A program made the position numbers and the translations under genes. From Escherichia coli (GTDB lineage: Bacteria; Pseudomonadota; Gammaproteobacteria; Enterobacterales; Enterobacteriaceae): a stretch of DNA of 64,000 nucleotides. This document shows, one piece after another, positions 1-64,000 of this stretch; within the stretch, counting starts at the first letter, position 1; each line of letters opens with the position of its first letter. The DNA lies in the NCBI RefSeq assembly GCF_965641715.1, contig NZ_OZ282455.1. One strand, given 5' to 3'. The notes under the pieces were generated by a model that was given only the letters and a program-made list of their open reading frames with translations, ran no database searches and had not been told where the DNA came from.

Positions 1-1077
1 GTGTATAAATACACGGCACAATCGCTCCGCCATAAGCGACAGCTTGTGGCAGGTCTGAAGAATACTCCATATAACGCAGTACACTGGAGTCAGTTAGCAC
101 CCGAAGAGCAGATCCGTTTCTGGGAAGACTATGAAGCGGGAAGGGCGACCACTTTCCTGGTTGAACCGGAAAGGAAGCGCACGAAGCGTCGTCGTGGTGA
201 GCACTCCACCAAACCCAAATGCGAAAATCCGTCCTGGTATCGTCCTGAGCGCTATAAGGCGCTGAGCGGGCAGCTCGGGCACGCCTACAACCGTCTGGTG
301 AAAAAGGACCCGGTGACCGGCGAGCAGAGCCTGCGCATGCACATGTCTCTGCATCCTTTTTACGTGCAGAAACGAACGTATGCCGGTCGCAAATATGCTT
401 TCCGTCCGGAAAAACAACGCCTCCTCGATGCCGTCTGGCCGGTTCTGGTCAGCTTCAGTGATGCGGGCACACATACCGTAGGCATGAGTGTTTCCCGTCT
501 GGCCAGAGAAATCAGCCCGAAAGACAGCAAGGGGAAGGTTATTCCGGAACTGGAAGTGACGGTCTCCCGCCTTTCCCGTTTGCTGGCCGAACAGGTACGT
601 TTTGGTGTGCTGGGTGTTTCAGATGAAACCCTGTGGGACCGTGAAACCCGCCAGCGTCTGCCACGCTACGTCTGGATAACACCGGCAGGCTGGCAGATGC
701 TGGGCGTCGACATGGTAAAACTTCACGAACAGCAGCAGAAACGACTGCGTGAAAGTGAAATCCGCCAGCAGCTCATTCGGGAAGGTGTTCTGCGTGAGGA
801 TGAAGATATCTCCGTACATGCGGCCAGAAAACGCTGGTATCTGCAGCGCAGTCAGGATGCGCTGAAACACCGTCGTGCGAAAGCAGCAGCCAGTAAGCGC
901 GCCAGACGCCTGAAGAAACTGCCTGCCGACCAGCAGATTCATGAGATGGCAGAGTATCTCAGGAAGCGTCTGCCTCCGGATGAAGCCTATTTTTGTTCCG
1001 ATGACCATCTGAAGCGAATGGCCATCAGGGAGTTGCGTCAGCTTGAACTGACGCTGGCTGCCCCGCCACCGCACTAG
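1..1077 (+). CDS. plasmid replication initiation protein (IncFII-RepA/RepZ-like family); 5' end may lie upstream of window
   Basis: ORF begins at window edge (GTG), 358 aa, basic C-terminus; followed by ~900 bp non-coding origin-like region with DnaA box; family assignment by motif-level resemblance only. Confidence 0.5.
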   Translation: MYKYTAQSLRHKRQLVAGLKNTPYNAVHWSQLAPEEQIRFWEDYEAGRATTFLVEPERKRTKRRRGEHSTKPKCENPSWYRPERYKALSGQLGHAYNRLVKKDPVTGEQSLRMHMSLHPFYVQKRTYAGRKYAFRPEKQRLLDAVWPVLVSFSDAGTHTVGMSVSRLAREISPKDSKGKVIPELEVTVSRLSRLLAEQVRFGVLGVSDETLWDRETRQRLPRYVWITPAGWQMLGVDMVKLHEQQQKRLRESEIRQQLIREGVLREDEDISVHAARKRWYLQRSQDALKHRRAKAAASKRARRLKKLPADQQIHEMAEYLRKRLPPDEAYFCSDDHLKRMAIRELRQLELTLAAPPPH

Positions 1078-1079
1078 AC

Positions 1080-1980
1080 AGCACCATTCCCTCAGCACTG
1101 AATCATCACCAGCCCCTCCGGGGCTTTCGGCGCTGGTTCCGCTCAGCCCAAAATCCGCAGTAATCACCTTAAATCCCCTCAGAGGGGCATATCTGCCCAT
1201 AAAACCACGCATCAGTCATCAGAACATGGCCACGTTGTTTCAGTTATCCACATAAATCCGCAAACAAAGAACTTTAAGAAGCTGCAAACCTGAAACAGCA
1301 AACCTGCAATATAGTCTTAACCCCATTATTTAATCCCCTGCGTTGCTTCGCCGCAGGGAAAATCTTTATCTCTGAGACCACTGTGAACAAATACAAAGAG
1401 GCCTTCGCTTGCAGCGGCCAAGGCCGCGCCGCTCAGAATCTAAAAGCACCTCCCACGCTGACGCGCGGGCCCCGAACCTCACCGTTCTGAAACCACAACA
1501 AAAAAACATCAGGAATAAAAACACCACACAAACGCAGCACCGTGCCCACCCCTCATAACTGAAAAGCGAGGCCGCCCCCGCCCAAAGGGCGGGAACAACA
1601 TCGCTTTTAATTATGAATGTTGTAACTACACCTCATCATGGCTGTCAGTGTTCTGGCTGGAAGTATCGAGTACACGCTCGTAAGCGGCCCTAACGGCCCG
1701 CTAACGCGGAGATACGCCCCGACTTCGGGTAAACCCTCGTCGGGACCACTCCGACCGCGCACAGAAGCTCTCTCATGGCTGAAAGCGGGTATGGTCTGGC
1801 AGGGCTGGGGATGGGTAAGGTGAAATCTATCAATCCGTACCGGCTTACGCCGGGCTTCGGCGGTTTCACACCTGTGCTACATGTAACCACCGTATGCCGC
1901 CTTACATGCGCTGACGCGCATTATTTGCCTTGTTCCGTCTGAAAGTAATCACTATGATTAAATATGATTAACAACTAATC
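1080..1980. other. putative replication origin/control region downstream of rep
   Basis: Non-coding; DnaA-box TTATCCACA at 1244-1252; GC-rich hairpin cccgccc-aaag-ggcggg around 1566-1590; position relative to rep matches IncFII/I-complex oriR layout. Confidence 0.35.
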
Positions 1981-1984
1981 GGAT

Positions 1985-2269
1985 ATGCAAATGAAAAACA
2001 ATACCGCACAGGCAACAAAAGTCATTACCGCGCATGTGCCATTACCTATGGCTGATAAAGTCGACCAGATGGCCGCCAGGCTGGAACGCTCCCGGGGCTG
2101 GGTTATCAAACAGGCGCTTTCTGCATGGCTTGCCCAGGAGGAGGAGCGTAATCGCCTGACGCTGGAAGCCCTGGACGATGTGACATCCGGACAGGTTATC
2201 GACCATCAGGCTGTACAGGCCTGGGCGGACAGCCTCAGTACTGACAATCCGTTACCGGTGCCACGCTGA
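1985..2269 (+). CDS. ribbon-helix-helix antitoxin (ParD/RelB-like, YacA-like)
   Basis: 94 aa; stop overlaps start of downstream RelE/ParE-like toxin (TGATG); typical antitoxin-first operon. Confidence 0.6.
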   Translation: MQMKNNTAQATKVITAHVPLPMADKVDQMAARLERSRGWVIKQALSAWLAQEEERNRLTLEALDDVTSGQVIDHQAVQAWADSLSTDNPLPVPR

Positions 2270-2544
2270 TGGAACTGAAGTGGACCAGTAAGGCGCTTTC
2301 TGATTTGGCGCGGTTATATGATTTTCTGGTGCTGGCCAGTAAACCTGCGGCCGCCAGAACGGTGCAATCCCTGACACAGGCACCGGTCATTCTGTTAACT
2401 CATCCACGTATGGGAGAACAGTTGTTTCAGTTTGAACCCAGGGAAGTCAGACGGATTTTTGCTGGCGAGTACGAAATCCGTTACGAACTTAATGGCCAGA
2501 CTATTTATGTATTGCGCCTGTGGCACACACGAGAAAACAGGTAG
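2269..2544 (+). CDS. RelE/ParE-family toxin (YacB-like)
   Basis: 91 aa; C-terminal ...YEIRYELNGQTIYVLRLWHTRENR typical of RelE/ParE fold; translationally coupled to upstream antitoxin. Confidence 0.7.
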   Translation: MELKWTSKALSDLARLYDFLVLASKPAAARTVQSLTQAPVILLTHPRMGEQLFQFEPREVRRIFAGEYEIRYELNGQTIYVLRLWHTRENR

Positions 2545-2573
2545 ATTGTGTGTGGGGACAACTTAACATAGCC

Positions 2574-2654
2574 GGGGTCGTTTGCGGGAGAGGGCGAAAT
2601 CCTACGCTAAGGCTTTGGCCAACGATATTCTCCGGTAAGATTGATGTGTTCCCA
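2574..2654. repeat. Tn5393 terminal inverted repeat (strB-proximal end)
   Basis: Sequence recalled from Tn5393/RSF1010 strB-flanking region; Tn3-family GGGG start. Confidence 0.65.
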
Positions 2655-2679
2655 GGGGATAGGAGAAGTCGCTTGATAT

Positions 2680-3516
2680 CTAGTATGACGTCTGTCGCAC
2701 CTGCTTGATCGCGGCCGCGATAGCTAGATCGCGTTGCTCCTCTTCTCCATCCGCGTTCCAAGCTGCGGAAAGGCACCCATAAGCGTACGCCTGGTCGAGC
2801 AGGCGACGCGGATCGACGTCCAGCGCACGAGAGAATGCGTCCGCCATCTGTGCAATGCGTCTAGGATCGAGACAAAGGTCGTCTCTGTCAGCCGGATCGT
2901 AGAACATATTGGCGGCGCCAAAGCCCACTTCACCGACCAGACCGACGGGATCTATCACCAGCCAGCCGCGACTGGAGAACATGATGTTTTCATGATGCAG
3001 ATCGCCATGTAGCCCACGCAGTTCCGAGGCATTGCTCATCATTTGATCGGCTATAATCGCCGCGTGGACGTAGTCAGTTTGACAACCTGCGTTTTGATCA
3101 TCGCGCGCCCGCTGAAACAAAGCTGCAAAGCGATCCCGGATCGGGAGAAGGGCAGAAGGCAGGGGTTCCTCAGATGCGGCATACAGCTTCGCCATTAGTT
3201 CCGCTGCAATTTCGGTCGCCTGGTAGTCGCCGTGCTCGGCAACGATGTGAGAGAGCATTCGCTCCCCGGCATATTCGAGCAACATCAGATTGTTCTCACG
3301 ACCGAGCAACCGGACTGCTCCCCTCCCATTGCGCCATACCAGATAGTCGGCCCCGCGCAGTTCATCAGCAATGTCTTCTATAGGTTTCAATCCCTTGACG
3401 ATTGCAGGAGTCCCGTCTGGCAATGAAACTTTCCAAACGAGGCTGGAAAAGGTGTCCGCAATGAGAACAGGTTGCGAAACGTGCCAATGAGCAGGAAAAA
3501 CAGGCGGCATGAACAT
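2680..3516 (-). CDS. strB: aminoglycoside 6-phosphotransferase APH(6)-Id (streptomycin resistance)
   Basis: Translation from internal Met MFMPPVFPAHWHVSQPV... to ...AAAIKQVRQTSY matches StrB as recalled. Confidence 0.95.
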   Translation of the reverse strand: MFMPPVFPAHWHVSQPVLIADTFSSLVWKVSLPDGTPAIVKGLKPIEDIADELRGADYLVWRNGRGAVRLLGRENNLMLLEYAGERMLSHIVAEHGDYQATEIAAELMAKLYAASEEPLPSALLPIRDRFAALFQRARDDQNAGCQTDYVHAAIIADQMMSNASELRGLHGDLHHENIMFSSRGWLVIDPVGLVGEVGFGAANMFYDPADRDDLCLDPRRIAQMADAFSRALDVDPRRLLDQAYAYGCLSAAWNADGEEEQRDLAIAAAIKQVRQTSY

Positions 3517-4319
3517 CAACCCCAAGTCAGAGGGTCCAATCGCAGATAGAAGGCAAGGCGTTCGCGGTCGGGGGCTTCGATCCCCAATACATTGAATAGG
3601 ACAGCGAAGGCGCGCTCTGCTTCATCTGGCGCTGCCCAGTTCTCTTCGGCGTTAGCAATCATGAGTGCCAAATCGGCATAGCGATCTGCTGTTCCGAGCC
3701 GCCCAAGGTCGATCAGACCCGTGCATTGAAGAGTTTTAGGGTCCACCATGAAGTTCGGCATGCAGGGATCACCATGGCAAACAACCATATCGGTGCGCTC
3801 TTGGTCGAGCCGCACCGGTAGCTCTCGTTCGACACGAGCCAAAAGATCGAGCTGCGGCGTACTCTTGTCCTCGTCCGGTAAGAAGTCGGGATTGACGGCA
3901 TTGCGGGACACCACATCAACGGCGCGTCCGAACATTCGCGACAGCCTGCGCTCAAACGGACATTGATCAACCGATAGGCTGTGAACAGCGCCAAGTTGCT
4001 GCCCCATTGACGGCCACGCTTTGAGCAAATCCGCTCCAGACAGATCAGCCGCCGGTACTCCCGGAATTGCCGTTATCACCAAGCATGCACCCTCCTGTTC
4101 CTCCTGCCAGTTGATCACCTCGGGGCAAGCCACACCTCGACCTTTGAGCCAAATGAGGCGGTCACGCTCTCCAGCGAGCTCACCGCGGCGGGAAGCAGGT
4201 GCGATTTTCGCGAAGGCATGCCCGTCACCACGTCGAAAAACAAAATCACCAGATTCTCCGCCTCTGACAGGCAACCAGTCAGAATGCGATTCACCAAAAA
4301 AAATATTAGTTCGATTCAA
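3516..4319 (-). CDS. strA: aminoglycoside 3''-phosphotransferase APH(3'')-Ib (streptomycin resistance)
   Basis: Translation (L/M)NRTNIFFGESHSDWLPVRGG...RLDPLTWG matches StrA; TTG start at 4319; six-frame ORF extends artificially upstream to 4505. Confidence 0.93.
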   Translation of the reverse strand: MNRTNIFFGESHSDWLPVRGGESGDFVFRRGDGHAFAKIAPASRRGELAGERDRLIWLKGRGVACPEVINWQEEQEGACLVITAIPGVPAADLSGADLLKAWPSMGQQLGAVHSLSVDQCPFERRLSRMFGRAVDVVSRNAVNPDFLPDEDKSTPQLDLLARVERELPVRLDQERTDMVVCHGDPCMPNFMVDPKTLQCTGLIDLGRLGTADRYADLALMIANAEENWAAPDEAERAFAVLFNVLGIEAPDRERLAFYLRLDPLTWG

Positions 4320-4425
4320 TGGAGGTTCCTTCAGTTTTCTGATGAAGCGCGGAGGTGGCTCAACCTGCGAAAAGAAACGAGTTGCTATGGACTTGCACCG
4401 GTTGTGTTCCGGTCTATCTCTCATT

Positions 4426-5283
4426 TTAAGCGGCTTTTTTCTCAAATGCCACCGGCGATTTCCAGCCGAGTGTTGAATGTCTTCGGCGTGGATTATAAAA
4501 GCCATTTATATATTCGAAGATTGCAATCTCAATATCTCGCCTTGTTTGCCAGTGTCTGCGCCAAATCAACTCAGCCTTTAATGATTTAAAGAAGCTTTCT
4601 ACTGCGGAGTTATCAAAACAATTGCCTTTCCCGCTCATGGACGGCAGCAATTGATGTTTGAGCAGTAGCTTTTGATATTCATGAGCGCAATATTGGCTCC
4701 CACGGTCTGTGTGTTGAATACAACCCGGTGGTGGTTTGCGTAAAGCCAACGCCATATTCAGTGCCCTTAATGCAAGATCCTGCTTTAATCGATCACCTGT
4801 TGCCCAGCCAATCACGCGACGGGAATACAGGTCAAGGATAACAGCAAGATAGACCCATCCTTCTCTGGTCCAAACATAAGTGATATCGCCTGCCCATTTC
4901 TGGTTGGGTGCGCTTGCGCTAAAGTCTTGTTTTAATAGGTTCGGTGCAATGTTGAAGGTATGATGACTATCCGTTGTCCGTTTGAATTTACGCGTTCGAA
5001 CAACTGTAATGTTATTCTGGCGCATCAAACGTCCAACCCGACGCTGCCCAACCTGCAGGCCCAGCGCTTTCAACTCTTCTGTCATACGCGGCCTACCATA
5101 GCTCCCCAAACACAACCGATGCTGCTCACGTATATGCGCTAGAAGTATAAGATCACGACGCTGGCGCAGTGATGGAGGACGGCGTTTCCATGCACGTAAA
5201 CCACGATCTGTTACGCCCATCAAACGACATATGCGTGAACGTGAGAGAGAGCCACGGTAATCCGTAATAAACTGAAATCTCAC
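4426..5283 (-). CDS. IS3-family transposase OrfB (DDE integrase domain)
   Basis: 285 aa; motifs ...NQKWAGDITYV...HTDRGSQY...NSAVESFF... typical IS3 OrfB; start overlaps orfA stop. Confidence 0.85.
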   Translation of the reverse strand: MRFQFITDYRGSLSRSRICRLMGVTDRGLRAWKRRPPSLRQRRDLILLAHIREQHRLCLGSYGRPRMTEELKALGLQVGQRRVGRLMRQNNITVVRTRKFKRTTDSHHTFNIAPNLLKQDFSASAPNQKWAGDITYVWTREGWVYLAVILDLYSRRVIGWATGDRLKQDLALRALNMALALRKPPPGCIQHTDRGSQYCAHEYQKLLLKHQLLPSMSGKGNCFDNSAVESFFKSLKAELIWRRHWQTRRDIEIAIFEYINGFYNPRRRHSTLGWKSPVAFEKKAA

Positions 5284-5533
5284 AGCTTTTGTACTGCGAA
5301 AAATATTGCTGCCTTTTTTAATATCTCCCTCTCCTCCCGAAGGATACGGTTCTCTTTGCGTAAACGTTCATTCTCACGCAGAAGATCAGTGTCTTGGGTA
5401 GGAATTTTAGTTTCATCGGAAATTGATGCGATCCATTTCCCAAGCGTGGAAAGCCCAATACTTAAATCTGACGCAACTTGACGGCGTGTTAAGCCACTAG
5501 TGAGTGCTATGCGAACTGCATCACGCTTAAATT
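5280..5533 (-). pseudogene. IS3-family OrfA, N-terminally truncated
   Basis: HTH/leucine-zipper OrfA-like sequence ...FKRDAVRIALTSGLTRRQVASDL... without start; upstream in-frame codons are encoded by the Tn1722-like IR. Confidence 0.55.
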
Positions 5534-5571
5534 GGGGAGCCCGCAGAATTCGGAAAAAATCGTACGCTAAG
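5534..5571. repeat. Tn1721/Tn1722-type 38-bp terminal inverted repeat (tnpA end)
   Basis: GGGGAGCCCGCAGAATTCGGAAAAAATCGTACGCTAAG. Confidence 0.85.
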
Positions 5572-6283
5572 GTTTTCCGGGCATCCGTAAGGGCCGAAAC
5601 TTCCCGTCTTCCAGTCTGCGGCTCTGCCGCCAGACGTAATCGCCGGTTAGGTTGATGTGCTCCCAGCCCAGCGGCGACAGGAATTGCAGCAGCTCGCCGT
5701 CCACCGGCTTGCCGGCCTCGACCAACCCCTGGGTGGCGCGTTCCAGGTACACCGTGTTCCACAGCACGATAGCCGCCGTCACCAGGTTGAGGCCGCTGGC
5801 CCGGTAGCGCTGCTGCTCGAAGCTCCGATCCCTGATTTCCCCAAGGCGGTTGAAGAACACCGCCCTGGCCAGCGAGTTGCGCGCCTCACCTTTGTTCAGG
5901 CCGGCATGCACGCGGCGGCGCAGTTCAACACTTTGCAGCCAGTCCAGGATGAACAGCGTGCGCTCGATCCGGCCCAGCTCGCGCAGGGCCACGGCCAGTC
6001 CGTTCTGGCGCGGGTAGCTGCCGAGCTTGCGCAGCATCAGCGAGGCGGTGACGGTGCCCTGCTTGATCGAGCTGGCCAGGCGCAGGATGTCGTCCCAGTG
6101 GGCACGCACGTGCTTGATGTTCAGGGTGCCGCCGATCAGCGGGCGCAACGTCGGGTAGGCTTGCACGCCCTGCGGCACGTACAGCTTGGTTTCGCCGAGG
6201 TCGCGGATGCGCGGCGCGAAGCGGAAGCCTAGCAGGTGCATCAGGGCAAAGACGTGATCGGTGAAGCCGGCCGTGTCGGTGTA
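5567..6283 (-). pseudogene. tnpA: Tn1721-like TnpA, C-terminal fragment (split by Tn2 insertion)
   Basis: Translation ...[13 protein letters not shown]...[12 protein letters not shown]... is the Tn21-subfamily TnpA C-terminus; stop inside terminal IR. Confidence 0.85.
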
Positions 6284-6321
6284 GGGGTCTGACGCTCAGT
6301 GGAACGAAAACTCACGTTAAG
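6284..6321. repeat. Tn3-family 38-bp terminal inverted repeat (tnpA end of Tn2)
   Basis: GGGGTCTGACGCTCAGTGGAACGAAAACTCACGTTAAG. Confidence 0.95.
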
Positions 6322-9300
6322 CAACGTTTTCTGCCTCTGACGCCTCTTTTAATGGTCTCAGATGTCCTTTGGTCACCAGTTCTGCCAGCGTGAAGGAATA
6401 ATGGCCGAGCATATTGATATGTCCGTGGCAAAGCGGGGAGAGGCGTGCGATATCTTCATCATTCAGTGTTTCACCCTGCGCCCGGAGATGATCCAGGGCT
6501 GCCTGCATATAAATAGTGTTCCATAACACGACGGCGTTAGTGACCAGCCCCAGTGCGCCCAGTTGATCTTCCTGACCGTCGGTATATCGTTTTCTTATCT
6601 CACCTTTTTGACCGTGACAGATGGCTCTGGCAACGGCATGGCGACTTTCTCCCCGATTAAGCTGGGTCAGAATGCGCCGGCGGTAATCTTCATCATCAAT
6701 ATAATTAAGCAGATACAGCGTTTTGTTGATGCGCCCCACTTCAATGATTGCCTGAGTCAGTCCGGAAGGACGTTCACTTTTCAGCAATGAACGGACCAGC
6801 ACTGAAGCCTGTACTTTGCCCAGCTTCAGGGAGCCAGCGGTCCGGATCATTTCGTCCCACTGAAGGACTATTTTTCGGGGATCTGATTGCCCTCTGGCAA
6901 TATCATTCAGCACGCCATAGTCGGCATCATGGTCCATTCGCCAGAAAACCGAAGCACCGGCATCAGCCAGGCGTGGAGAAAACTGGTATCCCAGCAGCCA
7001 GAAAAGGCCAAAGACAAGTTCGCTGGCACCTGCTGTATCGGTCATAATTTCGGTTGGATTCAGCCCGGTCTCCTGTTCCAGAAGACCTTCCAGCACAAAG
7101 ATAGAGTCCCTCAGCGTCCCCGGTATAACGATGCCATGAAAGCCGGAATACTGATCGGACACAAAGTTGTACCAGGTGATCCCTCTGTTATTACCAAAGT
7201 ATTTGCGGTTCGGTCCGGCATTGATTGTTCTGACTGGCGTAACAAAGCGCATTCCATCTGCAGATGCCACTTCTCCTCCACCCCATATCTGTGCCAGTGG
7301 CAGCGTTGCCTGAAAATCAACCAGTCTGGCATTAGCGCTGGTGATAGTTTCAGCCCGCAGATAGTTCGCTTTTGTCCAGTTCAGCCGGTGTCGGGTCAGT
7401 GCAGGAACATTTGATCTGATCAGTGGTTCCAGACCGATATTGCAGGCTTCAGCCATCAGCACGGCGCTGATGCTGACGGGCAGATCATCAACTCTGGCAC
7501 TGGCTTCACTAGCATGGAAAAACTCATCAGCAAATCCGGTATGGGCGTTAATTTCGAGCAGCAACTCCGTTAAATCCACCGGAGGGAGTAGATCACTGAT
7601 CATTTTGCTCAGTCGTTTCAGACTGTCCGGCTCATCAAGACTGGCGAGGGGAGAAATTGTCAACCGGGGCTTCGGGCCAGAAACATCGAGTTCGACAGCC
7701 TCATTTTCGCAAAGACGTGCAGCAACCTGTCTGTAACGACTATCAAGCTGATGACCCAGAGATTTTATTGCTTCCTGCGGGTCTGTCGGGTGCCCCAAAG
7801 AACGATAAACCTTAATCCGGTTTGCCTGCCAGTCAGCACCCTGTAGTAATCTTGCACGAGGATCTCCCCACCGGTTACTGCCGGTAACGTAGACATCCCT
7901 CCGCCTCAGACTATCCTGCAGTTTACTGAGAAAGCAGAGCGTGTATCCCCTGCGGGTGATATGTTTTTCCTTGTTAATCACCAGCCGTTTCCATGACCGA
8001 CTGATAATTTCCGTTGGTGCGTCGTCAAAAAACTGCCGCCGTGAGCTGAACTCCCGGCTGAGGTAGTCACAGGCATTCAGAGTGGTAACCCCGGCAGGTG
8101 CGGATGAAAATTTAACGGTATTCAGCAGATGGGGCAGGAAACGACGAACGCGCCCGTACTGCTCCACCATTTCTTCATGAAAATTATCGTCTGAGGGCCG
8201 GGCAATTTCACGGACAAGCGTGATGATTTCAGCCAGCTTTTGCCTTGGGATGTAGCTGAACACCTCAGCACGAATCGATTCGTCCGGTGTTTCTTCTTTC
8301 AGCAGGTACGAACATGCGCTGGCGAGCGCCAATGCAGATTTATCCAGATCCTTCAGCGAGCGGAGCCGTTTTTTCTGCCCAATCTTTCTGGCGTCACGGA
8401 TGATAACGGCCAGCATGGCGTCCAGAACGTCCAATGCATCATCCAGCGCCAGCGTTTCCCATGCAAGGACAAAGGCAACCAGAACCGCCATCCTTTTCTG
8501 CGGTGACATCCTGGCAATATTGAACACCGAAGTCATACCAGCATAACGTGCGAGATTTTTCAGGCGCACAGCCGGGAGTGTACTCAGGTTTTCAGCATGC
8601 AGGCCAAAATCGTTCAGAGTTTTCCAGCGTTCAATTGCTTCATTAAACGCCGGACCACTGATGGTCACAGGGCCCTTTTTCAGTGATTCCAGTAAAGACA
8701 GGCGGCTGCAATCAGTTGGCCCCAGCAGCATCTCCAGCTGTGAACGCTGTTCGGCTGACGGTATCAGTGCCAGTTTGTTCCACAGGCGCAACGTCGCCTT
8801 TTCCCTTACCTCTGAAATCAACCGGGTCAGCGTAGTGGCTCCGGGGAGAATAATACGATGTTGCATAAGCCACCCTGTCGCCAGATCGAAAAGCAGGCCA
8901 GGACGTTCGTTGCTTATCCAGCTCCGGGTATATAAAAGACGGGTAAGGCGAAATGTCCAGGGCCAGGCAAATTCACGATACTGATAGTGCTGACGTATCA
9001 GCGCTGCATGCTCACGGCGGGTATTTTCCCTCTGACCGTATTCTGCAAGAACGGTGATATCACGAATCCCGAGCTGTCTGGCGGTAAAATGCCGGACGCC
9101 GGAAGGAATATGATTCATATCGGTGAGGAAGGTGCCCAGAAAACGGACACATCCAATTTGCAGGGCAATGCCCAGACGGTTGTGATCACCTCTGCTTTTT
9201 CCGATAAATTCCTTGTCTGCTTCATCAAGGTGAAAATATCGTGCCAGCTGAAGCTCATCCGGTTCACCGGTGAATCTGCCATAGCTTTCAGTCTGCTCAG

Positions 9301-9322
9301 TGGTCAGAAAGTCAACGGGCAT
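6317..9322 (-). CDS. tnpA: Tn3/Tn2 transposase TnpA
   Basis: 1001 aa from MPVDFLTTEQTESYGRF... to ...LKEASEAENVA; six-frame ORF is extended 53 codons upstream. Confidence 0.95.
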   Translation of the reverse strand: MPVDFLTTEQTESYGRFTGEPDELQLARYFHLDEADKEFIGKSRGDHNRLGIALQIGCVRFLGTFLTDMNHIPSGVRHFTARQLGIRDITVLAEYGQRENTRREHAALIRQHYQYREFAWPWTFRLTRLLYTRSWISNERPGLLFDLATGWLMQHRIILPGATTLTRLISEVREKATLRLWNKLALIPSAEQRSQLEMLLGPTDCSRLSLLESLKKGPVTISGPAFNEAIERWKTLNDFGLHAENLSTLPAVRLKNLARYAGMTSVFNIARMSPQKRMAVLVAFVLAWETLALDDALDVLDAMLAVIIRDARKIGQKKRLRSLKDLDKSALALASACSYLLKEETPDESIRAEVFSYIPRQKLAEIITLVREIARPSDDNFHEEMVEQYGRVRRFLPHLLNTVKFSSAPAGVTTLNACDYLSREFSSRRQFFDDAPTEIISRSWKRLVINKEKHITRRGYTLCFLSKLQDSLRRRDVYVTGSNRWGDPRARLLQGADWQANRIKVYRSLGHPTDPQEAIKSLGHQLDSRYRQVAARLCENEAVELDVSGPKPRLTISPLASLDEPDSLKRLSKMISDLLPPVDLTELLLEINAHTGFADEFFHASEASARVDDLPVSISAVLMAEACNIGLEPLIRSNVPALTRHRLNWTKANYLRAETITSANARLVDFQATLPLAQIWGGGEVASADGMRFVTPVRTINAGPNRKYFGNNRGITWYNFVSDQYSGFHGIVIPGTLRDSIFVLEGLLEQETGLNPTEIMTDTAGASELVFGLFWLLGYQFSPRLADAGASVFWRMDHDADYGVLNDIARGQSDPRKIVLQWDEMIRTAGSLKLGKVQASVLVRSLLKSERPSGLTQAIIEVGRINKTLYLLNYIDDEDYRRRILTQLNRGESRHAVARAICHGQKGEIRKRYTDGQEDQLGALGLVTNAVVLWNTIYMQAALDHLRAQGETLNDEDIARLSPLCHGHINMLGHYSFTLAELVTKGHLRPLKEASEAENVA

Positions 9323-10043
<721 letters not shown>

Positions 10044-10149
10044 TACGCCTATTTTTATAGGTTAATGTCATGATAATAATGGTTTCTTAGACGTCAGGTG
10101 GCACTTTTCGGGGAAATGTGCGCGGAACCCCTATTTGTTTATTTTTCTA

Positions 10150-11086
<937 letters not shown>

Positions 11087-11195
11087 CTGTCAGACCAAGT
11101 TTACTCATATATACTTTAGATTGATTTAAAACTTCATTTTTAATTTAAAAGGATCTAGGTGAAGATCCTTTTTGATAATCTCATGACCAAAATCC

Positions 11196-11233
11196 CTTAA
11201 CGTGAGTTTTCGTTCCACTGAGCGTCAGACCCC
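11196..11233. repeat. Tn3-family 38-bp terminal inverted repeat (bla end of Tn2)
   Basis: CTTAACGTGAGTTTTCGTTCCACTGAGCGTCAGACCCC. Confidence 0.95.
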
Positions 11234-20889: not shown

Positions 20890-22023
20890 ATGCATTTTTA
20901 TGTGGATGAAACCGGTCATACCGGTCCCAATCTTTTTGACCGTACCCAGCCTGTGCTTTCCTACGGTGTGCTTTCCTCACCGGATGACCTGGACAAGGTT
21001 GCCGAAGCCGATCTTGCTGCCTTGCGTAAGAAACTGGGAGTGCAGCGCCTGCACGCCGCAGAGCTTGGCATGCACCGCCTTGATGAGGTGGTTGATACGC
21101 TGCTTGTCCTGCAAAAGAAGCACCGGATACGGTTTGATGTCTGGCAGGTCGTTAAACGGGATCACGCCATTATTTCGTTCTTCGATCAGGTGTTCGATCA
21201 GGGGATGAATCCTGCAGTGCCCAGGGTTGCCTACTGGACCCCCTTTCGTTACCCGCTGCTACTGAATCTGGCAAGCCTGTTCGATAATGAGCTGGCTGAA
21301 AAAGCGTGGCGTGCCCGCCTCGAAGCCCATGATGGAAGGTCCTCATCTCTGTTCAGTGAGGTCTGCAGTGAGCTGCTTGCGCGCGCTCATACCCTGGGGG
21401 ACCGCCGTTACATTGAATTGATTACCGATGCGTTGTCCTGGGCGATGACCCACTTTGACGAACTGGGATATAACTGCAAAACCGGTAAACAAAAGCTGCA
21501 GATCATGCCCAATATGGTTGGATTTCAGTTCGTATTGCGCGGTATCTGTTCCCGCCTGGGAGCACCAAATCGCAAAGCCGACATCGTTGTGGACCAGCAG
21601 TCACAGTTCAACACCACCCAGCGGGAGCTGAGGGAGTTCTATTACCAGATACGTGAGATGCCGTGGGCACACGGTCCCGGTTTACCGGTCATGGATGTGA
21701 CGAACATGCCGGCTGAACCGCTGGTCTTCCAGTCGGGTACAAAAAGTGCAGGGCTGGAGCTGGTTGATATATATCTCTGGATCTTCAAACGCTTTATGGA
21801 AGGGAAGGAGTTAACCAGACCCCTTACCCGCCTGGTTTACACCAATCGCAATACCGGCAGGACGGACAGTGTCTCCCTTCAGTCGGTGGCTAAACGATCT
21901 AAGGAGTTTCTTGACAAACTGCAGGAGCCAACGGCAGAAATGATGAAAAAGGCGAGGGAATACCGGGATCAGGAAGAGGTAAGGCGGCTGGAACATCGGG
22001 TGCAAATCCTGCCGCCATCCTGA
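20890..22023 (+). CDS. DUF3800-like protein
   Basis: N-terminus MHFYVDETGHTG matches the Y(I/V)DE(S/T)G signature of DUF3800; RBS AAGGA upstream; six-frame ORF extends artificially to 20782. Confidence 0.45.
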   Translation: MHFYVDETGHTGPNLFDRTQPVLSYGVLSSPDDLDKVAEADLAALRKKLGVQRLHAAELGMHRLDEVVDTLLVLQKKHRIRFDVWQVVKRDHAIISFFDQVFDQGMNPAVPRVAYWTPFRYPLLLNLASLFDNELAEKAWRARLEAHDGRSSSLFSEVCSELLARAHTLGDRRYIELITDALSWAMTHFDELGYNCKTGKQKLQIMPNMVGFQFVLRGICSRLGAPNRKADIVVDQQSQFNTTQRELREFYYQIREMPWAHGPGLPVMDVTNMPAEPLVFQSGTKSAGLELVDIYLWIFKRFMEGKELTRPLTRLVYTNRNTGRTDSVSLQSVAKRSKEFLDKLQEPTAEMMKKAREYRDQEEVRRLEHRVQILPPS

Positions 22024-22181
22024 TCCGGCAGGTTGAGTACACACAAAAGTGGAAGCGGCCGCGACGGGATGATGCGTCTGTCCGGCATCTTCCGGAGGGC
22101 CAGAGCTCGAAATTCTGGCCGTACTTCACTTCTTCGTTGAAGCTCTATCTGTTCGCTGTGAGTCTCATATTTTTATTAAAA

Positions 22182-22922
22182 CTAAAGCAACTCATCAACA
22201 TAAGTCATGATGGAACGAACCAGATTTATGGCAAAACGGGCATCGGCTTCATTCAGCAAAGTTTCAGTAGGATGGGCCATACTGTAATTGTTGCGCAGGT
22301 TATTGATTCCATGAAGTATTGCGGCAGAAGACTTCAACATTTTAAACACATCTTCATTTCTTCCATCATCCGGCAGAGCCTTAAGATGTGCAGTTATCAG
22401 GGAAAGCAATCCTGGTACATTGTTATTTGTACTATTGGTCGCAATTCCATGGTTTGCGCACATTTGTCTTAATGAAGCATGAAGAGCAGTATGGACACGA
22501 TCATAAGCCCGGTGTGGGCCATTTTTCTGAAGCAACACTTCCGCATCTTCTAAGGCCTGGTAAATATTTTCATTCACATTTTTCACTGGCGCTGCAGAAA
22601 CGTTTCTTTGTCCATTCTGATTAACAATGTCCTTTATTTCATTGAATAAATCATTATCGGTATTGCTGATATAGCGTTGAACATTATCCAGCGCCCAGAT
22701 TTTAGAAAGGTTATCAGCATCCCTGGCCAGGGTAGTTTCTATGGCAGCGATGGCCACCCCTTTCAGTTGATCGTTACCCCATTCAACATGCCTGTAGAAT
22801 TGATTCAGCCCCGCAGGAACGTCTTCACAATCGGTAACAGCAAAAAGCTCCCTCCAGTCACCGCTGTTAAATTTTAATGCCAGAACTTTGGCCAATTTTA
22901 TTTGAGAAACTTTATCCAACAT
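22182..22922 (-). CDS. HEPN / Abi_C-like protein (AbiJ-like candidate)
   Basis: C-terminal ...ILHGINNLRNNYSMAHP... fits HEPN R-x(4-6)-H motif in Abi_C-like context; last gene of a 4-gene operon. Confidence 0.45.
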   Translation of the reverse strand: MLDKVSQIKLAKVLALKFNSGDWRELFAVTDCEDVPAGLNQFYRHVEWGNDQLKGVAIAAIETTLARDADNLSKIWALDNVQRYISNTDNDLFNEIKDIVNQNGQRNVSAAPVKNVNENIYQALEDAEVLLQKNGPHRAYDRVHTALHASLRQMCANHGIATNSTNNNVPGLLSLITAHLKALPDDGRNEDVFKMLKSSAAILHGINNLRNNYSMAHPTETLLNEADARFAINLVRSIMTYVDELL

Positions 22923-22957
22923 ACTGGTCCCTAATAGTTTGTACTTCTCAGTTGAGA

Positions 22958-23746
22958 TTACCGGAACGGAGTCTCAGTAAATGAAATCCGTGTACTGGTA
23001 TACCCCCTGCTCTGCAACAGGAATGAAATCCCGTCCATCATCATTGCTCTGTTACTGCGGGGACCAATTCTGATGTTTGTCAGTGGCAGCTTGTCTTTTG
23101 CTTTAATGATCAGATATGGCACCAGACCGTTATCATTGACACGAAAATTGACACCCTCATAAGGGCTGTCCGGGAGGATTACCATCCGGAACTCCTGCTC
23201 CTCTTTGAAACCGTCATTCTTGAAAAAAGGCGGCAGGCTGTGTGCCAGTCTGGTTGCCTGAATCATCTCATGCATTACATCTGCATTTATTGCCGCCTGA
23301 ACCTGTGGCTGACGAAAGAAGGCGAGGATTTCGTTCCGGGCTTCAACCGTGGAATCCTCTTTGGTATAGAGTACCCGGTTTTTAAACACCTGATATTGAG
23401 TTAATTCCAGGGAGGCAAGCAGCTCTTCATCATCAAATTCCAGGCACACGCCCTGAGAGCTGCCATAACCCCGCCACTGGCTTAACAGGTCGGGTTCGAG
23501 ACAGAACGACACGTTATAGACATGAGCAGCCCGGTGCATTCTGAAGTGCGTCAGTGCCTGTTCGATGAACTTCAGGGTTTTCGGGTTAAAGTCGTCCCTC
23601 AGGTACTGCAGGGCATTCTCAAGGCAGTTCATTCCGTGAGTCAGCTCATTGCTGTCATTGAGGAAGGAAAAGTGCGTCGCCCACAGTGAGCCTGATTCGA
23701 TGATGCCCTTCAGTCCGTTCAGGTCAGTGTAATGATAAATCTTCAT
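22958..23746 (-). CDS. DUF2971-like protein
   Basis: N-terminus MKIYHYTDLNGLKGIIESGSLWATHFSFLNDSNE matches DUF2971 signature (HYT ... LW ... LND..E); ATG overlaps upstream stop (ATGA). Confidence 0.5.
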   Translation of the reverse strand: MKIYHYTDLNGLKGIIESGSLWATHFSFLNDSNELTHGMNCLENALQYLRDDFNPKTLKFIEQALTHFRMHRAAHVYNVSFCLEPDLLSQWRGYGSSQGVCLEFDDEELLASLELTQYQVFKNRVLYTKEDSTVEARNEILAFFRQPQVQAAINADVMHEMIQATRLAHSLPPFFKNDGFKEEQEFRMVILPDSPYEGVNFRVNDNGLVPYLIIKAKDKLPLTNIRIGPRSNRAMMMDGISFLLQSRGYTSTRISFTETPFR

Positions 23747-24363
23747 CTGGCAGCCTCCTGACTGTCCGGGCCCTGTTCGCACTCAGTTTTCTGCATGTCA
23801 GACAGAAACGGGAACGCCTTAAAAGCGGCTTCCCTTGCTTCTTCTATGGACTGTTCCCAGGCCTGCCAATCCGGATCTGCCGCCAGCGTTTCCTCCGCGG
23901 TATCGCGTAACCAGGCATACAGCGTATCGCCACCATCGAGATCAACCTGGCGGGTTTTTACAGGGCCTTCATGCTTCATGATATTGCGTAACAGCTTACC
24001 AAGCTGCCCGTCAGACTCGACAGGTTCGGCAGGAATGTAGTCCGGATATTCGTCGAACTGGTCCAGCGTCAGATCGGTGTACTCCCCGTCCAGCAATACG
24101 ATGACATGCGCGTGAACCGTTGAGTTTTCCGCTTCATGAAAGTCTGCGTTCCCCTGCATAAAAATGATGCAGGGATGGCATCCCTCAGTATCCATCAAAT
24201 ACTGCGCCAGTGTGTTGCTGGCCAGGTCGCAGCTGCCGTGCGGGAAATTCCTGTGTTCCGTTTCCCAGCGAGGAAACCGACGGCACTCGTCAGCCCGCTC
24301 ACCGGCGGCAAGCTCCAGCGCCCGTCGAAAGGCTTTTATACGTAATAGTCTTTCCGGTCTCAT
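23743..24363 (-). CDS. hypothetical protein (acidic C-terminus)
   Basis: 206 aa; start overlaps kfrA-like stop (ATGA) and stop overlaps DUF2971-like start. Confidence 0.4.
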   Translation of the reverse strand: MRPERLLRIKAFRRALELAAGERADECRRFPRWETEHRNFPHGSCDLASNTLAQYLMDTEGCHPCIIFMQGNADFHEAENSTVHAHVIVLLDGEYTDLTLDQFDEYPDYIPAEPVESDGQLGKLLRNIMKHEGPVKTRQVDLDGGDTLYAWLRDTAEETLAADPDWQAWEQSIEEAREAAFKAFPFLSDMQKTECEQGPDSQEAAR

Positions 24364-24971
24364 TTCTTCACCTTCCCGTCCTGGCGGGCCAGGGCCAGCA
24401 GTTCTGCCTGAAGCTGACGGCCGTCCTCCCGGGACTCCTTCAGCTCCGCCTTCGTGTCCTGCAGCTGTGCCGCCAGGTGTTCGCCGGTGGCGGTCAGGCG
24501 GGCCACCTGCTCGCGCAGCGGCAGCGCCTCCGCGCGCAGATCGCGCACCTCCTGCAGCAGGCGGTCACGCTCGGCCACCACCTCGCGCAGCACCGCCAGC
24601 TCGCTTTCCAGGGTGGCCACGCTCGCCAGCGCCTCATCCCGTTCCTGGTCGGCCTGTTCAATGTCCGCGTCGGCCTGCTCGCGCGCCGCCAGGGTCCCGG
24701 CTTCAGCCTGCCTGACGGCCGCCTGCCACAGCAGCCCCAGCTGGCCGGTCAGGAGCTCTGCCAGCTCCGGCGGCAGGGGCGTGGTCTGCTCAGAGGCCTG
24801 CTCGCGCCGTCGGGCGCGGAACGCGCGCATTACCGGGGAGATATGCGACAGGGAGCCGCCGCCGAGGTGCTGGCGCACCTGCTCGTTGGTCGGGTTCAGG
24901 GTGCCGGCGGCGATCAGGGCGGCAGCGGCGTCTTCAATGCGGCGGACGGTGTCCGGGGAGAGGGTGGTCAT
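24360..24971 (-). CDS. KfrA-like coiled-coil DNA-binding protein
   Basis: N-terminal ...TVRRIEDAAAALIAAGTLNPTNEQVRQHLGGGSLSHISPVMRAF... resembles KfrA N-domain, followed by long Ala/Glu/Leu-rich coiled coil. Confidence 0.5.
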   Translation of the reverse strand: MTTLSPDTVRRIEDAAAALIAAGTLNPTNEQVRQHLGGGSLSHISPVMRAFRARRREQASEQTTPLPPELAELLTGQLGLLWQAAVRQAEAGTLAAREQADADIEQADQERDEALASVATLESELAVLREVVAERDRLLQEVRDLRAEALPLREQVARLTATGEHLAAQLQDTKAELKESREDGRQLQAELLALARQDGKVKK

Positions 24972-24974
24972 GGT

Positions 24975-25110
24975 CTGGCTCCGTTTTTACAGGGAATGAC
25001 GTCATCGTACGCCCGGTGTAAAAAATACACAATACACAAAATACAGTTAATACATACAATACAATAAATACATATCGTACATACAATACAGTATGTACAT
25101 ACACGCCTTC
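24975..25110. promoter_or_regulatory. promoter region with reiterated ATACA/TACAA motifs upstream of kfrA-like operon
   Basis: ...aatacacaatacacaaaatacagttaatacatacaatacaataaatacatatcgtacatacaatacagtatgtacatacac... Confidence 0.35.
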
Positions 25111-25512
25111 CCTTTTCCCGTTCAGATCCGAAAACTCCAGGTTCCGGATCCGCGGATCCTTCGCTGCCGCCCGCTGGTCCGCTTTCACAGGATGTGGTGT
25201 CCCGCTCCGCTGACATGACACTGTATGTTGTGTTTCTTCCCGTGTTCCCGAGCCAGTCATCAGCGGCAGAAAAGATCGCTTCGCTTATTCACTGATCCTG
25301 ATTCACTTCCGGAAAGTTGTAAATACGCAGTAAATCGGATCATCTGAAAACCACTGTTCGATAATTTAATGGAGTGGTTATATGCCTGATTATTATTTCA
25401 ATATGTGAAATTCATTTTTGTGAAAGTCACTTTCTCAACAGAGTAGCACTCATCTGGCGATGATTGAGGTGTGGTAAAATTGCACGGCTAACTATTCAAC
25501 TGAGGAAATGAC

Positions 25513-25863
25513 ATGTTTACTGCATTCAATGAGAGAAATGATTTCAGTTATGCTTTTGAAAAAATTCGCAATGCGATTTCCGCGCCAGGAGAAAATAATG
25601 TTTATGCTGCCACAGAATTAGGTCTTGGCATTCTGCTCCGTAAATACGAGCAGTTTCGCCGGGAGCTGGATGTGGCCGGTGAGCTGGGAAACTGGGAATA
25701 CGATCTCGATACCTACAATCACTGTATTGCGGTGCTGCAACGTTACTTCACTGGCAATCCATCCGGACTGACAGAACGTGACGCCCGGATTTACAGTCAG
25801 TACCTGCAGACTGAGCACAAAGGGTTTGTGAAGCTGGCTGAAGAACTGGCGGCTGACCGCTGA
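25513..25863 (+). CDS. hypothetical protein
   Basis: 116-aa ORF; forms pair with downstream 202-aa ORF. Confidence 0.35.
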   Translation: MFTAFNERNDFSYAFEKIRNAISAPGENNVYAATELGLGILLRKYEQFRRELDVAGELGNWEYDLDTYNHCIAVLQRYFTGNPSGLTERDARIYSQYLQTEHKGFVKLAEELAADR

Positions 25864-25932
25864 ATACATACAGTAGGCGGGATTTCCGGATAAGGTACCG
25901 AACCGGGGCTGTTAAAAGATTCTGGAGTTGAA

Positions 25933-26541
25933 ATGAAAAAGGGAAAAACGTTAGAACCGGGGCTGCTGGCCAGCGACAGCGACTGGCACAATAATGCCTG
26001 CCTGAATTACATGCCGGATCATGGTACAGCTTACACCGAAGGTTACAGGCGAGCTGCTGATATTCTGATTAACCACATTGATGAATCCGGGCGGGACCAG
26101 GATTTTCTGGTTTATCCGGTGTTGTTTCTCTACCGACATCACTTGGAGCTCCTTATCAAACAAATTATCGGACTGGCCCTTGCACTGGCAGAAGACCCGG
26201 ATAAACACCAGTACAAAAAAGATGACCATAACCTGAATAATCTATGGCCGCTGGCACAAAAGCTGATCCTGGAAGTTGATGACAGCTACCGGCCTTCCGA
26301 TTTTAAAATCGTCAAAGAGGTGGTTAAAGCTCTTCACCAAGCGGATGAACGGGCGACAGATTTCCGATATGCCAGGAGAAATGACGGCACCCGGAGCCTT
26401 GAAGGAATTCATTACGTCAACACCCGCCGCTTTGGGGAAAAAATGGGAGAGGCTTCCGATTTACTTGACGGGGTCGACAATGGCCTCCGGTACCTGCTGG
26501 ACTGTAAAGCCGAATGGAATCAAATTCTGGACAGCTTCTGA
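25933..26541 (+). CDS. hypothetical protein
   Basis: 202-aa ORF; no domain recognised. Confidence 0.35.
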   Translation: MKKGKTLEPGLLASDSDWHNNACLNYMPDHGTAYTEGYRRAADILINHIDESGRDQDFLVYPVLFLYRHHLELLIKQIIGLALALAEDPDKHQYKKDDHNLNNLWPLAQKLILEVDDSYRPSDFKIVKEVVKALHQADERATDFRYARRNDGTRSLEGIHYVNTRRFGEKMGEASDLLDGVDNGLRYLLDCKAEWNQILDSF

Positions 26542-26608
26542 CAGCCAGAAACGGCGCGAAAAATCCATCAGACTTACCTGAACAACTAATGATACTGAGA
26601 TACCGATC

Positions 26609-27391
26609 ATGACTGGCCTCATACCTTCAGCTACTTCTCAGGGCCCAATGGCCGCCCTGCCAGTGACCATCGACTATCCCGCAGCACTGGCCTTGCGGCA
26701 GATGGCGCTCGTTCAGGACGAACTACCGAAATACCTGCTGGCGCCGGAAGTGAGCGCCCTGCTCCACTATGTGCCCGATCTGCACCGTAAGATGCTGCTG
26801 GCCACCCTCTGGAATACGGGCGCCCGCATTAACGAGGCGCTGGCGCTTACTCGAGGGGATTTTTCGCTGGCACCGCCATATCCGTTCGTACAGCTGGCCA
26901 CGCTGAAGCAACGTGCCGAGAAGGCTGCCAGAACAGCAGGACGTCTGCCCGCCGGCAGTCAGGCCCATCGTCTGGTTCCGCTATCAGACAGCCAGTACGT
27001 GAACCAGTTGGAAATGATGGTGGCCACGCTGAAGATTCCGCTCGAGCGACGTAATAAGCGTACCGGCAGAACCGAAAAGGCGCGTATCTGGGAGGTCACT
27101 GACCGGACGGTACGGACCTGGCTGAATGAAGCAGTGGAGAATGCGGCCGCTGACGGGGTGTCATTCTCTGTGCCGGTTACCCCACATACTTTCCGCCATT
27201 CCTACGCGATGCATATGCTGTATGCTGGTATTCCGCTGAAGGTGCTGCAGAGCCTGATGGGGCACAAGTCGATTAGTTCGACAGAGGTGTACACGAAGGT
27301 GTTTGCGCTCGATGTGGCAGCAAGGCACAGGGTGCAGTTTTCGATGCCTGAGTCCGATGCTGTCACAATGCTGAAAAACAGACACGCATAA
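26609..27391 (+). CDS. tyrosine site-specific recombinase (ResD/XerD-like multimer resolvase)
   Basis: C-terminal catalytic region ...HTFRHSYAMHMLYAGIPLKVLQSLMGHKSISSTEVYT... with conserved R, H-x-x-R and Y. Confidence 0.75.
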   Translation: MTGLIPSATSQGPMAALPVTIDYPAALALRQMALVQDELPKYLLAPEVSALLHYVPDLHRKMLLATLWNTGARINEALALTRGDFSLAPPYPFVQLATLKQRAEKAARTAGRLPAGSQAHRLVPLSDSQYVNQLEMMVATLKIPLERRNKRTGRTEKARIWEVTDRTVRTWLNEAVENAAADGVSFSVPVTPHTFRHSYAMHMLYAGIPLKVLQSLMGHKSISSTEVYTKVFALDVAARHRVQFSMPESDAVTMLKNRHA

Positions 27392-27528
27392 GTCACAAAT
27401 CATAATTATGAATTGTGATTTATTCTATAAAAGAAGAGACCACTGCAATATGTGATCTCTTGTATGCAAGGGTGCTTAAACAGTGTGAATTCACAAGTGT
27501 GATTTCATAAGTAATAACTTCTTGATTA

Positions 27529-27804
27529 TTACGTTAGTGTTTTTAAGTATTGCTCAAGGGCTACTCTGACGATGGCACTTACATTTTTTGGATCTTTACC
27601 ATTGCGTTTATTCCTCAATGCCAGATCTTCTATTGTGACAAGCATGCTTTCACCAAGAGAGATTGTCGTCCGACATTGTTTTTCTGGTTCGGGTTTTTCC
27701 GGCGCGCCGTATGGTTTATCCGCAAGGCGCTGAGCCAGAGCCTCTGCTTGTTCTACCGTAACTGCAGCTCTGTTTAATGCTTGCTGGCTGGGTTTCTTCA
27801 CCAT
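27529..27804 (-). CDS. ParG-like small partition/centromere-binding protein (RHH candidate)
   Basis: 91 aa, overlaps 3' end of ParA-family ATPase gene; C-terminal ...VSAIVRVALEQYLKTL. Confidence 0.45.
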   Translation of the reverse strand: MVKKPSQQALNRAAVTVEQAEALAQRLADKPYGAPEKPEPEKQCRTTISLGESMLVTIEDLALRNKRNGKDPKNVSAIVRVALEQYLKTLT

Positions 27805-28442
27805 GGGCCAAATACCTCATTCATTAAATGTTCAATTTCTGCTCTGGCTGCTGTATTGTTCGTTTCTACTACACCGGTGCCGTTGCTCATGCAATCGCGA
27901 TAGACTTTTCTGAAACAAATAACTGAATCCAGGACTTGAATTGTTGGGAATTCTTCAAGATATTCAAGGAATTCTTTTCTCTCATTTCCCCTCAAAACCG
28001 GATTGGTTGTTGCCATACTTTGTAAACAATAAACCTTAAGTTCCGGGTTAAGGTTACGCATTGCGTCTATCTGTTGTTCTAGTTCTGTAAGAGTATCCAG
28101 ATCTGGTTGAGAACACTGTAGTGGCGCAATTATTTGATGTGCGACAACTCCACTCGTTATGAATTCCTTTGAGTTTCTTCCTGCGACATCCACTATTACA
28201 TCATCGAACTTTTCATTCAGAGCCTGTAGTGTTTGTGTCAGGTTATCAAATTTCTCAACAAGGGTTATTGCTGGTAACAGTCCTGCAGCTTCTCGTTCCG
28301 CATGATGTTTTGCGGCTGTTCGTTGTAGATCTCCGTTTAACAGGCAGACTTCCCTTCCTTTATTTGCGAGAGCAATAGCCAGGTTTGATGCAATGGTAGT
28401 TTTCCCTGAACCACCTTTGTTCCCACCAACTACAGTAATCAT
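27798..28442 (-). CDS. ParA/ParF-family partition ATPase (small type Ib)
   Basis: Deviant Walker A MITVVGGNKGGSGKTT; ~214 aa from internal Met. Confidence 0.75.
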   Translation of the reverse strand: MITVVGGNKGGSGKTTIASNLAIALANKGREVCLLNGDLQRTAAKHHAEREAAGLLPAITLVEKFDNLTQTLQALNEKFDDVIVDVAGRNSKEFITSGVVAHQIIAPLQCSQPDLDTLTELEQQIDAMRNLNPELKVYCLQSMATTNPVLRGNERKEFLEYLEEFPTIQVLDSVICFRKVYRDCMSNGTGVVETNNTAARAEIEHLMNEVFGPW

Positions 28443-28670
28443 TGCAACCTCATAAATGTGATGTGTGAAGTATGATGATATTTTGACACGGTAACCTGAT
28501 GTGTCAACATGCATTCATATTTATGAAGTATGAAATATGAAGTGTGTCATGTGATGTAATAAATATTACTTGTGTTTTGTGATTTCATAACTATGATAGT
28601 GCTCAAATTGAGTATTACCTTGCAACCAGAAACAGTGATTTACTCAGATTGAGTATTTAAGGGGCTATAG
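28443..28670. promoter_or_regulatory. divergent par promoter / candidate centromere repeats
   Basis: AT-rich, reiterated TGTGAT and ATGAAGT motifs; GTGATTTCATAA occurs here (28589-28600) and at 27508-27519. Confidence 0.4.
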
Positions 28671-29642
28671 ATGAACGTATACTGCGATGATGGTTCAACA
28701 ACAATCAAGTTGGCATGGAATGACAATGGGAAAATCTGTAAGTCGTTGTCGCAAAACTCATTTCGTCATGGATGGAAGGTTGACGGGTTAGGGATTCGCC
28801 AGACATTTAACTATGAACTGGATGGTAAAAAATACACGTATGATGAAGTTAGCAACCAATCTATTCTTACGACTCATATTGAGTATCAATATACGGATGT
28901 TAACCTGTTAGCTGTGCATCACGCTTTACTGAATAGTGGATTAGCGCCTCAGCCTGTATCATTGACTGTGACTTTGCCTATCAGTGAGTTCTACACGAAA
29001 GAGTGTCAAAAAAATGAACTCAACATTCAGCGTAAAATTGAGAATTTAATGAGGCCGATTCGTCTTAATAAAGGCGATGTTTTCACCATTGAACACGTTG
29101 ATGTGATGCCTGAATCATTGCCAGCTGTGTTTTCTCGTCTGGTCATGGATAAAGTTGGTCAGTTCGAAAAATCGCTGGTAGTTGATATTGGCGGCACTAC
29201 GCTTGATGTTGGTGTTATCGTTGGTCAATTTGACTCTGTAAGTGCCATTCATGGTAATTCTGGCATTGGTGTGTCTTCAGTTACGAAAGCTGCAATGAGT
29301 GCATTGCGCATGGCATCCAGTGATACCAGTTTCCTCGTTGCAGATGAATTGATTAAACGTCGTAATGACCCGGACTTTGTTCGGCAGGTTATAAATGACG
29401 AAACAAAAACTGATCTGGTCCTTAATACCATTGAGGGGGCTATTGCCAGTCTGGGGGAGCAAGTAGTCAATGAGCTCGGTGATTTTCATCATGTGAATCG
29501 TGTTTATGTTGTCGGTGGTGGGGCCCCGTTGATCTATGATTCGATAAAAACGGCATGGCACCATCTTGGGCAAAAAGTAGTGATGATGGAGTCGCCACAG
29601 ACAGCACTGGTTGAAGCTATCGCGGCTTTCAAAGAGGAGTAA
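28671..29642 (+). CDS. parM: actin-like partition ATPase ParM/StbA
   Basis: MNVYCDDGSTTIKLAWNDNG...VDIGGTTLDVGV...VVGGGAPLIY aligns with R1 ParM (MLVFIDDGSTNIKL... IDLGGTTLDI ... VIGGGAELI). Confidence 0.85.
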   Translation: MNVYCDDGSTTIKLAWNDNGKICKSLSQNSFRHGWKVDGLGIRQTFNYELDGKKYTYDEVSNQSILTTHIEYQYTDVNLLAVHHALLNSGLAPQPVSLTVTLPISEFYTKECQKNELNIQRKIENLMRPIRLNKGDVFTIEHVDVMPESLPAVFSRLVMDKVGQFEKSLVVDIGGTTLDVGVIVGQFDSVSAIHGNSGIGVSSVTKAAMSALRMASSDTSFLVADELIKRRNDPDFVRQVINDETKTDLVLNTIEGAIASLGEQVVNELGDFHHVNRVYVVGGGAPLIYDSIKTAWHHLGQKVVMMESPQTALVEAIAAFKEE

Positions 29643-29646
29643 TATT

Positions 29647-30039
29647 GTGGACGATGAACGGAAAAGGAAAAAATTCACACTTTATCTGCATCCGGAAAAA
29701 GCTGCAGACTCTCAAACTTTGGAAGCGATAGAGTCCGTTCCGCGTTCTGAGCGTGGTGAGCTGTTCCGGAATGCATTTATTTCTGGAATGGCGTTACACC
29801 AACTTGATCCTCGCCTGCCTGTATTGCTGACTGCCATTTTGAGCGAGGAGTTTTCAGCAGATCAGGTTGTAACCTTACTCAGTCAGACGACAGGATGGAA
29901 GCCTTCTCAGGCCGATATCAGAGCTGTGTTGACTGAACTCGGTGCTTTGCAATCTGCTGAAAAAATGCCTCCTTCTGCTACTGATTCGGTGCAGGAGGCA
30001 ATGAATGATGTGCGCCTTAAAATGCAAAAATTATTCTGA
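29647..30039 (+). CDS. parR: ParR/StbB adaptor protein
   Basis: GTG start after RBS GAGGAG; ...SVPRSERGELFRNAFISGMALHQLDPRLPVL... resembles R1 ParR. Confidence 0.7.
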   Translation: MDDERKRKKFTLYLHPEKAADSQTLEAIESVPRSERGELFRNAFISGMALHQLDPRLPVLLTAILSEEFSADQVVTLLSQTTGWKPSQADIRAVLTELGALQSAEKMPPSATDSVQEAMNDVRLKMQKLF

Positions 30040-30043
30040 TATA

Positions 30044-31315
30044 TCAGAATGAAGCAATGGGGATCTCAGTCCATTGTGTTGTATACGAAGGCGAGAGCAT
30101 TTCCCGTTTCATTTGCCATTCAGGGGCGGTTCCTCGCCCCGCAAACCACACTTTCCCTTTTCCAGACTGGTTCAGTTCATCGAGTGTTTTCATTAACTTT
30201 TCGCTGTTTTTACGGGGCTGGATCTCATCAAATAATCCCGGCTGCGCTATACCCGATGGTGTGAAATCAGCCAGCATGACTCCTGCCTTCATATAGCGGT
30301 ACCCTTCACGCCAGACATGGTTTAACGCTCTGCATGCTGCGGCAATAATGTCCCGGCTGTCCTGTGTGGGTAATGGAAGCTTTTCCACAGCGGCATTGCT
30401 GTAACAGGGTTCTTTTACTGCAAAGGGGGATGTCCGTACAAATGTCGTCACCTGCCGGCAATACTGACGCTCCCCACGTAGTTTCTCTGCGGCCCGCTCT
30501 GCATACTGAACAACAGCCTGGTGCATGGCATCTTTGTCTGTGATTCGTTCACCAAAACTGCGACTACAGACAATCTGCTGTTTTGCCGGTGGTGCTTCTT
30601 CCAGGGATATGCAGGACTCGCCGTTGAGTTCGCGTACCGTACGCTCAAGAATGACGCTGAAGTTTTTCCGGATGAATGCCGTGTTAGCCTGCGCCAGCTG
30701 CAGTGCTGTGTTAATACCCAGCGCATTCAGCTTTTCCGTCAGTCTGCGTCCTACTCCCCAGACCTCACCAACTGGCTGCAGCCCCAGTAGCTTCAAGATC
30801 CGATTACGGTTTTCTGCCGTCAGCGCGACCACACCGGAAAACTGTGGCCATTGCTTTGTTGCCCACTGTGCACTTTTAGCCAGCGTTTTTGTAGGCGCAA
30901 TGCCCACCCCCATGGTGAGTCCTGTCCAGCTTTTTACCTGTTCCCTGAGCTGATGACCAAAAAACTCCGGAGAGATGCAATGATTTATCCCCCGCAAATC
31001 AATGAACATTTCATCAATTGAGTAGGGCTCAACTGCGGGAGAAAGCGACTCCAGAACAGCCATAACCCGTTGGCTCATGCTGTGGTACAGCGCATAATTG
31101 CTGGAAAATACATGTATTTTCTTCTCCAGGCGCATTTGTCTCACCTGAAACCAGGGCTGCCCCATTCTGATGCCAAGGGCTTTTGCCTCCGGGCTGCGCG
31201 CGATCACACAGCCATCGTTATTGCTGAGTACGATGACCGGTTCGTTGCGAAGGTCCGGGCGGAAAACTTTTTCACATGAGGCGTAGAAACTGTTGATATC
31301 AGCCAGTGCAAACAT
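30044..31315 (-). CDS. umuC: error-prone DNA polymerase V catalytic subunit (UmuC/ImpB/MucB family, Y-family polymerase)
   Basis: 423 aa, MFALADINSFYASCEKVFRPDL... conserved Y-family N-terminus. Confidence 0.9.
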   Translation of the reverse strand: MFALADINSFYASCEKVFRPDLRNEPVIVLSNNDGCVIARSPEAKALGIRMGQPWFQVRQMRLEKKIHVFSSNYALYHSMSQRVMAVLESLSPAVEPYSIDEMFIDLRGINHCISPEFFGHQLREQVKSWTGLTMGVGIAPTKTLAKSAQWATKQWPQFSGVVALTAENRNRILKLLGLQPVGEVWGVGRRLTEKLNALGINTALQLAQANTAFIRKNFSVILERTVRELNGESCISLEEAPPAKQQIVCSRSFGERITDKDAMHQAVVQYAERAAEKLRGERQYCRQVTTFVRTSPFAVKEPCYSNAAVEKLPLPTQDSRDIIAAACRALNHVWREGYRYMKAGVMLADFTPSGIAQPGLFDEIQPRKNSEKLMKTLDELNQSGKGKVWFAGRGTAPEWQMKREMLSPSYTTQWTEIPIASF

Positions 31316-31752
31316 CAGCGTAACTCCCGCGTCCTGTGTATCACGTGAGTGACAACACCAAAAATACAGATGTTTTCCGGATACAGTGTGCGGAACTCCG
31401 GGCTGTCTGAAACCGGCTCCAGTGCCGGGCGTGGGCGCAACAGCAGTCGTTTGACGGTGAACTCACCGTCGATCTCAGCGATAACGATGTCCCCGTGTTG
31501 TGGTTTTTCGGCCCTGTCCACTACCAGCAGATCACCATTCTGCACGCCAGCCTGGTTCATCGATTCACCGCTGGCGCGCAGAAAGAAGGTGGCTGCAGGT
31601 CTGCTGATGCAATAGCTGTTCAGATCCAGTTCCTGCTCAGCATAATCAGTGGCAGGCGAAGGAAAACCGGCCTGGCAACGATCGGCAAACAACGGTCGCA
31701 CGTAACTGTCATCGCCTGAAGGGTCAGCCGGACGGTGATAAACGGTACTCAT
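31315..31752 (-). CDS. umuD: UmuD/ImpA/MucA family protein (LexA-like self-cleaving)
   Basis: 145 aa with S24 peptidase signature ...RASGESMNQAGVQNGDLLVVD...; coupled to umuC. Confidence 0.9.
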   Translation of the reverse strand: MSTVYHRPADPSGDDSYVRPLFADRCQAGFPSPATDYAEQELDLNSYCISRPAATFFLRASGESMNQAGVQNGDLLVVDRAEKPQHGDIVIAEIDGEFTVKRLLLRPRPALEPVSDSPEFRTLYPENICIFGVVTHVIHRTRELR

Positions 31753-31997
31753 GCTGCAGGCAGCCAGCTGTCGTCCTGCCAGATTTCTTCCAGCAGAGAC
31801 AGGATACGTTCTTTATCCTTGTCGTTGCGGGCTCCTGTGACAGATACAGACGGGGCGCTGCCCTGGTCTATACGCAGCCAGATTTCCGGGTAGTGTGGTT
31901 TCAGACGTTGTTCGATTTCATTCTGTAGCGCCTGAAGTGTGCCTGATTTGAGGTTTTTTGTGCTCTGGCGGTCGAAAAGAATTTCAATGCGGATCAT
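31749..31997 (-). CDS. dinI: DinI-like protein (ImpC-like)
   Basis: 82 aa from MIRIEILFDRQSTKNL...; first gene of dinI-umuD-umuC-like operon as in IncI1 impCAB. Confidence 0.75.
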   Translation of the reverse strand: MIRIEILFDRQSTKNLKSGTLQALQNEIEQRLKPHYPEIWLRIDQGSAPSVSVTGARNDKDKERILSLLEEIWQDDSWLPAA

Positions 31998-32020
31998 GTT
32001 CTCATCTCCCTTTTCTATTG

Positions 32021-32036
32021 CTGTATGCATATACAG
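32021..32036. promoter_or_regulatory. LexA (SOS) box upstream of dinI/umuDC-like operon
   Basis: CTGTATGCATATACAG = CTGT-N8-ACAG palindrome, 24 bp upstream of ATG at 31997. Confidence 0.8.
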
Positions 32037-32390
32037 TATTCTAATAACTGAATCCACACACAGTCAAATGTCATTATTGTGACTAAAAAACGCTCAATTC
32101 TCTGAGCGTGTGGCTGTATGCCTGCTGTGGACTGCTGTGTCCAGCTTATCCACAGCATTTTGCGCACGGTTCTGTGGACAAAATACCTGGTTACCCAGGC
32201 CGTGCCGGCACGTTAACCGGGCTGCATCCGATGCAAGTGTGTCGCTGTCGCCGGCCTCCTCACCCGGTCACGTTTCGTCGTTCCTCCTCCACGCGCTGCG
32301 GCTTCGGGGCCGCACCTGCATTCGTATGCGGTCGCCCGGTTACAGGTGCGGCACGGCCTGATGGAGGCCGCATGTGAGAGGAGAATTCCC

Positions 32391-33317
32391 ATGCCAAACT
32401 GGTGCTCGAATCGTATGTATTTTTCTGGTGAACCGGCACAGATCGCTGAGATTAAACGACTGGCCAGCGGCGCAGTCACACCGTTTTATCGCCGCGCCAC
32501 AAATGAAGGTATTCAGCTGTTTCTGGCCGGAAGTGCCGGACTTCTGCAGACCACTGAAGATGTGCAGTTTGAACCGTGCCCCGGACTGACGGCTGCCGGA
32601 CGTGGTGTTGTATCGCCGGAGAATATCGCGTTCACACGCTGGCTGACACACCTGCAGAACGGTGTGCTACTGGATGAACAAAACTGCCTGATGCTGCATG
32701 AACTCTGGCTGCAGAGCGGTACTGGACAGCGTCGCTGGGAAGGATTACCGGACGATGTCAGGGATACCATCACCGCACTTTTCACCGCAAAAAGAGGTGA
32801 CTGGTGTGGCTTCTGGAGTAACGAGGATGTATCGGTGTGGTGGAACCGTCTTTGTGACAACGTACTGCCGGAAAAAACCATGCCGTTTGACCTGCTGACG
32901 GTTCTGCCCACCCGCCTGGATGTTGAAGTGAATGGCTTTAACGGTGGTGTTCTGAACGGTGTTCCTTCTGCATATCACTGGTATACGGAACAGTATGGCG
33001 TGAAGTGGCCTGTGGGGTATGAGGTGAATATCAGCAGTCAGGGAGACAACTTCATTCAGGTTGATTTCGACACGCCGTGGTGTCAGCCGGAAAGCGACGT
33101 TATTGCAGAATTAAGCCGCCGTTTCAGCTGCACGCTGGAGCACTGGTATGCCGAACAGGGCTGTGATTTCTGTGGCTGGCAGTTGTATGAGCGCGGAGAG
33201 CTCGTTGATGTGCTGTGGGGGGAACTGGAATGGTCTTCCCCGACAGATGACGATGAGCTGCCGGAAGTCACCGGACCTGCGTGGATAGTCGACAATGTGG
33301 CGCATTATGGCGGATGA
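32391..33317 (+). CDS. conserved plasmid hypothetical protein
   Basis: 308 aa from MPNWCSNRMYFSGE... with RBS GAGGAG upstream; Cys/Trp-rich. Confidence 0.45.
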   Translation: MPNWCSNRMYFSGEPAQIAEIKRLASGAVTPFYRRATNEGIQLFLAGSAGLLQTTEDVQFEPCPGLTAAGRGVVSPENIAFTRWLTHLQNGVLLDEQNCLMLHELWLQSGTGQRRWEGLPDDVRDTITALFTAKRGDWCGFWSNEDVSVWWNRLCDNVLPEKTMPFDLLTVLPTRLDVEVNGFNGGVLNGVPSAYHWYTEQYGVKWPVGYEVNISSQGDNFIQVDFDTPWCQPESDVIAELSRRFSCTLEHWYAEQGCDFCGWQLYERGELVDVLWGELEWSSPTDDDELPEVTGPAWIVDNVAHYGG

Positions 33318-33700
33318 AGTATGACGGAGACGGGCGGGAAACCGCCCGTTTCTTTTCCGACAAAGGATGTCGCCGTGCTCCTCTTTTTACTGCGCCGGCT
33401 GACGCGGCGCGGCATAAACGCTGCCTGTGGTCAGTGTCCCGCGTCCGGCGGGCACGGGACGGGCGCTTTTACCGCTCCCGGCTGGCGTCGGTGACAGTGT
33501 ACGCCAGCCCGTCGCCCTTTTCTGATGAACGCCCTTCAAGCCGCTTTCGCGGCATAACCTCGCCGTCAAAAAGACGACGGCTGCGGTATTCCACGGTCGG
33601 CCTGACCCGTTACCGGACGCGGTGAACAGCCCACAGGCAGCGGGGAACGGGCGCCACAGGGGTGCCCTCCCGGTGCCCTCTGTAAGAGAAGGAGTTTTGT

Positions 33701-34384
33701 ATGTCCCGTTTTATCCAGGGTAACTGCGTGCGTGTTATGGCCACGTTTCCGGGCAATGCTGTCGATTTCATCCTTACCGACCCGCCATATCTCGTCGGTT
33801 TTCGTGACCGACAGGGGCGTACCATCGCCGGCGATAAAACCGATGAATGGCTGCAACCGGCCTGTAATGAAATGTACCGCGTACTCAAAAAAGACGCGTT
33901 AATGGTGAGCTTCTATGGCTGGAACCGCGTCGATCGCTTTATGGCCGCCTGGAAAAATGCGGGATTCAGCGTGGTTGGCCACCTGGTCTTCACCAAAAAC
34001 TACACATCGAAGGCCGCATATGTGGGCTATCGCCACGAATGCGCCTACATCCTGGCAAAAGGCCGTCCACGTCTGCCACAAAACCCGCTGCCGGACGTGC
34101 TGGGCTGGAAATATTCAGGCAATCGCCATCACCCGACGGAAAAGCCCGTTACCAGCCTGCAACCGCTGATTGAGAGCTTCACACACCCGAACGCAATTGT
34201 GCTGGACCCGTTTGCAGGCAGCGGCTCAACCTGCGTCGCCGCCCTCCAGTCCGGACGCCGGTATATCGGTATCGAGCTGCTTGAGCAGTATCACCGTGTC
34301 GGGCAGCAACGCCTTGCCGCCGTGCAACGGGCCATGCAGCAGGGGGCCGCGAATGATGACTGGTTTATGCCGGAGGCTGCGTAA
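33701..34384 (+). CDS. orphan DNA methyltransferase (DPPY-motif, N6-adenine/N4-cytosine type)
   Basis: ...VDFILTDPPYLVG... and ...LDPFAGSGST... (AdoMet-binding); no adjacent restriction endonuclease gene. Confidence 0.8.
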   Translation: MSRFIQGNCVRVMATFPGNAVDFILTDPPYLVGFRDRQGRTIAGDKTDEWLQPACNEMYRVLKKDALMVSFYGWNRVDRFMAAWKNAGFSVVGHLVFTKNYTSKAAYVGYRHECAYILAKGRPRLPQNPLPDVLGWKYSGNRHHPTEKPVTSLQPLIESFTHPNAIVLDPFAGSGSTCVAALQSGRRYIGIELLEQYHRVGQQRLAAVQRAMQQGAANDDWFMPEAA

Positions 34385-34606
34385 ATGAACTATGCCGGAC
34401 ACGAAAAACTTCGCGCCGAAGTGGCGGAGGTGGCCAATGCCATGTGTGACCTGCGTACAACCATGAATGAGATGGAGCGGCGGTACAGCTTTAATGCTGA
34501 CACCCTGCCGGAACGTCTGGTGCGTCAGACGTTGTTTCGCGCAAACCGCCTCCTGATGGAGGCATATACCGAAATTCTTGAACTGGATGCGTGCTTCAAA
34601 GATTAA
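34385..34606 (+). CDS. hypothetical small protein
   Basis: 73-aa ORF immediately after MTase stop. Confidence 0.35.
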   Translation: MNYAGHEKLRAEVAEVANAMCDLRTTMNEMERRYSFNADTLPERLVRQTLFRANRLLMEAYTEILELDACFKD

Positions 34607-34618
34607 GGAGGAGACGAA

Positions 34619-35053
34619 ATGTACGGAACATGCGAAACGCTCTGCCGTGAGCTGGCAGCAAAGTATCCGGGAAACACGCCGCTGATGCTGCTTATCTGGT
34701 CCCCGGAAGAGATTCAGGCACTGGCCGACGGTATGGAAATTTCTCTGACCGATCATGAAATCAGGACTGTCCTGGCGCACCTGGAGGACATCCCGGAAGA
34801 CCAGCGGACTGAGTCCGGTATTTCTTCCGCCGCGGCGATGGAGATTATCAGCAACGTGAGCGAAAACCGCCTGGTGACCGTCCCTGCTGAACTGCTGGCG
34901 TCCCTGATTCAGACCGCTGAACAGGCACTGTGGAAACGTGAATGGGCCGCCCGTGATAACGGCCTTGCCGTCCCGGAATGTGTTACCCGCCGTCAGGCAG
35001 TGATTAATCAGGCCCGCACCCTGCTGAAAAACAACACACACGAAAACAACTGA
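34619..35053 (+). CDS. DUF1380-like leading-region protein
   Basis: 144 aa; paralogous to ORF 36762-37184 (shared ...[13 protein letters not shown].../...RQVTVPAVMLEKV...). Confidence 0.45.
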
Positions 35054-35103
35054 TGTTATCGCCGCCTGCCCTGCGGGCGGCGATACAGGGAGAACGCTTA
35101 ATC

Positions 35104-35874
35104 ATGAACAAAACGCTGAATGCACTGGTTTGTCGTCACGCCCGTAACCTGCTGCTGGCGCAGGGCTGGCCGGAAGAGACGGATGTTGACCAGCGAAATC
35201 CGAACTATCCGGGCTGGATCAGCATTTACGTGCGGCTGGATGCGCCCCGGCTGGCGACGTTACTTATCAACCGTCACGGCGGCGTACTGCCGCCGCTCCT
35301 GGCCTCCGCCATTCAGAGACTGACCGGAACCGGGGCGGAACTGGTACTGTCCGGCAGTCAGTGGCAATCGCTGCCGGTACTTCCGGCAGACGGAACGCAG
35401 GTGTCTTTCCCGTATGCCGGAGAATGGCTGACCGAAGACGAAATCAGGGCTGTTCTTGATGCGGTGCACGATGCGGTACGAAGCATCTGTTACCAGGTGG
35501 CAGACGATGCGCGGCGTATCCGTGCGGCGCTGACCACCACCGGTCAGACGTTGCTGACCCGCCAGACGCGCCGCTTTCGCCTGGTCGTGAAGGAAAGCGA
35601 TCACCCCTGCTGGCTCGATGAAGATGACGAAAACCTGCCCGTGGTGCTCGATGCCATCGTGAACCGGGGAGCACGTTTTTCGTCGGTGGAAATGTACCTG
35701 GTCAGCGATTGTATTGAGCATATCCTGTCCAGTGGGCTGGCCTGCGATGTGCTGCGTATACCTGATGAATCGCCCCGCCGCTGGTTTGACCGTGGTGTTC
35801 TGCGGGAGGTGGTCCGGGAAGCCCGGACCGAAATCCGCAGCATGGCGGATGCCCTGGCAAAAATCCGGAAATGA
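35104..35874 (+). CDS. hypothetical protein
   Basis: ORF from MNKTLNALV...; 256 aa. Confidence 0.4.
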
Positions 35875-35930
35875 TGACACTGGCGGGGAAAATCCCCGCC
35901 TTTTTCCTGCCGGTCCCCGGACAGAGCACA

Positions 35931-36280
35931 AAGGAAGTCGCCGCCGGCTCCGCTTTACCCGGCCATGCAGAGCATGGCCTTGTGGTTTTCAGTTATGTGG
36001 CCTCAGCGTCGTGTGCGGGCTGTGCCGTGCCTCCATCTTAGCCGGGCTGGCGTTGATGCAAGGGTACGCTTCGCCGCTGCGGTCACCCGGTCCCTCCTTC
36101 CCGTCTGCCGTGATTTTCCGGTCGTTCACCCGCTCAGATTTCGCGGTCTCACCCTCCAACTCCCGCCAGCCGTGTGCGTCAGGCTGCGGCTTCCCTTGCG
36201 CCCCTGCATCCCCGCCTTATCGCCCGGCTTTTCTGGAGGCACGGCACCGCCCGGTGTCGCGGAATATGTGAACAACGGAG
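35931..36280. repeat. leading-region dispersed repeat, family A copy 1 (ssDNA-promoter/Frpo-like candidate)
   Basis: ~350 bp nearly identical to 42876-43225; GC-rich with internal hairpins; immediately upstream of klcA. Confidence 0.6.
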
Positions 36281-36289
36281 GAAAACATC

Positions 36290-36715
36290 ATGCAATATGC
36301 GAAACCTGTCACTCTGAACGTTGAAGAGTGCGACCGTTTGTCTTTTCTGCCTTACCTGTTTGGCCAGGATTTTCTGTATGCCGAAGCGTCTGTATACGCG
36401 CTGGCGAAACAAATGATGCCGGAATATGAAGGCGGATTCTGGCACTTCATCCGCCTGCCGGACGGTGGCGGTTACATGATGCCGGACGGTGACCGTTTCC
36501 ACATGGTGAACGGTGCAAACTGGTTTGACCGTACCGTGAGTGCTGATGCCGCAGGCATCATCCTTACCTCCCTTGTGATTAACCGCCAGTTGTGGCTGTA
36601 CCACGACAGCGGGGATGCAGGACTGACCCAGCTTTACCGGATGCGCGATGCGCAGTTGTGGCGTCACATCGAATTTCACCCTGAATGCAACGCGATTTAC
36701 GCAGCACTGGACTGA
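36290..36715 (+). CDS. klcA: antirestriction protein KlcA/ArdB family
   Basis: 141 aa [25 protein letters not shown]... ; size and position typical of KlcA/ArdB. Confidence 0.6.
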
Positions 36716-36761
36716 TTAACGGACGGGGCGGCAATGCCGCCCCTGTAAAGGAGACGAGAAC

Positions 36762-37184
36762 ATGTACTGTACTGTTAAAGAAATTATCCGTGATGTACTG
36801 GATACAGACGTGCCGGACAGTGAATGCGTTTTTGCCGTGGTGCTGACCCGTGGGGATGTGCGTCACATAGCCCAGGACTGGAGTCTGACAGACGATGAGC
36901 TGGAAACCGTCATGCAGCGGCTGGACGATGCCTTTGAATATGGTGCGGATGTCAGCGTTGTTCACGGCGTTGTTCGTGAACTGATGGAAGAAAAGCGCGC
37001 CAGCCGTCAGGTGACAGTCCCGGCGGTGATGCTGGAAAAAGTGATGGCGCTGGCAGGCAGTGAAATGAAGCGCCTGTATGCCGTCGGGAGTGAGAACGGG
37101 GGCGACGGTGACGCATTCGTCAGGGAGGAACGCGAAGCAATGGACGTTGTGTTACAGGCGCTGGACGGGGAGACGATGTCATGA
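36762..37184 (+). CDS. DUF1380-like leading-region protein (paralog of 34619-35053)
   Basis: 140 aa; shared motif with 34619-35053. Confidence 0.45.
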   Translation: MYCTVKEIIRDVLDTDVPDSECVFAVVLTRGDVRHIAQDWSLTDDELETVMQRLDDAFEYGADVSVVHGVVRELMEEKRASRQVTVPAVMLEKVMALAGSEMKRLYAVGSENGGDGDAFVREEREAMDVVLQALDGETMS

Positions 37185-37372
37185 ATATCAGCACAGAAAC
37201 CCGCGAAATTCTGCGCAATTACAAAGCCGTGATTAATGCGCGGCGTCGTGAAATGGGGCAGAAACCGCTCACCACTGCGCAGATTGTTGATGAAATCTGC
37301 GATTTTGTGGCGAATCAGCAGGCGGTTTTCCTCGGTGGTCACTATATCCTTCAGGGCAGCAGAAACAGGTGA
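37181..37372 (+). CDS. hypothetical small protein
   Basis: 63 aa; ATG overlaps upstream stop (ATGA). Confidence 0.35.
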   Translation: MNISTETREILRNYKAVINARRREMGQKPLTTAQIVDEICDFVANQQAVFLGGHYILQGSRNR

Positions 37373-37574
37373 TACAGGGCAGGCGGTAGAGGCCGCCTGT
37401 CAGCCCGCGCGAAAACCCCTGGCAGGCTGACGCCTGCCGGAAATGCGGGGTGCAGCGCCTGCGGCGCTGCCGGCCCGGCTTTCCGGTCAGAAGGTAGTGT
37501 ATGGCTGTATGCAGGGAACAGGTGTGATATTCCGTGACACTGTCACTGTTTCTGGCTGTCTTTTATTGCGCCCA

Positions 37575-38075
37575 CTTCGGCTCCCGGCTGCCTGGCGGCA
37601 TCCGGTCGTCAGGCCCGACTCCGACAGGCAGCTGCTGGCGCACCCGCCAGTCTCCGCCGAACCCGCTGGCGCGGTTTCGGGCTGCCGCTACGGTCCGATG
37701 CGTGAAAACCCGGCTTGCAGCGACCGTTCCGGTCGCGCCGCCCCTGTCGCGCCGTGACCTGCGCTCCCTGCACACCTGACGGTGTGTGAGGAAACTGCGC
37801 CTGATGGCGCAGCAGTCTTCCCTCCTGCCGCCACCCCTGCGGCCTGTTTCCCGCTGTGGACTTTCCGGGGGGCAGACGTAACCCCCTCCCGTTCCATCTG
37901 TCCAGGGTGAGATGCACCGGCCACAAAATTTTTAGCCATGAACCCGGCTAAAAATTTTGCGTCCGCCCCCGGACAGCTGTCCCGTGAGGCGGTAAACGGG
38001 CCCCCATCGGAAAGGTCCACTGCGGGGAGAAACCCCTGTGAAGTGGACGGCAGGAGGAGCTTTCGCTCCTCTGAA
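37575..38075. repeat. leading-region dispersed repeat, family B copy 1 (ssDNA-promoter/Frpo-like candidate)
   Basis: ~500 bp highly similar to 43919-44415 and partly to 46950-47295; immediately upstream of ssb. Confidence 0.6.
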
Positions 38076-38140
38076 GGGGCACATGAACGTCCCGTCGCCG
38101 GTATCCGGTTTATCTCACATCTTTCAGTCAGGAGGTTCTT

Positions 38141-38668
38141 ATGAGTGCACGTGGTATCAACAAGGTCATCCTCGTCGGGCGTCTGGGCAATGATCCGGAA
38201 GTCCGTTACATCCCCAACGGGGGCGCAGTGGCAAACCTGCAGGTGGCCACATCAGAAAGCTGGCGTGACAAACAGACGGGGGAGATGCGGGAGCAGACGG
38301 AATGGCACCGCGTGGTGCTGTTCGGCAAGCTCGCGGAAGTGGCAGGTGAATATCTGTGCAAGGGTGCGCAGGTCTACATCGAAGGTCAGCTTCGCACCCG
38401 TAGCTGGGAAGATAACGGTATCACCCGTTACGTCACTGAAATTCTTGTTAAGACCACGGGCACCATGCAGATGCTGGGGAGTGCACCACAGCAGAACGCT
38501 CAGGCGCAACCGAAGCCTCAGCAGAATGGGCAGCCACAGAGTGCTGACGCGACGAAAAAAGGTGGCGCGAAAACGAAAGGCCGTGGACGTAAGGCCGCGC
38601 AGCCCGAGCCTCAGCCGCAACCGCCGGAGGGGGAGGATTACGGGTTTTCAGACGATATCCCGTTCTGA
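38141..38668 (+). CDS. ssb: plasmid single-stranded DNA-binding protein
   Basis: [33 protein letters not shown]... OB-fold N-terminus; acidic tail ...DDIPF. Confidence 0.95.
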
Positions 38669-38686
38669 CTGGCCTGACTGTGATAA

Positions 38687-38959
<273 letters not shown>

Positions 38960-39011
38960 GAGAGGTGCCGGACGCGCGAACGTCCGGCAGGACATAAGCA
39001 ATTATAAGGGG

Positions 39012-40976
39012 ATGATTATGCCTGTAACGAAGTGTGAACCAGAAACCACCCGCAAAGCAAGCCGTAAATCTGCAAAAACGCAGGAAACAGTCCTGTCTGC
39101 CCTGCTGGCGCAGACGGAGGAAGTGAGCGTGCCGCTGGCCTCACTGATTAAGTCACCGCTGAATGTGCGCACGGTGCCGTATTCTGCGGAGTCCGTCAGC
39201 GAACTGGCAGGGTCCATTCAGGGCGTCGGACTGCTGCAGAATCTGGTCGTGCATACCCTGCCTGGTGAGCGCTACGGTGTCGCCGCAGGTGGTCGCAGAC
39301 TGGCAGCACTCAATATGCTGGCTGAGCGTGGAATCATTCCGGCTGACTGGCCTGTCCGCGTGAAAATTATTCCGCAGGAACTGGCGACGGCTGCATCGAT
39401 GACCGAGAACGGTCATCGCCGGGATATGCACCCTGCCGAACAGATTGCCGGATTCCGCGCAATGGCGCAGGAAGGCAAAACAGCGGCACAAATCGGTGAT
39501 TTGCTGGGCTATTCACCCCGCCACGTTCAGCGAATGCTGAAACTGGCAGACCTTGCGCCTGTCATCCTTGATGCGCTGGCAGAAGACCGCATCACCACAG
39601 AGCACTGTCAGGCGCTGGCGCTGGAGAACGACACCGCGCGTCAGGTGCAGGTGTTTGAAGCTGCCTGTCAGTCGGGATGGGGCGGAAAACCGGAAGTACA
39701 GACCATTCGTCGTCTGGTGACCGAAAGTGAAGTGGCGGTGGCGGGGAACACTAAATTCCGCTTCGTGGGGGCTGATGCCTTCTCGCCAGATGAACTGCGC
39801 ACTGATTTGTTCAGCGACGATGAGGGTGGCTATGTGGACTGTGTTGCGCTCGATGCCGCCCTGCTGGAAAAACTCCAGGCTGTTGCAGAGTACCTTCGGG
39901 AAGCTGAGGGCTGGGGATGGTGTGCCGGACGCATGGAGGCCGTTGGTGAGTGCCGTGAAGATGCCCAGGCATACCGCAACCTGCCGCAGCCGGAAGCAGT
40001 GCTGACGGAGGCGGAAGAAGAACGCCTGAACGAACTGATGGCACGTTACGACGCACTGGAAAACCAGTGTGAGGAATCTGACCTGCTGGAAGCAGAAATG
40101 AAGCTGATGCGCTGCATGGCGAAGGTCAGAGCGTGGACGCCGGAGATGCGTGCCGGAAGCGGTGTGGTGGTGTCCTGGCGTTATGGCAACGTGTGTGTCC
40201 AGCGTGGTGTGCAGTTGCGCAGCGAGGATGACGTGGCTGACGACGCTGACCGCACGGAACAGATGCAGGAGAAAGCGTCAGTGGAGGAAATCAGTCTGCC
40301 ACTGCTGACGAAAATGTCTTCCGAACGCACGCTGGCAGTCCAGGCGGCACTCATGCAGCAACCGGACAAATCTCTGGCACTGCTGGCATGGACGCTCTGC
40401 CTGAATGTGTTTGGCAGCGGGGCGTACAGTAGTCCCGCCAGAATTTACCTGGAATGTGGGCATTACTCACTGACCAGCGCTGCGCCGTCAGGGAAGGAAG
40501 GTACCGCATTCATGGCGCTGATGGCAGAGCACTTTCGCCTTGCTGCCCTGCTGCCGGATGAATGGGAACGGGACATGACGACGTTCCTGTCACTCAGCCA
40601 GGAGGTGCTGTTATCCCTGCTCAGTTTCTGCACTGCATGCAGCATCCACGGCGTTCAGACCCGTGAGTGTGGTCACACGTCACGCAGTCCGCTGGACTCG
40701 CTGGAAACCGCCATCGGCTTTCACATGCGCGACTGGTGGCAGCCGACAAAAGCAAACTTCTTCGGACACCTGAAAAAGCCGCAGATTATCGCAGCCCTGA
40801 ATGAGGCAGGACTGTCCGGTGCCGCACGGGACGCGGAGAAGATGAAGAAAGGTGATGCGGCTGAACATGCAGAGCACCATATGAAAGACAACCGCTGGGT
40901 TCCAGGCTGGATGTGTGCACCACATCCACAGACAGATGCCACTGAACGCACCGATAACCTGGCTGATGCCGCCTGA
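39012..40976 (+). CDS. ParB-like nuclease domain protein (leading region)
   Basis: ~654 aa; N-terminal ParB/Srx-like region ...LIKSPLNVRTV...GLLQNLVVHTLPGERYGVAAGGRRLAALNM... Confidence 0.7.
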   Translation: MIMPVTKCEPETTRKASRKSAKTQETVLSALLAQTEEVSVPLASLIKSPLNVRTVPYSAESVSELAGSIQGVGLLQNLVVHTLPGERYGVAAGGRRLAALNMLAERGIIPADWPVRVKIIPQELATAASMTENGHRRDMHPAEQIAGFRAMAQEGKTAAQIGDLLGYSPRHVQRMLKLADLAPVILDALAEDRITTEHCQALALENDTARQVQVFEAACQSGWGGKPEVQTIRRLVTESEVAVAGNTKFRFVGADAFSPDELRTDLFSDDEGGYVDCVALDAALLEKLQAVAEYLREAEGWGWCAGRMEAVGECREDAQAYRNLPQPEAVLTEAEEERLNELMARYDALENQCEESDLLEAEMKLMRCMAKVRAWTPEMRAGSGVVVSWRYGNVCVQRGVQLRSEDDVADDADRTEQMQEKASVEEISLPLLTKMSSERTLAVQAALMQQPDKSLALLAWTLCLNVFGSGAYSSPARIYLECGHYSLTSAAPSGKEGTAFMALMAEHFRLAALLPDEWERDMTTFLSLSQEVLLSLLSFCTACSIHGVQTRECGHTSRSPLDSLETAIGFHMRDWWQPTKANFFGHLKKPQIIAALNEAGLSGAARDAEKMKKGDAAEHAEHHMKDNRWVPGWMCAPHPQTDATERTDNLADAA

Positions 40977-41027
40977 TGAACAACCACACCGCCCCGCCGG
41001 AGACGGGGCGGCAGCAAGGGAGATACC

Positions 41028-41465
41028 GTGATGAAAACTGAACTGACCCTGAATGCCCTGCAGTCCATGAACGCACAGGAATATGAAGATATCCGTGCTG
41101 CGGGAAGCGATATGCGCCGTAATCTCACTCACGAGGTGATGCGTGAAGTGGACGCACCGGCTAACTGGATGATGAATGGCGAGTATGGCAGTGAGTTCGG
41201 GGGCTTTTTCCCCGTCCAGGTTCGTTTCACGCCAGCCCACGAACGTTTCCACCTGGCATTATGTTCGCCGGGAGACGTCTCTCAGCTCTGGATGCTGGTT
41301 CTGGTGAATTGTGGTGGACAGCCTTTCGCCGTCGTTCAGGTGCAACATATCTTCACGCCTGTCGCTATCAGTCACACGCTGGCGCTTGCCGCGACACTTG
41401 ATGCGCAGGGGTACAGTGTTAACGACATCATCCATATCCTGATGGCAGAAGGAGGTCAGGCATGA
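41028..41465 (+). CDS. psiB: plasmid SOS inhibition protein PsiB
   Basis: (M)[27 protein letters not shown]... matches PsiB. Confidence 0.9.
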
Positions 41466-42181
41466 GCGCACGTTCACGGGCACTGATCCCCCTCAGCGCA
41501 GAGCAACAGGCCGCCATGCAGGCTGTGGCTGTCACCGAACAACGTCGTCGTCAGGGACGCACACTTTCAGCATGGCCTTATGCCAGCGCTTTCTTTCGCT
41601 GCCTGAATGGCAGTCGCCGGATTTCGCTGACCGATCTCCGCTTTTTTGCTCCTGCGCTGACGAAGGAGGAATTTCATGGCAACCGTCTCCTGTGGCTGGC
41701 TGCCGTGGATAAACTGATTGAAAGTTTTGGTGAAGTCTGTGTTCTTCCCCTGCCATCCGATGCGGGGCATCGTCTGTTCCCGTCCGTTCCTTTTCGTGAA
41801 GGTGAGCGGCGTCGTCAGAAAACCACGCTGACAGAGCAGAAATACAGCCGCCAGCGGGAACGTGAGGCAGAACGACGGGAACTGGAATACCAGACATGTT
41901 TTGCTCAGGCGCAGATTGACCTTGCGTTTCATACTCCCGCCACGGTCGGAAGCTGGTTGTCCCGCTGGTCTGGTGTTGTTGAGGAGCATGATCTGGAAAC
42001 GATTTTCTGGGGGTGGTGCGGGCGTTTTCCATCACTGTCATCATTTGACCGGTTTTTCTGGCAGGAGGAACCACTCTGGCGGCTGATTTTTGAAGCCGGT
42101 GAGGCCGGTCGTGGTGCACCGGTACAGGTACGTGCACTTGAGCAGTGGATGATCCCGAACAAGCTGGAGAACGCAATATGA
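41462..42181 (+). CDS. psiA: plasmid SOS inhibition protein PsiA
   Basis: 239 aa, overlaps psiB stop; [22 protein letters not shown]... Confidence 0.85.
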
Positions 42182-42774
42182 TGAAATCAGACGAACAATA
42201 TCACGTTCCCGTGTGGATGCGACCTCTGTTGCCGTTGCTCTGCAATACCGGTGGTAATGATCCGGAGGAACTGCTGAATGATACAGAAACCACCGCCAGT
42301 GCGAATATTGTCCGTTATGTACTGATAGTTGCAGTGCGGTCGCAGATTGATCTGCTGCAGCTACTGTACAGGAAAGGACTGTTGCGCACAGAGATACCAG
42401 GTGGCTTTTCACCGGAAGAAGCGCAGGAACTCCTGGATAATCTGGTGCGCAGCCATATCAGCAAGGCGCTGTCGGGTGAGCGAATGGCAGCCCGTGACAG
42501 AAATGCCGATCTGACCTGGATTCGCCAGCAACTGGTCGATGCCGCCTGGTTTGTCCGTGCCACACTGGAAGCGCATGGGATGGGCGTCGGAAATGAGAGT
42601 CCCTCTGCTCCGCCGGAGACAATGCCGGACATACAGACACGGGAACTGGTTATGTTGATCAAGCGACTGGCATCATCGCTGAAAGCGGTGAAACCCGACA
42701 GTAGCGTGGTGCGTGAAGCGCAGGACTGGCTGTGCGACAGAAAACTTGTGGATATCACAGATATTCTCCGGTGA
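42178..42774 (+). CDS. hypothetical protein
   Basis: ORF from [13 protein letters not shown]..., start overlaps psiA stop. Confidence 0.4.
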   Translation: MMKSDEQYHVPVWMRPLLPLLCNTGGNDPEELLNDTETTASANIVRYVLIVAVRSQIDLLQLLYRKGLLRTEIPGGFSPEEAQELLDNLVRSHISKALSGERMAARDRNADLTWIRQQLVDAAWFVRATLEAHGMGVGNESPSAPPETMPDIQTRELVMLIKRLASSLKAVKPDSSVVREAQDWLCDRKLVDITDILR

Positions 42775-42875
42775 ACCAGACATGTATATTTTACGCAGGG
42801 ACACGCCGATCATGATCGTTTCATATCAGGGGTGGTCTGGAGGTCATGCGGCGTGTCCTCTGCACTCGCCGGAAT

Positions 42876-43225
42876 AAGGAAGTCGCCGGCGGCTCCGCTT
42901 TTACCCGGCCATGCGGGGCATGGCCTTGTGGGTTTTCAGCTCTGTGGCCTCAGCGTCGTGTGCGGGCTGTGCCGTGCCTCCATCTTAGCCGGGCTGGCAG
43001 GGATGCAAGGGTACGCTTCGCCGCTGCGGTCACCCGGTCCCTCCTTCCCGTCTGCCGTGATTTTCCGGTCGTTCACCCGCTCAGATTTCGCGGTCTCACC
43101 CTCCAACTCCCGCCAGCCGTGTGCGTCAGGCTGCGGCTTCCCTTGCGCCCTGTGCATCCCCGCCTTATCGCCCGGCTTTTATGGAGGCACGGCACCGCCC
43201 GGTGCCGCAGAACATGTGACTATGG
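42876..43225. repeat. leading-region dispersed repeat, family A copy 2
   Basis: Near-identical to 35931-36280; immediately upstream of ardA. Confidence 0.6.
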
Positions 43226-43236
43226 AGGATTCGGGA

Positions 43237-43737
43237 ATGTCTGTTGTTGCACCTGCTGTATACGTTGGAACCTGGCACAAATACAACTGTGGAAGTATCG
43301 CCGGACGCTGGTTTGACCTGACCACGTTTGATGATGAGCGCGACTTTTTCGCCGCCTGCCGTGCTCTTCACCAGGATGAAGCCGATCCTGAACTGATGTT
43401 TCAGGATTATGAGGGATTCCCGGGGAATATGGCCTCTGAATGCCATATCAACTGGGCCTGGGTTGAAGGCTTCCGCCGGGCACGGGATGAAGGCTGCGAA
43501 GAGGCTTATCGTCTCTGGGTGGATGATACCGGTGAGACGGATTTTGACACCTTCCGCGATGCCTGGTGGGGCGAGGCTGACAGTGAGTAGGCTTTTGCGG
43601 TTGAGTTCGTCAGTGATACCGGCCTGCTGGCTGACGTGCCGGAGACGGTGGCGCTCTATTTTGACTATGAGGCGTATGCGCGGGATTTATTCCTGGACTC
43701 CTTCACCTTTATTGACGGTCATGTGTTCCGTCGGTGA
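43237..43737 (+). pseudogene. ardA: antirestriction protein ArdA interrupted by in-frame amber codon (TAG at 43588-43590)
   Basis: N-terminal 117 codons [28 protein letters not shown]... ; after TAG the same frame continues 48 codons AFAVEFVSDTGLLADVPETVALYFDYEAYARDLFLDSFTFIDGHVFRR to TGA at 43735-43737 (total 166 codons = ArdA length). Confidence 0.75.
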
Positions 43738-43918
43738 TTTACTCCCCCGCTCCGGCGGGGGTATGGCCTGCCAGGCCGCCGGAAAACCCTGGCAGGCTTA
43801 CGCCTGCCTGAAATGCAGGAGGGCCGCGCCTGCGGCGCTGCCCTTCCTGCCCGTCATGGTGTGAGGCATTTTTCTGTTATGTCGTTTCTGTTGTTCTGAT
43901 TTCCGGAGGCGGGGACAC

Positions 43919-44415
43919 CTTCGGCTCCCGGCTGCCTGGCGGCATCCGGTCGTCAGGCCCGACTCCGACAGGCAGCTGCTGGCGCACCCGCCAGTCTCCG
44001 CCGAACCCGCTGGCGCGGTTTCGGGCTGCCGCTACGGTCCGATGTCTGAAAAACCAGGCTTGCAGCGACCGTTCCGGTCGCGCCGCCCCTGTCGCGCCGG
44101 AAACGGCGCTCCCTGCACACCTGACGGTGTGTAAGGCCACTGCGCCTGATGGCGCAGTCAACCCTTCCGCCGCCACCCCTGCGGCCTGTTTCCCGCTGTG
44201 GACTTTCCGGGGGCTGGAGTAACCACATCCCGTTTCAGCAGTCTAGGGGAAGATATACCGTCCACAAAATTTTTAGCCATAAACCCGGCAAAAAATTTTG
44301 CGTCCGCCCCCGGACAGCTGCCCCGTGACGTGGTGACGGACGCCCCATCGGAAAGGTCCACTGCGGGGAGAAACCCCGAAGAAGTGGACGGCAGAAGGGG
44401 CTTTCGCCCCTCCGG
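43919..44415. repeat. leading-region dispersed repeat, family B copy 2
   Basis: Highly similar to 37575-38075; upstream of ORF 44466. Confidence 0.6.
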
Positions 44416-44465
44416 GGAGCAACCGGTCGGCCCGGCGACCTGATTCAGCAGAAGGAGACGTTTTC

Positions 44466-44900
44466 ATGACAGTCAGCAGCACGATTTCCGTTTTTTGCCG
44501 CGACGGGGTGTTCCGTACCGTTTACTGCCACCTGCACGGGGAGCCGACCTGGAACGGTCGCATCCTGCATACCCACTATGCCACCGGTCAGCAGGCCGAA
44601 GCCCTGGTTGAACACGGTGATATCCGTTGCCTCGGTCCCCGTTGCGACAAACCCGCCGGGCATACGCTTCAGAACCCGGTGGACGGTGTGACGGCTTATT
44701 ACGGACGTGACAGTGGTTTCCGGATGGACAGTGAGGCGCGTGAGTACCGTTCTTTCAGGGAGGCTATTGCCACTGAAAGCACTGAAGAGGTGCGCTTCCA
44801 TTATGTGTTCATCGACGGCTACTGGAAGGTGATGTACCGCACGCCGGAAGGCTGGAAGATGAAAGCGCTCGCGCTGGCACTGCGTCGCTGTCCGAAATGA
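44466..44900 (+). CDS. hypothetical protein
   Basis: 144-aa ORF with RBS GAAGGAGA upstream. Confidence 0.4.
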   Translation: MTVSSTISVFCRDGVFRTVYCHLHGEPTWNGRILHTHYATGQQAEALVEHGDIRCLGPRCDKPAGHTLQNPVDGVTAYYGRDSGFRMDSEAREYRSFREAIATESTEEVRFHYVFIDGYWKVMYRTPEGWKMKALALALRRCPK

Positions 44901-44993
44901 AAAAAAGGCAGGGCGATAAACCCTGCCTCTCTCCGCCGGCGCTTCCCCGCCAGGAAGTCCGGCATCTCAATCACTATCTATGGAGATTATGCC

Positions 44994-45260
44994 ATGAGAC
45001 CATCAATTATCTTCGCAACCGCCGAGTATGTAAAGCGTCTGCGTGAAGAGTGCCTGCGGGAGAATAAACCCCTGCACCGCCATACCCGCTTCAGACGTCA
45101 GGAGCTGGCACAGGATGAGATTAACCCGGACGTCCTGGCGATGAGCGGCCATATCGCCAGACGCTGCAGTGAGCAGAAGCGGGTGCGTATCCCCGCTATG
45201 AAAGTCAGCGAATGGGGCCACCTGCTCCGCGCGCTTGAAATTGAGCGGGTCTGCCACTGA
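44994..45260 (+). CDS. hypothetical protein
   Basis: 88-aa ORF. Confidence 0.35.
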   Translation: MRPSIIFATAEYVKRLREECLRENKPLHRHTRFRRQELAQDEINPDVLAMSGHIARRCSEQKRVRIPAMKVSEWGHLLRALEIERVCH

Positions 45261-45324
45261 TTAACCCTTGCCGTCTGCCTGTGCAGGCGGCAGGATACGT
45301 TCAGACATCTCACCAGGAGGAACC

Positions 45325-46251
45325 GTGAGTAAGAAGAAAACCACCACGACGCCCACGCCGCATGATGCCGCGTTCCGGTCGTTCCTGGCGAATCCCGACG
45401 TCGCCAGAGATTTTCTGGAACTGCATCTTCCGGCGGAGTACCGGCAGTTGTGCGACCTGTCCACGCTGAAGCTGGAACCCGCCACCTTTGTTGAGCCGGA
45501 CCTGCATCAGTACGCCAGCGATATCCTCTGGAGTGTGAAAACCACCGGGGGTGAAGATGGCTATGTTTATACGCTCATCGAGCACCAGAGCACCGAAAAT
45601 CTGTACATGCCTTTCCGCATGTTACGTTACAGTGTGGCGGCGATGCAGAGACATCTGGAGCAGCACAAAACGTTGCCACTGGTCATTCCGGTGCTGTTCT
45701 ATCACGGTGAGCGCAGCCCGTACCCGTACAGCATGAACTGGCTGGACTGTTTTGAGAATCCGGCGCTTGCGGCTAAAATATACACAAAGCCGTTTCCGCT
45801 GGTTGATATCACTGTCGTTGATGACAATGAAATCATGAACCATCGCCGGATGGCCGCACTGACGCTGCTGATGAAGCATATCCGCCATCGTGACATGATG
45901 GAGCTGCTGGACAAACTCCCGCAGGTCATGGTGGAAATTTCAGACGAGCAGGTGCGTGTTCTGATTCATTACATCGTTAACGCAGGGGACTCTGTATCAC
46001 CGGAATTTATGCGGGCGCTGGCTGAGCGTCTGCCGCAGCATGAGGATAAACTGATGACTATCGCAGAACGTCTTGAGCAAAAAGGTCGCCAGGAAGGCAG
46101 GATGGAAGGACGCATGGAAGGACGCATGGAAGGAGCGCTTGAAAAAGCCCTGGCTATTGCGTGCCAGCTTCAGAAAATGGGGATGACGCCGGAGCAGATT
46201 AAGCAGGCTACCGGACTTTCCGATGACGAACTGAAGAAAATCACTCACTGA
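45325..46251 (+). CDS. Rpn (YhgA-like) family recombination-promoting nuclease / putative transposase
   Basis: GTG start after AGGAGG; ...FRSFLANPDVARDFLELHLP...YTLIEHQS... PDDEXK-type Rpn core; C-terminal tandem RMEG repeats. Confidence 0.7.
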   Translation: MSKKKTTTTPTPHDAAFRSFLANPDVARDFLELHLPAEYRQLCDLSTLKLEPATFVEPDLHQYASDILWSVKTTGGEDGYVYTLIEHQSTENLYMPFRMLRYSVAAMQRHLEQHKTLPLVIPVLFYHGERSPYPYSMNWLDCFENPALAAKIYTKPFPLVDITVVDDNEIMNHRRMAALTLLMKHIRHRDMMELLDKLPQVMVEISDEQVRVLIHYIVNAGDSVSPEFMRALAERLPQHEDKLMTIAERLEQKGRQEGRMEGRMEGRMEGALEKALAIACQLQKMGMTPEQIKQATGLSDDELKKITH

Positions 46252-46312
46252 GTAAACATCACAGCCCGGCAAAATGCCGGGCTTTTTTGTCAGCAGGAGC
46301 AGAGCAAACAGC

Positions 46313-46471
46313 ATGACGATTGCAGAACGTCTTATTCAAAAAGGCGCACTTGAAGTGGCGCGGGAAATAGCCTGCCGGCTGCGGGATATGGGCTGGACGC
46401 CGGAACGGATTCAGGAGGCAACCGGACTTTCCGGTGAAGAACTGAAAAAGCTGTTTCCTGATGAGCAGTAG
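46313..46471 (+). CDS. small protein homologous to Rpn C-terminal tail only
   Basis: MTIAERLIQKGALEVAREIACRLRDMGWTPERIQEATGLSGEELKKL mirrors Rpn tail MTIAERLEQKG...LAIACQLQKMGMTPEQIKQATGLSDDELKKI. Confidence 0.45.
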   Translation: MTIAERLIQKGALEVAREIACRLRDMGWTPERIQEATGLSGEELKKLFPDEQ

Positions 46472-46501
46472 CCTGGCATTCAGCCAGGCTGTGAATCACG
46501 C

Positions 46502-46753
46502 TCACACATCCTCTGCCGTTTCCCCCAGTTCATTTTCCAGTCGCCTGATGATATCTGCCTTACGCATCCCCTGCATGTGAGGCAGCAGGTCACGGACTGA
46601 AAGTGCCTGGGTGGTCCTCCAGACGGTGACGTCCACCTGTTCCGCATTTTCCCAGGCGTGCCATGTTCTCTGCGTCACGCCAAATTCTCTGGCCGCTTTT
46701 TCGCGTGACCAGAGCATGCTTTTTCGCCAGATTCGCAGTTCCCAGCCGGTCAT
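46502..46753 (-). CDS. putative HTH DNA-binding protein
   Basis: 83-aa ORF; ...SREKAAREFGVTQRTWHAWE... HTH-like. Confidence 0.4.
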   Translation of the reverse strand: MTGWELRIWRKSMLWSREKAAREFGVTQRTWHAWENAEQVDVTVWRTTQALSVRDLLPHMQGMRKADIIRRLENELGETAEDV

Positions 46754-46949
46754 AAAACACCTTTAAAAAAGTGAAAAAACTTCACTTTATTTTATCATCA
46801 TAATCACCAAATTAACGCGATAAATAAGTGTGAAAAAGTGAAGAAATTTCACTTTTTTTGCTTGTAAATGTCGTGCGGTTTTCTCTGTTTTCACCTGTGC
46901 GGGAGTGGTGTGCCAGTGACCACCACATGCCATTGTTGTGCCGTCGTTT

Positions 46950-47295
46950 TTCTTCAGTCGCGCCGTATGCGGCGCTCCCTGCACACCTTACGGTGTGTAA
47001 GGCCACTGCGCCTGATGGCGCAGCTGTCTCTGCCTGTCTGCCGCCGCACTGCGGCCTGTTCTCCGCAGACGGACTTTCCGGGGGTACATACATGACCACA
47101 TCCCGTTTCAGTCGTCCAGGGGAGAGATGTACCAGCCACAAAACTTTTTGCCGCAGGCGTCAAAAACTTTTGCGTCTGCCCCCGGACAACTGCCCCGTGA
47201 CGTGGTGAGCGTCCCCCGTCGGAAAGGTCCACTGCGGGGAAATCCCCGAAGACCCGGACGGCAGAAGGAGCTTCGCTCCTCCGGGAAATGACCTG
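46950..47295. repeat. leading-region dispersed repeat, family B copy 3 (shorter)
   Basis: Shares ~350 bp core with copies at 37575 and 43919; upstream of ORF 47330. Confidence 0.55.
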
Positions 47296-47329
47296 GCTGA
47301 CCCGGCAGTCGTGACGATGAGGAGACAAT

Positions 47330-48181
47330 GTGATGAATCAGACTTTACCCACTGCTGACCTGAATACTGCCGGCACGACAGATGTTATTCCGTCTGTGGC
47401 TATCGACCGCATCATCGCGCAGCGTAACGAAGGTATTGCACTGTTCATGCAGGCGATGGAATGCCTGGCGACAGCGCGCAAGATTCTGCTCGATGCGTCA
47501 GGTGATATTTTTCTTTACGGGTTTGAAGACTGCGTGACTGATTCCGTTCGTCGCATAGATAAACCGGAAGAAGCGAAAAGGAATATCACCCGTCTTGCCG
47601 ACCGGAAAATCTGGGATCGCCTGATGACAGATACGGGCATGTACACCTTCATGAGTTCATGCCAGCGTGATGAGTGGAACAGCCAGCTGATGAGCGACAC
47701 CTGTCCTGAAATCACCCTGGACAATGTACTGGCAACATTCCGCCATCTGAATGCCTGCAAGATGCAGACATTTGAACAGGGACTGATTGATGTCTACCGG
47801 AAATTGTCATGGGATTACAGAACCAATAATCCCTGCCGTCTGGGTAAGAAAATCATTATTGAAAACCTGCTGTACCGCTGGAGTAACGGGCGTGTGACGC
47901 TGGACTGCAGCGGACGGGAGGCACTGGATGACCTGGTACGTCCGTTTTATCTGCTGGAGGGGCGCAACGTTCCTGACTTCAGGAACAGTATCGGGGCGCA
48001 GTATGGTGAATTTCTCGGGAACGGCGACAATGTCGGTAAGCTGTTAGAAGGGGAATATTTTACGGTGCGTGGCTACCAGAAAGGGACCGTACACATTGTC
48101 TTTAAGCGTTCTGACCTTGTTGAAAAACTGAATGATATTATTGCACGGCATTATCCAGGTGCATTGCCGCCACGAGTCTGA
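47330..48181 (+). CDS. hypothetical leading-region protein (first ORF inward of oriT)
   Basis: 283-aa ORF preceded by RBS GAGGAG. Confidence 0.4.
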   Translation: MMNQTLPTADLNTAGTTDVIPSVAIDRIIAQRNEGIALFMQAMECLATARKILLDASGDIFLYGFEDCVTDSVRRIDKPEEAKRNITRLADRKIWDRLMTDTGMYTFMSSCQRDEWNSQLMSDTCPEITLDNVLATFRHLNACKMQTFEQGLIDVYRKLSWDYRTNNPCRLGKKIIIENLLYRWSNGRVTLDCSGREALDDLVRPFYLLEGRNVPDFRNSIGAQYGEFLGNGDNVGKLLEGEYFTVRGYQKGTVHIVFKRSDLVEKLNDIIARHYPGALPPRV

Positions 48182-48266
48182 TTAAACAGAAAAGCCCTGG
48201 TATTTATGCCGGGGCTTTTTTTTCTGTAATCATCATAATCTCAGAACACGATGTGACATTGTCACA

Positions 48267-48608
48267 TCAATTGTTGTTCATATCGATGCCATCTTTCCTG
48301 CCTGAATCTGTCTTTTTAGGTGCTGTTTTAGAGGAAGAACGGCGGGATGGTTTTTTCGATTCTGCTTCCCGAATAATGTCACGAAGTGCCTTCTCTCCTA
48401 CTTCATACCCTGCATTTTTGAGCGTGTCACGAACATCTGCCAGTGTATAACCCTTTGTCCTTACCAGGACAATAATGTCATCACGAATGGCATCAAGAAA
48501 ATCACGCAATGTTTTCCGTTGAGCGGTGAGATCTGGCAATTCCGATAAAGCAGCTTTTGCCAGCTGGATGTCATCATCTGAGTAAAATTTTTTAGAAGCC
48601 ATTGGCAC
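48267..48608 (-). CDS. hypothetical basic protein (possible DNA-binding)
   Basis: 113 aa, Lys/Arg/Ser-rich C-terminal tail; adjacent to oriT. Confidence 0.35.
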   Translation of the reverse strand: MPMASKKFYSDDDIQLAKAALSELPDLTAQRKTLRDFLDAIRDDIIVLVRTKGYTLADVRDTLKNAGYEVGEKALRDIIREAESKKPSRRSSSKTAPKKTDSGRKDGIDMNNN

Positions 48609-48639
48609 TTTCTCTCCGTTTCATGTTGAAGTCTGATTT

Positions 48640-48835
48640 TATCATCAAAAACTGACTCCTGGCAGGGCTGCGCCCTGCCTCTGCCGTCTGCATAAGACTA
48701 TGATGCACAAAAATAACAGGCTATAATGGCCTGAAAAACGGGACAGGATGTGCAATTGTAATACCGTCACACGCGACGCTATTACAATTGCCATCTGGTC
48801 AGGGCTTCGCCCCGACACCCCGTAAGGAGCCTGAA
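48640..48835. other. origin of transfer (IncI1-type oriT) region
   Basis: Immediately upstream of nikA; inverted repeats GGCAGGGC-TG-CGCCCTGCC (48661-48679) and perfect 12-bp IR GCAATTGTAATA(48752-48763)/TATTACAATTGC(48780-48791). Confidence 0.7.
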
Positions 48836-49168
48836 GTGAGTGATAGTGCGGTAAGAAAGAAAAGTGAGGTACGGCAAAAGACAGTTGTCAGGACACTCAG
48901 ATTCTCTCCTGTTGAGGATGAAACCATCAGGAAAAAAGCTGAAGATTCCGGACTTACTGTATCTGCTTACATCCGAAATGCAGCACTGAATAAGCGAATT
49001 AACTCCCGTACAGATGATGCTTTTCTGAAGGAGTTAATGAGACTGGGAAGGATGCAGAAGCATCTGTTTGTTCAGGGAAAAAGAACCGGTGACAAGGAAT
49101 ACGCAGAAGTGCTTGTTGCCATAACCGAACTTACAAATACATTGCGTAAACAGTTAATGGAAGGTTGA
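48836..49168 (+). CDS. nikA: relaxosome accessory protein NikA (RHH)
   Basis: GTG start after AAGGAG; VSDSAVRKKSEVRQKTVVRTLRFSPVEDETIRKKAEDSGLTVSAYIRNAAL... matches R64 NikA. Confidence 0.9.
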   Translation: MSDSAVRKKSEVRQKTVVRTLRFSPVEDETIRKKAEDSGLTVSAYIRNAALNKRINSRTDDAFLKELMRLGRMQKHLFVQGKRTGDKEYAEVLVAITELTNTLRKQLMEG

Positions 49169-49178
49169 GGATTCTCCG

Positions 49179-51878
49179 GTGAATGCAGTCATTCCAAAAA
49201 AGAGAAGGGACGGCAAGTCTTCGTTCGAAGACCTGGTATCCTACGTCTCTGTCCGGGATGACATGACCGATGAGGAACTGGATTTATCTTCTTCTTCGCA
49301 GGCTGAACAACCGCACCGAAGCCGTTTCAGTCGCCTTGTTGATTATGCGACACGTCTTCGAAATGAGTCATTCGTGGCGCTGGTTGATGTCATGAAGGAC
49401 GGCTGCGAATGGGTCAACTTTTATGGTGTCACCTGCTTTCATAACTGTACTTCTCTTGAAACTGCCGCTGCAGATATGGAGTACATTGCCCGGCAGGCAC
49501 ACTATGCAAAAGATGACACTGATCCTGTTTTTCACTACATTCTTTCCTGGCAGTCACATGAAAGCCCGCGTCCGGAACAGATTTATGACAGTGTACGTCA
49601 TACGCTGAAATCACTCGGCCTTGCCGACCATCAGTATGTCTCTGCCGTGCATACTGATACAGATAATCTGCACGTCCATGTGGCTGTTAACCGGGTACAC
49701 CCTGAAACGGGTTATCTGAACCGGTTATCCTGGAGTCAGGAAAAACTCAGTCGTGCCTGCCGTGAGCTTGAACTGAAGCATGGTTTTGCTCCGGATAACG
49801 GTTGCTGGGTCCATGCACCGGGAAATCGTATCGTTCGCAAAACCGCCGTTGAACGTGATCGCCAGAACGCGTGGACACGCGGGAAAAAACAAACTTTTCG
49901 CGAGTATGTCGCGCAGACAGCGGTCGCTGGTTTACGCAGTGAACCTGTAAATGACTGGTTATCCCTGCATCGTCGTCTTGCGGAAGATGGTCTGTACCTG
50001 TCTCAGATGGACGGAAAATTTCTGGTGATGGATGGCTGGGATCGCAACAGGGAAGGTGTACAGCTTGACTCGTTTGGTCCCTCCTGGTGTGCAGAAAAAC
50101 TCATGAAAAAAATGGGTGACTACACGCCAGTACCAAAAGACATTTTCAGCCAGGTGGAAGCACCAGGACGCTATAATCCGCACTTCATTGCCGCTGATGT
50201 TCGCCCGGAAAAAATCGCTGAAACAGAAAGTCTGCAGCAGTATGCCTGTCGTCATCTTGGAGAACGTCTGCCGGAAATGGCACGGGAAGGACGGCTGGAA
50301 AACTGCCAAGCTATTCACCGCACACTGGCTGAAGCGGGATTATGGATGCGTGTTCAGCATGGTCACCTGGTTATCTGTGACGGTTATGATCATAACCAGA
50401 CTCCCGTTCGTGCTGACAGCGTATGGTCGCTGCTGACGCTCGACAATGTGAATCAACTCGATGGTGGCTGGCAGCCTGTACCAACAGATATTTTCCGCCA
50501 GGTTACGCCAACAGAACGCTTCCGTGGTCGTCGTATGGAGAGCTGTCCTGCGACCGATAAAGAATGGCACCGTATGCGTACAGGCACGGGGCCGCAGGGG
50601 GCTATCAAACGCGAACTGTTTTCTGACAAAGAAAGTCTGTGGGGATACAGCATCAGCCATTGTAGCCCTCAGATTGAAGAAATGATCACACAGGGTGAGT
50701 TTACCTGGCAGCGTTGTCATGAGCTGTTTGCACAACAGGGACTGATGCTACAGAAACAACATCACGGGCTTGTTGTCGTTGATGCCTTTAATCATGAGCA
50801 AACGCCGGTGAAGGCCAGCAGCATTCATCCTGATCTGACACTGGGGCGTGCAGAGCCACAGGCCGGACCTTTTGTGAGTGCCCCAGCAGATTTGTTTGAC
50901 AGGGTGCAACCTGAAAGTCGCTATAACCCGGAGCTGGCTGTCAGTGACAGGTACGGGGTCAGCAGTAAACGTGACCCAATGCTGCGCCGGCAGCGACGTA
51001 AAGCCAGAGCTGAGGCCCGTGCTGACCTGCGTGCCCGCTATCTGGCATGGCGTGAACAATGGCGTAAACCAGATCTGCGTTATGGGGAACGTTGTCGGGA
51101 AATTCATCAGGCATGCCGTCTGCGGAAGTCACACATTCGTGCGCAGTACGATGATCCGGCATTACGTAAGCTGCATTATCACATTGCAGAAGTTCAGCGA
51201 ATGCAGGCATTGATCAGGCTGAAAGAAGACATCAGGGATGAGCGACAGAAACTTATTGCTGACGGGAAGTGGTATCCACCCTCTTACCGTCAGTGGGTCG
51301 AAACTCAGGCTGCTCAGGGAGACAGGGCTGCTGTATCGCAGCTGAGAGGCTGGGATTATCGCGATCGCCGTAAAGACAGGTCACGCACAACGACGACAGA
51401 CCGCTGTGTCGTGCTTTGTGAACCGGGCGGAACGCCGGTATACGGTAATACCGGTGATCTCGAGGCCCGTCTGCAGAAGAACGGGAGTGTTCGTTTCCGT
51501 GACCGTCGGACGGGAGAGTTTGTCTGTACGGATTATGGTGACAGGGTTGTTTTCCGTAATCACCATGACCGCAATGCGCTGGCAGATAAACTGGATTTGA
51601 TTGCACCGGTATTATTCGGGCGTGATCCTCGCATGGGTTTTGAACCAGAAGGAAACGACAAACAATTTAACCAGGTCTTTGCTGAAATGGTTGCCTGGCA
51701 TAATGTGACAGGCCGTACCGGTCACGAAGACTACAGGATTACGCGACCGGACGTGGATCATCACCGTGAAGGAAGTGAACGCTACTACCGCGATTATATC
51801 GCGGCGAACAGCAACGATGACGCATCACTGCCTCCGCCGGAGCAGGATAAACGCTGGGAACCGCCTTCTCCAGGTTAA
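49179..51878 (+). CDS. nikB: relaxase NikB (MOB-P family)
   Basis: 899 aa; N-terminal relaxase motifs ...YILSWQSHESP... and HTDTDNLHVHVAVNRVH (3-His motif). Confidence 0.92.
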   Translation: MNAVIPKKRRDGKSSFEDLVSYVSVRDDMTDEELDLSSSSQAEQPHRSRFSRLVDYATRLRNESFVALVDVMKDGCEWVNFYGVTCFHNCTSLETAAADMEYIARQAHYAKDDTDPVFHYILSWQSHESPRPEQIYDSVRHTLKSLGLADHQYVSAVHTDTDNLHVHVAVNRVHPETGYLNRLSWSQEKLSRACRELELKHGFAPDNGCWVHAPGNRIVRKTAVERDRQNAWTRGKKQTFREYVAQTAVAGLRSEPVNDWLSLHRRLAEDGLYLSQMDGKFLVMDGWDRNREGVQLDSFGPSWCAEKLMKKMGDYTPVPKDIFSQVEAPGRYNPHFIAADVRPEKIAETESLQQYACRHLGERLPEMAREGRLENCQAIHRTLAEAGLWMRVQHGHLVICDGYDHNQTPVRADSVWSLLTLDNVNQLDGGWQPVPTDIFRQVTPTERFRGRRMESCPATDKEWHRMRTGTGPQGAIKRELFSDKESLWGYSISHCSPQIEEMITQGEFTWQRCHELFAQQGLMLQKQHHGLVVVDAFNHEQTPVKASSIHPDLTLGRAEPQAGPFVSAPADLFDRVQPESRYNPELAVSDRYGVSSKRDPMLRRQRRKARAEARADLRARYLAWREQWRKPDLRYGERCREIHQACRLRKSHIRAQYDDPALRKLHYHIAEVQRMQALIRLKEDIRDERQKLIADGKWYPPSYRQWVETQAAQGDRAAVSQLRGWDYRDRRKDRSRTTTTDRCVVLCEPGGTPVYGNTGDLEARLQKNGSVRFRDRRTGEFVCTDYGDRVVFRNHHDRNALADKLDLIAPVLFGRDPRMGFEPEGNDKQFNQVFAEMVAWHNVTGRTGHEDYRITRPDVDHHREGSERYYRDYIAANSNDDASLPPPEQDKRWEPPSPG

Positions 51879-51914
51879 AAAAAAGGCCGCGCCAGAATCC
51901 GGCGCGGCCACTGT

Positions 51915-54206
51915 TCAGTACATTCCGTCCCAGTCCGGACGGTTGGTTTTTTTATGATGAAACCCGTTTACAGGACGCCCTGTCGGGTGGTTATTGTCCT
52001 GTGGAAGCGTTAACAGGTTTATACCTGCTCTTTCTGCTCTCACTGATATCTGATTTTCCTCTTTTGTTTCAGGTAGTTCTGGTCTGTTCAGCGTGATATA
52101 GCGAATTCGTCGCTCTTCCCGTGTGGTCGTTTTAAGCGTATTCACCGCTGTTTCCCACAAGGCACTTTCACGTGCGTTGATATCTGTGTCGTACTCTTCC
52201 AGCATTGCCATAGCCGCCTGACGTCCTGCAATGCGTTGCTGGAATGTATCCACGATCGTGTGCGGCTCTGTGCGAATTTTTCGTCTTTTTCTGGAGGGTT
52301 TTGCAGTCAGGACGCCAATGATGGCACTGACATTTTCCGGTGACGGTATTCGACGTTGAGTAGTACGGGGAACAAGACGGCGGAGACGGTCCAGGCGTGG
52401 CGCATCCACGCTGATATACCTGTTTATAACAACGGGATCGCTGCTGCAGCTTTTCTCATCGTCAGGGATGAAGAATGATGCTGATGGTACGGTTTCTCCC
52501 CGGAAAATAGAAAAGAACTCGCCAGGATGAAGTTCAATCAACTCCTGAACATTTATCTTGCTTTCCATCAGGATGCTGATTTGTGGGCTGTCAATCCATG
52601 ATTCACCAAATATGCCGTCCTGACGCTGCAGGTTGTTCATTCTCGCCCTGGCTTCTTCACCGGCGGCGCTTTTCAGCGTTCTGGCCGTACTACCCTCGCT
52701 GACAATCCTGCCGGCAAATTTTGTCCCCGTGTTCTGCATCAGTGTTGCAGTATTCGTGGCTGTTGTCTGTCCTTCTATACGTTCCTGGTCCTGTGCCATC
52801 AAAATCAGAGCAAAATCCAGTGAACGCACCTGAGTGGCTTCCACAGCAATACGGTCCGTATAGTATGCCCCCACTTCATCAAGGAAACACAGATAAGGGA
52901 AACGCCCCTTATATTTTTTGACTTCCAGTGCATCGGAATCAGTTCCTTCGAGGCGGTAGCCCAAATCACGGGCGAGAATCATACTTTTCTGGGTGATAAA
53001 CATTCGTCCAAGAGCAGACGTTGTATGCGCTGATGTATCCAGAGCGGGGATCATTACCATCAGAATCCTGTCGCTGTGAATGCTGTCACGGATATCGATA
53101 TCACCGGAATCTTCAGCAAAAATATCCCCGAATGCTTCCGTGAATGTGCTGAAAGTTTCAGAAAACTGCCCGGAGAGATAAGCATGTTGTTTTCTGGGTT
53201 CTTCCGTCCAGGCTGATGGTGTCCTGACCAGCGACAGGTCGAAACCGGGAACGTCCTGAAGGTAGTTACGTAACGGTGCGATAGCTTCTTCCGGCCACTG
53301 ATCATCGAGGCCACGACAGTAAAGTTTGGCCATCCCTTCGAGAGTCATATGTTCACGGAGCATCTGCAGCGACATTGTTTTGCCTTCGCGCACACACCAG
53401 AATTTAGTACCAAATACCAGTGCCTTATTCATGGCAATGGCCCGGGACTGCCACTCGCCCCCCTGGACGTTCTGGGGCAGCATTGACTGCATTGTCTCCG
53501 CTGTGAATGCCTCAGTGCTGTAACAGAAGGGATTCCAGGTATTTGACTGAGGACGCGTTTTTTCACCACTCAGAATGATTTCACTGCGGGATTTTCCTCC
53601 GTTCATGAAGTTAATGACTTCCACATCGTCTTCACGTCCAAAGCGTCTGGCCAGATACCAGATCGTTCTTGCCGTATCATTCTGTGCCTTGCCATCGACA
53701 AGGGTGAATCCTCTTGCCCAGCAAAGTGGGTTAATCGCCCAGGCAAAGATGGTTTCCGTTTTACCGCCACCGGTGGTGGCGAAAAACATTATATGGCGGG
53801 TCAGATCGTCCATACTCAGCCATAACTCCCTGCCAATATCCCTGACGCGTTGATAACCAACATAGAATATGCCGCTGGCCGGTGATTCCAGAATGACCTC
53901 ATACTGGAACAGGGTTGGCCAGAAGCTGAAAAGACTTCTTTTAATCATTCTGTCCTGTGACGGGTCAGCACATTCCAGCGTCATGGGCATACGAAGAGGG
54001 CAGCGCCATCGCTGCAGACTAAATACCAGCATTGTTATCAGTGTGAACAACAGACATGCCGGTAATGCAAGTGGCCAGATAAAACTGGCCACAAGACTTG
54101 CCACCAGGCAAAAGCCATAGATATTGAGACTCTGGAGTGCATTCCAGACAGGATTTCCCCAGGCTGTACGGTGTAAAAGCTCGGGGTTAACGCGATGTTC
54201 ACTCAT
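51915..54206 (-). CDS. trbC: type IV coupling protein TrbC (DotL/IcmO-like ATPase)
   Basis: 763 aa; N-terminal TM segments; Walker A FFATTGGGKTE. Confidence 0.8.
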   Translation of the reverse strand: MSEHRVNPELLHRTAWGNPVWNALQSLNIYGFCLVASLVASFIWPLALPACLLFTLITMLVFSLQRWRCPLRMPMTLECADPSQDRMIKRSLFSFWPTLFQYEVILESPASGIFYVGYQRVRDIGRELWLSMDDLTRHIMFFATTGGGKTETIFAWAINPLCWARGFTLVDGKAQNDTARTIWYLARRFGREDDVEVINFMNGGKSRSEIILSGEKTRPQSNTWNPFCYSTEAFTAETMQSMLPQNVQGGEWQSRAIAMNKALVFGTKFWCVREGKTMSLQMLREHMTLEGMAKLYCRGLDDQWPEEAIAPLRNYLQDVPGFDLSLVRTPSAWTEEPRKQHAYLSGQFSETFSTFTEAFGDIFAEDSGDIDIRDSIHSDRILMVMIPALDTSAHTTSALGRMFITQKSMILARDLGYRLEGTDSDALEVKKYKGRFPYLCFLDEVGAYYTDRIAVEATQVRSLDFALILMAQDQERIEGQTTATNTATLMQNTGTKFAGRIVSEGSTARTLKSAAGEEARARMNNLQRQDGIFGESWIDSPQISILMESKINVQELIELHPGEFFSIFRGETVPSASFFIPDDEKSCSSDPVVINRYISVDAPRLDRLRRLVPRTTQRRIPSPENVSAIIGVLTAKPSRKRRKIRTEPHTIVDTFQQRIAGRQAAMAMLEEYDTDINARESALWETAVNTLKTTTREERRIRYITLNRPELPETKEENQISVRAERAGINLLTLPQDNNHPTGRPVNGFHHKKTNRPDWDGMY

Positions 54207-55269
54207 GGCCAGACTCGCTGTCGGTGGTTTTCAGGAATAAATTAAGCGTGCCAGTTTCCTGCAGAATTCCTGTAGGCAGATGCCAGCCGGTGTCGGACAG
54301 CACCCATGGGGTACCGGCAAATCCGAACTTACGGAAGGCGACATTGTTAACATCAATCGCAGCTCTGGCTGCTTTCAGGCATGTTTCATCTGCAGGCGTT
54401 GTTTCTTCTGATGGCGTCATCATTCCGTTATCTGCGGAATACAGTCGGTGCCAGCCGGCAGCACGTTTCTGAGCATCTTTTTCACACAGCAGTGGTGCCA
54501 CACGGTCGGTGGATTCCTCTCCACCAATAACTGAAACCGGGTAGATAACGACATTGAAGTCGCTGGCCAGGCGTTTTAAGGCCGGCTCCAGAAGTCTGCA
54601 GTTAGGACAGGCAGGATCGAGAAATGCGAACAGGGTTCGTTCATGACCGGATGACAGGTTGATGGTAAACATGCCCCGATCGGCGTTCCGCTTCAGAACA
54701 GTAGCCAGATTATGTCGCGCAGCTGCGGCTTCCGGATTTTTGCTTGTGATTGTTTTCTCCGGGACCTGGACGTCTTTTTTCGGGGGAACCGGGAGTTGAA
54801 TGCCTTCATTTAATGGCACAGTGTGATTCAGGTGAGGGGGTAGCAGTCGTGGCTCACCTGCTGTCTGTACTGCTTCAGGCGTTGTATCATCCCAGAATAC
54901 ACGATCAACATAGCGGAACAGAGAGAAGCCAATCGTTGCCATTACGAACAGCACAACGCTGGCGATTATGCCACGGAACAAAGGTGTTCTGCTGAAGCGG
55001 CGTTCCATCAGATATTCAAGGCGCAGGCAGGAATCAATAGCTGTAAGTATCTGGTCAGCGTTATGCTCCTGTTTATCAATCAGGACGGTTTCTCTGTTAC
55101 GGGTGCCCATGGCGTCAAAGGCTATATGAATCAGTTGATTATTTCGTGTTACCAGCCCTGACAGGGCATCCCGTGGAAGGACGGCAATAATTTCTGTCCT
55201 GCCATCCGGCCAGATTGCCTGCACGGAAATATGTTTTGCAATGCGTGTTGCAAAGTACTCGATTGTCAT
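54199..55269 (-). CDS. trbB: thiol:disulfide interchange protein TrbB (DsbC-like)
   Basis: 356 aa; thioredoxin motif CPNC; overlaps trbC start. Confidence 0.75.
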   Translation of the reverse strand: MTIEYFATRIAKHISVQAIWPDGRTEIIAVLPRDALSGLVTRNNQLIHIAFDAMGTRNRETVLIDKQEHNADQILTAIDSCLRLEYLMERRFSRTPLFRGIIASVVLFVMATIGFSLFRYVDRVFWDDTTPEAVQTAGEPRLLPPHLNHTVPLNEGIQLPVPPKKDVQVPEKTITSKNPEAAAARHNLATVLKRNADRGMFTINLSSGHERTLFAFLDPACPNCRLLEPALKRLASDFNVVIYPVSVIGGEESTDRVAPLLCEKDAQKRAAGWHRLYSADNGMMTPSEETTPADETCLKAARAAIDVNNVAFRKFGFAGTPWVLSDTGWHLPTGILQETGTLNLFLKTTDSESGHE

Positions 55270-55287
55270 TTTCAGTTCTCCGGATAA

Positions 55288-56496
55288 TCAGAATTCGTTG
55301 TCTGTAGCAGGTGTGCGGGGCAGGATGTCGTCGGTGAGGGACCAGTTGGTCAGGATGCGGCGTTTCCGGTCGCGATCTGGTTGTGGTTCATCCCAGATAA
55401 GACCGAGACTGAGCATATCCCGCCGTAAGCCTTCCACCGCTTCATCAACACAGGGTTCAGGGCAGGGAAGACCAAAACGCATGGCTTCGGCCTCTGCACG
55501 TGCAACGGCCACCACGCCAGCGCCTTCAATAAATCCTTTCGTGGTATTGGCGCGGTGTAATGCATAAAACAGCGTCCTGTCCACGCCTTTCAGCCAAATC
55601 CAGTTGGGTGGCGTAAGCCGCAGGTCATGTGCATACAGCCAGACCAGCCCACTGCGGACGTAGCGATGTTGTTTCAGCCATTGCTGTGCTCCGTTGCTTT
55701 TAATCACTCTCTGGAAAGCTGATTTGGCCAGTGAATAAACAGGGGTACAGAATTTCCCACTGTCCCGTTTGCTTTTAATTCTGCATGAGAGGTTCAGTGT
55801 ATCCATGAGCTTTAATGCTGCCTTACGATCATCCAGGAAATACTGAAGACCAAATATGGCAAAGAGCGCTTTTTCATGTGGTGCCATGTCTTTCCAGGAC
55901 GTTAAAGGTTTACCCAACTGGGCCATGAAACATCGTCTTGCAGCTGCAACATCGAGCTGCATATTGGTGATGAGAGTATGCTGCTCGACAAATGCTTCCG
56001 GGGTGAGAGCAACCCGCCGTTCAGGTCGTTTGCCACCATGAAAGAGTTTTTCCGGATCACCATCTGCCAGTACAGGGGCGATAGCAGGGGACAACGAAGC
56101 AAAGATGTGTGGCAGTCGGGTAATATCTACTGGTCTGCGGGTGAAACGGCTTTGTCCCGGATGTTGATACCATTCCCACAAACACCAGAGTGTCACAGGT
56201 AAGAGGTACATCCACAGAATACCTATGGTCTGCTCCATGACGTTAACCCACTGGCTATAGCTTATGTTGGCGGCGTTGTTACCGGTCATGGCAAGCAGGT
56301 TGTATCGTGGTGCTGCATAGTTATGAAATGGCCCCCAGTCGACCAGTCCCCATAAGGTATGAAGAATCAGGCAGCTGGCGTAAACCACTTCCGGCAAGAA
56401 TAACCATATGACGAATAGCAGCAGGATAAGAAGGACACCAACAGCGCCCCATATCTGCATAGGATCTTCTGCGACAGGCTGTCGATTGTAAGACAT
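55288..56496 (-). CDS. trbA: conjugal transfer membrane protein TrbA (DotM/IcmP-like)
   Basis: 402 aa, N-terminal TM helices; position upstream of trbB-trbC. Confidence 0.7.
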   Translation of the reverse strand: MSYNRQPVAEDPMQIWGAVGVLLILLLFVIWLFLPEVVYASCLILHTLWGLVDWGPFHNYAAPRYNLLAMTGNNAANISYSQWVNVMEQTIGILWMYLLPVTLWCLWEWYQHPGQSRFTRRPVDITRLPHIFASLSPAIAPVLADGDPEKLFHGGKRPERRVALTPEAFVEQHTLITNMQLDVAAARRCFMAQLGKPLTSWKDMAPHEKALFAIFGLQYFLDDRKAALKLMDTLNLSCRIKSKRDSGKFCTPVYSLAKSAFQRVIKSNGAQQWLKQHRYVRSGLVWLYAHDLRLTPPNWIWLKGVDRTLFYALHRANTTKGFIEGAGVVAVARAEAEAMRFGLPCPEPCVDEAVEGLRRDMLSLGLIWDEPQPDRDRKRRILTNWSLTDDILPRTPATDNEF

Positions 56497-56726
56497 GACA
56501 AAGTCTCCATTTCTGGAATTTAAATCAAACGGAAAGGTTAAAAATTTATTTGCAGGCGATAAGAGCTAACCAGAGGAATTAGCCGTGCGATAAAAGGATT
56601 GTTGCAGATACGAAAGTCGTTAGAATAGCTGCGGGCGCTTGAGGCTGTATGCCGAAAGCGTTTTGTGGACGGTATACAGCAGAAAGCCCCTGGAGATTTT
56701 TTTATCAATCAACCAAGGGCTCTACT

Positions 56727-56933
56727 GTAATGCCTAGACAACATTATAGTAGCCCGATAACCGCCGTAAGGCAATGGAGGGGCTATGATGCCACAGCGAA
56801 CGTTTTTAATGATGTTAATCGTCATCTGTGTGACGATTCTGTGTTTTGTCTGGATGGTGAGGGATTCGCTTTGCGTACTCCGGCTCCAGCAGGGAAACAC
56901 AGTGCTTGTGGCAACGTTAGCCTACGAAGTTAA
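56727..56933 (+). CDS. pndC: PndC (Mok-like) overlapping reading frame of hok-type toxin locus
   Basis: ORF overlapping pndA in another frame, as for mok/hok. Confidence 0.4.
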   Translation, partial: VMPRQHYSSPITAVRQWRGYDATANVFNDVNRHLCDDSVFCLDGEGFALRTPAPAGKHSACGNVSLRS

Positions 56934-56940
56934 ACGTTAA
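56788..56940 (+). CDS. pndA: Hok-family type I toxin PndA
   Basis: Translation MPQRTFLMMLIVICVTILCFVWMVRDSLCVLRLQQGNTVLVATLAYEVKR (50 aa); below the ORF-track length cut-off. Confidence 0.85.
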   Translation: MPQRTFLMMLIVICVTILCFVWMVRDSLCVLRLQQGNTVLVATLAYEVKR

Positions 56941-57011
56941 CGGGCAACACGGCGGCAGGTTTTCTGCCGCCGCTTTGTTGCGAAGGCTGACCTCATTGCG
57001 CCCTTTCTTCT

Positions 57012-57263
57012 TCAATGAAGCGTATCCGGTATTGTTTCATTTCCCCTGAAGCCGATTAGCTCCAGCCGAATGCCTTTGCCATCGGGGGCCACGTTCTGCA
57101 TTTCGCAGATACCACGTCGGGTCATGAGTGTGAAGGCTGTCATTGCCAGCATGGCTAACGCGTTTTCCTCGCTTCCGCTGCGTTTCTCGAGAGCATCGGC
57201 AATTTCTTCTATGCTCCCCACCTGAAAGCAAGAGTCGAATTCTTTACTCCACTTTTCTGACAT
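57012..57263 (-). CDS. hypothetical protein
   Basis: 83-aa ORF. Confidence 0.3.
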   Translation of the reverse strand: MSEKWSKEFDSCFQVGSIEEIADALEKRSGSEENALAMLAMTAFTLMTRRGICEMQNVAPDGKGIRLELIGFRGNETIPDTLH

Positions 57264-57422
57264 CGGATTTTCTCTCTGTATTTATGGGTAGTTATCGAAC
57301 TGAATGTGCCAGTTTTTTCAGGAGACGGCAAAGTTGAGATGATTGGTTCTGATTCAGAGCATGAGTTTCCTCGGTGTGACGGGCATGTCGGGCGGATTTT
57401 GAGAAACAACAGATGTAAAAAA

Positions 57423-57448
57423 ACCGACTGGTGAGGTCGGTTTTTTTA
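57423..57448. terminator. bidirectional rho-independent terminator
   Basis: AAAAAA-CCGAC-TGGTGAG-GTCGG-TTTTTTT hairpin flanked by A- and T-tracts. Confidence 0.65.
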
Positions 57449-57761
57449 CTGTTCCGTTACAGAGTGGGTGGCCCTGACCGGAGGAAATCTCTTTTCAACT
57501 AACGTTCTTATAATAGCGAGCTGTTCATTTGATAGCAACCATCCTTATAATCCGCAGGTTAGCTCTGTCTGGCGACACTTCTGCCGTGATATCCATCGGG
57601 ACTATGGATGCAAGATTTTAAGTCCTGGCTGAACAAACAGGTGGTGCTGTGTTCAGTGCTCTGGCAGGAGGAAGTCTCTTTTCAACTAACACTGAAAGTG
57701 CCGTTGTGACAGGCAATGTAAGAGTAAGCAACGGTGATTTCCTCCAGTGATGGAGAAGCGG

Positions 57762-57857
57762 ATGATTAATCTGTTAATCATCGTTCTCAGGGCAGTAGTT
57801 GCCGTTGCAAACGCGCTGATTGCTGTTCTGGAACTGATCCGGGAACTTGTCGACTGA
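57762..57857 (+). CDS. small hydrophobic protein (31 aa), candidate membrane peptide / type I toxin-like
   Basis: ATG preceded by GGAGAAG; MINLLIIVLRAVVAVANALIAVLELIRELVD; two ~25-bp direct repeats GGAGGAA(A/G)TCTCTTTTCAACTAAC upstream (57480-57504, 57668-57692). Confidence 0.35.
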   Translation: MINLLIIVLRAVVAVANALIAVLELIRELVD

Positions 57858-57921
57858 TAAGCCTGGAAACGTAACTAAGGGCAGGGAGTTACCGCTTCCT
57901 GCCCTTTAACAAAAAGAGATC

Positions 57922-58098
57922 TCACGTTAAAAATTTGTACCCTTCTTTAACTTCCAGTGCCTGCTCCTTTGACTCAAACATCAGTCTTGTTTTCCCGGGA
58001 ACACCCCATGAAATGTATTCAACATCTATCCACCATTTTCCATATTCTTCATATGGCCCGGATATTACTTTTTTGACAAAGGCGTCTACCAGATTCAT
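57922..58098 (-). CDS. hypothetical small protein
   Basis: 58 aa from MNLVDAFVKKV... with RBS AAGGA 8 nt upstream. Confidence 0.35.
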   Translation of the reverse strand: MNLVDAFVKKVISGPYEEYGKWWIDVEYISWGVPGKTRLMFESKEQALEVKEGYKFLT

Positions 58099-58483
58099 TA
58101 TTTTTTCCTTTTTGTGTTGAAAATAATTAATGCCAGAGCACAGCGAAAATAATGAATGCGCTGGCTGTGATAATTGCGATTTTCTCCCATATGATATTTT
58201 TCTCATGGGGGATTCTACGGAGATTATTTCTTCGCATTGAGATACCGGTATTCATGTTTTATCTTGGACTTTTGTTTTGTTGTCTGTCTGGCAGGCTGTT
58301 CTGCGCCCGTTTGTGACAAGGTTAGCTTATGGGGTTAAATGGTCACGGACATCATGCGGACGGTTCCCTGTCACATGCCATCTGGTTTTTTCATTCAAAT
58401 TGAGAGATATTGCTAAGTTGAGTCGCTTGCGATAGTGGACTCCTGTTTGTAAGTGAGTGCCATTGTTTATTTCATGAAGAGGA

Positions 58484-58699
58484 TTGATTATGAGCATGCC
58501 TCCTGCGATAGCTAATACTTTCTTGTTTGAAATGATGAAGAGTAAATCAAAAGACGTTACACTTGCTGCGATCTATGCATTAGGTGAAGGCCGGTGTCAG
58601 GCGGAGAACATTACTCGTGAATTACATAGATTGAGTCAAAGTGATGATATGGAAATAAAAATTGCTGCGATTAAAGCACTTGGTCGAATTTATCGGTAA
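58484..58699 (+). CDS. small HEAT-repeat-like protein
   Basis: 71 aa; two ...AAI(Y/K)ALG(E/R)... repeats typical of HEAT/PBS-lyase repeats. Confidence 0.35.
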   Translation: MIMSMPPAIANTFLFEMMKSKSKDVTLAAIYALGEGRCQAENITRELHRLSQSDDMEIKIAAIKALGRIYR

Positions 58700-58770
58700 C
58701 GGCATAAGTTATCTGTTGTAATGAACAAAAGCCGGCTCATTTGAACCGGCTGTTATGGAGGGAGCTTATC

Positions 58771-59445
58771 TTAAAATACTTCGGCTACAGGCATGCCTGC
58801 AATCTGCTCCCACTCCTTACGCTTCTCCTGAATTAGGCGAGGAAAGTCGACAGGGTAATCATATCCTCTTTCTGCCATTGCATGCATTGTATCCGCCATC
58901 ATTTTGGGATGGATGCATCCTGACGGAATTGAGACCATTGGTATATTTATGTATTTTGTATAAATCTCTAGTGTCTTGGCGTCGGTCACAGTGCGTGTGA
59001 AGTTGTCAATGTCAAAGCCGATAATATCCATTATATTTCCAGGGTAAGCACGAGCATACAGCATAGTGCCTTTTTTGGTATCCACGCCAAAATAGACGCC
59101 CTGAGTAAAAGACAGTCCCTCATATTCTTTGTCAGGTGAATAAAAACCGGTGTTTTTTATCTCCGCGACAATTTTTTTTATTTTGTCTTTTCTTGAGCTT
59201 GCTCGGGAATACATCAATATTGCAGGGGCAATTAGTAAAAACAGACAGACGCAAGTATAAATATAATCTTCTTGCGTCACATATCTTGAAGATGTAATGG
59301 AGAGCACTCCGAAAAGAATAAAAATGGATAACACTGGTATGCTTATGAAATATATAAATCTAAGGGCGTAATATAATGTCCACCAAGCAGGATATCTATT
59401 GATTGTTTTTACCATTTGCATAATAAACCCTCCATAAACACTCAT
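58771..59445 (-). CDS. excA: entry (surface) exclusion protein ExcA-like inner-membrane protein
   Basis: 224 aa, two N-terminal TM helices; position between pnd and traY as in R64. Confidence 0.5.
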
Positions 59446-59494
59446 CGATATTTTAATGCGATTGAGTGTTTATGGCAAGGTTGTTTTATTAAAA

Positions 59495-61732
59495 TTATCC
59501 TTTTATTCCATCTTTATTATCATCCTTTGTGACATTTTTTAGTCTGTCCTCTCTAACTCCAGGGCTGTGTCTAATATTTCTATTAGAACCTGCAAAAATA
59601 TCTTTTACTGATGAGGTGAGGTTGCCAAGAGTATTTACACCATCTCTACCACCCAAGAAATTGATAACATGGTCAGGAAGATATGCTTGTAAAGCAAATA
59701 TTGCAGCTACAGACGTTGTACACATACGGGCGTAAATTAGCAGGAACCCGGCAAGGCTGAATATCCCTGTTAATGATTTTACCTGTACGTTAACTAGTGC
59801 TGCGCCAAACAGTGAGTTTAATATTGTGCCGACGGCAATGATGGCGACAGAGGCAAAAAAGAAACCGAATACCATGAGAGGTGGTCTTATCATGCTGTCA
59901 ATTAAGTATATATATCCGTAAGCTGCTCGACTTCCTCTGTCCTCTGATGTTCCTAGATGTGTTGCTGCCCACAGAGGCCCGGCGGTGCATCCTATTAATA
60001 CGCTTACTATCCAGTTCCCAATGCCTGTCATCCAGAAAATGAATGGTATAAATGGTAGGTAAATTGATAAGGAAAAACCCGCACAAAACAACAGGAACAA
60101 CAAGAAATATATTGGGGGAGCTGCAGCATCCAGCAGAGCAACAAATCCTTTAGGTAATCCAGAGAACAAATTAACAGCCTTTCCGAAAATAGAGTTATCA
60201 CCCATTGTCGCGAGAACTCTGACAGTTGTATATCCTGTCCAGAGAATTTCTGTTGTACCCAATGTATAATCGCCGATGTTTTTCATCTTAATTAATGGGT
60301 TAACTTGGTTGCTGGTTGTTCCTGTTCCTGACCATTCAGTAGCAGCTTGGTTTGTCCATTTTAATATGGTTGGCGCTATACTTTTCATGACCACACTTTG
60401 TGGGTCTGTGCTATTAGCTGCATTACTTTCATCTTGAGTTGTTATCGTTCCTATCGTTGGAGTATATGTGGAGTTCTGCAATTGAGTCTTGTATGCCCCC
60501 ATAACAGCACTAAATAAATCAGTATCGCCAACTTCCCCAAGTGATGACATTGAAGTTACAGCTGGAGCTCGGTCTGCCAGCTCTGCCAGACGTTGGTTAG
60601 CAGTGGCAAAGGTCTGATACCACGCGCCAAGCGTCACCCATCCATAGGTTGTGAGATAAGACTTGAGAGCTTCTTTCCTGGATTGTTCTCCGTTATCAAT
60701 AGGTAATGATTTTTGTACAGCACGTTCATACTCGTCGGCTGCTCTCTGAATCCGTGTCTCGATATCCGGCAATGTTCCGTTGCCAGAATTTCTTTTTTCC
60801 AGAAATGTTGTCACAAACTCACTGGCAGCGTTGTCCATGTCGCTAATCATATTATCCATGGCTGCACGTTGTGCTGAGATAACACCGCTGTATTCGTTTT
60901 TACTGAAGGGATTAAAGAATTTTCCAATCGTCGATTGATCTGTTGTTCCGTTTCCTTCTACTGACAGGCTGGCTGAACCACAGATACCGCTGCCATTGGA
61001 TACCGTGACAGTGTAATTACCACTGGCGGTTTTAGCTGATTCTGTCATCAGTGAAGTCGAGGATTTGACCGTCTGATTAAAATCATTTAGTCCTGCGTTA
61101 ACCGCATACTTACACAGTTCCATTTCAAAAATGCCACGCGCTGCTGTTCGTGTGGATGCCTGAACTGGCTGTACAGTCATTGAATAACCATTTGCGATAT
61201 TATCAGCGGCAAGTTGCACCATCACATTGGCGGACCCAACCCCCATTATCGATGCGCCCCATAACATAATGAGCTGAGCGATACTCCAGCCATTTCCGGT
61301 TGGAACGATCATCAGAAAACCTGCAACGACACTCAGTGTGCCGACGATATCGCGTCCGGTGCTGAATACCTGTCCCTGATGCCCCGAACGCACAACATGA
61401 CGGATACCAATGAACATAAACCAGACAACGGCAAGTACGGCGATGATACTGTTGAACGCCCCGAACATGCTTCCGATCAGAGTGGGGGCGCTGGTTGACA
61501 GTGGATTGGTGACTACATCACCGAATATCGTGACCAGCGCCTGACGGGACAGATCGTCAGGATTGGTTGCGGCAGACACAATATCCTGATAGGTCACTGA
61601 AGCCATTGCCGGCAGTGAGGATATAGCAAGGCCTGCACAGAGTGCGCGAAGTAAAATTTTCACAGTAACTCCGGAATAGAATTGCGTATGGGCAAAGGCC
61701 ACACAGGATTTAATTAAGGGGGATGGCGACAT
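59495..61732 (-). CDS. traY: conjugal transfer integral membrane protein TraY (DotA-like)
   Basis: 745-aa polytopic membrane protein; gene order traW-traX-traY-exc. Confidence 0.75.
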   Translation of the reverse strand: MSPSPLIKSCVAFAHTQFYSGVTVKILLRALCAGLAISSLPAMASVTYQDIVSAATNPDDLSRQALVTIFGDVVTNPLSTSAPTLIGSMFGAFNSIIAVLAVVWFMFIGIRHVVRSGHQGQVFSTGRDIVGTLSVVAGFLMIVPTGNGWSIAQLIMLWGASIMGVGSANVMVQLAADNIANGYSMTVQPVQASTRTAARGIFEMELCKYAVNAGLNDFNQTVKSSTSLMTESAKTASGNYTVTVSNGSGICGSASLSVEGNGTTDQSTIGKFFNPFSKNEYSGVISAQRAAMDNMISDMDNAASEFVTTFLEKRNSGNGTLPDIETRIQRAADEYERAVQKSLPIDNGEQSRKEALKSYLTTYGWVTLGAWYQTFATANQRLAELADRAPAVTSMSSLGEVGDTDLFSAVMGAYKTQLQNSTYTPTIGTITTQDESNAANSTDPQSVVMKSIAPTILKWTNQAATEWSGTGTTSNQVNPLIKMKNIGDYTLGTTEILWTGYTTVRVLATMGDNSIFGKAVNLFSGLPKGFVALLDAAAPPIYFLLFLLFCAGFSLSIYLPFIPFIFWMTGIGNWIVSVLIGCTAGPLWAATHLGTSEDRGSRAAYGYIYLIDSMIRPPLMVFGFFFASVAIIAVGTILNSLFGAALVNVQVKSLTGIFSLAGFLLIYARMCTTSVAAIFALQAYLPDHVINFLGGRDGVNTLGNLTSSVKDIFAGSNRNIRHSPGVREDRLKNVTKDDNKDGIKG

Positions 61733-61759
61733 GCCAGTGGTACTGGCATCTGGACGTGA

Positions 61760-62344
61760 TCAGTATTGTTTACTGGTTACGGCAATTAATGTGGCATTGC
61801 GCCAGCCATTGCGGTCGTTCAGAAAATCACGGAAAGTCCCCTGCTCGGGTTCGCTGACTTTTCGTTCATGCAACTGCCAGAGGCGGTATGTAACAATCAG
61901 TGCTCTGGAAGCACAAAGAGCGACGCCTGACAGTATCAACACAAGAGTGCTGATGGCGCGTACCAGAGTCGTAAGAGGTAATGAAGAGGCGGCAAAGAGC
62001 ATACCACTGAGAAACAAAGCGATGGCCAGCAGACTCCAGCAACAGAATCGCCATACTGTTCTGCGCCGGCGGAAACGACGATCCAGATCGTCTACTGACA
62101 TATGGCTGGCCTGCAGAGCTTCTTCCCACGTGAGGTGGAGTTGCGCCTTTTTATTATTTACCTGACGAAATCTGTCCAGCCTGCGTTTTTGTTGTTCCAG
62201 CATATGCTGTACAGAATTCGTTATCAGGCGAGTCTCCATCAGAGGAACAAAAATGTTAATAATCCCCCGGGTGGCTATGCGGGTTATGGATGGTGATTTT
62301 TTGACGTTTTTCGTCTGGTCTGAATTTTCCGGTAACTTATTCAT
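61760..62344 (-). CDS. traX: conjugal transfer protein TraX
   Basis: 194 aa with central TM helices; position. Confidence 0.6.
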   Translation of the reverse strand: MNKLPENSDQTKNVKKSPSITRIATRGIINIFVPLMETRLITNSVQHMLEQQKRRLDRFRQVNNKKAQLHLTWEEALQASHMSVDDLDRRFRRRRTVWRFCCWSLLAIALFLSGMLFAASSLPLTTLVRAISTLVLILSGVALCASRALIVTYRLWQLHERKVSEPEQGTFRDFLNDRNGWRNATLIAVTSKQY

Positions 62345-62372
62345 TTTTTCAGTCCTGTTCTGACGTCAGCTT

Positions 62373-63575
62373 TCAACGTGCGTTTGCCTGATTGATTGTT
62401 TTCTCAAGGCTACCGAGTTGTTTTTCATAATACTGGCGGGCGGTCAGAGCCAGTTGCTGTCCAGAGATGACATTACCCTGGCGGATCTGTTCTTTCAGGT
62501 CGTTCAGTTGCCAGTTCATTTGCGCAGTGATTCTTACCAGTTCACGGAGCAGGTTATCTCCCTGCATTTCCTGTAAATCCACCAGGTATGCTGTGTTGGC
62601 GTAGCGCCGGCCAGCCTCAAAAGCTTCAAACTCACGGGTACTCATATATCCCCGTGCTTTTGCTTCTGGTGAAGCCACCTGGTCGAAGTAAGCGGCCGCT
62701 GAGTCTGACTGCAGTGTTTCAGCCAGTGCTTTACGTGTGCTTTCATTAGGCGTGCTGTCAGCAATCAGCGTCAGTTGGGGATTCGACGCAGAATCAATGA
62801 TGCCGTTGTATTCGTTCTGGAGTCCGACGTAGGTTCGCCCACTCTGGGTATTCACTTCTCCTTTACCCAGAGCACGACCGGCAGAGGGGCGGGAAGTGTT
62901 TTTCATGTAAGCCGTCGCTGCATCTATTTGCTTCTGATCCCATGTCAGTGCTGCAGGTGTGTCCGCTGTACCTGCGCCGTGGTAAATCGAGCGTACCTGA
63001 CTGTCTCCACCTGGTATTTCGCCCACAGAAGGACAAACGGCGGTTCCTCCAAAACGTGCATATTCTGCTTCTGTACAGTAACTGGCGTGTATGGCCGCGC
63101 CATCATAAGCTTCCCGCACGGGAGAGTTTGCTGCGCTGGCCAGACGGTCGCGGATGCTACGGTTGCTCACACCGCCACCTTTACTGAGTTTTGAGGCTGC
63201 GGATGCTGAGGCACTTTTGCTTTCTGTTGCAATCCCTGATGCGGATTCACTGCAGATGGAGTCTGGCACGGTGAAGCTTTTCCGTGCCTCCTCGAGGCGC
63301 TGAGTTTCATTACTGAAAATCATCTGCTGACGTGTCGCCTGTCCGTTCTGGGCAATGACACTTGCCAGCTTTTCAGAGTTCTGATTGATAGCGGTACCCG
63401 TGGCTGTCTGGGTACTCAGTATGTTGCCAAGGACATCTTTGATGGCTTCCATTCTGGGGATGACCTGCTCTTCAACAGGCCGGCTGGCGACGACGGTGAC
63501 TGAATAAGCATGAGCCTGGCATGCCGTTCCACTCAGGGTGGCTATAAGGGCTGCGAGTAATGTTTTTCTTTGCAT
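62373..63575 (-). CDS. traW: conjugal transfer lipoprotein TraW
   Basis: 400 aa; signal peptide with lipobox LSGTAC (MQRKTLLAALIATLSGTACQA). Confidence 0.65.
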   Translation of the reverse strand: MQRKTLLAALIATLSGTACQAHAYSVTVVASRPVEEQVIPRMEAIKDVLGNILSTQTATGTAINQNSEKLASVIAQNGQATRQQMIFSNETQRLEEARKSFTVPDSICSESASGIATESKSASASAASKLSKGGGVSNRSIRDRLASAANSPVREAYDGAAIHASYCTEAEYARFGGTAVCPSVGEIPGGDSQVRSIYHGAGTADTPAALTWDQKQIDAATAYMKNTSRPSAGRALGKGEVNTQSGRTYVGLQNEYNGIIDSASNPQLTLIADSTPNESTRKALAETLQSDSAAAYFDQVASPEAKARGYMSTREFEAFEAGRRYANTAYLVDLQEMQGDNLLRELVRITAQMNWQLNDLKEQIRQGNVISGQQLALTARQYYEKQLGSLEKTINQANAR

Positions 63576-63967
63576 TTTATTGTCTCCTGCTCGGGATGGA
63601 GCACAAGGTCAGGAAGGCTGTCGTATTTTCTGTTTTCAGGTAGTGGGGCCAGTGGGAAACACTGAAATCGCCTGGTGATATAACCTTTCCTGTTCCGGTT
63701 ATCGATGATGCTGAAAGAACGACGTCTGACGCGCCGTAAGGTGGAAGGGTCAGTATCCATAACAGGCCAGTCACCGGCACTCAGTGCCGGCGTTCCGGGA
63801 ACGGATGGCCATAACCAGGTATCATCGGACATCAGCGAAGCCAGCGGTGAAGGGAGTATCCACTGGATGACATGCTGAACGTCGAATGGTGCTTCATCCG
63901 GGACAGAAACCTGCCATATTGCCGTTGTTATCAGCTCATCTGTGCTGGACGGCAACAACAACCGCAT
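63542..63967 (-). CDS. traV: conjugal transfer protein TraV-like (start near window edge)
   Basis: 141-aa ORF overlapping traW start; position in tra operon. Confidence 0.45.
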   Translation of the reverse strand: MRLLLPSSTDELITTAIWQVSVPDEAPFDVQHVIQWILPSPLASLMSDDTWLWPSVPGTPALSAGDWPVMDTDPSTLRRVRRRSFSIIDNRNRKGYITRRFQCFPLAPLPENRKYDSLPDLVLHPEQETIKCKEKHYSQPL

Positions 63968-64000
63968 GCCTGTAACCTTTCCCTGTGTTCTGGCATCCGA

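What the first reader, a model, noticed from the sequence alone, without database searches (positions are those of the whole stretch)
30044..32036. SOS-controlled dinI-umuD-umuC-like mutagenesis operon with a canonical LexA box
CTGTATGCATATACAG (32021-32036) matches CTGT-N8-ACAG and lies 24 bp upstream of the DinI-like start at 31997, followed by overlapping umuD-like and umuC-like genes. This is the organisation of IncI1 impCAB.
Basis: partly seen in the sequence, partly recalled or inferred. Interest (0 to 1): 0.3.

Follow-up and report, generated by a model that had tools for sequence, protein, structure and literature searches.

The report
Known plasmid impCAB SOS mutagenesis operon

Summary
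On the minus strand a 16-bp LexA-box core (32036..32021; 20-mer TACTGTATATGCATACAGCA, 17/20 to the E. coli consensus, reached by 0 of 100 shuffles) starts 1 nt after a sigma-70-like -10 hexamer. It ends 23 nt before the ATG of an 82-aa DinI-like gene. That gene overlaps a 145-aa UmuD-like gene by 4 nt (ATGA), which overlaps a 423-aa UmuC-like gene by 1 nt (TGATG).

The locus is 100% identical to several sequenced I-complex plasmids and 99.35% identical to IncI1 plasmid pTF2. ImpC and ImpA are identical to those of pTF2 and carry UniRef names whose representatives are IMPC_ECOLX and IMPA_ECOLX. For pTF2, published proteomics show ImpC (21x), ImpA (9x) and ImpB (2x) raised in an SOS-derepressed strain. 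All catalytic and cleavage residues are intact.

Diverged Klebsiella IncFII versions (52-70% protein identity) have different upstream DNA but the same -35 / -10 / SOS-box layout. LexA control is therefore a conserved feature and not a chance match.

The operon sits at the far end of the conjugative leading region and points away from oriT, an arrangement already described in 2024. Verdict: already known, interpretation supported, low interest. LexA binding to this exact allele was not tested.

The parts
32090..32109 (-). Terminator-like hairpin (ACGCTCAGAGAATTGAGCGT followed by T6) 22 nt upstream of the imp -35. It probably insulates the imp promoter from upstream minus-strand transcription.
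   Evidence: 8 pairs, 4 GC, loop 4, T-run. Conserved in pTF2 with one stem substitution. The function is inferred.
32062..32067 (-). -35 hexamer TTGACT of the imp promoter
   Evidence: TTGACT, 18 nt, TAGAAT, 10 of 12 matches, the only such hit on the minus strand in 29900-32400. Conserved in I-complex relatives. In S. sonnei pSH284-2 an IS26 abuts exactly this hexamer.
32048..32063 (-). Weak second LexA-like site CTGTGTGTGGATTCAG overlapping the -35 hexamer and spacer
   Evidence: The 20-mer is identical to the pTF2 site AACTGAATCCACACACAGTC (heterology index 13.49, just under the cut-off of 15) in PMC12211044. It is absent from the Klebsiella versions, so its significance is uncertain.
32038..32043 (-). 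-10 hexamer TAGAAT
   Evidence: The strong SOS box core begins 1 nt downstream, so the inferred transcription start falls inside the operator.
32019..32038 (-). Strong LexA operator, 20-mer TACTGTATATGCATACAGCA (core CTGT-N8-ACAG at 32036..32021)
   Evidence: 17/20 to the consensus, 0/100 shuffles. One base different from the pTF2 site with heterology index 1.60. The promoter/operator allele is exact in about 587 PLSDB plasmids. The position is conserved in diverged operons.
32006..32012 (-). Ribosome-binding site AAGGGAG, 8 nt before the impC ATG
   Evidence: Read directly from the sequence. It supports the ATG at 31997 over the upstream GTG at 32057.
31749..31997 (-). impC, an 82-aa DinI-like protein
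   Evidence: Pfam DinI E=8e-18. Matches solved DinI 1GHH at E=7e-6 over residues 3-79. 34.6% identical to K-12 DinI, with the acidic C-terminal segment retained. The exact sequence is named Protein ImpC, RepID IMPC_ECOLX, and is identical to pTF2 ImpC.
31315..31752 (-). impA, a 145-aa UmuD-like self-cleaving S24 protein
   Evidence: Peptidase_S24 E=3e-24. Matches UmuD structures 8GMT and 1UMU at E=3e-36. 50% identical to K-12 UmuD. Ala28-Gly29 aligns with UmuD Cys24-Gly25, and Ser64 and Lys101 are present. Named Protein ImpA, RepID IMPA_ECOLX.
30044..31315 (-). impB, a 423-aa UmuC-like Y-family DNA polymerase
   Evidence: IMS, IMS_HHH, IMS_C and DUF4113 domains. 58.1% identical to K-12 UmuC. 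Asp6, Tyr11, Asp101-Glu102 and QPGLF at 358-362, aligned with UmuC QLNLF. 413/424 identical to pTF2 ImpB.
30033..30050 (.). Perfect palindrome ATTCTGATATATCAGAAT spanning the stop codons of convergent impB (30044) and stbB (30039). On the minus strand it is followed by AAUUUUUGCAUUUU.
   Evidence: first hairpin of the fold. A terminator role is inferred and weakly supported, since the stem is AT-rich.
29960..30000 (-). Candidate intrinsic terminator of impCAB: a GC-rich hairpin (30000..29966) plus U6 (29965..29960), lying antisense inside the 3' end of stbB
   Evidence: hairpin present in both the MFE and centroid structures. The simple scan missed it because of the long loop. The fold z-score for the 101-nt piece is only -1.45, so this is an inference.

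Best explanation
This is an intact copy of impCAB, the plasmid-borne SOS mutagenesis and UV-protection operon of IncI1/I-complex plasmids, whose prototype is on TP110. In undamaged cells host LexA binds the strong operator at 32019-32038, which starts at the last base of the -10 hexamer and covers the likely transcription start, and blocks RNA polymerase. A weak site over the -35 hexamer may also contribute. After DNA damage, RecA bound to single-stranded DNA (RecA*) triggers LexA self-cleavage, and one translationally coupled mRNA is made for ImpC, ImpA and ImpB. RecA* then promotes self-cleavage of ImpA at Ala28-Gly29 through its Ser64/Lys101 dyad. The resulting ImpA' dimer binds ImpB to form a Pol V-type translesion polymerase that copies past lesions at the cost of mutations. 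ImpC, a DinI-like protein, most likely modulates the RecA filament and so the timing of ImpA processing. What is shown here: the sequence identity, gene order, intact motifs, operator quality, operator position and operator conservation. What is taken from the literature on near-identical loci: SOS-dependent induction, UV protection and toxicity on overexpression. What is inferred from UmuD, UmuC and DinI: the cleavage site used, formation of the ImpA'2-ImpB complex and the role of ImpC.
For: The locus is 100% identical over 2301 bp to several I-complex plasmids, and at least 5000 plasmid records match it. It is 99.35% identical to pTF2 over 2323 bp, with ImpC and ImpA identical. The UniRef names point to IMPC_ECOLX and IMPA_ECOLX. 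Identities to K-12 DinI, UmuD and UmuC are 34.6%, 50.0% and 58.1%, and the impA/impB junction TGATG is the same as in umuDC. The operator matches the consensus at 17/20, reached by 0/100 shuffles, and abuts a 10-of-12 sigma-70 promoter. Its core lies 39 nt from the ATG, against 37 nt for the umuD and dinI operators in K-12. In the footprint test, Klebsiella IncFII operons with 52%, 60% and 70% protein identity have different upstream sequence but the same layout of TTGCAA, 17 nt, AATAAT and then a strong SOS box. From the literature, the pTF2 box has heterology index 1.60, ImpC, ImpA and ImpB rise 21-, 9- and 2-fold in a LexA-defective SOS* strain (PMC12211044), impCAB overexpression causes a severe growth defect, and the genes are under purifying selection across 460 I-complex plasmids (PMC10286972).
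Against: There is no direct LexA-binding or induction data for this exact allele, which has G in place of A at the central position 11 of the 20-mer. By the published formula one substitution can add at most about ln((N+0.5)/0.5), roughly 3.7-4.1, so the heterology index should stay below about 6, far under the cut-off of 15. That is a bound and not a measurement. The transcription start was not mapped. ImpB rose only 2-fold in pTF2, which suggests post-transcriptional limits. The last 16 residues of ImpB differ from the pTF2 allele, and the effect of that is unknown. The original TP110 and Shigella papers could not be read here.
Confidence: 0.93

Rival explanations
1. The three genes are impCAB, but the palindrome is a chance or vestigial match, and the operon is constitutive or controlled by something other than LexA.
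For: The core pattern CTGT-N8-ACAG alone is expected 0.77 times per window. CTG-N10-CAG strings are abundant in the window (43), which is a codon-usage effect. This allele has a non-consensus central G.
Against: The 17/20 match to the 20-mer consensus was reached by 0 of 100 shuffles. The site sits next to the -10 hexamer. A strong box occupies the same position in diverged operons whose flanks differ. The near-identical pTF2 operon is derepressed in a LexA-defective host. Overexpression is toxic, so tight repression is needed.
Confidence: 0.03
2. The operon is a decaying remnant with no polymerase function, as in many plasmids where imp is truncated.
For: Truncated or disrupted copies are common. 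pB16EC0346-1 has lost the promoter and half the box and has an IS21 element in place of impB. An ETEC plasmid keeps only an impC stub. S. dysenteriae p92-9000 has lost impB. The role of plasmid umu-like genes is called unclear in PMC11541004.
Against: All three ORFs in the window are full length with every catalytic, cleavage and clamp-binding motif intact. The exact protein sequences each recur on at least 1000 contigs. dN/dS is low across I-complex plasmids.
Confidence: 0.03
3. The main role of the cassette, and of DinI-like ImpC in particular, is to damp the recipient's SOS response during plasmid establishment, as PsiB does, with lesion bypass secondary.
For: The operon sits at the edge of the leading region, near psiB, psiA, ssb and the anti-restriction genes. 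ImpC is DinI-like, and DinI acts on RecA filaments (established knowledge). ImpC is the most strongly induced product.
Against: The operon points away from oriT, so it cannot be transcribed from the entering T-strand. [quoted passage not shown] Deleting impC, impA, impB or impCAB did not significantly change SOS levels or conjugation frequency in pTF2.
Confidence: 0.05

Closest known systems
impCAB of IncI1 plasmids (TP110 prototype; pTF2, NC_032100.1, as the sequenced and experimentally studied copy)
   Same: Same gene order, same overlaps, same promoter, weak box and strong box. ImpC and ImpA are identical to pTF2. The DNA is 99.35% identical over 2323 bp. The flanking synteny is the same, with parM/stbB on one side and the DUF1281 and methylase leading-region genes on the other.
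   Different: There is one central base in the strong box (G here, A in pTF2) and two other substitutions in the 150 bp upstream. ImpB is 423 aa against 424 aa, with 10 substitutions of which 8 are in the last 16 residues. Homology stops near 30098, where a different parM/stbB allele begins. The TP110 sequence itself was not available for direct alignment.
E. coli chromosomal umuDC (Pol V) plus the separate dinI gene
   Same: UmuD-like and UmuC-like proteins at 50% and 58% identity, the same TGATG junction, a LexA box at almost the same distance from the start codon (-37 against -39), and the same catalytic, cleavage and clamp motifs.
   Different: On the chromosome dinI is an unlinked gene with its own LexA box, whereas here the DinI-like gene is fused into the operon as its first cistron. 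The ImpA cleavage site is Ala-Gly, where UmuD has Cys-Gly. ImpC is only 34.6% identical to DinI.
DinI-like/umuD/umuC operons of Klebsiella IncFII plasmids (e.g. NZ_CP055014.1, CP067873.1)
   Same: Same three-gene order, same slot next to the DUF1281/methylase leading-region genes, and the same layout of -35, 17-nt spacer, -10 and a directly adjoining SOS box.
   Different: Protein identities are 52%, 60% and 70%. umuD and umuC are separated by 11 nt instead of overlapping. There is no second weak box. In NZ_CP055014.1 parM lies co-directionally downstream and not convergently.
mucAB of pKM101 (Pol RI)
   Same: A plasmid-borne, LexA-controlled UmuDC-type translesion polymerase operon (established knowledge; mentioned in PMC7092418).
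   Different: mucAB has no DinI-like first gene. It was not compared by sequence here.

Membership tests
impCAB operon of IncI1/I-complex plasmids | Three genes in the order DinI-like, UmuD-like, UmuC-like on one strand, tightly coupled | tested here: met
   ORFs at 31997..31749, 31752..31315 and 31315..30044 with ATGA and TGATG overlaps.
impCAB operon of IncI1/I-complex plasmids | Proteins match the reference ImpC, ImpA and ImpB | tested here: met
   The exact ImpC and ImpA sequences carry UniRef names with representatives IMPC_ECOLX and IMPA_ECOLX and are identical to pTF2. ImpB is 413/424 identical to pTF2 ImpB and 316/318 identical to a protein named ImpB. A direct alignment to the TP110 entry was not possible.
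impCAB operon of IncI1/I-complex plasmids | Located on an I-complex conjugative plasmid backbone | tested here: met
   The window holds an IncI1-type repA region, nikA/nikB, trbABC and traY-type genes at 97-99% identity to IncI1 plasmids. The best matches are typed IncI-gamma/K1, MOBP, MPF_I, the same label given to IncI1 plasmid pTF2.
impCAB operon of IncI1/I-complex plasmids | UV/SOS-inducible expression conferring UV protection and mutagenesis | not testable with these tools
   Published for near-identical loci: ImpC, ImpA and ImpB rise 21-, 9- and 2-fold in SOS* (PMC12211044). TP110 UV inducibility appears only in reference lists. The primary papers are not held.
E. coli-type LexA operator (SOS box) | Match to TACTG(TA)5CAGTA, with the CTGT-N8-ACAG core | tested here: met
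   17/20 match with a perfect core, reached by 0/100 shuffles.
E. coli-type LexA operator (SOS box) | Overlaps or abuts the promoter so that binding blocks initiation | tested here: met
   The core begins 1 nt after the -10 hexamer TAGAAT of a 10-of-12 promoter match. The transcription start was not mapped.
E. coli-type LexA operator (SOS box) | Conserved in orthologous or diverged operons despite flank divergence | tested here: met
   The Klebsiella IncFII operons have the boxes TACTGTATATAAAACCAGTA and AACTGTACATCCATACAGTA in the same position.
E. coli-type LexA operator (SOS box) | Bound by LexA protein | not testable with these tools
   This needs an EMSA, a footprint or ChIP. The pTF2 site, one base different, has a computed heterology index of 1.60.
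UmuD-like self-cleaving S24 proteins | Ala/Cys-Gly cleavage site and Ser/Lys catalytic dyad | tested here: met
   Ala28-Gly29 aligns to UmuD Cys24-Gly25. Ser64 lies in SGESM and Lys101 in FTVKRL.
UmuC-type Y-family DNA polymerases | Catalytic carboxylates, steric-gate Tyr, little-finger domain, UmuC-type C-terminal domain and clamp-binding motif | tested here: met
   Asp6, Tyr11 and Asp101-Glu102, the IMS_C and DUF4113 domains, and QPGLF at 358-362 aligned with UmuC QLNLF.
DinI family | DinI fold and sequence signature with an acidic C-terminal helix | tested here: met
   Pfam PF06183 at 65 bits against a cut-off of 24.2. Aligns to solved DinI 1GHH over residues 3-79. The C-terminal segment LLEEIWQDDSW aligns with DinI ILQETWESADDW. 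RecA binding was not testable.

The most novel reading that the evidence does not exclude
The impB stop codon lies 4 nt from the stop codon of the convergent stbAB (parMR-type) partition operon, and the only terminator-like hairpins for impCAB lie antisense inside stbB. SOS induction of impCAB could therefore send transcription into the partition genes and transiently lower partition-protein expression by interference or antisense RNA, linking DNA damage to plasmid segregation. A related possibility is that the mosaic junction near 30098, which gives ImpB one of two alternative C-terminal tails, alters its partner interactions. Neither idea was tested here, and I did not look for either in the literature.
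Probability: 0.05. Interest if true: 0.35.

Novelty: already known. Interest (0 to 1): 0.08.

Why it matters
The finding adds nothing new to biology. It correctly annotates a widespread plasmid cassette that can raise mutation rates in Enterobacteriaceae under DNA-damaging stress, including stress from antibiotics such as quinolones, and that marks the distal boundary of the conjugative leading region. Its practical value is as an annotation anchor. It fixes the orientation of the window, with oriT near 48.8 kb and the leading region at 32.4-48.8 kb, and it confirms that the host is an IncI1/I-complex resistance plasmid.

Tried and rejected
1. The apparent 2.2-fold excess of CTG-N10-CAG in the window (43 against 19 expected) suggested many hidden LexA sites. 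I rejected this because the count is the same for every spacing from k=4 to 16, and higher at in-frame spacings, while CTG and CAG are each about 1.7-1.9 times over-represented. It is a codon-usage artefact.

2. The longer 102-aa reading of impC from the GTG at 32057, similar to the long starts annotated in some records, was rejected. It would place the -10 hexamer and the operator inside the coding sequence. AAGGGAG sits 8 nt before the ATG at 31997. The 82-aa product is the one named ImpC.

3. I was concerned that the typing 'IncI-gamma/K1' contradicts 'IncI1'. It does not, because MOB-suite gives IncI1 plasmid pTF2 the same label.

4. R64 (AP005147) is not in the plasmid collection. The TP110 sequence paper and the Shigella impCAB paper are not held.

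5. The simple terminator scan found nothing downstream of impB on the minus strand. Folding revealed two hairpins, but the overall z-score is only -1.45, so the terminator assignment stays tentative.

6. An exact heterology index for the window's box was not computed because the Lewis frequency matrix was not available. Only an upper bound derived from the published formula is given.

7. pKL53-M was first taken as the source plasmid. That was rejected because it is collinear with the window only over 25124-47658 and carries a group II intron that the window lacks.
Full report
OBSERVATION. The minus strand carries CTGTATATGCATACAG at 32036..32021, which reads CTGTATGCATATACAG on the + strand. 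There are 23 nt between the box and the ATG at 31997.

Three consecutive ORFs follow. The first is 82 aa (31997..31749), the second 145 aa (31752..31315) and the third 423 aa (31315..30044). Pfam assigns them to DinI (E=8e-18), Peptidase_S24 (E=3e-24) and the impB/mucB/samB polymerase family with its HHH, C-terminal and DUF4113 domains. The first two genes overlap by ATGA and the last two by TGATG. An AAGGGAG ribosome-binding site lies 8 nt before the ATG.

IS THE BOX MORE THAN CHANCE? It occurs once, against 0.77 expected, and 52 of 100 shuffles had at least one match. The full E. coli consensus TACTG(TA)5CAGTA, however, is matched at 17 of 20 positions, and no shuffle reached that.

Position adds further weight. 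The only good sigma-70-type match on the minus strand in 29900-32400 is TTGACT (32067-32062), an 18-nt spacer and TAGAAT (32043-32038), 10 of 12 matches. The box core begins 1 nt after the -10 hexamer, so a bound LexA dimer would cover the likely transcription start. A second, weak CTG-N10-CAG site (32063..32048) overlaps the -35 hexamer.

An apparent excess of CTG-N10-CAG across the window (43 against 19 expected) is an artefact. All spacings from 4 to 16 give similar counts, and CTG and CAG are simply over-used.

IDENTITY. Megablast against 72,556 plasmids reached the limit of 5000 records. Several records are 100% identical over 2301 bp, and the features are annotated as DinI-like or ImpC, UmuD or ImpA, and Y-family polymerase. 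The best hit, pKL53-M, is a conjugative MOBP/MPF_I plasmid typed IncI-gamma/K1.

The exact ImpC and ImpA sequences are on record on at least 1000 contigs each. Their UniRef names have the Swiss-Prot entries IMPC_ECOLX and IMPA_ECOLX as representatives. Against pTF2, the locus is 99.35% identical over 2323 bp, ImpC and ImpA are identical, and ImpB is 413/424 identical.

The rest of the window is an IncI1 backbone. The repA region is at 1-1921, the leading-region genes (DUF1281, methylase, ssb, psiB/psiA, ardA) run from about 32.4 to 46 kb, nikA/nikB lie near 48.8-51.9 kb, and the trb/tra genes extend to 64 kb.

PROTEINS ARE INTACT. ImpA matches solved UmuD and UmuD' structures at E=3e-36 and is 50% identical to K-12 UmuD. 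Ala28-Gly29 aligns with the UmuD cleavage bond Cys24-Gly25, and Ser64 and Lys101 align with the catalytic dyad.

ImpB is 58.1% identical to K-12 UmuC. It keeps Asp6, Tyr11 and Asp101-Glu102, and it has QPGLF where UmuC has its clamp-binding QLNLF.

ImpC aligns to the solved DinI structure over residues 3-79 (E=7e-6) and is 34.6% identical to K-12 DinI, including the acidic C-terminal segment.

INDEPENDENT SUPPORT FOR LexA CONTROL. A tblastn search with ImpC found diverged DinI-like/umuD/umuC operons on Klebsiella IncFII plasmids, in the same slot next to the DUF1281/methylase genes. Their proteins are 52%, 60% and 70% identical to ImpC, ImpA and ImpB.

Their upstream DNA differs throughout from the window's when read side by side. 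I did not run a formal alignment. Both nevertheless read TTGCAA, a 17-nt spacer, AATAAT and then, directly, a strong SOS box. The boxes are TACTGTATATAAAACCAGTA and AACTGTACATCCATACAGTA. Conservation of the operator and its position while the flanks have changed is the signature of a functional site.

Within the I-complex the strong box varies only at central positions, and the whole 86-bp promoter/operator allele of the window is exact in about 587 PLSDB plasmids. The K-12 umuD and dinI operators lie at almost the same distance from their start codons, at -37 against -39 here.

PUBLISHED EXPERIMENTS. For pTF2, Microbiol Spectr 2025 (PMC12211044) lists two predicted LexA sites in the impCAB promoter. 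One is TACTGTATATACATACAGCA with heterology index 1.60, which differs from the window's site by one base. The other is AACTGAATCCACACACAGTC with index 13.49, which is identical to the window's weak site. The paper also reports ImpC, ImpA and ImpB raised 21-, 9- and 2-fold in a LexA-defective SOS* strain, and deletions of the imp genes did not change conjugation frequency.

By the formula given in that paper, one substitution can add at most about 3.7-4.1 to the index. The window's site should therefore remain below about 6, far under the cut-off of 15. This is an inference and not a computed value.

PLoS Genet 2023 (PMC10286972) shows that impCAB overexpression causes a severe growth defect and that the genes are conserved under purifying selection in 460 I-complex plasmids.

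[quoted passage not shown] That is exactly the arrangement here. impCAB is on the minus strand pointing away from oriT, while the leading genes point toward it.

MECHANISM. The explanation I commit to is as follows.
- LexA represses the operon at the operator that adjoins the -10 hexamer.
- DNA damage activates RecA (RecA*), LexA cleaves itself, and one coupled transcript is made.
- RecA* promotes ImpA self-cleavage at Ala28-Gly29.
- The ImpA' dimer and ImpB form a Pol V-type lesion-bypass polymerase that uses the beta clamp.
- DinI-like ImpC tunes RecA* activity and thus the timing.

The first two steps are supported by the sequence evidence here and by published induction data on a 99.35%-identical locus. 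The later steps are inferred from UmuD, UmuC and DinI.

3' END. The impB stop codon (30044) is 4 nt from the stop codon of the convergent stbB gene (30039). A perfect palindrome at 30050..30033 spans both stop codons. A GC-rich hairpin plus U6 (30000..29960) lies antisense inside stbB. These are candidate terminators but are weakly supported, with a z-score of -1.45.

Homology with pTF2 ends near 30098, inside the last 50 nt of impB, where a different parM/stbB allele begins. This gives ImpB an alternative 16-residue tail.

DECAY ELSEWHERE. Other plasmids show the cassette being eroded.
- An ISEc53/ClbS insertion removes the promoter and the left half of the box in pB16EC0346-1.
- IS26 abuts the -35 hexamer in S. 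sonnei pSH284-2.
- Only an impC stub is left in an ETEC plasmid.
- impB is lost in S. dysenteriae p92-9000.

The window's copy is complete.

VERDICT. The feature is the already known impCAB operon of IncI1/I-complex plasmids. Its LexA box, SOS induction and leading-region boundary position have all been published. Interest is low.

Noticed in passing
window 32110-32415: The non-coding gap between the imp promoter and the DUF1281 gene folds, as single-stranded DNA, into a long imperfect hairpin (about 32360..32196) with MFE -80.3 kcal/mol against -58.1 +/- 4.4 for shuffles (z = -5.1). The sub-segment 32108-32200 is 91.7% identical to unannotated DNA upstream of the DUF1281 gene in IncF plasmids that lack impCAB, such as pO157. 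It may be an Frpo/ssi-type single-strand promoter at the distal end of the leading region. No -35/-10 pair was found by the simple scan, and no known Frpo sequence was available for comparison.
   Followed up: partly
window 57415-57857 (AgrB-like RNA 57415-57502 on the - strand; LexA-like site 57625-57640; dqlB about 57762-57857 on the + strand): This is a second putative SOS-controlled locus. Rfam finds an AgrB antisense RNA (55 bits, gathering score 40). CTGGCTGAACAAACAG is the reverse complement of the pTF2 'dqlB' LexA site (heterology index 11.64). [quoted passage not shown]
   Followed up: partly
window 56633-56790: A sok antitoxin RNA (Rfam RF01794, 134 bits) marks a hok/sok post-segregational killing locus next to trbA.
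   Followed up: no
window about 30098 (inside the 3' end of impB): A mosaic junction. Homology with pTF2 stops here, and the convergent parM/stbB partition module is a different allele. The two lineages therefore encode ImpB proteins with different last 16 residues (...SPSYTTQWTEIPIASF here...SQCYTTKWRDIPLARLG in pTF2).
   Followed up: partly
window 37568/37569: pKL53-M carries a group II intron (ltrA reverse transcriptase/maturase, about 2.3 kb) inserted at this point of the leading region. The window lacks it, so this is the empty site.
   Followed up: no
L003 (CP088803.1) 1883-2535, corresponding to window 32032: In IncF plasmid pB16EC0346-1 an ISEc53 element plus a ClbS/DfsB gene has replaced the imp promoter and the left half of the LexA box. 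Homology resumes exactly inside the box, and an IS21-family element lies where impB would be. This is an example of the operon losing SOS control and function.
   Followed up: partly
window 1-25000: The left part of the window is an accessory mosaic not shared with pKL53-M or pTF2. Its best matches carry Tn3/TnAs1 transposases, tet(A), a colicin Ia-type gene and cvaB-type exporter genes, and no single plasmid covers more than 48% of it.
   Followed up: no
window 32090-32109: A clean terminator-like hairpin with a T6 tail on the minus strand, immediately upstream of the imp -35 hexamer. No minus-strand gene is evident upstream for it to terminate, so it may belong to the structured element described in the first item or may act as an insulator.
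   Followed up: no

What the first reader, a model, noticed from the sequence alone, without database searches (positions are those of the whole stretch)
33701..43737. Leading region packed with anti-defence functions in a single transfer-first orientation
An orphan DPPY methyltransferase with no partner endonuclease, KlcA/ArdB, SSB, a ParB-like nuclease, PsiB/PsiA and ArdA are all on the plus strand, so the transferred minus strand is their template, consistent with expression from ssDNA on entry. Two DUF1380-like paralogs (34619-35053 and 36762-37184) and several small ORFs of unknown function are interleaved and are candidates for further anti-restriction or anti-CRISPR functions.
Basis: partly seen in the sequence, partly recalled or inferred. 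Interest (0 to 1): 0.4.

Follow-up and report, generated by a model that had tools for sequence, protein, structure and literature searches.

The report
Known IncI plasmid leading region
This is the well-studied "leading region" of an IncI/K-type conjugative plasmid, the first DNA to enter a recipient cell, carrying known anti-restriction, anti-SOS and methylase genes. It is ordinary, except that its ardA anti-restriction gene carries a rare premature stop codon.

Summary
Window 33701-43737 differs by one base from IncI-gamma/K1 plasmid pRKI3099a. It is collinear at about 96% with the leading region of IncI1 plasmid pESBL and, from the methylase to psiA, with F. All annotated genes there are on the + strand. 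The oriT nick motif (about 48743/48744) lies on the minus strand, so the minus strand enters first and is their template. Six structured intergenic segments are 96-99.7% identical to the six pESBL single-strand promoters whose start sites were mapped (Wen 2025).

- **Methylase:** 91% identical to M.EcoGIX.
- **"ParB-like nuclease":** 92% identical to F YfjB/HerB, a CTP-binding clamp that reprograms host transcription. No nuclease evidence exists.
- **ardA:** That is 0 of 3,221 complete records, with one draft assembly sharing it.
- **Unknown ORFs:** under purifying selection but still of unknown function.

Verdict: already known, low interest.

The parts
30044..32030 (-). impB/impA/impC (umuC/umuD/DinI-like) genes: distal boundary of the leading-region island
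   Evidence: Annotation of pRKI3099a mapped to the window (locus position + 18700). Samuel 2024 describes umuCD homologues as the usual boundary.
32415..33317 (+). DUF1281 (YubB/Api92-like) protein, acidic (net charge -26)
   Evidence: Pfam DUF1281 3.8e-50 and DUF1281_C 1.8e-15; net charge; dN/dS 0.29 against pESBL.
33310..33700 (-). Class 3 single-strand promoter hairpin (forms on the transferred minus strand) driving the MTase operon. The annotated ORF 33314-33625 inside it is probably spurious.
   Evidence: The minus-strand DNA fold has z -6.47. It is 96.9% identical to the pESBL segment and 96.4% to F. The class 3 promoter start site was mapped in pESBL. The ORF's dN/dS is 2.8.
33701..34384 (+). 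Orphan N6-adenine DNA methyltransferase, an M.EcoGIX orthologue (YfbB of R64, YfeA of F)
   Evidence: Pfam N6_N4_Mtase 1.3e-40; NCBIfam NF010253 5e-150; 91% identical to pESBL M.EcoGIX; DPPY and FAGSG motifs intact.
34385..34606 (+). Conserved 73-aa protein of unknown function (pESBL Hp9)
   Evidence: 98.6% identical to pESBL, dN/dS 0.04; phrog_4830, function unknown.
34619..35053 (+). DUF1380 protein, paralogue a (pESBL Hp10)
   Evidence: Pfam DUF1380 1.6e-50; dN/dS 0.23. The AlphaFold2 model is all-helical with pLDDT 88 and has no PDB match at E<=0.001.
35104..35874 (+). YchA-like 256-aa protein of unknown function (pESBL Hp11), followed by a terminator-like hairpin at 35882-35900
   Evidence: phrog_8919 3.4e-136, function unknown; dN/dS 0.27; terminator scan. 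All listed homologues are at least 82% identical.
35875..36289 (-). Class 2 single-strand promoter hairpin upstream of klcA/ardB
   Evidence: Direct repeat shared with 42931-43219 (98%); minus-strand fold z -2.8; 96.4% identical to pESBL and 96.1% to F; class 2 defined.
36290..36715 (+). KlcA/ArdB anti-restriction protein
   Evidence: Pfam Antirestrict 2.2e-26; 96.5% identical to pESBL KlcA/ArdB.
36762..37184 (+). Distant DUF1380 paralogue b, strongly acidic (net -16, pI 4.3)
   Evidence: Pfam DUF1380 6.4e-5, 23.5 bits against a cut-off of 26; 24% identical to paralogue a, E 1e-7; charge; dN/dS 0.29.
37181..37372 (+). Conserved 63-aa protein of unknown function
   Evidence: Same protein accession (WP_001027495.1) annotated in pRKI3099a, pESBL and F; against pESBL, 3 synonymous and 0 non-synonymous differences.
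37373..38140 (-). Class 1 (ssi/Frpo-type) single-strand promoter hairpin upstream of ssb
   Evidence: Repeat family with 43780-44412 and 46916-47217; minus-strand fold z -8.6; 99.3% identical to pESBL, with partial matches to two F segments; class 1 = ssi1-3/Frpo.
38141..38668 (+). Plasmid single-stranded-DNA-binding protein
   Evidence: Pfam SSB 1.7e-36; C-terminal DDIPF tail visible in the translation.
38726..38959 (+). DUF905 protein (YfjA-like)
   Evidence: Pfam DUF905 1.6e-33; annotated start.
39018..40976 (+). ParB-like CTP-binding protein, orthologue of F YfjB/HerB (not a demonstrated nuclease)
   Evidence: ParB_N and HTH_ParB domains. It is 92% identical to F YfjB over 652 aa, with R94, E130, R168, R172 and K175 conserved. 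HerB function is from preprint PMC13370423.
41031..42181 (+). psiB (41031-41465) and psiA (41462-42181), the SOS-inhibition pair
   Evidence: Pfam PsiB 8.7e-57 and PsiA 1.4e-41.
42178..42774 (+). YgaA-like 198-aa protein of unknown function (pESBL Hp15)
   Evidence: No Pfam or NCBIfam hit; weak hits to PHROGs of unknown function; dN/dS 0.25.
42775..43236 (-). Class 2 single-strand promoter hairpin upstream of ardA
   Evidence: Minus-strand fold z -4.9; 97.2% identical to pESBL.
43237..43737 (+). ardA with a premature amber codon at 43588-43590 (E118*). The predicted product is 117 aa and lacks most of domain 3.
   Evidence: Translations and alignment; both Pfam ArdA halves detected separately. 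The allele is absent from 1,896 PLSDB and 1,325 RefSeq E. coli records. It is present in GCA_965259455.1.
43738..44465 (-).
   Evidence: Minus-strand fold z -8.8; 99.7% identical to pESBL.
44466..46251 (+). Operon of a 144-aa and an 88-aa unknown protein plus an Rpn/YhgA-like nuclease (45325-46251), followed by a terminator-like hairpin at 46263-46283
   Evidence: Pfam Transposase_31 1.6e-78 for Rpn; dN/dS 0.05-0.16; terminator scan.
46754..47332 (-). Class 1 single-strand promoter hairpin nearest oriT
   Evidence: Minus-strand fold z -9.1; 97.9% identical to pESBL.
47333..48181 (+). DUF4942 protein (YdiA/YgfB-like), a possible second methyltransferase and the first + strand gene to enter
   Evidence: Annotation; phrog_6263 'DNA methyltransferase' 5.5e-17; listed as a methyltransferase-like family enriched in leading regions.
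48735..48800 (-). oriT core: minus-strand nick motif CACATCCTG|TCCCG (predicted nick between 48744 and 48743) next to an inverted repeat at 48753-48790. nikA (48836-49168) and nikB (49179-51878) lie beyond it.
   Evidence: Sequence read; nikA/nikB annotation. The nick-motif assignment rests on my knowledge of IncP/IncI1 nick regions (Furuya and Komano 1991). The direction is corroborated by collinearity with pESBL.

Best explanation
**What it is.** Window 33701-43737 is the central two-thirds of the leading region of an IncI-gamma/K1 (I-complex) conjugative plasmid with a MOBP NikB relaxase.

**Entry (inferred).** NikB nicks the minus strand at oriT, at about 48743/48744. That strand enters the recipient 5' end first, so the leading region arrives first.

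**Expression (inferred from a 96-99.7% identical plasmid).** Six long imperfect hairpins form on the entering single strand and rebuild promoter duplexes. Host RNA polymerase can therefore transcribe six + strand operons before the complementary strand is made.
1. Class 3 promoter: M.EcoGIX-type methylase, a 73-aa protein, DUF1380a and YchA-like.
2. Class 2 promoter: KlcA/ArdB, DUF1380b and a 63-aa protein.
3. Class 1 promoter: SSB, DUF905, HerB-like ParB, PsiB, PsiA and YgaA-like.
4. Class 2 promoter: ArdA.
5. Class 1 promoter: a 144-aa protein, an 88-aa protein and Rpn.
6. Class 1 promoter: DUF4942.

**What the products do (from published work on homologues).**
- The methylase protects the incoming DNA by promiscuous single-strand adenine methylation.
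- KlcA/ArdB and ArdA block type I restriction.
- PsiB with SSB prevents SOS induction.
- HerB reprograms host transcription.
- Expression stops once the DNA becomes double-stranded.

**What differs in this copy.** ardA carries an amber codon, so at best a product of domains 1 and 2 is made.

**What is shown here.** Gene content, orientation, hairpin-forming potential and near-identity to characterised plasmids. Activities and single-strand transcription are inferred from homologues.
For: - **Identity and spread.** The interval is one base from pRKI3099a, typed IncI-gamma/K1, MOBP, MPF_I. At least 5,000 plasmid records match it, and 2,605 of them cover 80% or more.
- **Collinearity.** It is collinear with pESBL over 31001-49200 at 96-97% nucleotide identity, and every protein is 87-100% identical. 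F shares the same gene order from the methylase to psiB.
- **Domains.**
- **Orientation.** The nick motif is on the minus strand next to nikAB.
- **Hairpins.** There are two repeat families plus one singleton in the intergenic regions. Minus-strand DNA folds give z -2.8, -4.9, -6.5, -8.6, -8.8 and -9.1, against -1.1 for a coding control.
- **Promoter homology.** All six segments are 96-99.7% identical to pESBL segments. In pESBL, RNA-seq showed up to about 500-fold induction at 15 minutes, and 5' RACE mapped six start sites.
- **No ordinary promoter.** No sigma-70-like site lies on the + strand inside the interval.
- **Methylase.** 91% identical to M.EcoGIX. M.EcoGIX methylates SAY on one strand, and its protective effect is lost when oriT is inverted. 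Its deletion lowers transfer into restricting recipients.
- **HerB.** 92% identical, with functional residues conserved.
- **General rule.** Leading-region anti-defence families are encoded in the orientation transcribable from the transferred strand.
- **Unknown ORFs.** dN/dS is 0.04-0.29 and most have Shine-Dalgarno sequences.
Against: - Nothing was measured for this plasmid: no transcription, methylation or conjugation data.
- The nick position is assigned from a motif I recall, not from a paper I could read here (one search failed).
- The class 2 hairpin upstream of klcA is only modestly more stable than shuffled sequence: z -2.8, with 1 of 100 shuffles folding as well.
- The ardA amber codon means one of the named anti-restriction functions may be lost or altered here.
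- HerB's role rests on a 2026 preprint.
- About half of the genes in the interval have no known function, so 'packed with anti-defence functions' overstates what is established.
Confidence: 0.9

Rival explanations
1. The co-orientation only reflects ordinary operon organisation. The genes would be expressed from conventional double-strand promoters after the complementary strand is synthesised, and the structured intergenic repeats would be terminators, priming sites or recombination scars rather than promoters.
For: - Runs of co-oriented genes are common in plasmids.
- Terminator-like hairpins exist at operon ends (35882-35900 and 46263-46283).
- ssi elements were first described as priming sites, and a primer role is still discussed.
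- No expression data exist for this plasmid.
Against: - The six segments are 96-99.7% identical to pESBL segments with mapped start sites. Their induction peaks at 15 minutes, decays as the DNA becomes double-stranded, and lasts longer in uvrD recipients.
- No sigma-70-like + strand site was found in the interval.
- Inverting oriT abolishes MTase-dependent protection in pESBL.
Confidence: 0.04
2. The interleaved unknown ORFs (73-aa, DUF1380a/b, YchA-like, 63-aa, DUF905, YgaA-like) are not anti-restriction or anti-CRISPR proteins. They would serve other establishment tasks, such as host reprogramming, single-strand DNA handling, second-strand synthesis or regulation of the neighbouring genes.
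For: - HerB, long assumed to be a ParB-like protein of unclear role, turned out to reprogram host transcription rather than block a defence system.
- The families have no Foldseek match to anti-CRISPR or anti-restriction structures in Samuel 2024's supplementary table.
- The DUF1380a model has no significant PDB match.
- pESBL transposon sequencing scored these genes as dispensable for transfer to a laboratory E. coli recipient.
Against: - They sit in operons with proven anti-restriction genes and are enriched in leading regions.
- DUF1380b is small and very acidic (net -16), as DNA-mimic inhibitors are.
- Dispensability in a recipient without relevant defences says little.
Confidence: 0.5
3. 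The ardA stop codon is a sequencing or assembly error, and the plasmid really encodes full-length ArdA.
For: - It is a single-base difference on an otherwise identical 15.4-kb background.
- It is absent from 1,896 PLSDB and 1,325 RefSeq E. coli records and from metagenome contigs.
Against: - The same TAG with identical flanks occurs in a separate NCBI assembly, GCA_965259455.1. It could be the same strain or lineage.
- A G-to-T substitution is not the typical homopolymer indel error.
Confidence: 0.2

Closest known systems
Leading region of IncI1 plasmid pESBL (E. coli O104:H4; also ColIb-P9 and R64)
   Same: Gene order is the same from DUF1281 to nikB. Nucleotide identity is 96-97% and protein identity 87-100%. 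The six structured promoter segments fall in the same three classes. The impCAB boundary and the NikAB/oriT arrangement also match.
   Different: The replicon type is IncI-gamma/K1 rather than IncI1. The roughly 460 bp carrying pESBL Hp18 is absent. The methylase is closer to F's version, with 6 non-synonymous differences against 27 for pESBL. ardA carries an amber codon.
F plasmid leading region (YfeA methylase to PsiA; Frpo1/Frpo2)
   Same: The module runs in the same order: methylase, 73-aa protein, DUF1380, YchA-like, KlcA, DUF1380, 63-aa protein, SSB, DUF905, YfjB/HerB, PsiB. Class 2 and class 3 segments are about 96% identical, and HerB is 92% identical.
   Different: F uses a MOBF relaxase and a different oriT. 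Its oriT-proximal part carries hok/sok (flm) and other genes instead of ardA, rpn and DUF4942. Class 1 segments match F's Frpo only in 50-120-nt patches at 74-99% identity.
Anti-defence islands of plasmid leading regions (Samuel et al., Nature 2024)
   Same: The island is bounded by oriT and umuCD homologues. Anti-restriction, methylase, SSB and SOS-inhibitor genes all lie in the orientation transcribable from the transferred strand. Frpo-type promoters are present.
   Different: None in kind. No recognised anti-CRISPR gene was found here by family searches.

Membership tests
Plasmid leading-region anti-defence island | Lies next to oriT on the side that enters the recipient first | tested here: met
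   The nick motif is on the minus strand at about 48743/48744, with nikAB on the far side. The region is collinear with pESBL, where the transfer direction is established.
Plasmid leading-region anti-defence island | Anti-defence genes oriented so that the transferred strand is their template | tested here: met
   All 17 annotated genes in 33701-43737 are on the + strand, and the transferred strand is the minus strand.
Plasmid leading-region anti-defence island | Contains recognised anti-restriction, methylase, SSB and SOS-inhibitor genes, bounded distally by umuCD-like genes | tested here: met
   Pfam hits; impCAB at 30044-32030.
Single-strand promoters (class 1 ssi/Frpo, class 2, class 3 of Wen et al. 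2025) | A long imperfect hairpin on the transferred strand directly upstream of each induced operon | tested here: met
   Six segments fold with z -2.8 to -9.1, against -1.1 for a coding control.
Single-strand promoters (class 1 ssi/Frpo, class 2, class 3 of Wen et al. 2025) | Sequence homology to elements with mapped transcription start sites | tested here: met
   96-99.7% identity to the six pESBL segments; start sites reported.
Single-strand promoters (class 1 ssi/Frpo, class 2, class 3 of Wen et al. 2025) | Transcription initiates on single-stranded but not double-stranded DNA | not testable with these tools
   Needs in vitro transcription or RNA-seq of early transconjugants.
M.EcoGIX-type single-strand adenine methyltransferase | Beta-class N6-adenine methylase with a catalytic DPPY motif and an FxGxG SAM-binding motif | tested here: met
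   DPPY at residues 27-30 and FAGSG at 171-175; Pfam and NCBIfam hits.
M.EcoGIX-type single-strand adenine methyltransferase | Close sequence relationship to M.EcoGIX and the same leading-region position, with no partner endonuclease | tested here: met
   91% identity over the full length. The gene is in the same position in pESBL and F. No endonuclease family was found in the neighbours.
M.EcoGIX-type single-strand adenine methyltransferase | Promiscuous m6A at SAY on one strand only | not testable with these tools
   Shown for M.EcoGIX by SMRT sequencing, but not for this protein.
ArdA (DNA-mimic anti-restriction protein) | Match to the ArdA family | tested here: met
   Pfam ArdA 1.6e-14 for residues 1-117 and 1.8e-9 for the fragment after the stop; aligns to PDB 2W82.
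ArdA (DNA-mimic anti-restriction protein) | Complete three-domain protein of about 166 aa, including domain 3 (dimer interface) | tested here: not met
   An amber codon at codon 118 removes 49 residues. Domain 3 is residues 104-165 in Orf18 ArdA.
KlcA/ArdB anti-restriction protein | Match to Pfam Antirestrict (PF03230) above its cut-off | tested here: met
   92.3 bits against a cut-off of 25; 96.5% identical to pESBL KlcA/ArdB.
DUF1380 | Pfam PF07128 above its gathering score | tested here: met
   34619-35053 scores 171.2 bits against a cut-off of 26.
DUF1380 | The second copy (36762-37184) also belongs to the family | tested here: inconclusive
   23.5 bits, below the cut-off of 26; 24% identity, E 1e-7, to the first copy; phrog_9024 1.2e-5. 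RefSeq names it a DUF1380 family protein.
ParB-like nuclease | ParB N-terminal domain present | tested here: met
   ParB_N 7.2e-7 and HTH_ParB 9.5e-9; PDB sequence matches are Spo0J, ParB and Noc.
ParB-like nuclease | Evidence for nuclease activity | tested here: not met
   The closest characterised relative, F YfjB/HerB (92% identical), is a CTP-binding DNA clamp. The word 'nuclease' does not occur in that study.
HerB (YfjB) host-reprogramming ParB-like protein | Full-length similarity with conserved CTP-binding residues (Box II R94, E130) and HTH residues (R168, R172, K175) | tested here: met
   92% identity over 652 aa without gaps, and all five residues are conserved.
PsiB/PsiA SOS-inhibition pair | Pfam PsiB and PsiA above their cut-offs, adjacent genes | tested here: met
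   191.2 and 142.7 bits; the two ORFs overlap by 4 nt.

The most novel reading that the evidence does not exclude
At least one of the conserved unknown proteins is a new inhibitor of a host defence system, with a fold unlike solved structures. The candidates are DUF1380a, the very acidic DUF1380b, the 73-aa and 63-aa proteins, YchA-like, DUF905 and YgaA-like. All are under purifying selection, and the pESBL homologues of their operons are induced from single-strand promoters. Separately, the natural ardA amber allele might yield an ArdA of domains 1 and 2 that keeps anti-restriction activity but loses anti-modification activity.
Probability: 0.3. Interest if true: 0.5.

Novelty: already known. 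Interest (0 to 1): 0.12.

Why it matters
Leading regions decide whether a resistance plasmid survives its first minutes in a new host, so they matter for the spread of antibiotic resistance. This locus adds nothing new in kind. The same module is in thousands of sequenced plasmids, and its logic, promoters and several proteins have been characterised in pESBL, ColIb-P9 and F. Two points have some practical value. First, roughly half of the co-transcribed genes still have no known function and are obvious deletion targets. Second, this copy carries a rare natural nonsense allele of ardA, which could serve as a natural test of what ArdA domain 3 contributes.

Tried and rejected
- **Rfam.** A scan of 30000-50000 found no known RNA family.
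- **Unknown ORFs, family searches.** NCBIfam and PHROGs gave nothing, or only families of unknown function.
- **Unknown ORFs, solved structures.** PDB sequence searches for DUF1380a, YchA-like and YgaA-like gave nothing meaningful.
- **DUF1380a structure.** A good AlphaFold2 model (pLDDT 88, seven helices) had no Foldseek PDB match at E<=0.001. No known anti-restriction or anti-CRISPR fold can therefore be claimed.
- **YchA-like homologues.** All listed hits are at least 82% identical, too shallow for a useful alignment, so I did not fold it.
- **R64 nick site.** I could not read the original paper, and two citing papers did not give the sequence. The nick motif therefore rests on my own knowledge.
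- **ardA stop as decay.** I considered that the stop signals a decaying region and rejected it. Every other gene is intact with the same length as in pESBL, and dN/dS is low.
- **Truncated ArdA in other assemblies.** Six contigs encode the 117-aa product, but five simply end at a contig end. Only L005 truly carries the TAG.
- **Variant at 33663.** This base in the class 3 promoter is shared with pESBL and is not notable.

Full report
**1. What the sequence is**

The interval 33701-43737 matches at least 5,000 plasmid records, and 2,605 of them cover 80% or more of it. The best match is E. coli plasmid pRKI3099a. It is typed IncI-gamma/K1 with a MOBP relaxase and the MPF_I mating system, and it differs from the interval by one base. 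Window 25124-56760 follows that plasmid at 99.83% identity. The part before 25124 is a different mosaic of Tn3-family, tet(A) and colicin sequences.

The region 31001-49200 is collinear with pESBL-EA11, the IncI1 plasmid of E. coli O104:H4, at 96-97% nucleotide identity. Every protein is 87-100% identical. The F plasmid has the same gene order from the methylase to psiB.

**2. Checking the observation**

Pfam confirms most labels:

| Feature | Coordinates | Pfam result |
|---|---|---|
| Methylase | 33701-34384 | N6_N4_Mtase, 1.3e-40 |
| DUF1380 | 34619-35053 | 1.6e-50 |
| KlcA/ArdB | 36290-36715 | Antirestrict, 2.2e-26 |
| SSB | 38141-38668 | 1.7e-36 |
| ParB-like | 39018-40976 | ParB_N + HTH_ParB |
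| PsiB | 41031-41465 | 8.7e-57 |
| PsiA | 41462-42181 | 1.4e-41 |

- The methylase has intact DPPY and FAGSG motifs. No neighbouring ORF matches an endonuclease family.
- The second DUF1380 (36762-37184) is a distant paralogue. It scores 23.5 bits against a cut-off of 26 and is 24% identical to the first copy, E 1e-7.
- All annotated genes in the interval are on the + strand.

**3. Direction of transfer**

Between a mobC-like gene (48267-48602, minus strand) and nikA (48836-49168) lies the oriT core. The minus strand there reads CACATCCTG|TCCCG, next to an inverted repeat at 48753-48790. From my knowledge of IncP/IncI1 nick regions, this places the nick between 48744 and 48743 on the minus strand. 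I could not read the original paper.

The minus strand would then enter 5' end first, running toward lower coordinates, and it is the template for + strand genes. Collinearity with pESBL corroborates this independently. In pESBL, inverting oriT abolishes methylase-dependent protection, and the same genes are the first to be induced.

**4. How the genes are expressed**

The intergenic regions hold two repeat families and one singleton.
- **Class 1:** about 600 nt at 37373-38140, 43738-44465 and 46754-47332.
- **Class 2:** about 290 nt at 35875-36289 and 42775-43236, directly upstream of klcA and ardA.
- **Class 3:** a unique segment at 33310-33700, upstream of the methylase.

Folded as minus-strand DNA, these segments give z-scores of -8.6, -8.8 and -9.1 (class 1), -2.8 and -4.9 (class 2) and -6.5 (class 3). 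A coding control gives -1.1.

All six segments are 96-99.7% identical to the pESBL segments. Wen et al. 2025 (PMC12672017) classed these as class 1 (ssi1-3/Frpo), class 2 (klcA, ardA) and class 3 (M.EcoGIX) single-strand promoters. In pESBL the downstream genes were induced up to about 500-fold at 15 minutes, and 5' RACE mapped the start sites.

No sigma-70-like site lies on the + strand inside the interval. Terminator-like hairpins close the first and fifth operons.

**5. What the proteins do, from homologues**

- **Methylase.** It is 91% identical to M.EcoGIX. M.EcoGIX methylates adenine at SAY on one strand. Its deletion lowers transfer into EcoRI- or EcoGIII-positive recipients.
- **ParB-like protein.** It is 92% identical over its full length to F YfjB, renamed HerB in a 2026 preprint. 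HerB is a CTP-binding, clamp-like protein that binds the chromosome and reprograms host transcription. The residues shown there to matter (R94, E130, R168, R172, K175) are conserved here. Nothing supports the label 'nuclease'.
- **KlcA/ArdB, PsiB/PsiA and SSB.** These are standard members of their families.

**6.

ardA (43237-43737) has TAG instead of GAG at codon 118 (43588-43590), giving 117 of 166 residues.
- It is the only difference from pRKI3099a across 15.4 kb.
- None of 1,896 PLSDB records or 1,325 RefSeq E. coli records holding this stretch carries it. No metagenome contig carries it either.
- One NCBI draft assembly, GCA_965259455.1, has the same TAG with identical flanks. The allele is therefore probably real but rare.
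- The stop removes most of domain 3. This domain forms the dimer interface and carries the anti-modification activity of Orf18 ArdA, whereas anti-restriction activity was assigned to domains 1 and 2. Whether the truncated protein is stable or active is unknown.

**7. The unknown ORFs**

The unknown ORFs are the 73-aa, DUF1380a/b, YchA-like, 63-aa, DUF905, YgaA-like, 144-aa and 88-aa proteins.
- They have dN/dS of 0.04-0.29 against pESBL and F. Most have good ribosome-binding sites. They are real genes.
- The annotated ORF 33314-33625 lies inside the class 3 hairpin and has dN/dS 2.8, from 1 synonymous and 7 non-synonymous differences. It is probably not a gene.
- Family and structure searches gave no function.
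- DUF1380 is a small family, with 149 representatives among 1.84 billion proteins. A confident model of DUF1380a (pLDDT 88, all-helical) has no significant PDB match.
- Samuel et al. 2024 already list these families among the most prevalent uncharacterised ones enriched in leading regions, with no structural match to known anti-defence proteins.

**8. Verdict**

- Bates 1999, as cited;
- Fomenkov 2020, PMC7736820;
- Samuel 2024, PMC11541004;
- Wen 2025, PMC12672017.

The interval should be extended to about 32.1-48.7 kb. The only unusual feature is the rare ardA nonsense allele. Novelty is 'already known' and interest is low.

Noticed in passing
window 43588-43590: ardA codon 118 is TAG instead of GAG. 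It is the only difference from pRKI3099a across 15.4 kb. It is absent from 3,221 complete plasmid and genome records holding this stretch, but present in draft assembly GCA_965259455.1.
   Followed up: yes
window 33314-33625: A 103-aa 'hypothetical protein' annotated in RefSeq relatives lies entirely inside the class 3 promoter hairpin. It shows 1 synonymous and 7 non-synonymous differences from pESBL (dN/dS 2.8), so it is probably not a gene.
   Followed up: partly
window 47333-48181: The DUF4942 protein is the first + strand gene to enter after oriT and sits behind a class 1 hairpin. It matches a PHROG annotated as a DNA methyltransferase (5.5e-17), so it is a possible second methylase in the leading region.
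   Followed up: partly
window 45260-45325 (pESBL L003 16431-16894): About 460 bp present in pESBL, carrying its Hp18 gene, are missing between the 88-aa ORF and rpn. The two alignment blocks overlap by about 35 bp at the junction.
   Followed up: no
L006, L008, L009, L010 (NCBI draft assemblies) and L007 (ENA metagenome assembly): Five independent short-read assembly contigs all end immediately after ardA codon 117, the position of the SNP. This may be an assembly break caused by co-resident ardA variants. They do not carry the stop codon.
   Followed up: no
L005 (GCA_965259455.1 contig CBDGWI010000044.1) 214-3567: In this draft contig, ardA is followed about 900 nt later by ssb, DUF905 and parB-like, instead of the 144-aa ORF. 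This looks like a join across the class 1 repeat, either a mis-assembly or a real recombinant.
   Followed up: no
proteins P0070 (1991 aa) and P0128 (975 aa): Two very large proteins in the representative library contain DUF1380-like segments, seven stretches in P0128. The domain may therefore occur as a repeat in unrelated giant proteins.
   Followed up: no
window 33701-34384: This methylase is closer to F's version (6 non-synonymous differences) than to pESBL's (27), although the flanking genes are closer to pESBL. This is a sign of mosaic exchange within the shared IncF/IncI module.
   Followed up: partly
window 46502-46984 and 48267-48602: Three annotated minus-strand genes (an HTH regulator, a 65-aa ORF and a mobC-like gene) lie between ardA and oriT. 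The single-orientation rule therefore does not hold for the whole leading region.
   Followed up: no
window 1-25123: The first 25 kb do not follow pRKI3099a. They match a mosaic of Tn3-family transposons, tet(A) and colicin-related sequences found in other E. coli plasmids.
   Followed up: no

Follow-up and report, generated by a model that had tools for sequence, protein, structure and literature searches.

Hairpin promoters active in single-stranded DNA (ssDNA) are known from IncI and IncF plasmids. Those of class 1, also labelled 'ssp1', are reportedly the subject of work by Masai and Arai in 1997 and by Bates et al. in 1999. Class 1 includes Frpo1 and Frpo2 of F (Couturier et al., 2023). 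Transcription from ssDNA only, with zygotic induction of the downstream genes, has been reported for the class 1 elements of F and of pESBL/ColIb, and primer RNA synthesis is described in the literature for class 1 (Frpo). The klcA and ardA promoters of pESBL were set apart from the class 1 elements ssi1-3 and Frpo as 'class 2'; they are induced in transconjugants, as seen by RNA-seq, and their starts were mapped by 5'RACE (Wen et al., NAR 2025; PMC12672017). A 2026 preprint presents F ssp2 as both a promoter and a roadblock, which stalls complementary-strand synthesis and is resolved by UvrD. Class 3 is the M.EcoGIX promoter of pESBL, or ssp3 of F, a hairpin 5' of the M.EcoGIX-type methylase that does not resemble the other classes.

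The feature analysed here is already known, as these published hairpin ssDNA promoters of IncI/IncF plasmids. Our own small additions are the TTGnnn-15-TAnnnT motif of Family A with its -10 box in a bubble, an additional element (C), and the gene context of the superfamily to which Family A belongs.

Two repeat families in the leading region

The window, a stretch of 64,000 nt of Escherichia coli DNA, is the leading region of an IncI-gamma/K plasmid, with 31 SNPs per 25 kb relative to pRKI3099a. Its minus strand carries the motif CATCCTG|T, which we take to be the R64/RP4-type nick consensus, and the minus strand is thus the T-strand, in agreement with the earlier note on this DNA. The order of entry, defined by the nick region, is from 48.7 kb toward lower coordinates; of the ssDNA promoters, B3 (ssi1) goes into the recipient first. 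The leading-region genes are all annotated on the plus strand and point toward oriT.

Two families of long direct repeats are found in front of these genes, essentially where the earlier note had placed them. Over 355 nt, A1 (35931-36280) and A2 (42876-43225) show 94.6% identity, which rises to 98% in a 220-nt core; for B1 (37575-38080) and B2 (43919-44420) the identity is 90.4% over 499 nt. B3 (46955-47300) has only its gene-proximal ~330 nt in common with the other B copies, at 80-81.5% identity. That the copies are co-oriented with the genes, GC-rich and hairpin-forming was also correctly seen: all five follow the direction of the genes, their GC content is 0.61-0.70, and an SD and a start codon come after each (klcA-like gene at 36290, ssb at 38141, ardA at 43237, ORF 44466, and the DUF4942 gene at 47330/47333). 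Two statements stand in part. The copies were said to end just before a ribosome-binding site, which is so for Family A, whose homology comes to within ~10 nt of the SD, but that of Family B stops ~40-60 nt short. The long extents given for Family B are real as repeats, but the functional element of its copies is the 3' ~330 nt only; the extra ~170 nt of B1 and B2 lies outside it and is a cluster of short GC-rich stem-loops (fold z about -3).

How do the copies compare with described elements? With the ssi1-3 reference sequences of PMC11541004 (Supplementary Table 2), the B copies are 99.1-99.4% identical to ColIb-P9 ssi1-ssi3 on the minus strand (Table 1). The regions upstream of klcA and ardA in pESBL-EA11 are 97-98% identical to A1/A2, and a region upstream of the F antirestriction gene (L124, 10392-10751) is 96.1% identical to A1 and 94.6% to A2. 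Between A and B there are only chance words of 9-14 nt (E>4); on this sequence comparison they are two unrelated classes. The Frpo/ssi-type identity proposed in the earlier note is therefore upheld, and so is its view that two distinct sequence families share one role, which was published in December 2025. The elements are kept at 90% identity or above in more than 5000 plasmids.

Table 1. Coordinates of the elements, boxes, genes and nick region in the window
Feature	Position	Strand	Details
Element C, Family A homologue (165 nt) upstream of DUF1281 gene	32196..32360	-	-35-like TTGCAT 32236-32231; -10-like TAACGT 32215-32210
Further terminator, just outside A1 repeat	35882-35900		terminator scan
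A1 upstream edge	35931..36020	+	terminator-like hairpin 35961-35979, kept in A2 (terminator scan, A1/A2 alignment)
A1, class 2 hairpin upstream of klcA/ardB-like gene	36021..36248	-	pESBL 97-98%, F 96%, covariation
A1 boxes	36061-36056; 36040-36035	-	-35-like TTGCAT; -10-like TAAGAT
klcA/ardB-type antirestriction gene behind A1	36290..36715	+	Pfam Antirestrict PF03230, E=3e-26
Extension common to B1/B2 (~170 nt)	37575..37743; second copy 43919-44088	.	outside published ssi coordinates; absent from B3
B1 = ColIb-P9 ssi3, class 1/Frpo-type, upstream of ssb	37744..38074	-	99.4% over 331 nt to AJ238399 ssi3
ssb, first gene of ssb-parB-psiB-psiA operon behind ssi3	38141..38668	+	NCBIfam NF010292, 384 bits
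A2, class 2 hairpin upstream of ardA	42968..43196	-	-35-like 43008-43003; -10-like TAAGAT 42987-42982
ardA behind A2	43237..43737	+	Pfam ArdA PF07275 on intact pRKI3099a copy
B2 = ColIb-P9 ssi2, upstream of ORF 44466	44089..44414	-	99.4% over 326 nt
B3 = ColIb-P9 ssi1, upstream of DUF4942 gene	46955..47283	-	99.1% over 329 nt
oriT nick region CATCCTG|T	48741..48748	-	minus-strand read; NikA-type repeat and 17-bp inverted repeat upstream; nikA/nikB adjacent

Hairpins and promoter-like boxes

Folding of the transferred strand, a check that the earlier note had proposed, gives long imperfect hairpins in both families, and these are supported by covariation. The copies overall range from -62 to -104 kcal/mol. 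All five window copies of A and B fold more stably on the T-strand than on its complement, and so do 25/25, 15/15 and 10/10 alignment sequences or relatives, the last being the class 1 relatives. B1 folds at -103.7 kcal/mol (z=-11.3; complement -88.1), B2 at -98.6 (complement -90.1), B3 at -100.8 (complement -82.2) and A2 at -66.7 (complement -55.7); for A1 the z value over the whole 359-nt repeat is a modest -3.2. The A1 and A2 hairpins are 228-229 nt long, and their bases lie 40-41 nt before the start codons. In the class 1 alignment 92.0% of cells are paired and 17 of 42 pairs show double changes. The corresponding values are 97.9% and 15/46 for the long Family A-like set and 96.2% and 19/47 for the short one, against 32-47% paired in control alignments that were slid.

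The 3' arm of A1 and A2 carries TTGCAT-15-TAAGAT, with positions 2-5 of the -10 box unpaired in A1 and positions 2-4 unpaired in the consensus fold. This -10 box is on the T-strand arm. The duplex coding strand lacks it; there the plus strand reads TTTTCT (the A1 mirror) or TTTTAT. Exact TTGnnn-15-TAnnnT motifs occur on the minus strand only, at A1, A2 and C; a search that included mirrors with one mismatch returned six matches, with 0.06 expected. TAnnnT follows TTGnnn by 15 nt in 20 of 21 complete relatives, which were found by HMM and not by the pattern. The 15-nt spacer is below the canonical 16-18 nt and the -35 matches at 3/6 positions; the arm asymmetry is our own reading, and so is the probable assignment of the Family A boxes, which may differ from the published one. 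Box matches are weak in class 1 (TTGTGG-16/17-T[A/G]GACN); the 3' arm there has a bulge of 11-13 nt, and in B2 this arm carries TTGTGG-16-TAGACT. The promoter-like -35/-10 sequences that the earlier note proposed to look for in the stems are present in Family A, with weak matches only in Family B.

Four of the five genes lack a conventional sigma-70 match on the plus strand directly in front of them. On the same strand, a weak promoter-like match is found at 46771-46798, upstream of B3, so the DUF4942 gene might also be transcribed from the duplex form. Rfam covariance models, applied to 30-52 kb, gave two sub-threshold chance matches, neither inside the repeats.

Element C and its relatives

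A third Family-A-like element, C, had gone unmentioned in the earlier note. It is 99% identical to its pESBL counterpart and 97% to that of F, and it is homologous to class 2. An HMM built from 14 relatives, with the window sequences left out, matched A1, A2 and C at E=1e-12 to 1e-14. The class 3 candidates in the window (M.EcoGIX-type methylase hairpin) are element C and a methylase-proximal hairpin at 33353-33700; both are conserved in F, and the second is without detectable boxes and without strand asymmetry. Among relatives in other Enterobacterales, the genes that follow hairpins of this superfamily are of three types only (methylase, ArdA and KlcA), and the hairpin base lies 26-41 nt before the SD and start codon.

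Is element C a seventh ssDNA promoter that has not been described, or is the published class 3 a short member of class 2? Either way there would be one superfamily, which we propose tentatively and at slightly worse than even odds. If this is correct, a class-2-type superfamily exists with members of two lengths, 165-177 nt and 225-237 nt, and with the signature TTGnnn-15-TAnnGT on the non-template-like arm and the -10 in a conserved mismatch bubble that the duplex coding strand lacks. The ssDNA-methylase, ArdA and KlcA genes of Enterobacterales plasmids would have this superfamily as their main driver. As a corollary, IncI/K plasmids would possess two ssp2-type barriers, A1 and A2, and their leading region would be parted into single-stranded domains that are protected in succession.

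Proposed function and comparison with described systems

By analogy with the described elements, the five repeats are very probably ssDNA promoters of two unrelated classes on the T-strand of the IncI-gamma/K leading region (probability about 0.9). From the present analysis come sequence identity to characterised elements, the strand, the hairpins, covariation, arm asymmetry and gene context; ssDNA transcription, zygotic induction, 5'RACE starts, class 1 priming and class 2 stalling come from the literature on sequences that are 96-99% identical. From the nick at ~48.74 kb, the T-strand would pass into the recipient with its 5' end leading, and each element would fold into an imperfect hairpin of ~230 nt. 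The stem might then mimic duplex promoter DNA, with the 3' arm as the non-template strand and the 5' arm running on into the template of the downstream gene. Initiation by host sigma-70 RNA polymerase would take place inside the stem, and transcription would proceed toward oriT, from ssi1 into the DUF4942 gene, from ssi2 into ORF 44466 and the genes after it, from A2 into ardA, from ssi3 into ssb-parB-psiB-psiA and from A1 into klcA. With the exact boxes as assigned here, transcription would probably begin at ~36240 and ~43188. The ardA gene of the window is truncated by a stop codon at 43588-43590 (E118*), as the translation and the SNP comparison indicate, so A2 would drive a defective gene here. 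As complementary-strand synthesis irons the hairpins out, the promoters would be turned off. Specificity for the single strand could arise in Family A from the -10 box that the duplex coding strand lacks, and in Family B from the 11-13-nt spacer bulge that exists only on the T-strand 3' arm. With such promoters, IncI/IncF plasmids would begin to express anti-restriction and SOS-inhibition genes upon entry into a new cell.

Could the elements serve mainly in replication, class 1 as initiation sites for primer RNA and class 2 as a barrier that delays the complementary strand? According to reviews and the 2026 preprint, DNA synthesis is primed by Frpo transcripts in vitro, and probably also in vivo. 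Conversion stalls at F ssp2, to which A1 is 96% identical, until UvrD resolves the hairpin (2026 preprint), and the great stability of the hairpins fits such a role. A replication function is compatible with a promoter function. As the principal role it is unlikely, though worth serious attention; the same papers show that downstream expression depends on the elements, and neither a barrier nor a primer site has need of the conserved 26-41-nt spacing to the SD and start codon or of -35/-10-like boxes.

The repeats might instead act at the RNA level, as plus-strand 5' leaders, attenuators or terminators behind conventional promoters. Terminator-like hairpins do lie at the edge of Family A (Table 1), the sense RNA of any inverted repeat folds, and the B1/B2 extension is a small stem-loop cluster. 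Such a role is nonetheless very improbable, as the minus-strand fold is consistently the more stable, conserved G.T wobbles become C.A mismatches in sense RNA, the -10-like box is on the minus-strand arm only, there is no Rfam match, and most copies have no plus-strand promoter upstream. Slightly less credible still is the idea of functionless scars of duplication or recombination, junctions left by shuffling of leading-region modules. The repeats flank gene modules, the DNA common to B1 and B2 extends past the ssi element, and Couturier et al. call such repeats recombination substrates; but compensatory changes keep the pairing across genera, the identity across several thousand plasmids is high, strand asymmetry and box conservation indicate selection, and function has been demonstrated for near-identical copies.

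Among more distant systems, the sso of rolling-circle plasmids and the ssi of other plasmids appear analogous, in that they too are folded ssDNA hairpins that recruit host RNA polymerase, according to a review; they act on a transferred or displaced strand, but in priming only, uncoupled from downstream protein-coding genes. The candidates of Samuel et al. (2024, Nature), from an insect-gut metagenome element, are computational and were labelled Frpo-like. Frpo' 4 matches A1/A2 at 82% identity over ~340 nt, and Frpo* 1 and Frpo* 3 have the core motif in common with A and C. By sequence these candidates fall in the lineage of Family A (class 2) and not of Frpo/ssi, since A and B have no similarity. 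As in pESBL (class 2) and F (ssp2), Family A stands in front of the same genes, and the leading region is colinear; there are two copies in this plasmid and in pESBL versus one in F, and the ardA behind the second copy is truncated here. Family B also has the ~230-nt T-strand hairpin, AT-rich apical stem and 3'-arm bulge of class 1. The alignments that the earlier note had suggested give just 74-78% identity to F Frpo (ssiD), over a core of ~60-115 nt, versus 99% to ColIb-P9 ssi1-ssi3. From the latter, with which order relative to oriT and downstream genes also agree, Family B shows no material difference.

Repeat families and their gene setting

The repeats lie where the earlier note had placed them. 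Repeat finding and pairwise alignment show that the two copies of Family A (A1, before the klcA-like gene, and A2, before ardA) align over 355 nt at 94.6% identity, rising to 98% in a 220-nt core, and the Family B copies before ssb and ORF 44466 (B1, B2) share 90.4% identity over 499 nt. A third B copy, B3, is present, but what it has in common with the others is the gene-proximal ~330 nt only (80-81.5%). The view that A and B are distinct sequence families is borne out, as pairwise alignment between them yields only 9-14-nt words (E>4) and thus no detectable similarity. All copies have the orientation of the genes, with a Shine-Dalgarno sequence and start codon behind each.

The E. coli plasmid pRKI3099a (IncI-gamma/K1, MOBP, MPF_I) covers 100% of the 13-kb region, as do thousands of other IncI/IncF plasmids. 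Between pRKI3099a and the window, 31 positions differ in 25 kb. Family searches agree on the genes: SSB and the methylase by NCBIfam, KlcA/ArdB by Pfam PF03230 and ArdA by Pfam PF07275; KlcA, ArdA, DUF4942 and DUF1281 have no NCBIfam models, and Pfam was used in their place. By comparison with pRKI3099a, near-identical elsewhere, the ardA of the window has a premature stop at 43588 (GAG to TAG, E118*), which cuts ArdA to 117 of 166 aa in the window plasmid. An Rfam scan of 30-52 kb matched nothing relevant.

Features of the leading region, in order of coordinates
Feature	Coordinates	Strand	Remarks
Start of gene order		plus, except dinI-like (minus)	dinI-like, DUF1281 gene, hypothetical ORF, DNA methylase
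Element C	32196-32360	minus	165-nt Family A homologue, 5' of DUF1281 gene
Hypothetical ORF	33314-33625	plus	overlapped by methylase-proximal hairpin
Perfect Rho-independent-type terminator	33331-33352		after DUF1281 gene, before methylase-proximal hairpin
Methylase-proximal hairpin	33353-33700		~230-nt long-range hairpin, ends at methylase RBS
A1	35931-36280		behind it: klcA-like gene (plus)
ORF overlapping a hairpin	35965-36324
Shared B1/B2 flanks	37373-37743; 43750-44088
Short hairpins further upstream, B1/B2	37410-37449; 43780-43819		outside published ssi elements
B1	37575-38080		behind it: ssb, DUF905, parB, psiB, psiA (plus)
Extra ~170 nt common to B1/B2	37575-37743; 43919-44088		outside published ssi2/ssi3 elements
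Stretch on B1 side	37701-37772		~92% conserved beside both Frpo copies of F
Stretch inside parB-like gene	39300-39674		strong, strand-symmetric folding signal (-77.5 / -76.9 kcal/mol)
A2	42876-43225		behind it: ardA (plus)
B2	43919-44420		behind it: ORF 44466, then Rpn-family gene (plus)
Direct repeat	46130-46238 / 46341-46449		75% identical, 3' of Rpn-family gene
Bidirectional terminator-like hairpin	46263-46283		between the copies of the direct repeat
Weak sigma-70-like match	46771-46798	plus	GTGAAA-16-TATCAT, in AT-rich stretch 5' of B3
B3	46955-47300		behind it: DUF4942 gene (plus); next mobC-like (minus), oriT, nikA, nikB
Nick-region sequence	~48741-48748	minus	CATCCTG|T, after NikA-type repeats

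Hairpins and candidate promoter boxes on the transferred strand

Which strand enters the recipient? The minus-strand sequence CATCCTG|T is taken here to be an R64/RP4-type nick region; from its position and what is established for MOBP relaxases, the minus strand is the transferred one (T-strand). DNA would then enter from 48.7 kb toward lower coordinates, with the T-strand as the template of the leading genes.

Hairpin potential had been claimed for the repeats, and on the T-strand each copy does fold into one long imperfect hairpin, of ~230 nt in Family B and 228-229 nt in Family A. As an inverted repeat folds on both strands, strand asymmetry was tested. Each of the five window copies folds more stably on the T-strand than on the complementary strand, the difference being 8.5-19 kcal/mol, and so do the relatives (25/25 long Family-A-like, 15/15 short and 10/10 of class 1, the Frpo type). 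Covariation points to the same structures: 97.9% of cells are paired in the long Family-A-like set, 96.2% in the short and 92.0% in class 1, with compensatory double changes in 15 of 46, 19 of 47 and 17 of 42 pairs, respectively, compared with 32-47% and 1-10 pairs in controls where partners were slid by 1-3 columns. Conserved G.T wobbles occur in all three sets; the complement would have C.A mismatches in their place. The extra DNA common to B1 and B2 gives small stem-loops only, of weak significance.

The 3' arm of Family A carries TTGCAT-15 nt-TAAGAT, with the -10-like hexamer unpaired at positions 2-4 or 2-5. The motif GCCCGGYTANNNTNNNNKCACGGC has three exact matches, all of them minus-strand (A1, A2 and one other site); with one-mismatch mirrors included there are six matches against 0.06 expected. 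The plus-strand mirrors differ precisely at the hexamer (TTTTCT, TTTTAT, TACAGG), so that the duplex coding strand is without a -10 box. This offers a simple rationale, partly inference and our own reading, by which Family A may be active specifically as a single strand. Since the genome scan pattern had itself forced TA...T, the scan set was left out as -10 evidence and the box test was repeated on 23 extra copies found by HMM alone: TAnnnT stands 15 nt after TTGnnn in 20 of the 21 complete copies, and one of the HMM-found relatives has a perfect TTGACA. The 15-nt spacer is atypical, and the template arm measures ~19 nt across the same interval, which implies a distorted helix. Transcription is predicted to start at ~36240 and ~43188, with leaders of ~50 nt. 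One relative, L085:2351-2584, is a near-perfect palindrome with TACAGT on both arms; it alone among the members would have a -10-like box on either strand.

In Family B, an 11-13-nt bulge on the 3' arm only separates an AT-rich apical stem (with TTGTGG) from a T[A/G]GACN hexamer. TTGTGG and T[A/G]GACN are candidate boxes for this class, an assignment that is likewise ours. No conventional plus-strand sigma-70 promoter was matched before four of the five genes; from the weak match 5' of B3, the DUF4942 gene could be transcribed to some extent in duplex form.

Element C and the wider hairpin family

An unbiased 300-nt hairpin scan of 29-49.5 kb recovered the five A and B elements and two more, element C and the methylase-proximal hairpin. 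Element C has TTGCAT-15-TAACGT on its 3' arm and is 99% identical in pESBL and 97% in F. An HMM built from 14 relatives, with window sequences left out, finds A1 at E=3.5e-14, A2 at 2e-12 and C at 4.5e-12. The methylase-proximal hairpin displays no strand asymmetry in fold comparison and no recognisable -35/-10 boxes in a box search. The annotated hypothetical ORF that it overlaps matches neither Pfam nor NCBIfam models, and may be no real gene. The ORFs overlapping hairpins were considered as a source of Pfam DUF families that some annotations carry, DUF1472 and YubH among them, and rejected, as those frames have no Pfam match.

Which of the two hairpins is class 3, the M.EcoGIX promoter class of Wen et al.? 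It must be one of them. Both are conserved in F, which does not discriminate; a literature search found no text placing the M.EcoGIX promoter, Fomenkov 2020 being without coordinates. Either element C is what was published as class 3, or it is a seventh element that has gone unreported.

A motif scan of one genome per species gave 120 stretches, roughly half of them chance matches in unrelated phyla, which were removed by requiring the partner arm and a CTTG box. About 43 distinct real relatives stand in Enterobacterales (Pantoea, Enterobacter, Kosakonia, Yersinia, Rahnella, Salmonella arizonae and others), in two length classes of 165-177 and 225-237 nt, with hairpin bases 26-41 nt 5' of a Shine-Dalgarno sequence and start codon. 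Only three gene families are found behind them: M.EcoGIX-type methylase (15), ArdA (13) and KlcA/ArdB (8). Enterobacterial leading-region hairpins of high identity also appear on contigs assigned to Gram-positives (L013/L014, Streptomyces morookaense; L018, an Oscillibacter MAG; L024, L038 and L076, Oscillospiraceae/Collinsella MAGs); these are most likely E. coli-type plasmids present as contaminants or by mis-binning.

Significance and comparison with published promoters

In a newly invaded cell, hairpin promoters of this kind set the timing of the earliest plasmid gene expression (anti-restriction, SOS inhibition, SSB) and are therefore central to the establishment of resistance plasmids. 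The value here is confirmatory: both classes were recognised from sequence alone, one of them published only in late 2025. The additions are modest: a sequence-level rationale for class 2 single-strand specificity (class 2 being Family A), a third Family A homologue among the window's hairpins, and evidence that the hairpins belong to a broader superfamily linked with three families of anti-restriction genes. Arm asymmetry, third homologue and superfamily are small annotatable increments; they could aid annotation of the Family A hairpin, which occurs at 90% identity or more in over 5000 plasmid records and nearly always lacks annotation there.

The ssi references come from Samuel et al. 2024 (PMC11541004, Supplementary Table 2). 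Against them, identity is 99.1% for B3 with ColIb-P9 ssi1, 99.4% for B2 with ssi2 and 99.4% for B1 with ssi3, in each case full length on the minus strand; over the core, similarity to F ssiD (Frpo) reaches 74-78%. Judged by these alignments, Family B are the dispersed Frpo homologues of ColIb-P9, at present named class 1 or ssp1. The leading region of pESBL-EA11 is colinear with the window, and A1 and A2 are 97-98% identical to its klcA- and ardA-upstream regions. In pESBL (IncI1), six leading-region operons are induced up to ~500-fold within 15 min of mating, and 5'RACE gave one transcription start per induced operon (Wen et al., NAR 2025, PMC12672017). F has a single Family A copy (96% identity) 5' of its antirestriction gene; a January 2026 preprint names it ssp2 and shows that it drives yfgB and also, as a hairpin roadblock, holds up synthesis of the complementary strand until UvrD resolves it. 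The candidate 'Frpo' 4' of Samuel et al. (PMC11541004), listed before Wen et al., is 82% identical to Family A. As A and B both match published classes, the reading of two single-strand promoter families was right and is already in print; by analogy with these near-identical sequences, for which the mechanism is established, the feature in the window is to be regarded as already known.

What the first reader, a model, noticed from the sequence alone, without database searches (positions are those of the whole stretch)
45325..46471. Rpn-family nuclease with tandem RMEG repeats, followed by a stand-alone copy of its own C-terminal tail
The Rpn gene (45325-46251) carries 15-bp tandem repeats encoding (G)RMEG three times near its C-terminus. 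A separate 53-aa ORF at 46313-46471 reproduces the Rpn tail almost residue for residue (MTIAERL.QKG ... TPE.I..ATGLS..ELKK). This resembles the reported arrangement in which a small protein made from the Rpn tail counteracts the nuclease.
Basis: partly seen in the sequence, partly recalled or inferred. Interest (0 to 1): 0.5.

Follow-up and report, generated by a model that had tools for sequence, protein, structure and literature searches.

The report
Known plasmid Rpn toxin–antitoxin locus (rpnP2)
This is the already published plasmid phage-defence gene rpnP2, a toxic nuclease that carries its own antidote inside the gene, followed by an extra stand-alone copy of the antidote domain that is real and conserved but is probably not the antidote for the neighbouring nuclease.

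Summary
45325-46251 encodes a 308-aa Rpn nuclease. Its tandem repeat has a 12-bp period, not 15 bp: four units, GRQE plus GRME x3. The downstream ORF 46313-46471 (52 aa) is a true paralogue of the Rpn tail (E 8e-16; 70% identical once a 16-aa gap over the repeats is excluded).

The gene is an allele of rpnP2 from Zhong et al., PNAS 2023 (397/399 nt identical to their synthetic construct). It lies in the leading region of an IncI1-type conjugative plasmid. In that system the demonstrated antitoxin is RpnS, translated from an internal start. Here that start is ATG 46054 with a conserved GAGGA upstream. Downstream copies ("RpnSs", such as ypaA) are also described there, but their function was not tested.

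New here:
- The downstream gene has its own repeat site (GFxE units; 0 here, 0-6 in relatives). This varies independently of the nuclease's array (0-7 units).
- It is under purifying selection.
- It sits behind a conserved terminator.
- It was truncated in the published non-toxic construct.

By the published "same repeat number" rule it is unlikely to be the cognate antitoxin. Verdict: already known system, modest added interest.

The parts
45325..46251 (+). rpnP2-L: 308-aa Rpn (YhgA-like) PD-(D/E)XK nuclease, the toxin. Catalytic residues are D14 (45364-45366), D66 (45520-45522), E86 (45580-45582) and Q88 (45586-45588).
   Evidence: PF04754 covers residues 11-207, E 2.3e-78. TIGR01784 scores above its cutoff. 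Window 45025-45423 is 397/399 identical to the published rpnP2 gBlock AO591. The published active-site mutant AO730 changes exactly these four codons.
45752..45779 (+). Promoter-like site inside rpn (TTGAGA-16-TAAAAT, 10/12 match). It is a candidate internal promoter for the RpnS transcript.
   Evidence: Consensus scan only. Zhong et al. draw an internal promoter in rpn genes. Not tested here.
46042..46046 (+). Shine-Dalgarno GAGGA, 7 nt upstream of the internal start codon.
   Evidence: Read from the sequence. Conserved in 15/15 related loci in two allelic contexts.
46054..46251 (+). rpnP2-S: 65-aa intragenic antitoxin, in frame with rpnP2-L from M244 (MTIAERLEQKG...KKITH).
   Evidence: In-frame ATG at codon 244. 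Same arrangement as the RpnS proteins shown experimentally for RpnA/B/C/P2. A profile of these tails hits PDB 7TH0 (RpnA-S) at E 8.7e-11.
46085..46132 (+). Array of four 12-nt units encoding GRQE-GRME-GRME-GRME. It begins 11 residues after M244. GACGCATGGAAG is the unit that expands and contracts.
   Evidence: Tandem Repeats Finder, period 12. An allelic series of 0, 1, 2, 3, 4 and 5 units has flanks that are identical or nearly so (149/149 nt for the 3-, 4- and 5-unit alleles). A 6-unit variant is P0177.
46263..46289 (+). Intrinsic-terminator-like hairpin (9-bp stem with 7 G-C pairs, then a T6 run) between rpnP2 and the small ORF.
   Evidence: Conserved in all related loci, including a compensatory A-T to G-C change at the stem base in L011-L014. 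It also precedes every stand-alone tail in the three-tail loci.
46295..46299 (+). AGGAG, 13 nt upstream of the small ORF's ATG. The spacing is long for a Shine-Dalgarno site.
   Evidence: conserved in 14 of 15 Ss starts; the one variant, L010, reads AGGGG.
46313..46471 (+). rpnP2-Ss: 52-aa stand-alone paralogue of the Rpn C-terminal domain, with zero repeat units in this plasmid. RefSeq annotates a 65-aa form from ATG 46274. That start lies in the terminator loop and is absent in several relatives.
   Evidence: BLASTP E 8e-16 to Rpn 244-306. AlphaFold2 gives three helices, pLDDT 77. Best PDB fold match is 7TH0 RpnA-S, TM 0.76/0.85, rmsd 1.1 A. pN/pS is 0.26 over 12 alleles. Relatives carry 0-6 GF(D/E/K)(E/K/Q) units at the same position. 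The exact protein is indexed in 10,305 blocks of the assembly collection. PF27070 HTH_Rpn_C is recorded on near-identical relatives.

Best explanation
The locus is the rpnP2 Rpn toxin-antitoxin phage-defence module of IncI/K/B/O/Z conjugative plasmids. It has three layers.

1. rpnP2-L (45325-46251) is a PD-(D/E)XK DNA endonuclease whose unrestrained activity is toxic.

2. rpnP2-S (46054-46251) is translated from an internal start in the same frame.
- It is identical to the C-terminal three-helix domain of L.
- It binds that domain through the long first helix and blocks the nuclease.
- The 12-nt units (four here) lengthen that helix. Because L and S share the same DNA, both change together, which re-sets pairing specificity. 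The number changes by slippage or unequal exchange.

3. rpnP2-Ss (46313-46471) is an 'RpnSs'-class paralogue.
- It arose by unequal crossing-over at the conserved ATGACNATYGCAGAACGTCTT (MTIAERL) box.
- It now evolves as a separate, selected gene behind a conserved terminator, with its own repeat site. That site has collapsed to zero units in this plasmid.
- It differs from L's tail by four units and about 30% of the remaining residues. It most likely forms its own dimer and is not the cognate antitoxin of the adjacent L.
- Its likeliest job is a second, independently tuned specificity: pairing with Rpn tails of matching helix length supplied in trans.

How firm each step is:
- Steps 1 and 2 are shown by identity with the published system.
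- The origin of step 3 is shown by comparative anatomy.
- The function of step 3 is inferred.
For: Identity:
- Window 45025-45423 is 397/399 nt identical to the published rpnP2 gBlock.
- The four catalytic residues mutated in the published active-site mutant are present.
- PF04754 and TIGR01784 both match.

Published behaviour of RpnP2:
- L alone is toxic and L plus S is not.
- It gives 10-fold or greater protection against T-even phages.
- Only an S with the same repeat number blocks L.

Internal start: GAGGA 7 nt before ATG 46054, conserved in 15/15 loci.

Repeat dynamics: alleles with 0, 1, 2, 3, 4 and 5 units and flanks that are identical or nearly so.

Ss is a real gene:
- pN/pS 0.26.
- Intact in all sampled loci except two with IS element damage.
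- The exact protein occurs in over 10,000 index blocks.
- RpnA-S fold.

Ss is independent of L:
- An identical Ss sits next to L alleles with 2, 3, 4 or 5 units.
- An identical L (WP_000038335.1) sits next to Ss with 2 or 3 units.
- In the 15 sampled plasmid loci L ranges 0-7 units and Ss 0-6, with no correlation.

Ss is dispensable for self-immunity: the published non-toxic RpnP2-LS construct ends 101 nt after the rpn stop, at about codon 14 of Ss.

Origin by unequal exchange:
- Three-tail loci L010 and L037, and protein P0140, carry the window-type L tail as a stand-alone cassette behind the same terminator and junction.
- The spacing of the two homology blocks differs by exactly 48 nt.

Same pattern in the founding example: K-12 RpnE-S and YpaA differ by one 4-aa unit.
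Against: - Nothing here measures translation of Ss, its binding partners or its effect on toxicity.
- The 'same repeat number' rule was shown for RpnC only. It is extrapolated to RpnP2 and to a paralogue that also differs in sequence.
- Ss lies behind a strong-looking terminator with a 13-nt SD spacing, so its expression could be very low.
- The comparative sample is about 35 loci chosen from spread rankings, not a full census of the 2000+ plasmids.
- pN/pS pools non-independent pairs.
Confidence: 0.8

Rival explanations
1. One reading: the stand-alone ORF is a second antitoxin. It binds the adjacent RpnP2-L and counteracts it, adding to or backing up the intragenic RpnS.
For: - It is homologous to L's C-terminal domain and has the RpnA-S fold.
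- It is under purifying selection and almost always retained next to rpnP2.
- The helix-1 start MTIAERLxQKG is nearly identical in both.
- The K-12 counterpart YpaA is synthesised.
Against: - It has 0 repeat units against 4 in L. One extra unit abolished inhibition in RpnC.
- The Ss and L arrays vary independently.
- The published RpnP2-LS construct lacking an intact Ss was non-toxic.
Confidence: 0.2
2. Ss is a trans-acting 'orphan' antitoxin used as anti-defence or in plasmid-plasmid competition. Made early after conjugative entry from the leading region, it would neutralise Rpn nucleases with matching helix length in the recipient, for example resident RpnP2 alleles.
For: - The locus lies 2.3-3.4 kb from oriT/nikA in the leading region, beside ardA, psiB and ssb. 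It is in the orientation of leading genes, between two ssi/Frpo-like hairpin repeats.
- Orphan antitoxins are over-represented in leading regions.
- Ss unit numbers (0-6) span the same range as L unit numbers (0-7) in the population. For example, the window is L4/Ss0 and L008 is L0/Ss4.
Against: - There is no direct evidence.
- The toxin gene sits in the same early region.
- Ss is less similar to chromosomal RpnA-S (18.8 bits) than the L tail is (27.9 bits).
- No promoter was detected for Ss, and a terminator lies upstream.
- L and Ss unit numbers coincide in 1 of 15 sampled loci, so there is no evidence of either avoidance or matching.
Confidence: 0.2
3. Ss is a by-product of tail duplication, or a spare cassette. 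It would have no function of its own, or serve only as raw material for swapping the nuclease's tail by recombination at the conserved flanking boxes.
For: - Three-tail loci and stand-alone copies of L-type tails show that unequal exchange at the MTIAERL box happens.
- Both ends of the tail are conserved (84% and 75%) around a variable middle.
- It sits behind a terminator with poor SD spacing.
Against: - pN/pS is 0.26, and repeat changes are always in frame.
- The ORF is intact wherever IS elements have not hit it.
- No credible full-length Rpn carries the Ss-type tail. The one candidate, P0003, lies on an N-gapped scaffold.
Confidence: 0.12

Closest known systems
RpnP2-LS of the E. coli ECOR13 plasmid (Zhong et al., PNAS 2023, PMC10400941)
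   Same: - Same gene: 397/399 nt identical over the promoter region and first 99 nt that could be compared.
- Same GTG start and same four catalytic residues.
- Same downstream junction: the published gBlock ends in an LIQKGFD-coding stretch of the downstream small ORF.
   Different: - The allele differs in tail detail.
- The ECOR13 downstream ORF carries at least one GFDE unit, whereas the window's has none.
rpnE-ypaA (RpnE-Ss) of E. coli K-12, the described example of a stand-alone downstream RpnS copy
   Same: - A small ORF immediately downstream on the same strand, beginning MTIAERL.
- It is homologous to the upstream tail (75% identical).
- It differs from that tail by an integral number of 4-aa units (one, KLEG).
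   Different: - In K-12 the gap is 12 nt with a strong SD and no terminator. Here it is 61 nt with a conserved intrinsic terminator.
- Divergence is greater here (70% identity, four units).
- RpnE is annotated as inactive, whereas RpnP2 is an active defence nuclease.
RpnA-S crystal structure (PDB 7TH0)
   Same: Three-helix bundle with a long first helix. The AlphaFold2 model of Ss superposes with TM 0.76/0.85 and rmsd 1.1 A at 48% identity. The tail profile hits it at E 8.7e-11.
   Different: It comes from a different Rpn paralogue. No structure of an S-Ss or L-Ss pair exists.
EcoR124I/II HsdS TAEL repeats (cited by Zhong et al. as a precedent)
   Same: The number of 4-aa repeats in a helix sets the specificity of a defence protein.
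   Different: There the repeats set DNA target spacing. Here they set protein-protein pairing. This is a resemblance only and was not tested here.

Membership tests
Rpn / YhgA-like PD-(D/E)XK nucleases (PF04754, TIGR01784) | N-terminal Transposase_31 domain | tested here: met
   PF04754 E 2.3e-78, residues 11-207 against model positions 1-197 of 203. TIGR01784 scores 180.4 bits against a cutoff of 52.1.
Rpn / YhgA-like PD-(D/E)XK nucleases (PF04754, TIGR01784) | Catalytic acidic residues and the E-x-Q motif | tested here: met
   D14, D66, E86 and Q88 are present. They are exactly the codons altered in the published RpnP2 active-site mutant gBlock AO730.
Rpn / YhgA-like PD-(D/E)XK nucleases (PF04754, TIGR01784) | DNA endonuclease activity and toxicity | not testable with these tools
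   Shown for RpnA, RpnB and the ECOR13 RpnP2 allele in the literature. Not shown for this allele.
RpnL/RpnS gene-within-gene toxin-antitoxin | In-frame internal start with a ribosome-binding site at the head of the C-terminal domain | tested here: met
   ATG 46054 (M244) with GAGGA 7 nt upstream, conserved in 15/15 loci.
RpnL/RpnS gene-within-gene toxin-antitoxin | Four-amino-acid (12-nt) repeats beginning 8-20 residues after the RpnS methionine, varying in number between strains | tested here: met
   The array starts at residue 11-12 of RpnS. Otherwise near-identical alleles carry 0-6 units.
RpnL/RpnS gene-within-gene toxin-antitoxin | Small protein actually translated, and blocks RpnL | not testable with these tools
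   Shown for the ECOR13 allele: L* is toxic, LS is not.
RpnSs (stand-alone downstream RpnS homologue, e.g. YpaA) | Separate ORF just downstream on the same strand, homologous to the upstream tail and closer to it than to other Rpn tails | tested here: met
   E 8e-16 and 70% identity outside the gap to its own L tail, against 48% to RpnA-S. Alignment of tails.
RpnSs (stand-alone downstream RpnS homologue, e.g. YpaA) | Pfam domain of stand-alone RpnS genes (DUF4351, PF14261, as named by Zhong et al.) | tested here: not met
   There is no PF14261 hit, and no Pfam hit with E at or below 0.001 in the local library. A newer family, PF27070 HTH_Rpn_C, is recorded on near-identical relatives and on the L tail. 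TIGR01784 positions 232-273 match at E 1.7e-4.
RpnSs (stand-alone downstream RpnS homologue, e.g. YpaA) | RpnS three-helix fold | tested here: met
   AlphaFold2 pLDDT 77, helices 3-25, 30-37 and 41-47. Top PDB match is 7TH0.
RpnSs (stand-alone downstream RpnS homologue, e.g. YpaA) | Neutralises the adjacent RpnL | not testable with these tools
   Not demonstrated for any RpnSs in the paper. Indirect evidence here argues against it: repeat mismatch, independent variation, and dispensability in the published construct.

The most novel reading that the evidence does not exclude
The stand-alone tail may be a separately tuned, trans-acting anti-Rpn protein rather than a back-up antitoxin. Expressed from the plasmid leading region on entry, Ss with n repeat units would disarm Rpn nucleases whose tails have the same helix length in the recipient or in rival plasmids.

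On this reading the independent expansion and contraction of the L array and the Ss array record a two-sided arms race, defence and counter-defence, within one 1.1-kb locus. The same logic would explain why K-12 YpaA also differs from RpnE-S by one unit.
Probability: 0.2. Interest if true: 0.65.

Novelty: already known. Interest (0 to 1): 0.3.

Why it matters
As an identification it adds little, because rpnP2 and its intragenic antitoxin are published.

The useful residue is a sharper question about the 'RpnSs' class, whose function is unknown:
- In this very common plasmid locus the stand-alone copy is conserved and selected.
- It has its own repeat array, which varies independently of the nuclease's.
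- It was cut off in the only construct tested.

That makes a clean experiment possible. Ask whether Ss(n) inhibits RpnL(n) regardless of origin. This would decide between 'spare antitoxin', 'trans-acting anti-defence' and 'recombination leftover'.

It is also a reminder that RefSeq annotates the gene with a start codon inside a terminator loop.

Tried and rejected
1. Search for a full-length Rpn carrying the Ss-type tail.
- The Ss query returned only small proteins in the top 120 hits.
- A chimeric L-body plus Ss-tail query gave one apparent fusion, P0003. Its contig is an N-gapped scaffold with shuffled fragments, so it is an assembly artefact.

2. The exhaustive representative search with Ss gave only 41 hits, mostly fragments. 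It could not show which full-length Rpn tails are closest.

3. Idea that Ss mimics chromosomal RpnA-S: rejected. Ss scores lower against 7TH0 (18.8 bits) than the repeat-less L tail does (27.9 bits).

4. PDB sequence hits to IcmE/DotG, designed PPR and 'CAP repeat' proteins are many weak matches to a generic helix-turn-helix-like repeat. They were disregarded.

5. Library scans with nothing useful:
- The local Pfam scan found nothing significant for Ss.
- PADLOC has no model for either protein.
- Rfam found nothing in 42500-49000.

6. No supplementary data were held for the IncI1 early-conjugation transcriptome paper. Whether this operon is zygotically induced could not be checked.

7. A linked-chain AlphaFold test of L-tail/Ss pairing was considered. 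It was not run, because one job without controls would not be interpretable.

Full report
**What is in the sequence**

- The + strand carries an ORF from GTG 45325 to the stop at 46251 (308 aa). A second ORF runs from ATG 46313 to the stop at 46471 (52 aa).
- The long protein is an Rpn/YhgA-like nuclease. PF04754 matches at E 2.3e-78 over residues 11-207. TIGR01784 scores 180 bits against a curated cutoff of 52.
- Tandem Repeats Finder reports a 12-bp period at 46102-46134, 2.8 copies at 100% identity.
- In register with relatives, the array is four 12-nt units at 46085-46132 encoding GRQE-GRME-GRME-GRME.
- The small ORF aligns to Rpn residues 244-306 with BLASTP E 8e-16. There are 33 identities in 63 columns, and the single 16-residue gap lies exactly over the four units.
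- At DNA level the two copies share 84% identity over the first 32 nt and 75% over the last 109 nt. The spacing of these blocks differs by 48 nt, which is four units.
The repeat period, the ORF length (52 aa, not 53) and 'almost residue for residue' need correcting.

**Where it sits**

- The segment occurs in over 2000 PLSDB plasmids, almost all conjugative, of Escherichia, Salmonella, Shigella and Klebsiella.
- The window is 99.9% identical over 24 kb to an IncI1-type plasmid.
- The gene order is ssb, psiB, psiA, ardA, orf144, orf88, rpn, small ORF, a convergent HTH gene, DUF4942, a mobC-like gene, then nikA and nikB.
- This is the leading region, 2.3-3.4 kb from oriT. The + strand genes point towards oriT. 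From the established model of single-strand transfer, this is the orientation expected for genes transcribed from the incoming strand. That step is inference.

**It is the published rpnP2**

Zhong et al. (PNAS 2023, PMC10400941) reported the following:
- Rpn proteins are toxin-antitoxin phage-defence systems built as genes within genes.
- Full-length RpnL is a toxic nuclease.
- RpnS, translated from an internal start, is its C-terminal domain and blocks it.
- Only an RpnS with the same number of repeats inhibits its RpnL (shown for RpnC).
- Some rpn genes are followed by a separate small homologue, 'RpnSs', for example ypaA after rpnE.
- The plasmid gene rpnP2 of ECOR13 protects against T-even phages.

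Comparison with their oligonucleotide table (preprint PMC10327210, supplement 3):
- The visible 399 nt of their rpnP2 gBlock match window 45025-45423 at 397/399.
- Their active-site mutant changes codons D14, D66, E86 and Q88. All four are present here.
- The gene in the window is therefore an allele of rpnP2.

**The real antitoxin is internal**

- Codon 244 is ATG 46054, in frame with the nuclease. GAGGA lies 7 nt upstream.
- Both are conserved in all 15 relatives examined, in two allelic sequence contexts.
- The product, MTIAERLEQKG-(GRQE GRME GRME GRME)-ALEK...KKITH (65 aa), is RpnP2-S.
- A profile of these tails finds the RpnA-S crystal chain 7TH0 at E 8.7e-11.
- A promoter-like site lies inside the gene at 45752-45779. 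It is only a consensus match.

- Plasmid alleles carry 0, 1, 2, 3, 4 or 5 units. The non-repeat tail DNA is 149/149 identical to the window in the 3-, 4- and 5-unit alleles, 148/149 in a 1-unit allele and 134/149 in the 0-unit allele.
- A protein with 6 units is in the database.
- The unit that multiplies is GACGCATGGAAG.
- Other alleles have a different unit (GIQQ, 3-7 copies) and two other distal-helix sequences.
- Across the plasmid collection the tail segment drops to 73-90% identity and its length changes in steps of 12. The whole locus is mostly 95-99% identical.

**The stand-alone copy**

It is a real, conserved gene:
- It is intact in every sampled locus except L014, where an IS21 element has replaced its 3' end. 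In L015 an IS91 element truncates the rpn gene itself but leaves Ss intact.
- Pooled pN/pS over 12 alleles is 0.26.
- The exact protein is indexed in 10,305 blocks of the assembly collection.
- Its AlphaFold2 model has pLDDT 77 and three helices. Its best PDB match is RpnA-S, with TM 0.76/0.85, rmsd 1.1 A and 48% identity.
- The conserved start is ATG 46313. RefSeq's longer 65-aa form starts at an ATG in the loop of the upstream hairpin, and in-frame upstream ATGs are missing in several relatives.

It has its own repeat site at the same helix position:
- Relatives carry 0, 1, 2, 3, 4 or 6 units of GF(D/E/K)(E/K/Q). The window has none.
- This array is independent of the nuclease's.
- The identical zero-unit Ss lies beside RpnP2-L with 2, 3, 4 or 5 units.
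- The identical L (WP_000038335.1) lies beside Ss with 2 or 3 units.
- Over all sampled loci there is neither matching nor avoidance.

Between the two genes lies a 9-bp G+C-rich hairpin followed by T6 (46263-46289):
- It is conserved, with one compensatory stem change.
- AGGAG lies 13 nt before the ATG.

**How it arose**

- Two loci (L010, L037) have three tails in a row. They carry an RpnL with a GIQQ-type tail, then a stand-alone copy of the window-type L tail (GRQE/GRME units), then the GFxE-type Ss.
- Each stand-alone tail is preceded by the same hairpin and junction.
- L034-L036 carry the same Ss allele as L037, but with the type-A tail attached to the nuclease.
- Protein P0140 is another stand-alone L-type tail.
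- This is the product expected from unequal crossing-over between the MTIAERL boxes of two plasmids.
- The reciprocal product, the nuclease fused to the Ss tail, was not found credibly. The one candidate lies on an N-gapped scaffold.

**Does the stand-alone copy counteract the nuclease?**

This cannot be tested here, but three points argue that it is not the cognate antitoxin.
1. It is shorter by four units and differs at about 30% of the remaining positions. One extra unit was enough to abolish inhibition in RpnC.
2. The two arrays vary independently.
3. The published RpnP2-LS construct was non-toxic and protective.
   - Its gBlock included only 101 nt after the rpn stop.
   - The reverse primer site (CTTATACAGAAAGGTTTCGACG, encoding LIQKGFD) maps to codons 7-14 of the small ORF in six relatives. 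So Ss was truncated in that construct.

The founding example behaves alike. K-12 RpnE-S and YpaA are 75% identical and differ by one unit, KLEG.

I therefore take Ss to be an RpnSs-class paralogue with its own specificity. A trans-acting role is possible: anti-Rpn activity on entry into a new host, or against rival plasmids. This is suggested by the leading-region position and by the reported enrichment of orphan antitoxins there. It remains unproven. Ss shows no special likeness to chromosomal RpnA-S.

**Verdict**

- The added value is the anatomy and population behaviour of the stand-alone copy, which frames a simple experiment.

Noticed in passing
window 44091-44376 and 46957-47247: Two copies of a roughly 290-nt non-coding element (71-94% identical in blocks) lie 2.87 kb apart. 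The first lies upstream of orf144 and the second upstream of the DUF4942 gene; between them lie orf144, orf88, rpnP2, Ss and the HTH gene. The minus strand of the first copy folds as ssDNA into a long hairpin (-107 kcal/mol, z = -9.9). They look like ssi/Frpo-type single-strand promoters of the leading region. No Rfam family matches.
   Followed up: partly
L010 (NZ_CP029742.1) 905-1663; L037 1010-1695: These are three-tail loci: an RpnL with a GIQQ-type tail, then a stand-alone copy of the window-type GRQE/GRME tail, then the GFxE-type Ss. Each stand-alone tail lies behind the same terminator hairpin.
   Followed up: yes
L028 (E. coli K-12 NC_000913.3) 11905-13002: rpnE and ypaA are only 12 nt apart, with a strong SD and no terminator. 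RpnE-S and YpaA differ by exactly one 4-aa unit (KLEG). ypaA is annotated as a pseudogene, although the paper detected the protein.
   Followed up: partly
window 46274-46471: RefSeq (WP_001348086.1) annotates the small gene as 65 aa from ATG 46274. That start lies in the loop of the terminator hairpin. The start conserved across alleles is ATG 46313.
   Followed up: yes
window 46502-46753 (-) and 46787-46984 (-): A convergent 83-aa XRE-type HTH gene ends 31 nt after Ss, followed by a 65-aa ORF on the same strand. No NCBIfam hit. PADLOC gives only a weak 'mad1' hit (E 0.0028). Any relation to the Rpn module is unknown.
   Followed up: no
protein P0001 (Salmonella enterica, 79 aa): This Ss variant has a different internal tandem triplication, REIACRL x3 (7 aa, 21 nt), further along the protein rather than at the usual 4-aa repeat site.
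   Followed up: no
L015 (NZ_CP027334.1) and L014 (NZ_AP028824.1): IS elements have hit the locus. In L015 IS91 removes the rpn N-terminal domain, leaving only the tail and Ss. In L014 IS21 replaces the last codons of Ss.
   Followed up: partly
relatives of the small ORF: A Pfam family named HTH_Rpn_C (PF27070) is recorded in the precomputed annotations for the Rpn C-terminal domain and many stand-alone copies. It is absent from the Pfam library that profile_search scans, which returned no hit for Ss.
   Followed up: partly
window 42832-43590 (+): The ORF upstream of the first ssi-like repeat contains an ArdA-type antirestriction sequence. The matching plasmid annotates ardA, psiA, psiB and ssb further upstream. 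This is a typical IncI leading-region anti-defence island.
   Followed up: partly

What the first reader, a model, noticed from the sequence alone, without database searches (positions are those of the whole stretch)
48640..48835. oriT with two inverted-repeat elements immediately upstream of nikA
GGCAGGGC-TG-CGCCCTGCC (48661-48679) and the perfect 12-bp inverted repeat GCAATTGTAATA ... TATTACAATTGC (48752-48791) lie within 90 bp of the nikA RBS, consistent with the NikA binding and nick region of IncI1 oriT. The leading region extends from here towards lower coordinates.
Basis: partly seen in the sequence, partly recalled or inferred. Interest (0 to 1): 0.3.

Follow-up and report, generated by a model that had tools for sequence, protein, structure and literature searches.

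The report
Known IncI1 plasmid transfer origin

Summary
Both inverted repeats are in the sequence at the stated coordinates. The locus is the known IncI1 oriT. Window 48560-48900 is 100% identical to ColIb-P9. It is identical to R64 from 48733 into nikA, and NikA is 100% identical to R64 NikA.

The functional origin is about 83 bp, at 48739-48821. It contains:
- the invariant nick region, ACATCCTG|T on the minus strand, with the nick inferred between 48744 and 48743;
- the 17-bp inverted repeat with one mismatch (48752-48768 / 48775-48791), which starts 8 nt from the nick.

It is outside the oriT mapped in pESBL. About 1,750 plasmid records carry the short oriT module without the leading-side sequence that holds it. 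It is still conserved in I-complex plasmids, with one compensatory change, and overlaps the -35 of a predicted promoter for the divergent gene yggA. Its role is not established.

Verdict: already known, low interest.

The parts
48739..48821 (.). Functional oriT module of about 83 bp: nick region, 17-bp inverted repeat and small inverted repeat.
   Evidence: It equals the pESBL oriT interval 70354-70436 (PMC4288162), mapped colinearly with no indels. It is also the only part shared with 1.5-6 kb Col-type plasmids. From 48733 on it is 100% identical to R64.
48739..48751 (-). Nick region. The minus strand reads 5'-ACATCCTG|TCCCG-3', with the nick inferred between 48744 and 48743. The 5' end at T48743 would be led into the recipient towards lower coordinates.
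   Evidence: The segment is 100% identical in all five aligned I-complex relatives, and its core is invariant in 20 diverse oriTs. It matches the nic sequence ACATCTTG|T of pCTX-M3, described as similar to IncI1 (PMC8125031). The position is inferred by homology; no nick was mapped here.
48752..48768 (.). Nick-proximal arm of the 17-bp inverted repeat. I identify it with 'repeat A', the NikA-binding arm, from my recollection of Furuya & Komano 1995/1997. It starts 8 nt from the nick.
   Evidence: I1. PMC4743918 names the nick region plus repeat A as the R64 oriT core and marks a NikA-binding site. NikA here is 100% identical to R64 NikA. Binding was not tested here.
48775..48791 (.). Distal arm of the 17-bp inverted repeat (repeat B), with one mismatch (C48764 / C48779).
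   Evidence: Covariation with the proximal arm: 9 of 14 pairs change on both sides across 20 oriTs, and 0 of 500 shuffles reach the observed values. pESBL carries a compensatory C48753T / G48790A pair.
48798..48816 (.). Small inverted repeat GTCAGGGC-ttc-GCCCCGAC, taken to be the '8-bp repeat' of R64 oriT. It has an A·C mismatch at 48801 / 48813.
   Evidence: the sequence is nearly invariant (97% of cells paired) and the A·C mismatch is present in 20 of 20 sequences. PMC3817090 places an 8-bp repeat set inside the minimal oriT next to nikA.
48661..48679 (.). It lies outside the oriT module, 64-82 nt into the leading side.
   Evidence: I17. It is absent from the Col-type plasmids. The leading-side sequence is found only in about 2,030 I-complex-type records. 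An E. cloacae plasmid has the compensatory variant GGCAGTGC-tcc-GCACTGCC, with 84% identity in the hairpin against 45% and 32% in the flanks. It is 15/19 identical to the small repeat (D3, plus direct reading).
48636..48665 (-). Predicted sigma-70 promoter for yggA: -35 CTGCCA (48665-48660), an 18-nt spacer, and a TG-extended -10 TAAAAT (48641-48636). The -35 overlaps the left arm of the hairpin.
   Evidence: 9 of 12 matches, TG present. In the diverged E. cloacae plasmid, TGtTATGAT sits at the same 19-nt distance from the hairpin (direct reading). This is a prediction only.
48722..48727 (+). TATAAT, a possible -10 of the nikAB (oriT operon) promoter. It would read across the nick region into nikA. 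The -35 is poor.
   Evidence: Conserved in all six nikA-bearing intergenic regions aligned. It was not called by the promoter scan because no acceptable -35 is present. This is an inference.
48836..49168 (+). nikA: 110 aa, GTG start, RBS AAGGAG at 48824-48829. A ribbon-helix-helix relaxosome accessory protein.
   Evidence: Pfam PF21983 at 2e-22. NCBIfam MobA equivalog. PDB 2BA3 NikA at 7e-26. 100% identical to R64 NikA.
49179..51878 (+). nikB: 899 aa, MOBP-family relaxase.
   Evidence: Pfam Relaxase PF03432 at 5.5e-31. NCBIfam TraI/MobA(P) at 1.9e-124. It differs from R64 NikB at 4 residues.
48267..48602 (-). yggA: 111 aa, divergent from nikA and the first gene on the leading side. It is a homologue of pCTX-M3 Orf35.
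   Evidence: Named YggA in pESBL and not needed for transfer (PMC4288162). It is 38% identical over 73 aa to the IncL counterpart. Orf35 represses nikA, nikB and traH (PMC6112013).

Best explanation
The locus is the origin of transfer of an IncI1 (R64 / ColIb-P9-type, MOBP relaxase, MPF-I) conjugative plasmid. The cis-acting origin is the roughly 83-bp module 48739-48821.

Model of how it works. This is the established R64 / IncP-type model, inferred here by sequence identity. NikA (a ribbon-helix-helix protein) binds the nick-proximal arm of the 17-bp repeat (48752-48768) and positions the relaxase NikB. NikB cuts the minus strand 8 nt away, in ACATCCTG|T, between 48744 and 48743, and stays attached to the 5' end. 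That strand then enters the recipient 5'->3' towards lower coordinates: yggA first, then the ardA/psiB/ssb leading region, with nikAB entering last.

The complete 17-bp repeat and the small repeat (48798-48816) lie on the trailing side. They would form hairpins in the transferred single strand, where they are thought to serve recognition and rejoining at termination.

The GGCAGGGC hairpin at 48661-48679 is not part of this origin. Its most likely role (inferred, probability about 0.4) is as a promoter or operator element of the divergent yggA gene. YggA may be a repressor of nikAB, as its pCTX-M3 homologue Orf35 is.
For: Identity:
- 100% to ColIb-P9 and to more than 1,000 IncI1 plasmids over 48560-48900.
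- Identical to R64 except for one base at 48732 and one G in the upstream hairpin.
- NikA is 100% identical to R64 NikA, and NikB differs at 4 of 899 residues.
- The window is collinear with R64 over 29 kb at 97% identity.

Anatomy:
- Nick motif, 8-nt spacing, 17-bp repeat with one mismatch, and small repeat.

Boundaries:
- The pESBL oriT interval 70354-70436, which scored as required for transfer in Tn-seq, maps to 48739-48821.
- Col-type plasmids share only about 48734-48824.
- A pEC156 derivative with a 93-bp R64-type oriT, and no nikA or yggA, is mobilised by R64drd11 at 0.24-0.52.

Conservation:
- The nick region is 100% identical in the five aligned I-complex relatives, and its core is invariant in 20 diverse oriTs.
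- In the 17-bp repeat, 9 of 14 pairs show compensatory changes, with 0 of 500 shuffles reaching the observed values and slid controls at 31-39% paired against 83.5%.
- The single-strand fold of the transferred strand is -48 kcal/mol, z = -8.5.

Direction:
- Leading-region genes lie at lower coordinates on the + strand.

Hairpin:
- Conserved island with a compensatory change.
- Overlaps the predicted yggA -35.
- Orf35 deletion derepresses nikA 40-fold.
Against: Nothing here contradicts the oriT assignment. Three limits apply.

- No nicking, binding or transfer was measured on this sequence.
- The primary R64 papers (Furuya & Komano 1991-2003) could not be read. The nick position, the identification of 48752-48768 as the NikA-binding repeat A, and the termination role therefore rest on secondary citations and my recollection.
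- For the hairpin, the yggA promoter is only a consensus match. YggA has no recognisable DNA-binding fold. More distant yggA-bearing plasmids (Klebsiella, Serratia, IncL) have no comparable palindrome. The R64 record itself carries an imperfect version.
Confidence: 0.93

Rival explanations
1. One reading: the GGCAGGGC hairpin (48661-48679) is itself one of the two repeat elements of the IncI1 oriT and takes part in NikA binding or nicking.
For: It is a perfect GC-rich repeat near the nick. It is conserved in I-complex plasmids. It resembles the true small repeat, 15/19 identical (D3).
Against: It lies outside the 83-bp pESBL oriT interval, and outside the 85-94-bp minimal oriT described as immediately upstream of nikA. 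About 1,750 plasmid records carry the oriT module without the leading-side sequence, and one such plasmid is efficiently mobilised by R64. The R64 record has an imperfect copy. No NikA-type repeat sequence occurs there.
Confidence: 0.07
2. The upstream hairpin is an accessory relaxosome site on the leading side of the nick, comparable to the TraK-binding region of RP4 oriT. It would be bound by YggA or a host factor and would stimulate transfer without being essential, possibly pairing functionally with the similar small repeat on the other side of the nick.
For: The layout matches RP4: an oriT between divergent genes, with yggA in the position of traK (my knowledge of RP4; layout). The two similar hairpins sit 63-74 nt either side of the nick. 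The hairpin is a conserved island in a diverged relative.
Against: yggA insertions were neutral for pESBL transfer. The pCTX-M3 homologue inhibits rather than stimulates mobilisation. The similarity between the two hairpins is not kept in the E. cloacae plasmid.
Confidence: 0.2
3. The upstream hairpin is a transcription terminator or insulator separating the yggA and nikAB transcription units from transcription entering from the leading region.
For: It is a stable GC-rich stem-loop that forms in the predicted fold. It lies in an intergenic region between divergent genes.
Against: No T-run follows it on either strand, and the terminator scan did not call it. The genes are divergent, so no transcript needs to end here. 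The convergent yggA / DUF4942 gene pair already has its own terminator-like hairpin at 48250-48268.
Confidence: 0.08
4. The upstream hairpin has no function of its own. It is a chance or relic palindrome, for example an old duplication of the small repeat, kept only because the whole intergenic region is young and nearly clonal among I-complex plasmids.
For: The region is at least 95% identical in about 1,900 of 2,032 records, so conservation within I-complex plasmids says little. The window is generally hairpin-rich. R64 transfers with an imperfect copy, if its record is correct.
Against: In the one well-diverged relative the stem is kept by a two-sided change while the flanks fall to 32-45% identity. 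R64's deletion is unique among 1,723 records, so the perfect stem is the norm.
Confidence: 0.2

Closest known systems
oriT of IncI1 plasmid R64 (Komano, Furuya and co-workers) and of ColIb-P9
   Same: The sequence is identical across the whole functional origin: 100% to ColIb-P9, and 100% to R64 from 48733 to nikA. The nick motif, the 8-nt spacing, the 17-bp repeat with one mismatch, the small 8-bp repeat and the position directly upstream of nikA-nikB are all the same. NikA is identical.
   Different: Nothing of substance. Outside the origin, the R64 record lacks one G in the upstream hairpin and has C instead of T at 48732.
oriT of pESBL-EA11 (IncI1 plasmid of E. coli O104:H4; Tn-seq by Yamaichi et al., PMC4288162)
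   Same: The yggA-nikA intergenic region is colinear with no indels. Its annotated oriT, 70354-70436, corresponds to window 48739-48821. NikA is identical.
   Different: Three substitutions. Two of them form a compensatory pair in the 17-bp repeat (C48753T / G48790A). The third (A48655C) lies outside the repeats, on the leading side.
IncP (RP4) oriT and the MOBP nick-region family
   Same: ATCCTG-type nick sequence. An inverted repeat 8 nt from the nick, bound by a ribbon-helix-helix protein (NikA has a weak NCBIfam match to TraJ). The origin sits between divergent transcription units. This comparison rests on my knowledge of Furuya & Komano 1991 and Pansegrau & Lanka.
   Different: Different repeat sequences and different proteins. 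RP4 needs TraK on the leading side, whereas yggA is dispensable in pESBL.
oriT of IncL/M plasmids (pCTX-M3, pOXA-48)
   Same: The same order: yggA homologue (orf35), nick region (ACATCTTG|T), long repeat, GTCAGGGC...GCCCCGAC, then nikA. Cross-mobilisation with ColIb-P9 occurs at low frequency.
   Different: About 30% protein identity. The long repeat has a different sequence. There is no perfect GGCAGGGC-type hairpin on the leading side.
R64-type oriTs on small Col-like plasmids (pEC156, pKPN2, NTP16 / pCERC7 group)
   Same: They carry the same module of about 85 bp with an invariant nick region and small repeat. pEC156 derivatives are mobilised by R64drd11.
   Different: They lack the leading-side sequence, yggA and usually nikB. 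Some carry their own nikA of about 53% identity.

Membership tests
IncI1 (R64-type) oriT | Nick-region sequence ACATCCTG|T (IncP-type ATCCTG core) on the transferred strand | tested here: met
   The minus strand reads GCACATCCTGTCCCG at 48753-48739. The motif's core is invariant in 20 related oriTs. The nic consensus is cited from PMC8125031.
IncI1 (R64-type) oriT | 17-bp inverted repeat with one mismatch, its proximal arm 8 bp from the nick | tested here: met
   48752-48768 / 48775-48791, 94% complementary. Eight nucleotides (48744-48751) separate it from the inferred nick.
IncI1 (R64-type) oriT | A second, 8-bp inverted repeat inside the minimal oriT, between the 17-bp repeat and nikA | tested here: met
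GTCAGGGC / GCCCCGAC at 48798-48816. The description comes from PMC3817090.
IncI1 (R64-type) oriT | Location immediately upstream of nikA (RHH accessory protein) and nikB (MOBP relaxase) | tested here: met
   nikA at 48836-49168 and nikB at 49179-51878.
IncI1 (R64-type) oriT | Sequence identity to the experimentally characterised R64 / ColIb-P9 oriT | tested here: met
   100% from 48733 to nikA against R64. 100% over 48560-48900 against ColIb-P9.
IncI1 (R64-type) oriT | Works in cis: NikA/NikB-dependent nicking and mobilisation by an I-type transfer system | not testable with these tools
   Only indirect evidence is available. The near-identical pESBL interval is required for transfer, and a related 93-bp oriT is mobilised by R64drd11.
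IncI1 (R64-type) oriT: does the GGCAGGGC hairpin (48661-48679) belong to it? | Lies within the delimited minimal oriT and travels with it | tested here: not met
   It is outside 48739-48821. It is absent from the Col-type plasmids that carry the oriT module. The leading-side sequence occurs only in I-complex-type plasmids.
Intrinsic (rho-independent) terminator, considered for the GGCAGGGC hairpin | GC-rich stem-loop directly followed by a T-run | tested here: not met
   The terminator scan did not call it on either strand. The tails are TCTGCCGT (+) and AGGAGTCAG (-).
Known RNA families (Rfam) | Match to a curated covariance model over 48640-48835 | tested here: not met
   No match in the oriT region at E up to 1. 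There were only weak sub-threshold hits at 48150-48284.

The most novel reading that the evidence does not exclude
The conserved GGCAGGGC-tgc-GCCCTGCC palindrome on the leading side of the nick may be the operator of YggA, the IncI1 counterpart of the pCTX-M3 repressor Orf35. Binding there would overlap the yggA -35, 43-61 bp upstream of the putative nikAB -10. It would autoregulate yggA and set the level of NikA/NikB, and so the frequency of relaxosome formation. This would be an undescribed control point of IncI1 transfer lying next to, but outside, oriT.
Probability: 0.2. Interest if true: 0.35.

Novelty: already known. Interest (0 to 1): 0.1.

Why it matters
The finding correctly flags the transfer origin of a very common family of resistance plasmids, but that origin has been mapped and dissected since about 1990. 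This check adds precision. It gives the origin as 48739-48821 and the inferred nick as 48744|48743 on the minus strand. It places the true second repeat at 48798-48816.

Two things are of minor interest. The 17-bp repeat covaries on both arms, which supports selection for a hairpin and not only for a one-arm protein site. The conserved upstream palindrome next to yggA could be a regulatory site for nikAB expression.

Tried and rejected
1. I tried to read the primary R64 oriT papers (Furuya & Komano 1991, 1997, 2000, 2003) by DOI and PMC id. None is held, so the nick position and NikA-binding details rest on secondary sources and recollection.

2. A paper search for 'ATCCTG' in 'anywhere' mode returned only irrelevant hits.

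3. Terminator hypothesis for the upstream hairpin: not supported.

4. Rfam scan of 48100-49300: nothing at oriT.

5. YggA function:
- Pfam and NCBIfam gave no significant family.
- The AlphaFold model from 11 sequences was only moderate: pLDDT 69.6, pTM 0.41, five helices and a basic disordered tail.
- Foldseek against the PDB gave no hit below E = 0.27.
- So no DNA-binding fold could be shown. The PGAP name 'molybdopterin-guanine dinucleotide biosynthesis protein MobC' has no support from any family search here.

6. I looked for an equivalent leading-side palindrome in more distant nikA loci (Klebsiella, Pantoea, Serratia, IncL). The Klebsiella, Serratia and IncL loci have none. Pantoea has an unrelated 11-14-bp repeat at a similar position. 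A shared CCTGnCAGG motif between the window and pOXA-48 is not kept in closer relatives, so I treated it as chance.

7. Three neighbouring 8-bp hairpins at 35811-35979 are unrelated to each other and are not a repeat family.

Full report
**Observation**

- GGCAGGGC / GCCCTGCC lies at 48661-48668 / 48672-48679. It is perfect, with 8-bp arms and a 3-nt loop.
- GCAATTGTAATA / TATTACAATTGC is perfect and extends to a 17-nt repeat with one mismatch, 48752-48768 / 48775-48791.

Both exceed chance, but unequally. Shuffles of the window give 0.0003 perfect 12-bp repeats and 0.03 perfect 8-bp repeats per 196 bp. The real window carries about six times more 8-bp hairpins than its shuffles. The large repeat is therefore clearly non-random, and the small one is only suggestive on its own.

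The nikA RBS is at 48824-48829 and the GTG start at 48836, so the first hairpin ends about 145 bp from the RBS, not within 90 bp.

- A third repeat, GTCAGGGC-ttc-GCCCCGAC, lies at 48798-48816.
- The motif ACAGGATG lies at 48743-48750. On the minus strand this reads ACATCCTG|T.

**Identity of the locus**

Window 48560-48900 is 100% identical to ColIb-P9 (NC_002122) and to more than 1,000 IncI1 plasmids. Against R64 (NC_005014) it differs at two positions: T48732 is C in R64, and the R64 record lacks one G of the GGG at 48665-48667. From 48733 into nikA the sequence is identical to R64.

The flanking genes fit this.
- nikA (48836-49168, 110 aa) matches Pfam NikA-like and the solved NikA domain 2BA3, and is 100% identical to R64 NikA.
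- nikB (49179-51878, 899 aa) is a MOBP relaxase with four substitutions relative to R64.
- The window is collinear with R64 over 29 kb at 97% identity.
- trbC follows on the minus strand.

**Where the origin is**

Three independent lines give the same boundaries.

First, the literature available here describes the R64 minimal oriT as about 85-94 bp immediately upstream of nikA. It contains a 17-bp and an 8-bp repeat set, and its core is the nick region plus repeat A (PMC3817090; PMC4743918).

Second, the Tn-seq study of the IncI1 plasmid pESBL lists oriT at 70354-70436, scored as required for transfer. It lists YggA at 69882-70217 as not required (PMC4288162). pESBL aligns to the window with no indels at an offset of -21615, so that oriT interval is window 48739-48821.

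Third, natural variation agrees.
- A distant search with 48640-48835 finds 3,781 plasmid records, of which 2,015 cover at least 80% of the query.
- In the 1.5-6.6 kb Col-type plasmids listed, only query positions about 95-185 match, which is window 48734-48824.
- The leading-side 136 bp (48603-48738) is found in only 2,032 records, almost all of them large conjugative plasmids.
- In alignments, homology in these small plasmids starts at C(G/A)GGACAGG and stops after CCCGACACC.
- A pEC156 derivative carrying a 93-bp R64-type oriT is mobilised by R64drd11 at 0.24-0.52 relative efficiency. A derivative lacking its oriTs is not mobilised.

**Anatomy and conservation inside the origin**

I aligned 20 diverse oriTs: IncI1, IncK2/Z, IncI-gamma, an E. 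cloacae plasmid, Col-type plasmids, and MPF-I plasmids from Klebsiella, Pantoea and Serratia.

The nick region is the most conserved part. It is 100% identical in the five aligned I-complex relatives, and its core is invariant across all 20 oriTs.

The 17-bp repeat varies in sequence but keeps its pairing.
- Nine of 14 pairs change on both sides.
- 83.5% of cells are paired, against 31-39% when the partner column is slid.
- None of 500 shuffles reaches the observed values.

pESBL differs from the window at three positions of the intergenic region. Two of them are the compensatory pair C48753T / G48790A, although its NikA is identical.

By my recollection of the R64 work, NikA binds only the nick-proximal arm. 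If so, two-sided covariation argues that the hairpin itself is selected. That fits the reported role of the repeats in termination of transfer (Furuya & Komano 2000, recalled, not read here).

The small repeat behaves differently. Its sequence is nearly invariant, and an A·C mismatch (48801 / 48813) is present in all 20 sequences. This points to recognition of sequence or shape rather than simple pairing.

Folded as single-stranded DNA, the transferred strand from 48830 to 48640 gives -48 kcal/mol with z = -8.5, and all three hairpins form.

**Nick and polarity**

No nick was mapped here, so the position is inferred. The nic sequence of pCTX-M3 is given as ACATCTTG|T and described as similar to that of IncI1 plasmids (PMC8125031). 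The window's minus strand reads ACATCCTG|T, which places the cut between 48744 and 48743, 8 nt from the 17-bp repeat. That agrees with my recollection of the R64 mapping.

The minus strand would therefore leave 5'-first towards lower coordinates.

A pESI-like Salmonella Infantis megaplasmid keeps the trailing side of oriT. It loses similarity within a few bases of the inferred nick, next to an IS200/IS605 tnpB.

Among IncK2/Z and IncI-gamma plasmids the leading side is 95-100% identical to the window up to the nick, while the 17-bp repeat drops to about 60% identity and NikA to 60-67%. The NikA-plus-repeat module is thus exchanged as a unit, with a boundary at the nick.

**The GGCAGGGC hairpin**

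This hairpin lies 64-82 nt on the leading side of the nick and outside every delimitation of oriT given above. It is not random, however.

- In the one well-diverged relative with the same layout (an E. cloacae plasmid) it reads GGCAGTGC-tcc-GCACTGCC, a two-sided change that keeps all eight pairs. Identity there is 84%, against 45% and 32% in the flanks.
- R64's missing G is unique among 1,723 plasmid records, so it is either a private mutation or an old sequencing compression.
- The hairpin is 15/19 identical to the small repeat of oriT (D3), but that resemblance is not kept in the E. cloacae plasmid.
- The promoter scan finds one candidate on the minus strand: -35 CTGCCA (48665-48660, inside the hairpin's left arm), an 18-nt spacer, and a TG-extended -10 TAAAAT (48641-48636). 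It would serve yggA, whose ATG is at 48602.
- The E. cloacae plasmid has TGtTATGAT at the same 19-nt distance from its hairpin.

yggA insertions are neutral for pESBL transfer. Its pCTX-M3 homologue Orf35 (32% identity to YggA) represses the nikAB-tra operon. Deleting it raises nikA, nikB and traH transcripts 40-, 23- and 80-fold and raises mobilisation more than 200-fold, by an unknown mechanism (PMC6112013).

My best guess is therefore that the palindrome is a promoter or operator element of yggA, possibly the YggA binding site. This is an inference, not a result.
- YggA shows no known DNA-binding family.
- Its model is of moderate confidence, and no structural neighbour was significant.
- The more distant yggA-bearing plasmids examined (Klebsiella, Serratia, IncL) lack a comparable palindrome.

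A terminator role is not supported. There is no Rfam match at oriT.

A conserved TATAAT at 48722-48727 on the plus strand may be the -10 of the nikAB promoter reading across the nick region. It has no acceptable -35.

**Comparison and verdict**

Every defining feature of the R64-type oriT that can be checked by sequence is met. Function in cis cannot be tested with these tools. It is wrong about which small repeat belongs to the origin and about its distance from nikA. The feature is already known and interest is low. The only open point is the role of the conserved palindrome beside yggA.

Noticed in passing
window 48267-48602 (-), yggA: The first gene on the leading side, divergent from nikA, is named 'molybdopterin-guanine dinucleotide biosynthesis protein MobC' in many RefSeq records. 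No family search supports that name. It is a homologue of pCTX-M3 Orf35, a repressor of nikAB-tra, and is dispensable for pESBL transfer. The predicted structure is five helices with a basic tail and has no significant structural neighbour.
   Followed up: partly
R64 record NC_005014.1 at 66860-66914 (L017), equivalent to window 48665-48667: The R64 reference sequence lacks one G in the upstream hairpin. This variant is unique among 1,723 plasmid records that match the segment. It is probably a sequencing compression in a GC hairpin or a private mutation.
   Followed up: yes
L019 (CP052816.1, S. Infantis megaplasmid pN17S1598) at locus 700-783: This plasmid keeps the nick-to-nikA side of an I-complex-type oriT. 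It loses all similarity on the leading side within a few bases of the inferred nick, next to an IS200/IS605 tnpB. This looks like a rearrangement end at or near nic.
   Followed up: partly
window 48739-48838 compared with L003, L004, L005 (IncK2/Z, IncI-gamma): There is a mosaic boundary at the nick. The leading side is 95-100% identical to IncI1, while the 17-bp repeat (about 60%) and nikA (60-67% aa) are diverged. The NikA-plus-repeat specificity module appears to be swapped as a unit.
   Followed up: partly
window 48753 and 48790 compared with pESBL-EA11 (L024): Two of the three differences across the 236-bp intergenic region form a compensatory C-G to T-A change in the 17-bp repeat, although NikA is identical.
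   Followed up: yes
window 48801 / 48813: The A·C mismatch inside the small repeat of oriT is present in all 20 oriTs compared, including Pantoea, Serratia and Klebsiella plasmids. A conserved mismatch suggests a recognised distortion, not a plain stem.
   Followed up: partly
window 37575-38071 and 43919-44412: Two direct repeats of about 500 bp (about 90% identical by cross-match to R64) lie in the leading region. The first lies just upstream of the ssb homologue and the second just downstream of the ardA homologue, by mapping to the R64 annotation. They may correspond to the Frpo-containing repeats described for IncI plasmids in PMC3817090.
   Followed up: no
window 48250-48268: A perfect 8-bp hairpin, GATGTGAC-att-GTCACATC, with a T-rich tail sits between the convergent DUF4942 gene (47330-48181, +) and yggA. 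It is probably a shared terminator.
   Followed up: no
window 48717-48733: A short inverted repeat, CAGGC-tataatg-GCCTG, brackets the conserved TATAAT. On the minus strand it is followed by a T-run and is called terminator-like. It is weakened in R64 (T48732C) and in one IncK2/Z plasmid.
   Followed up: no
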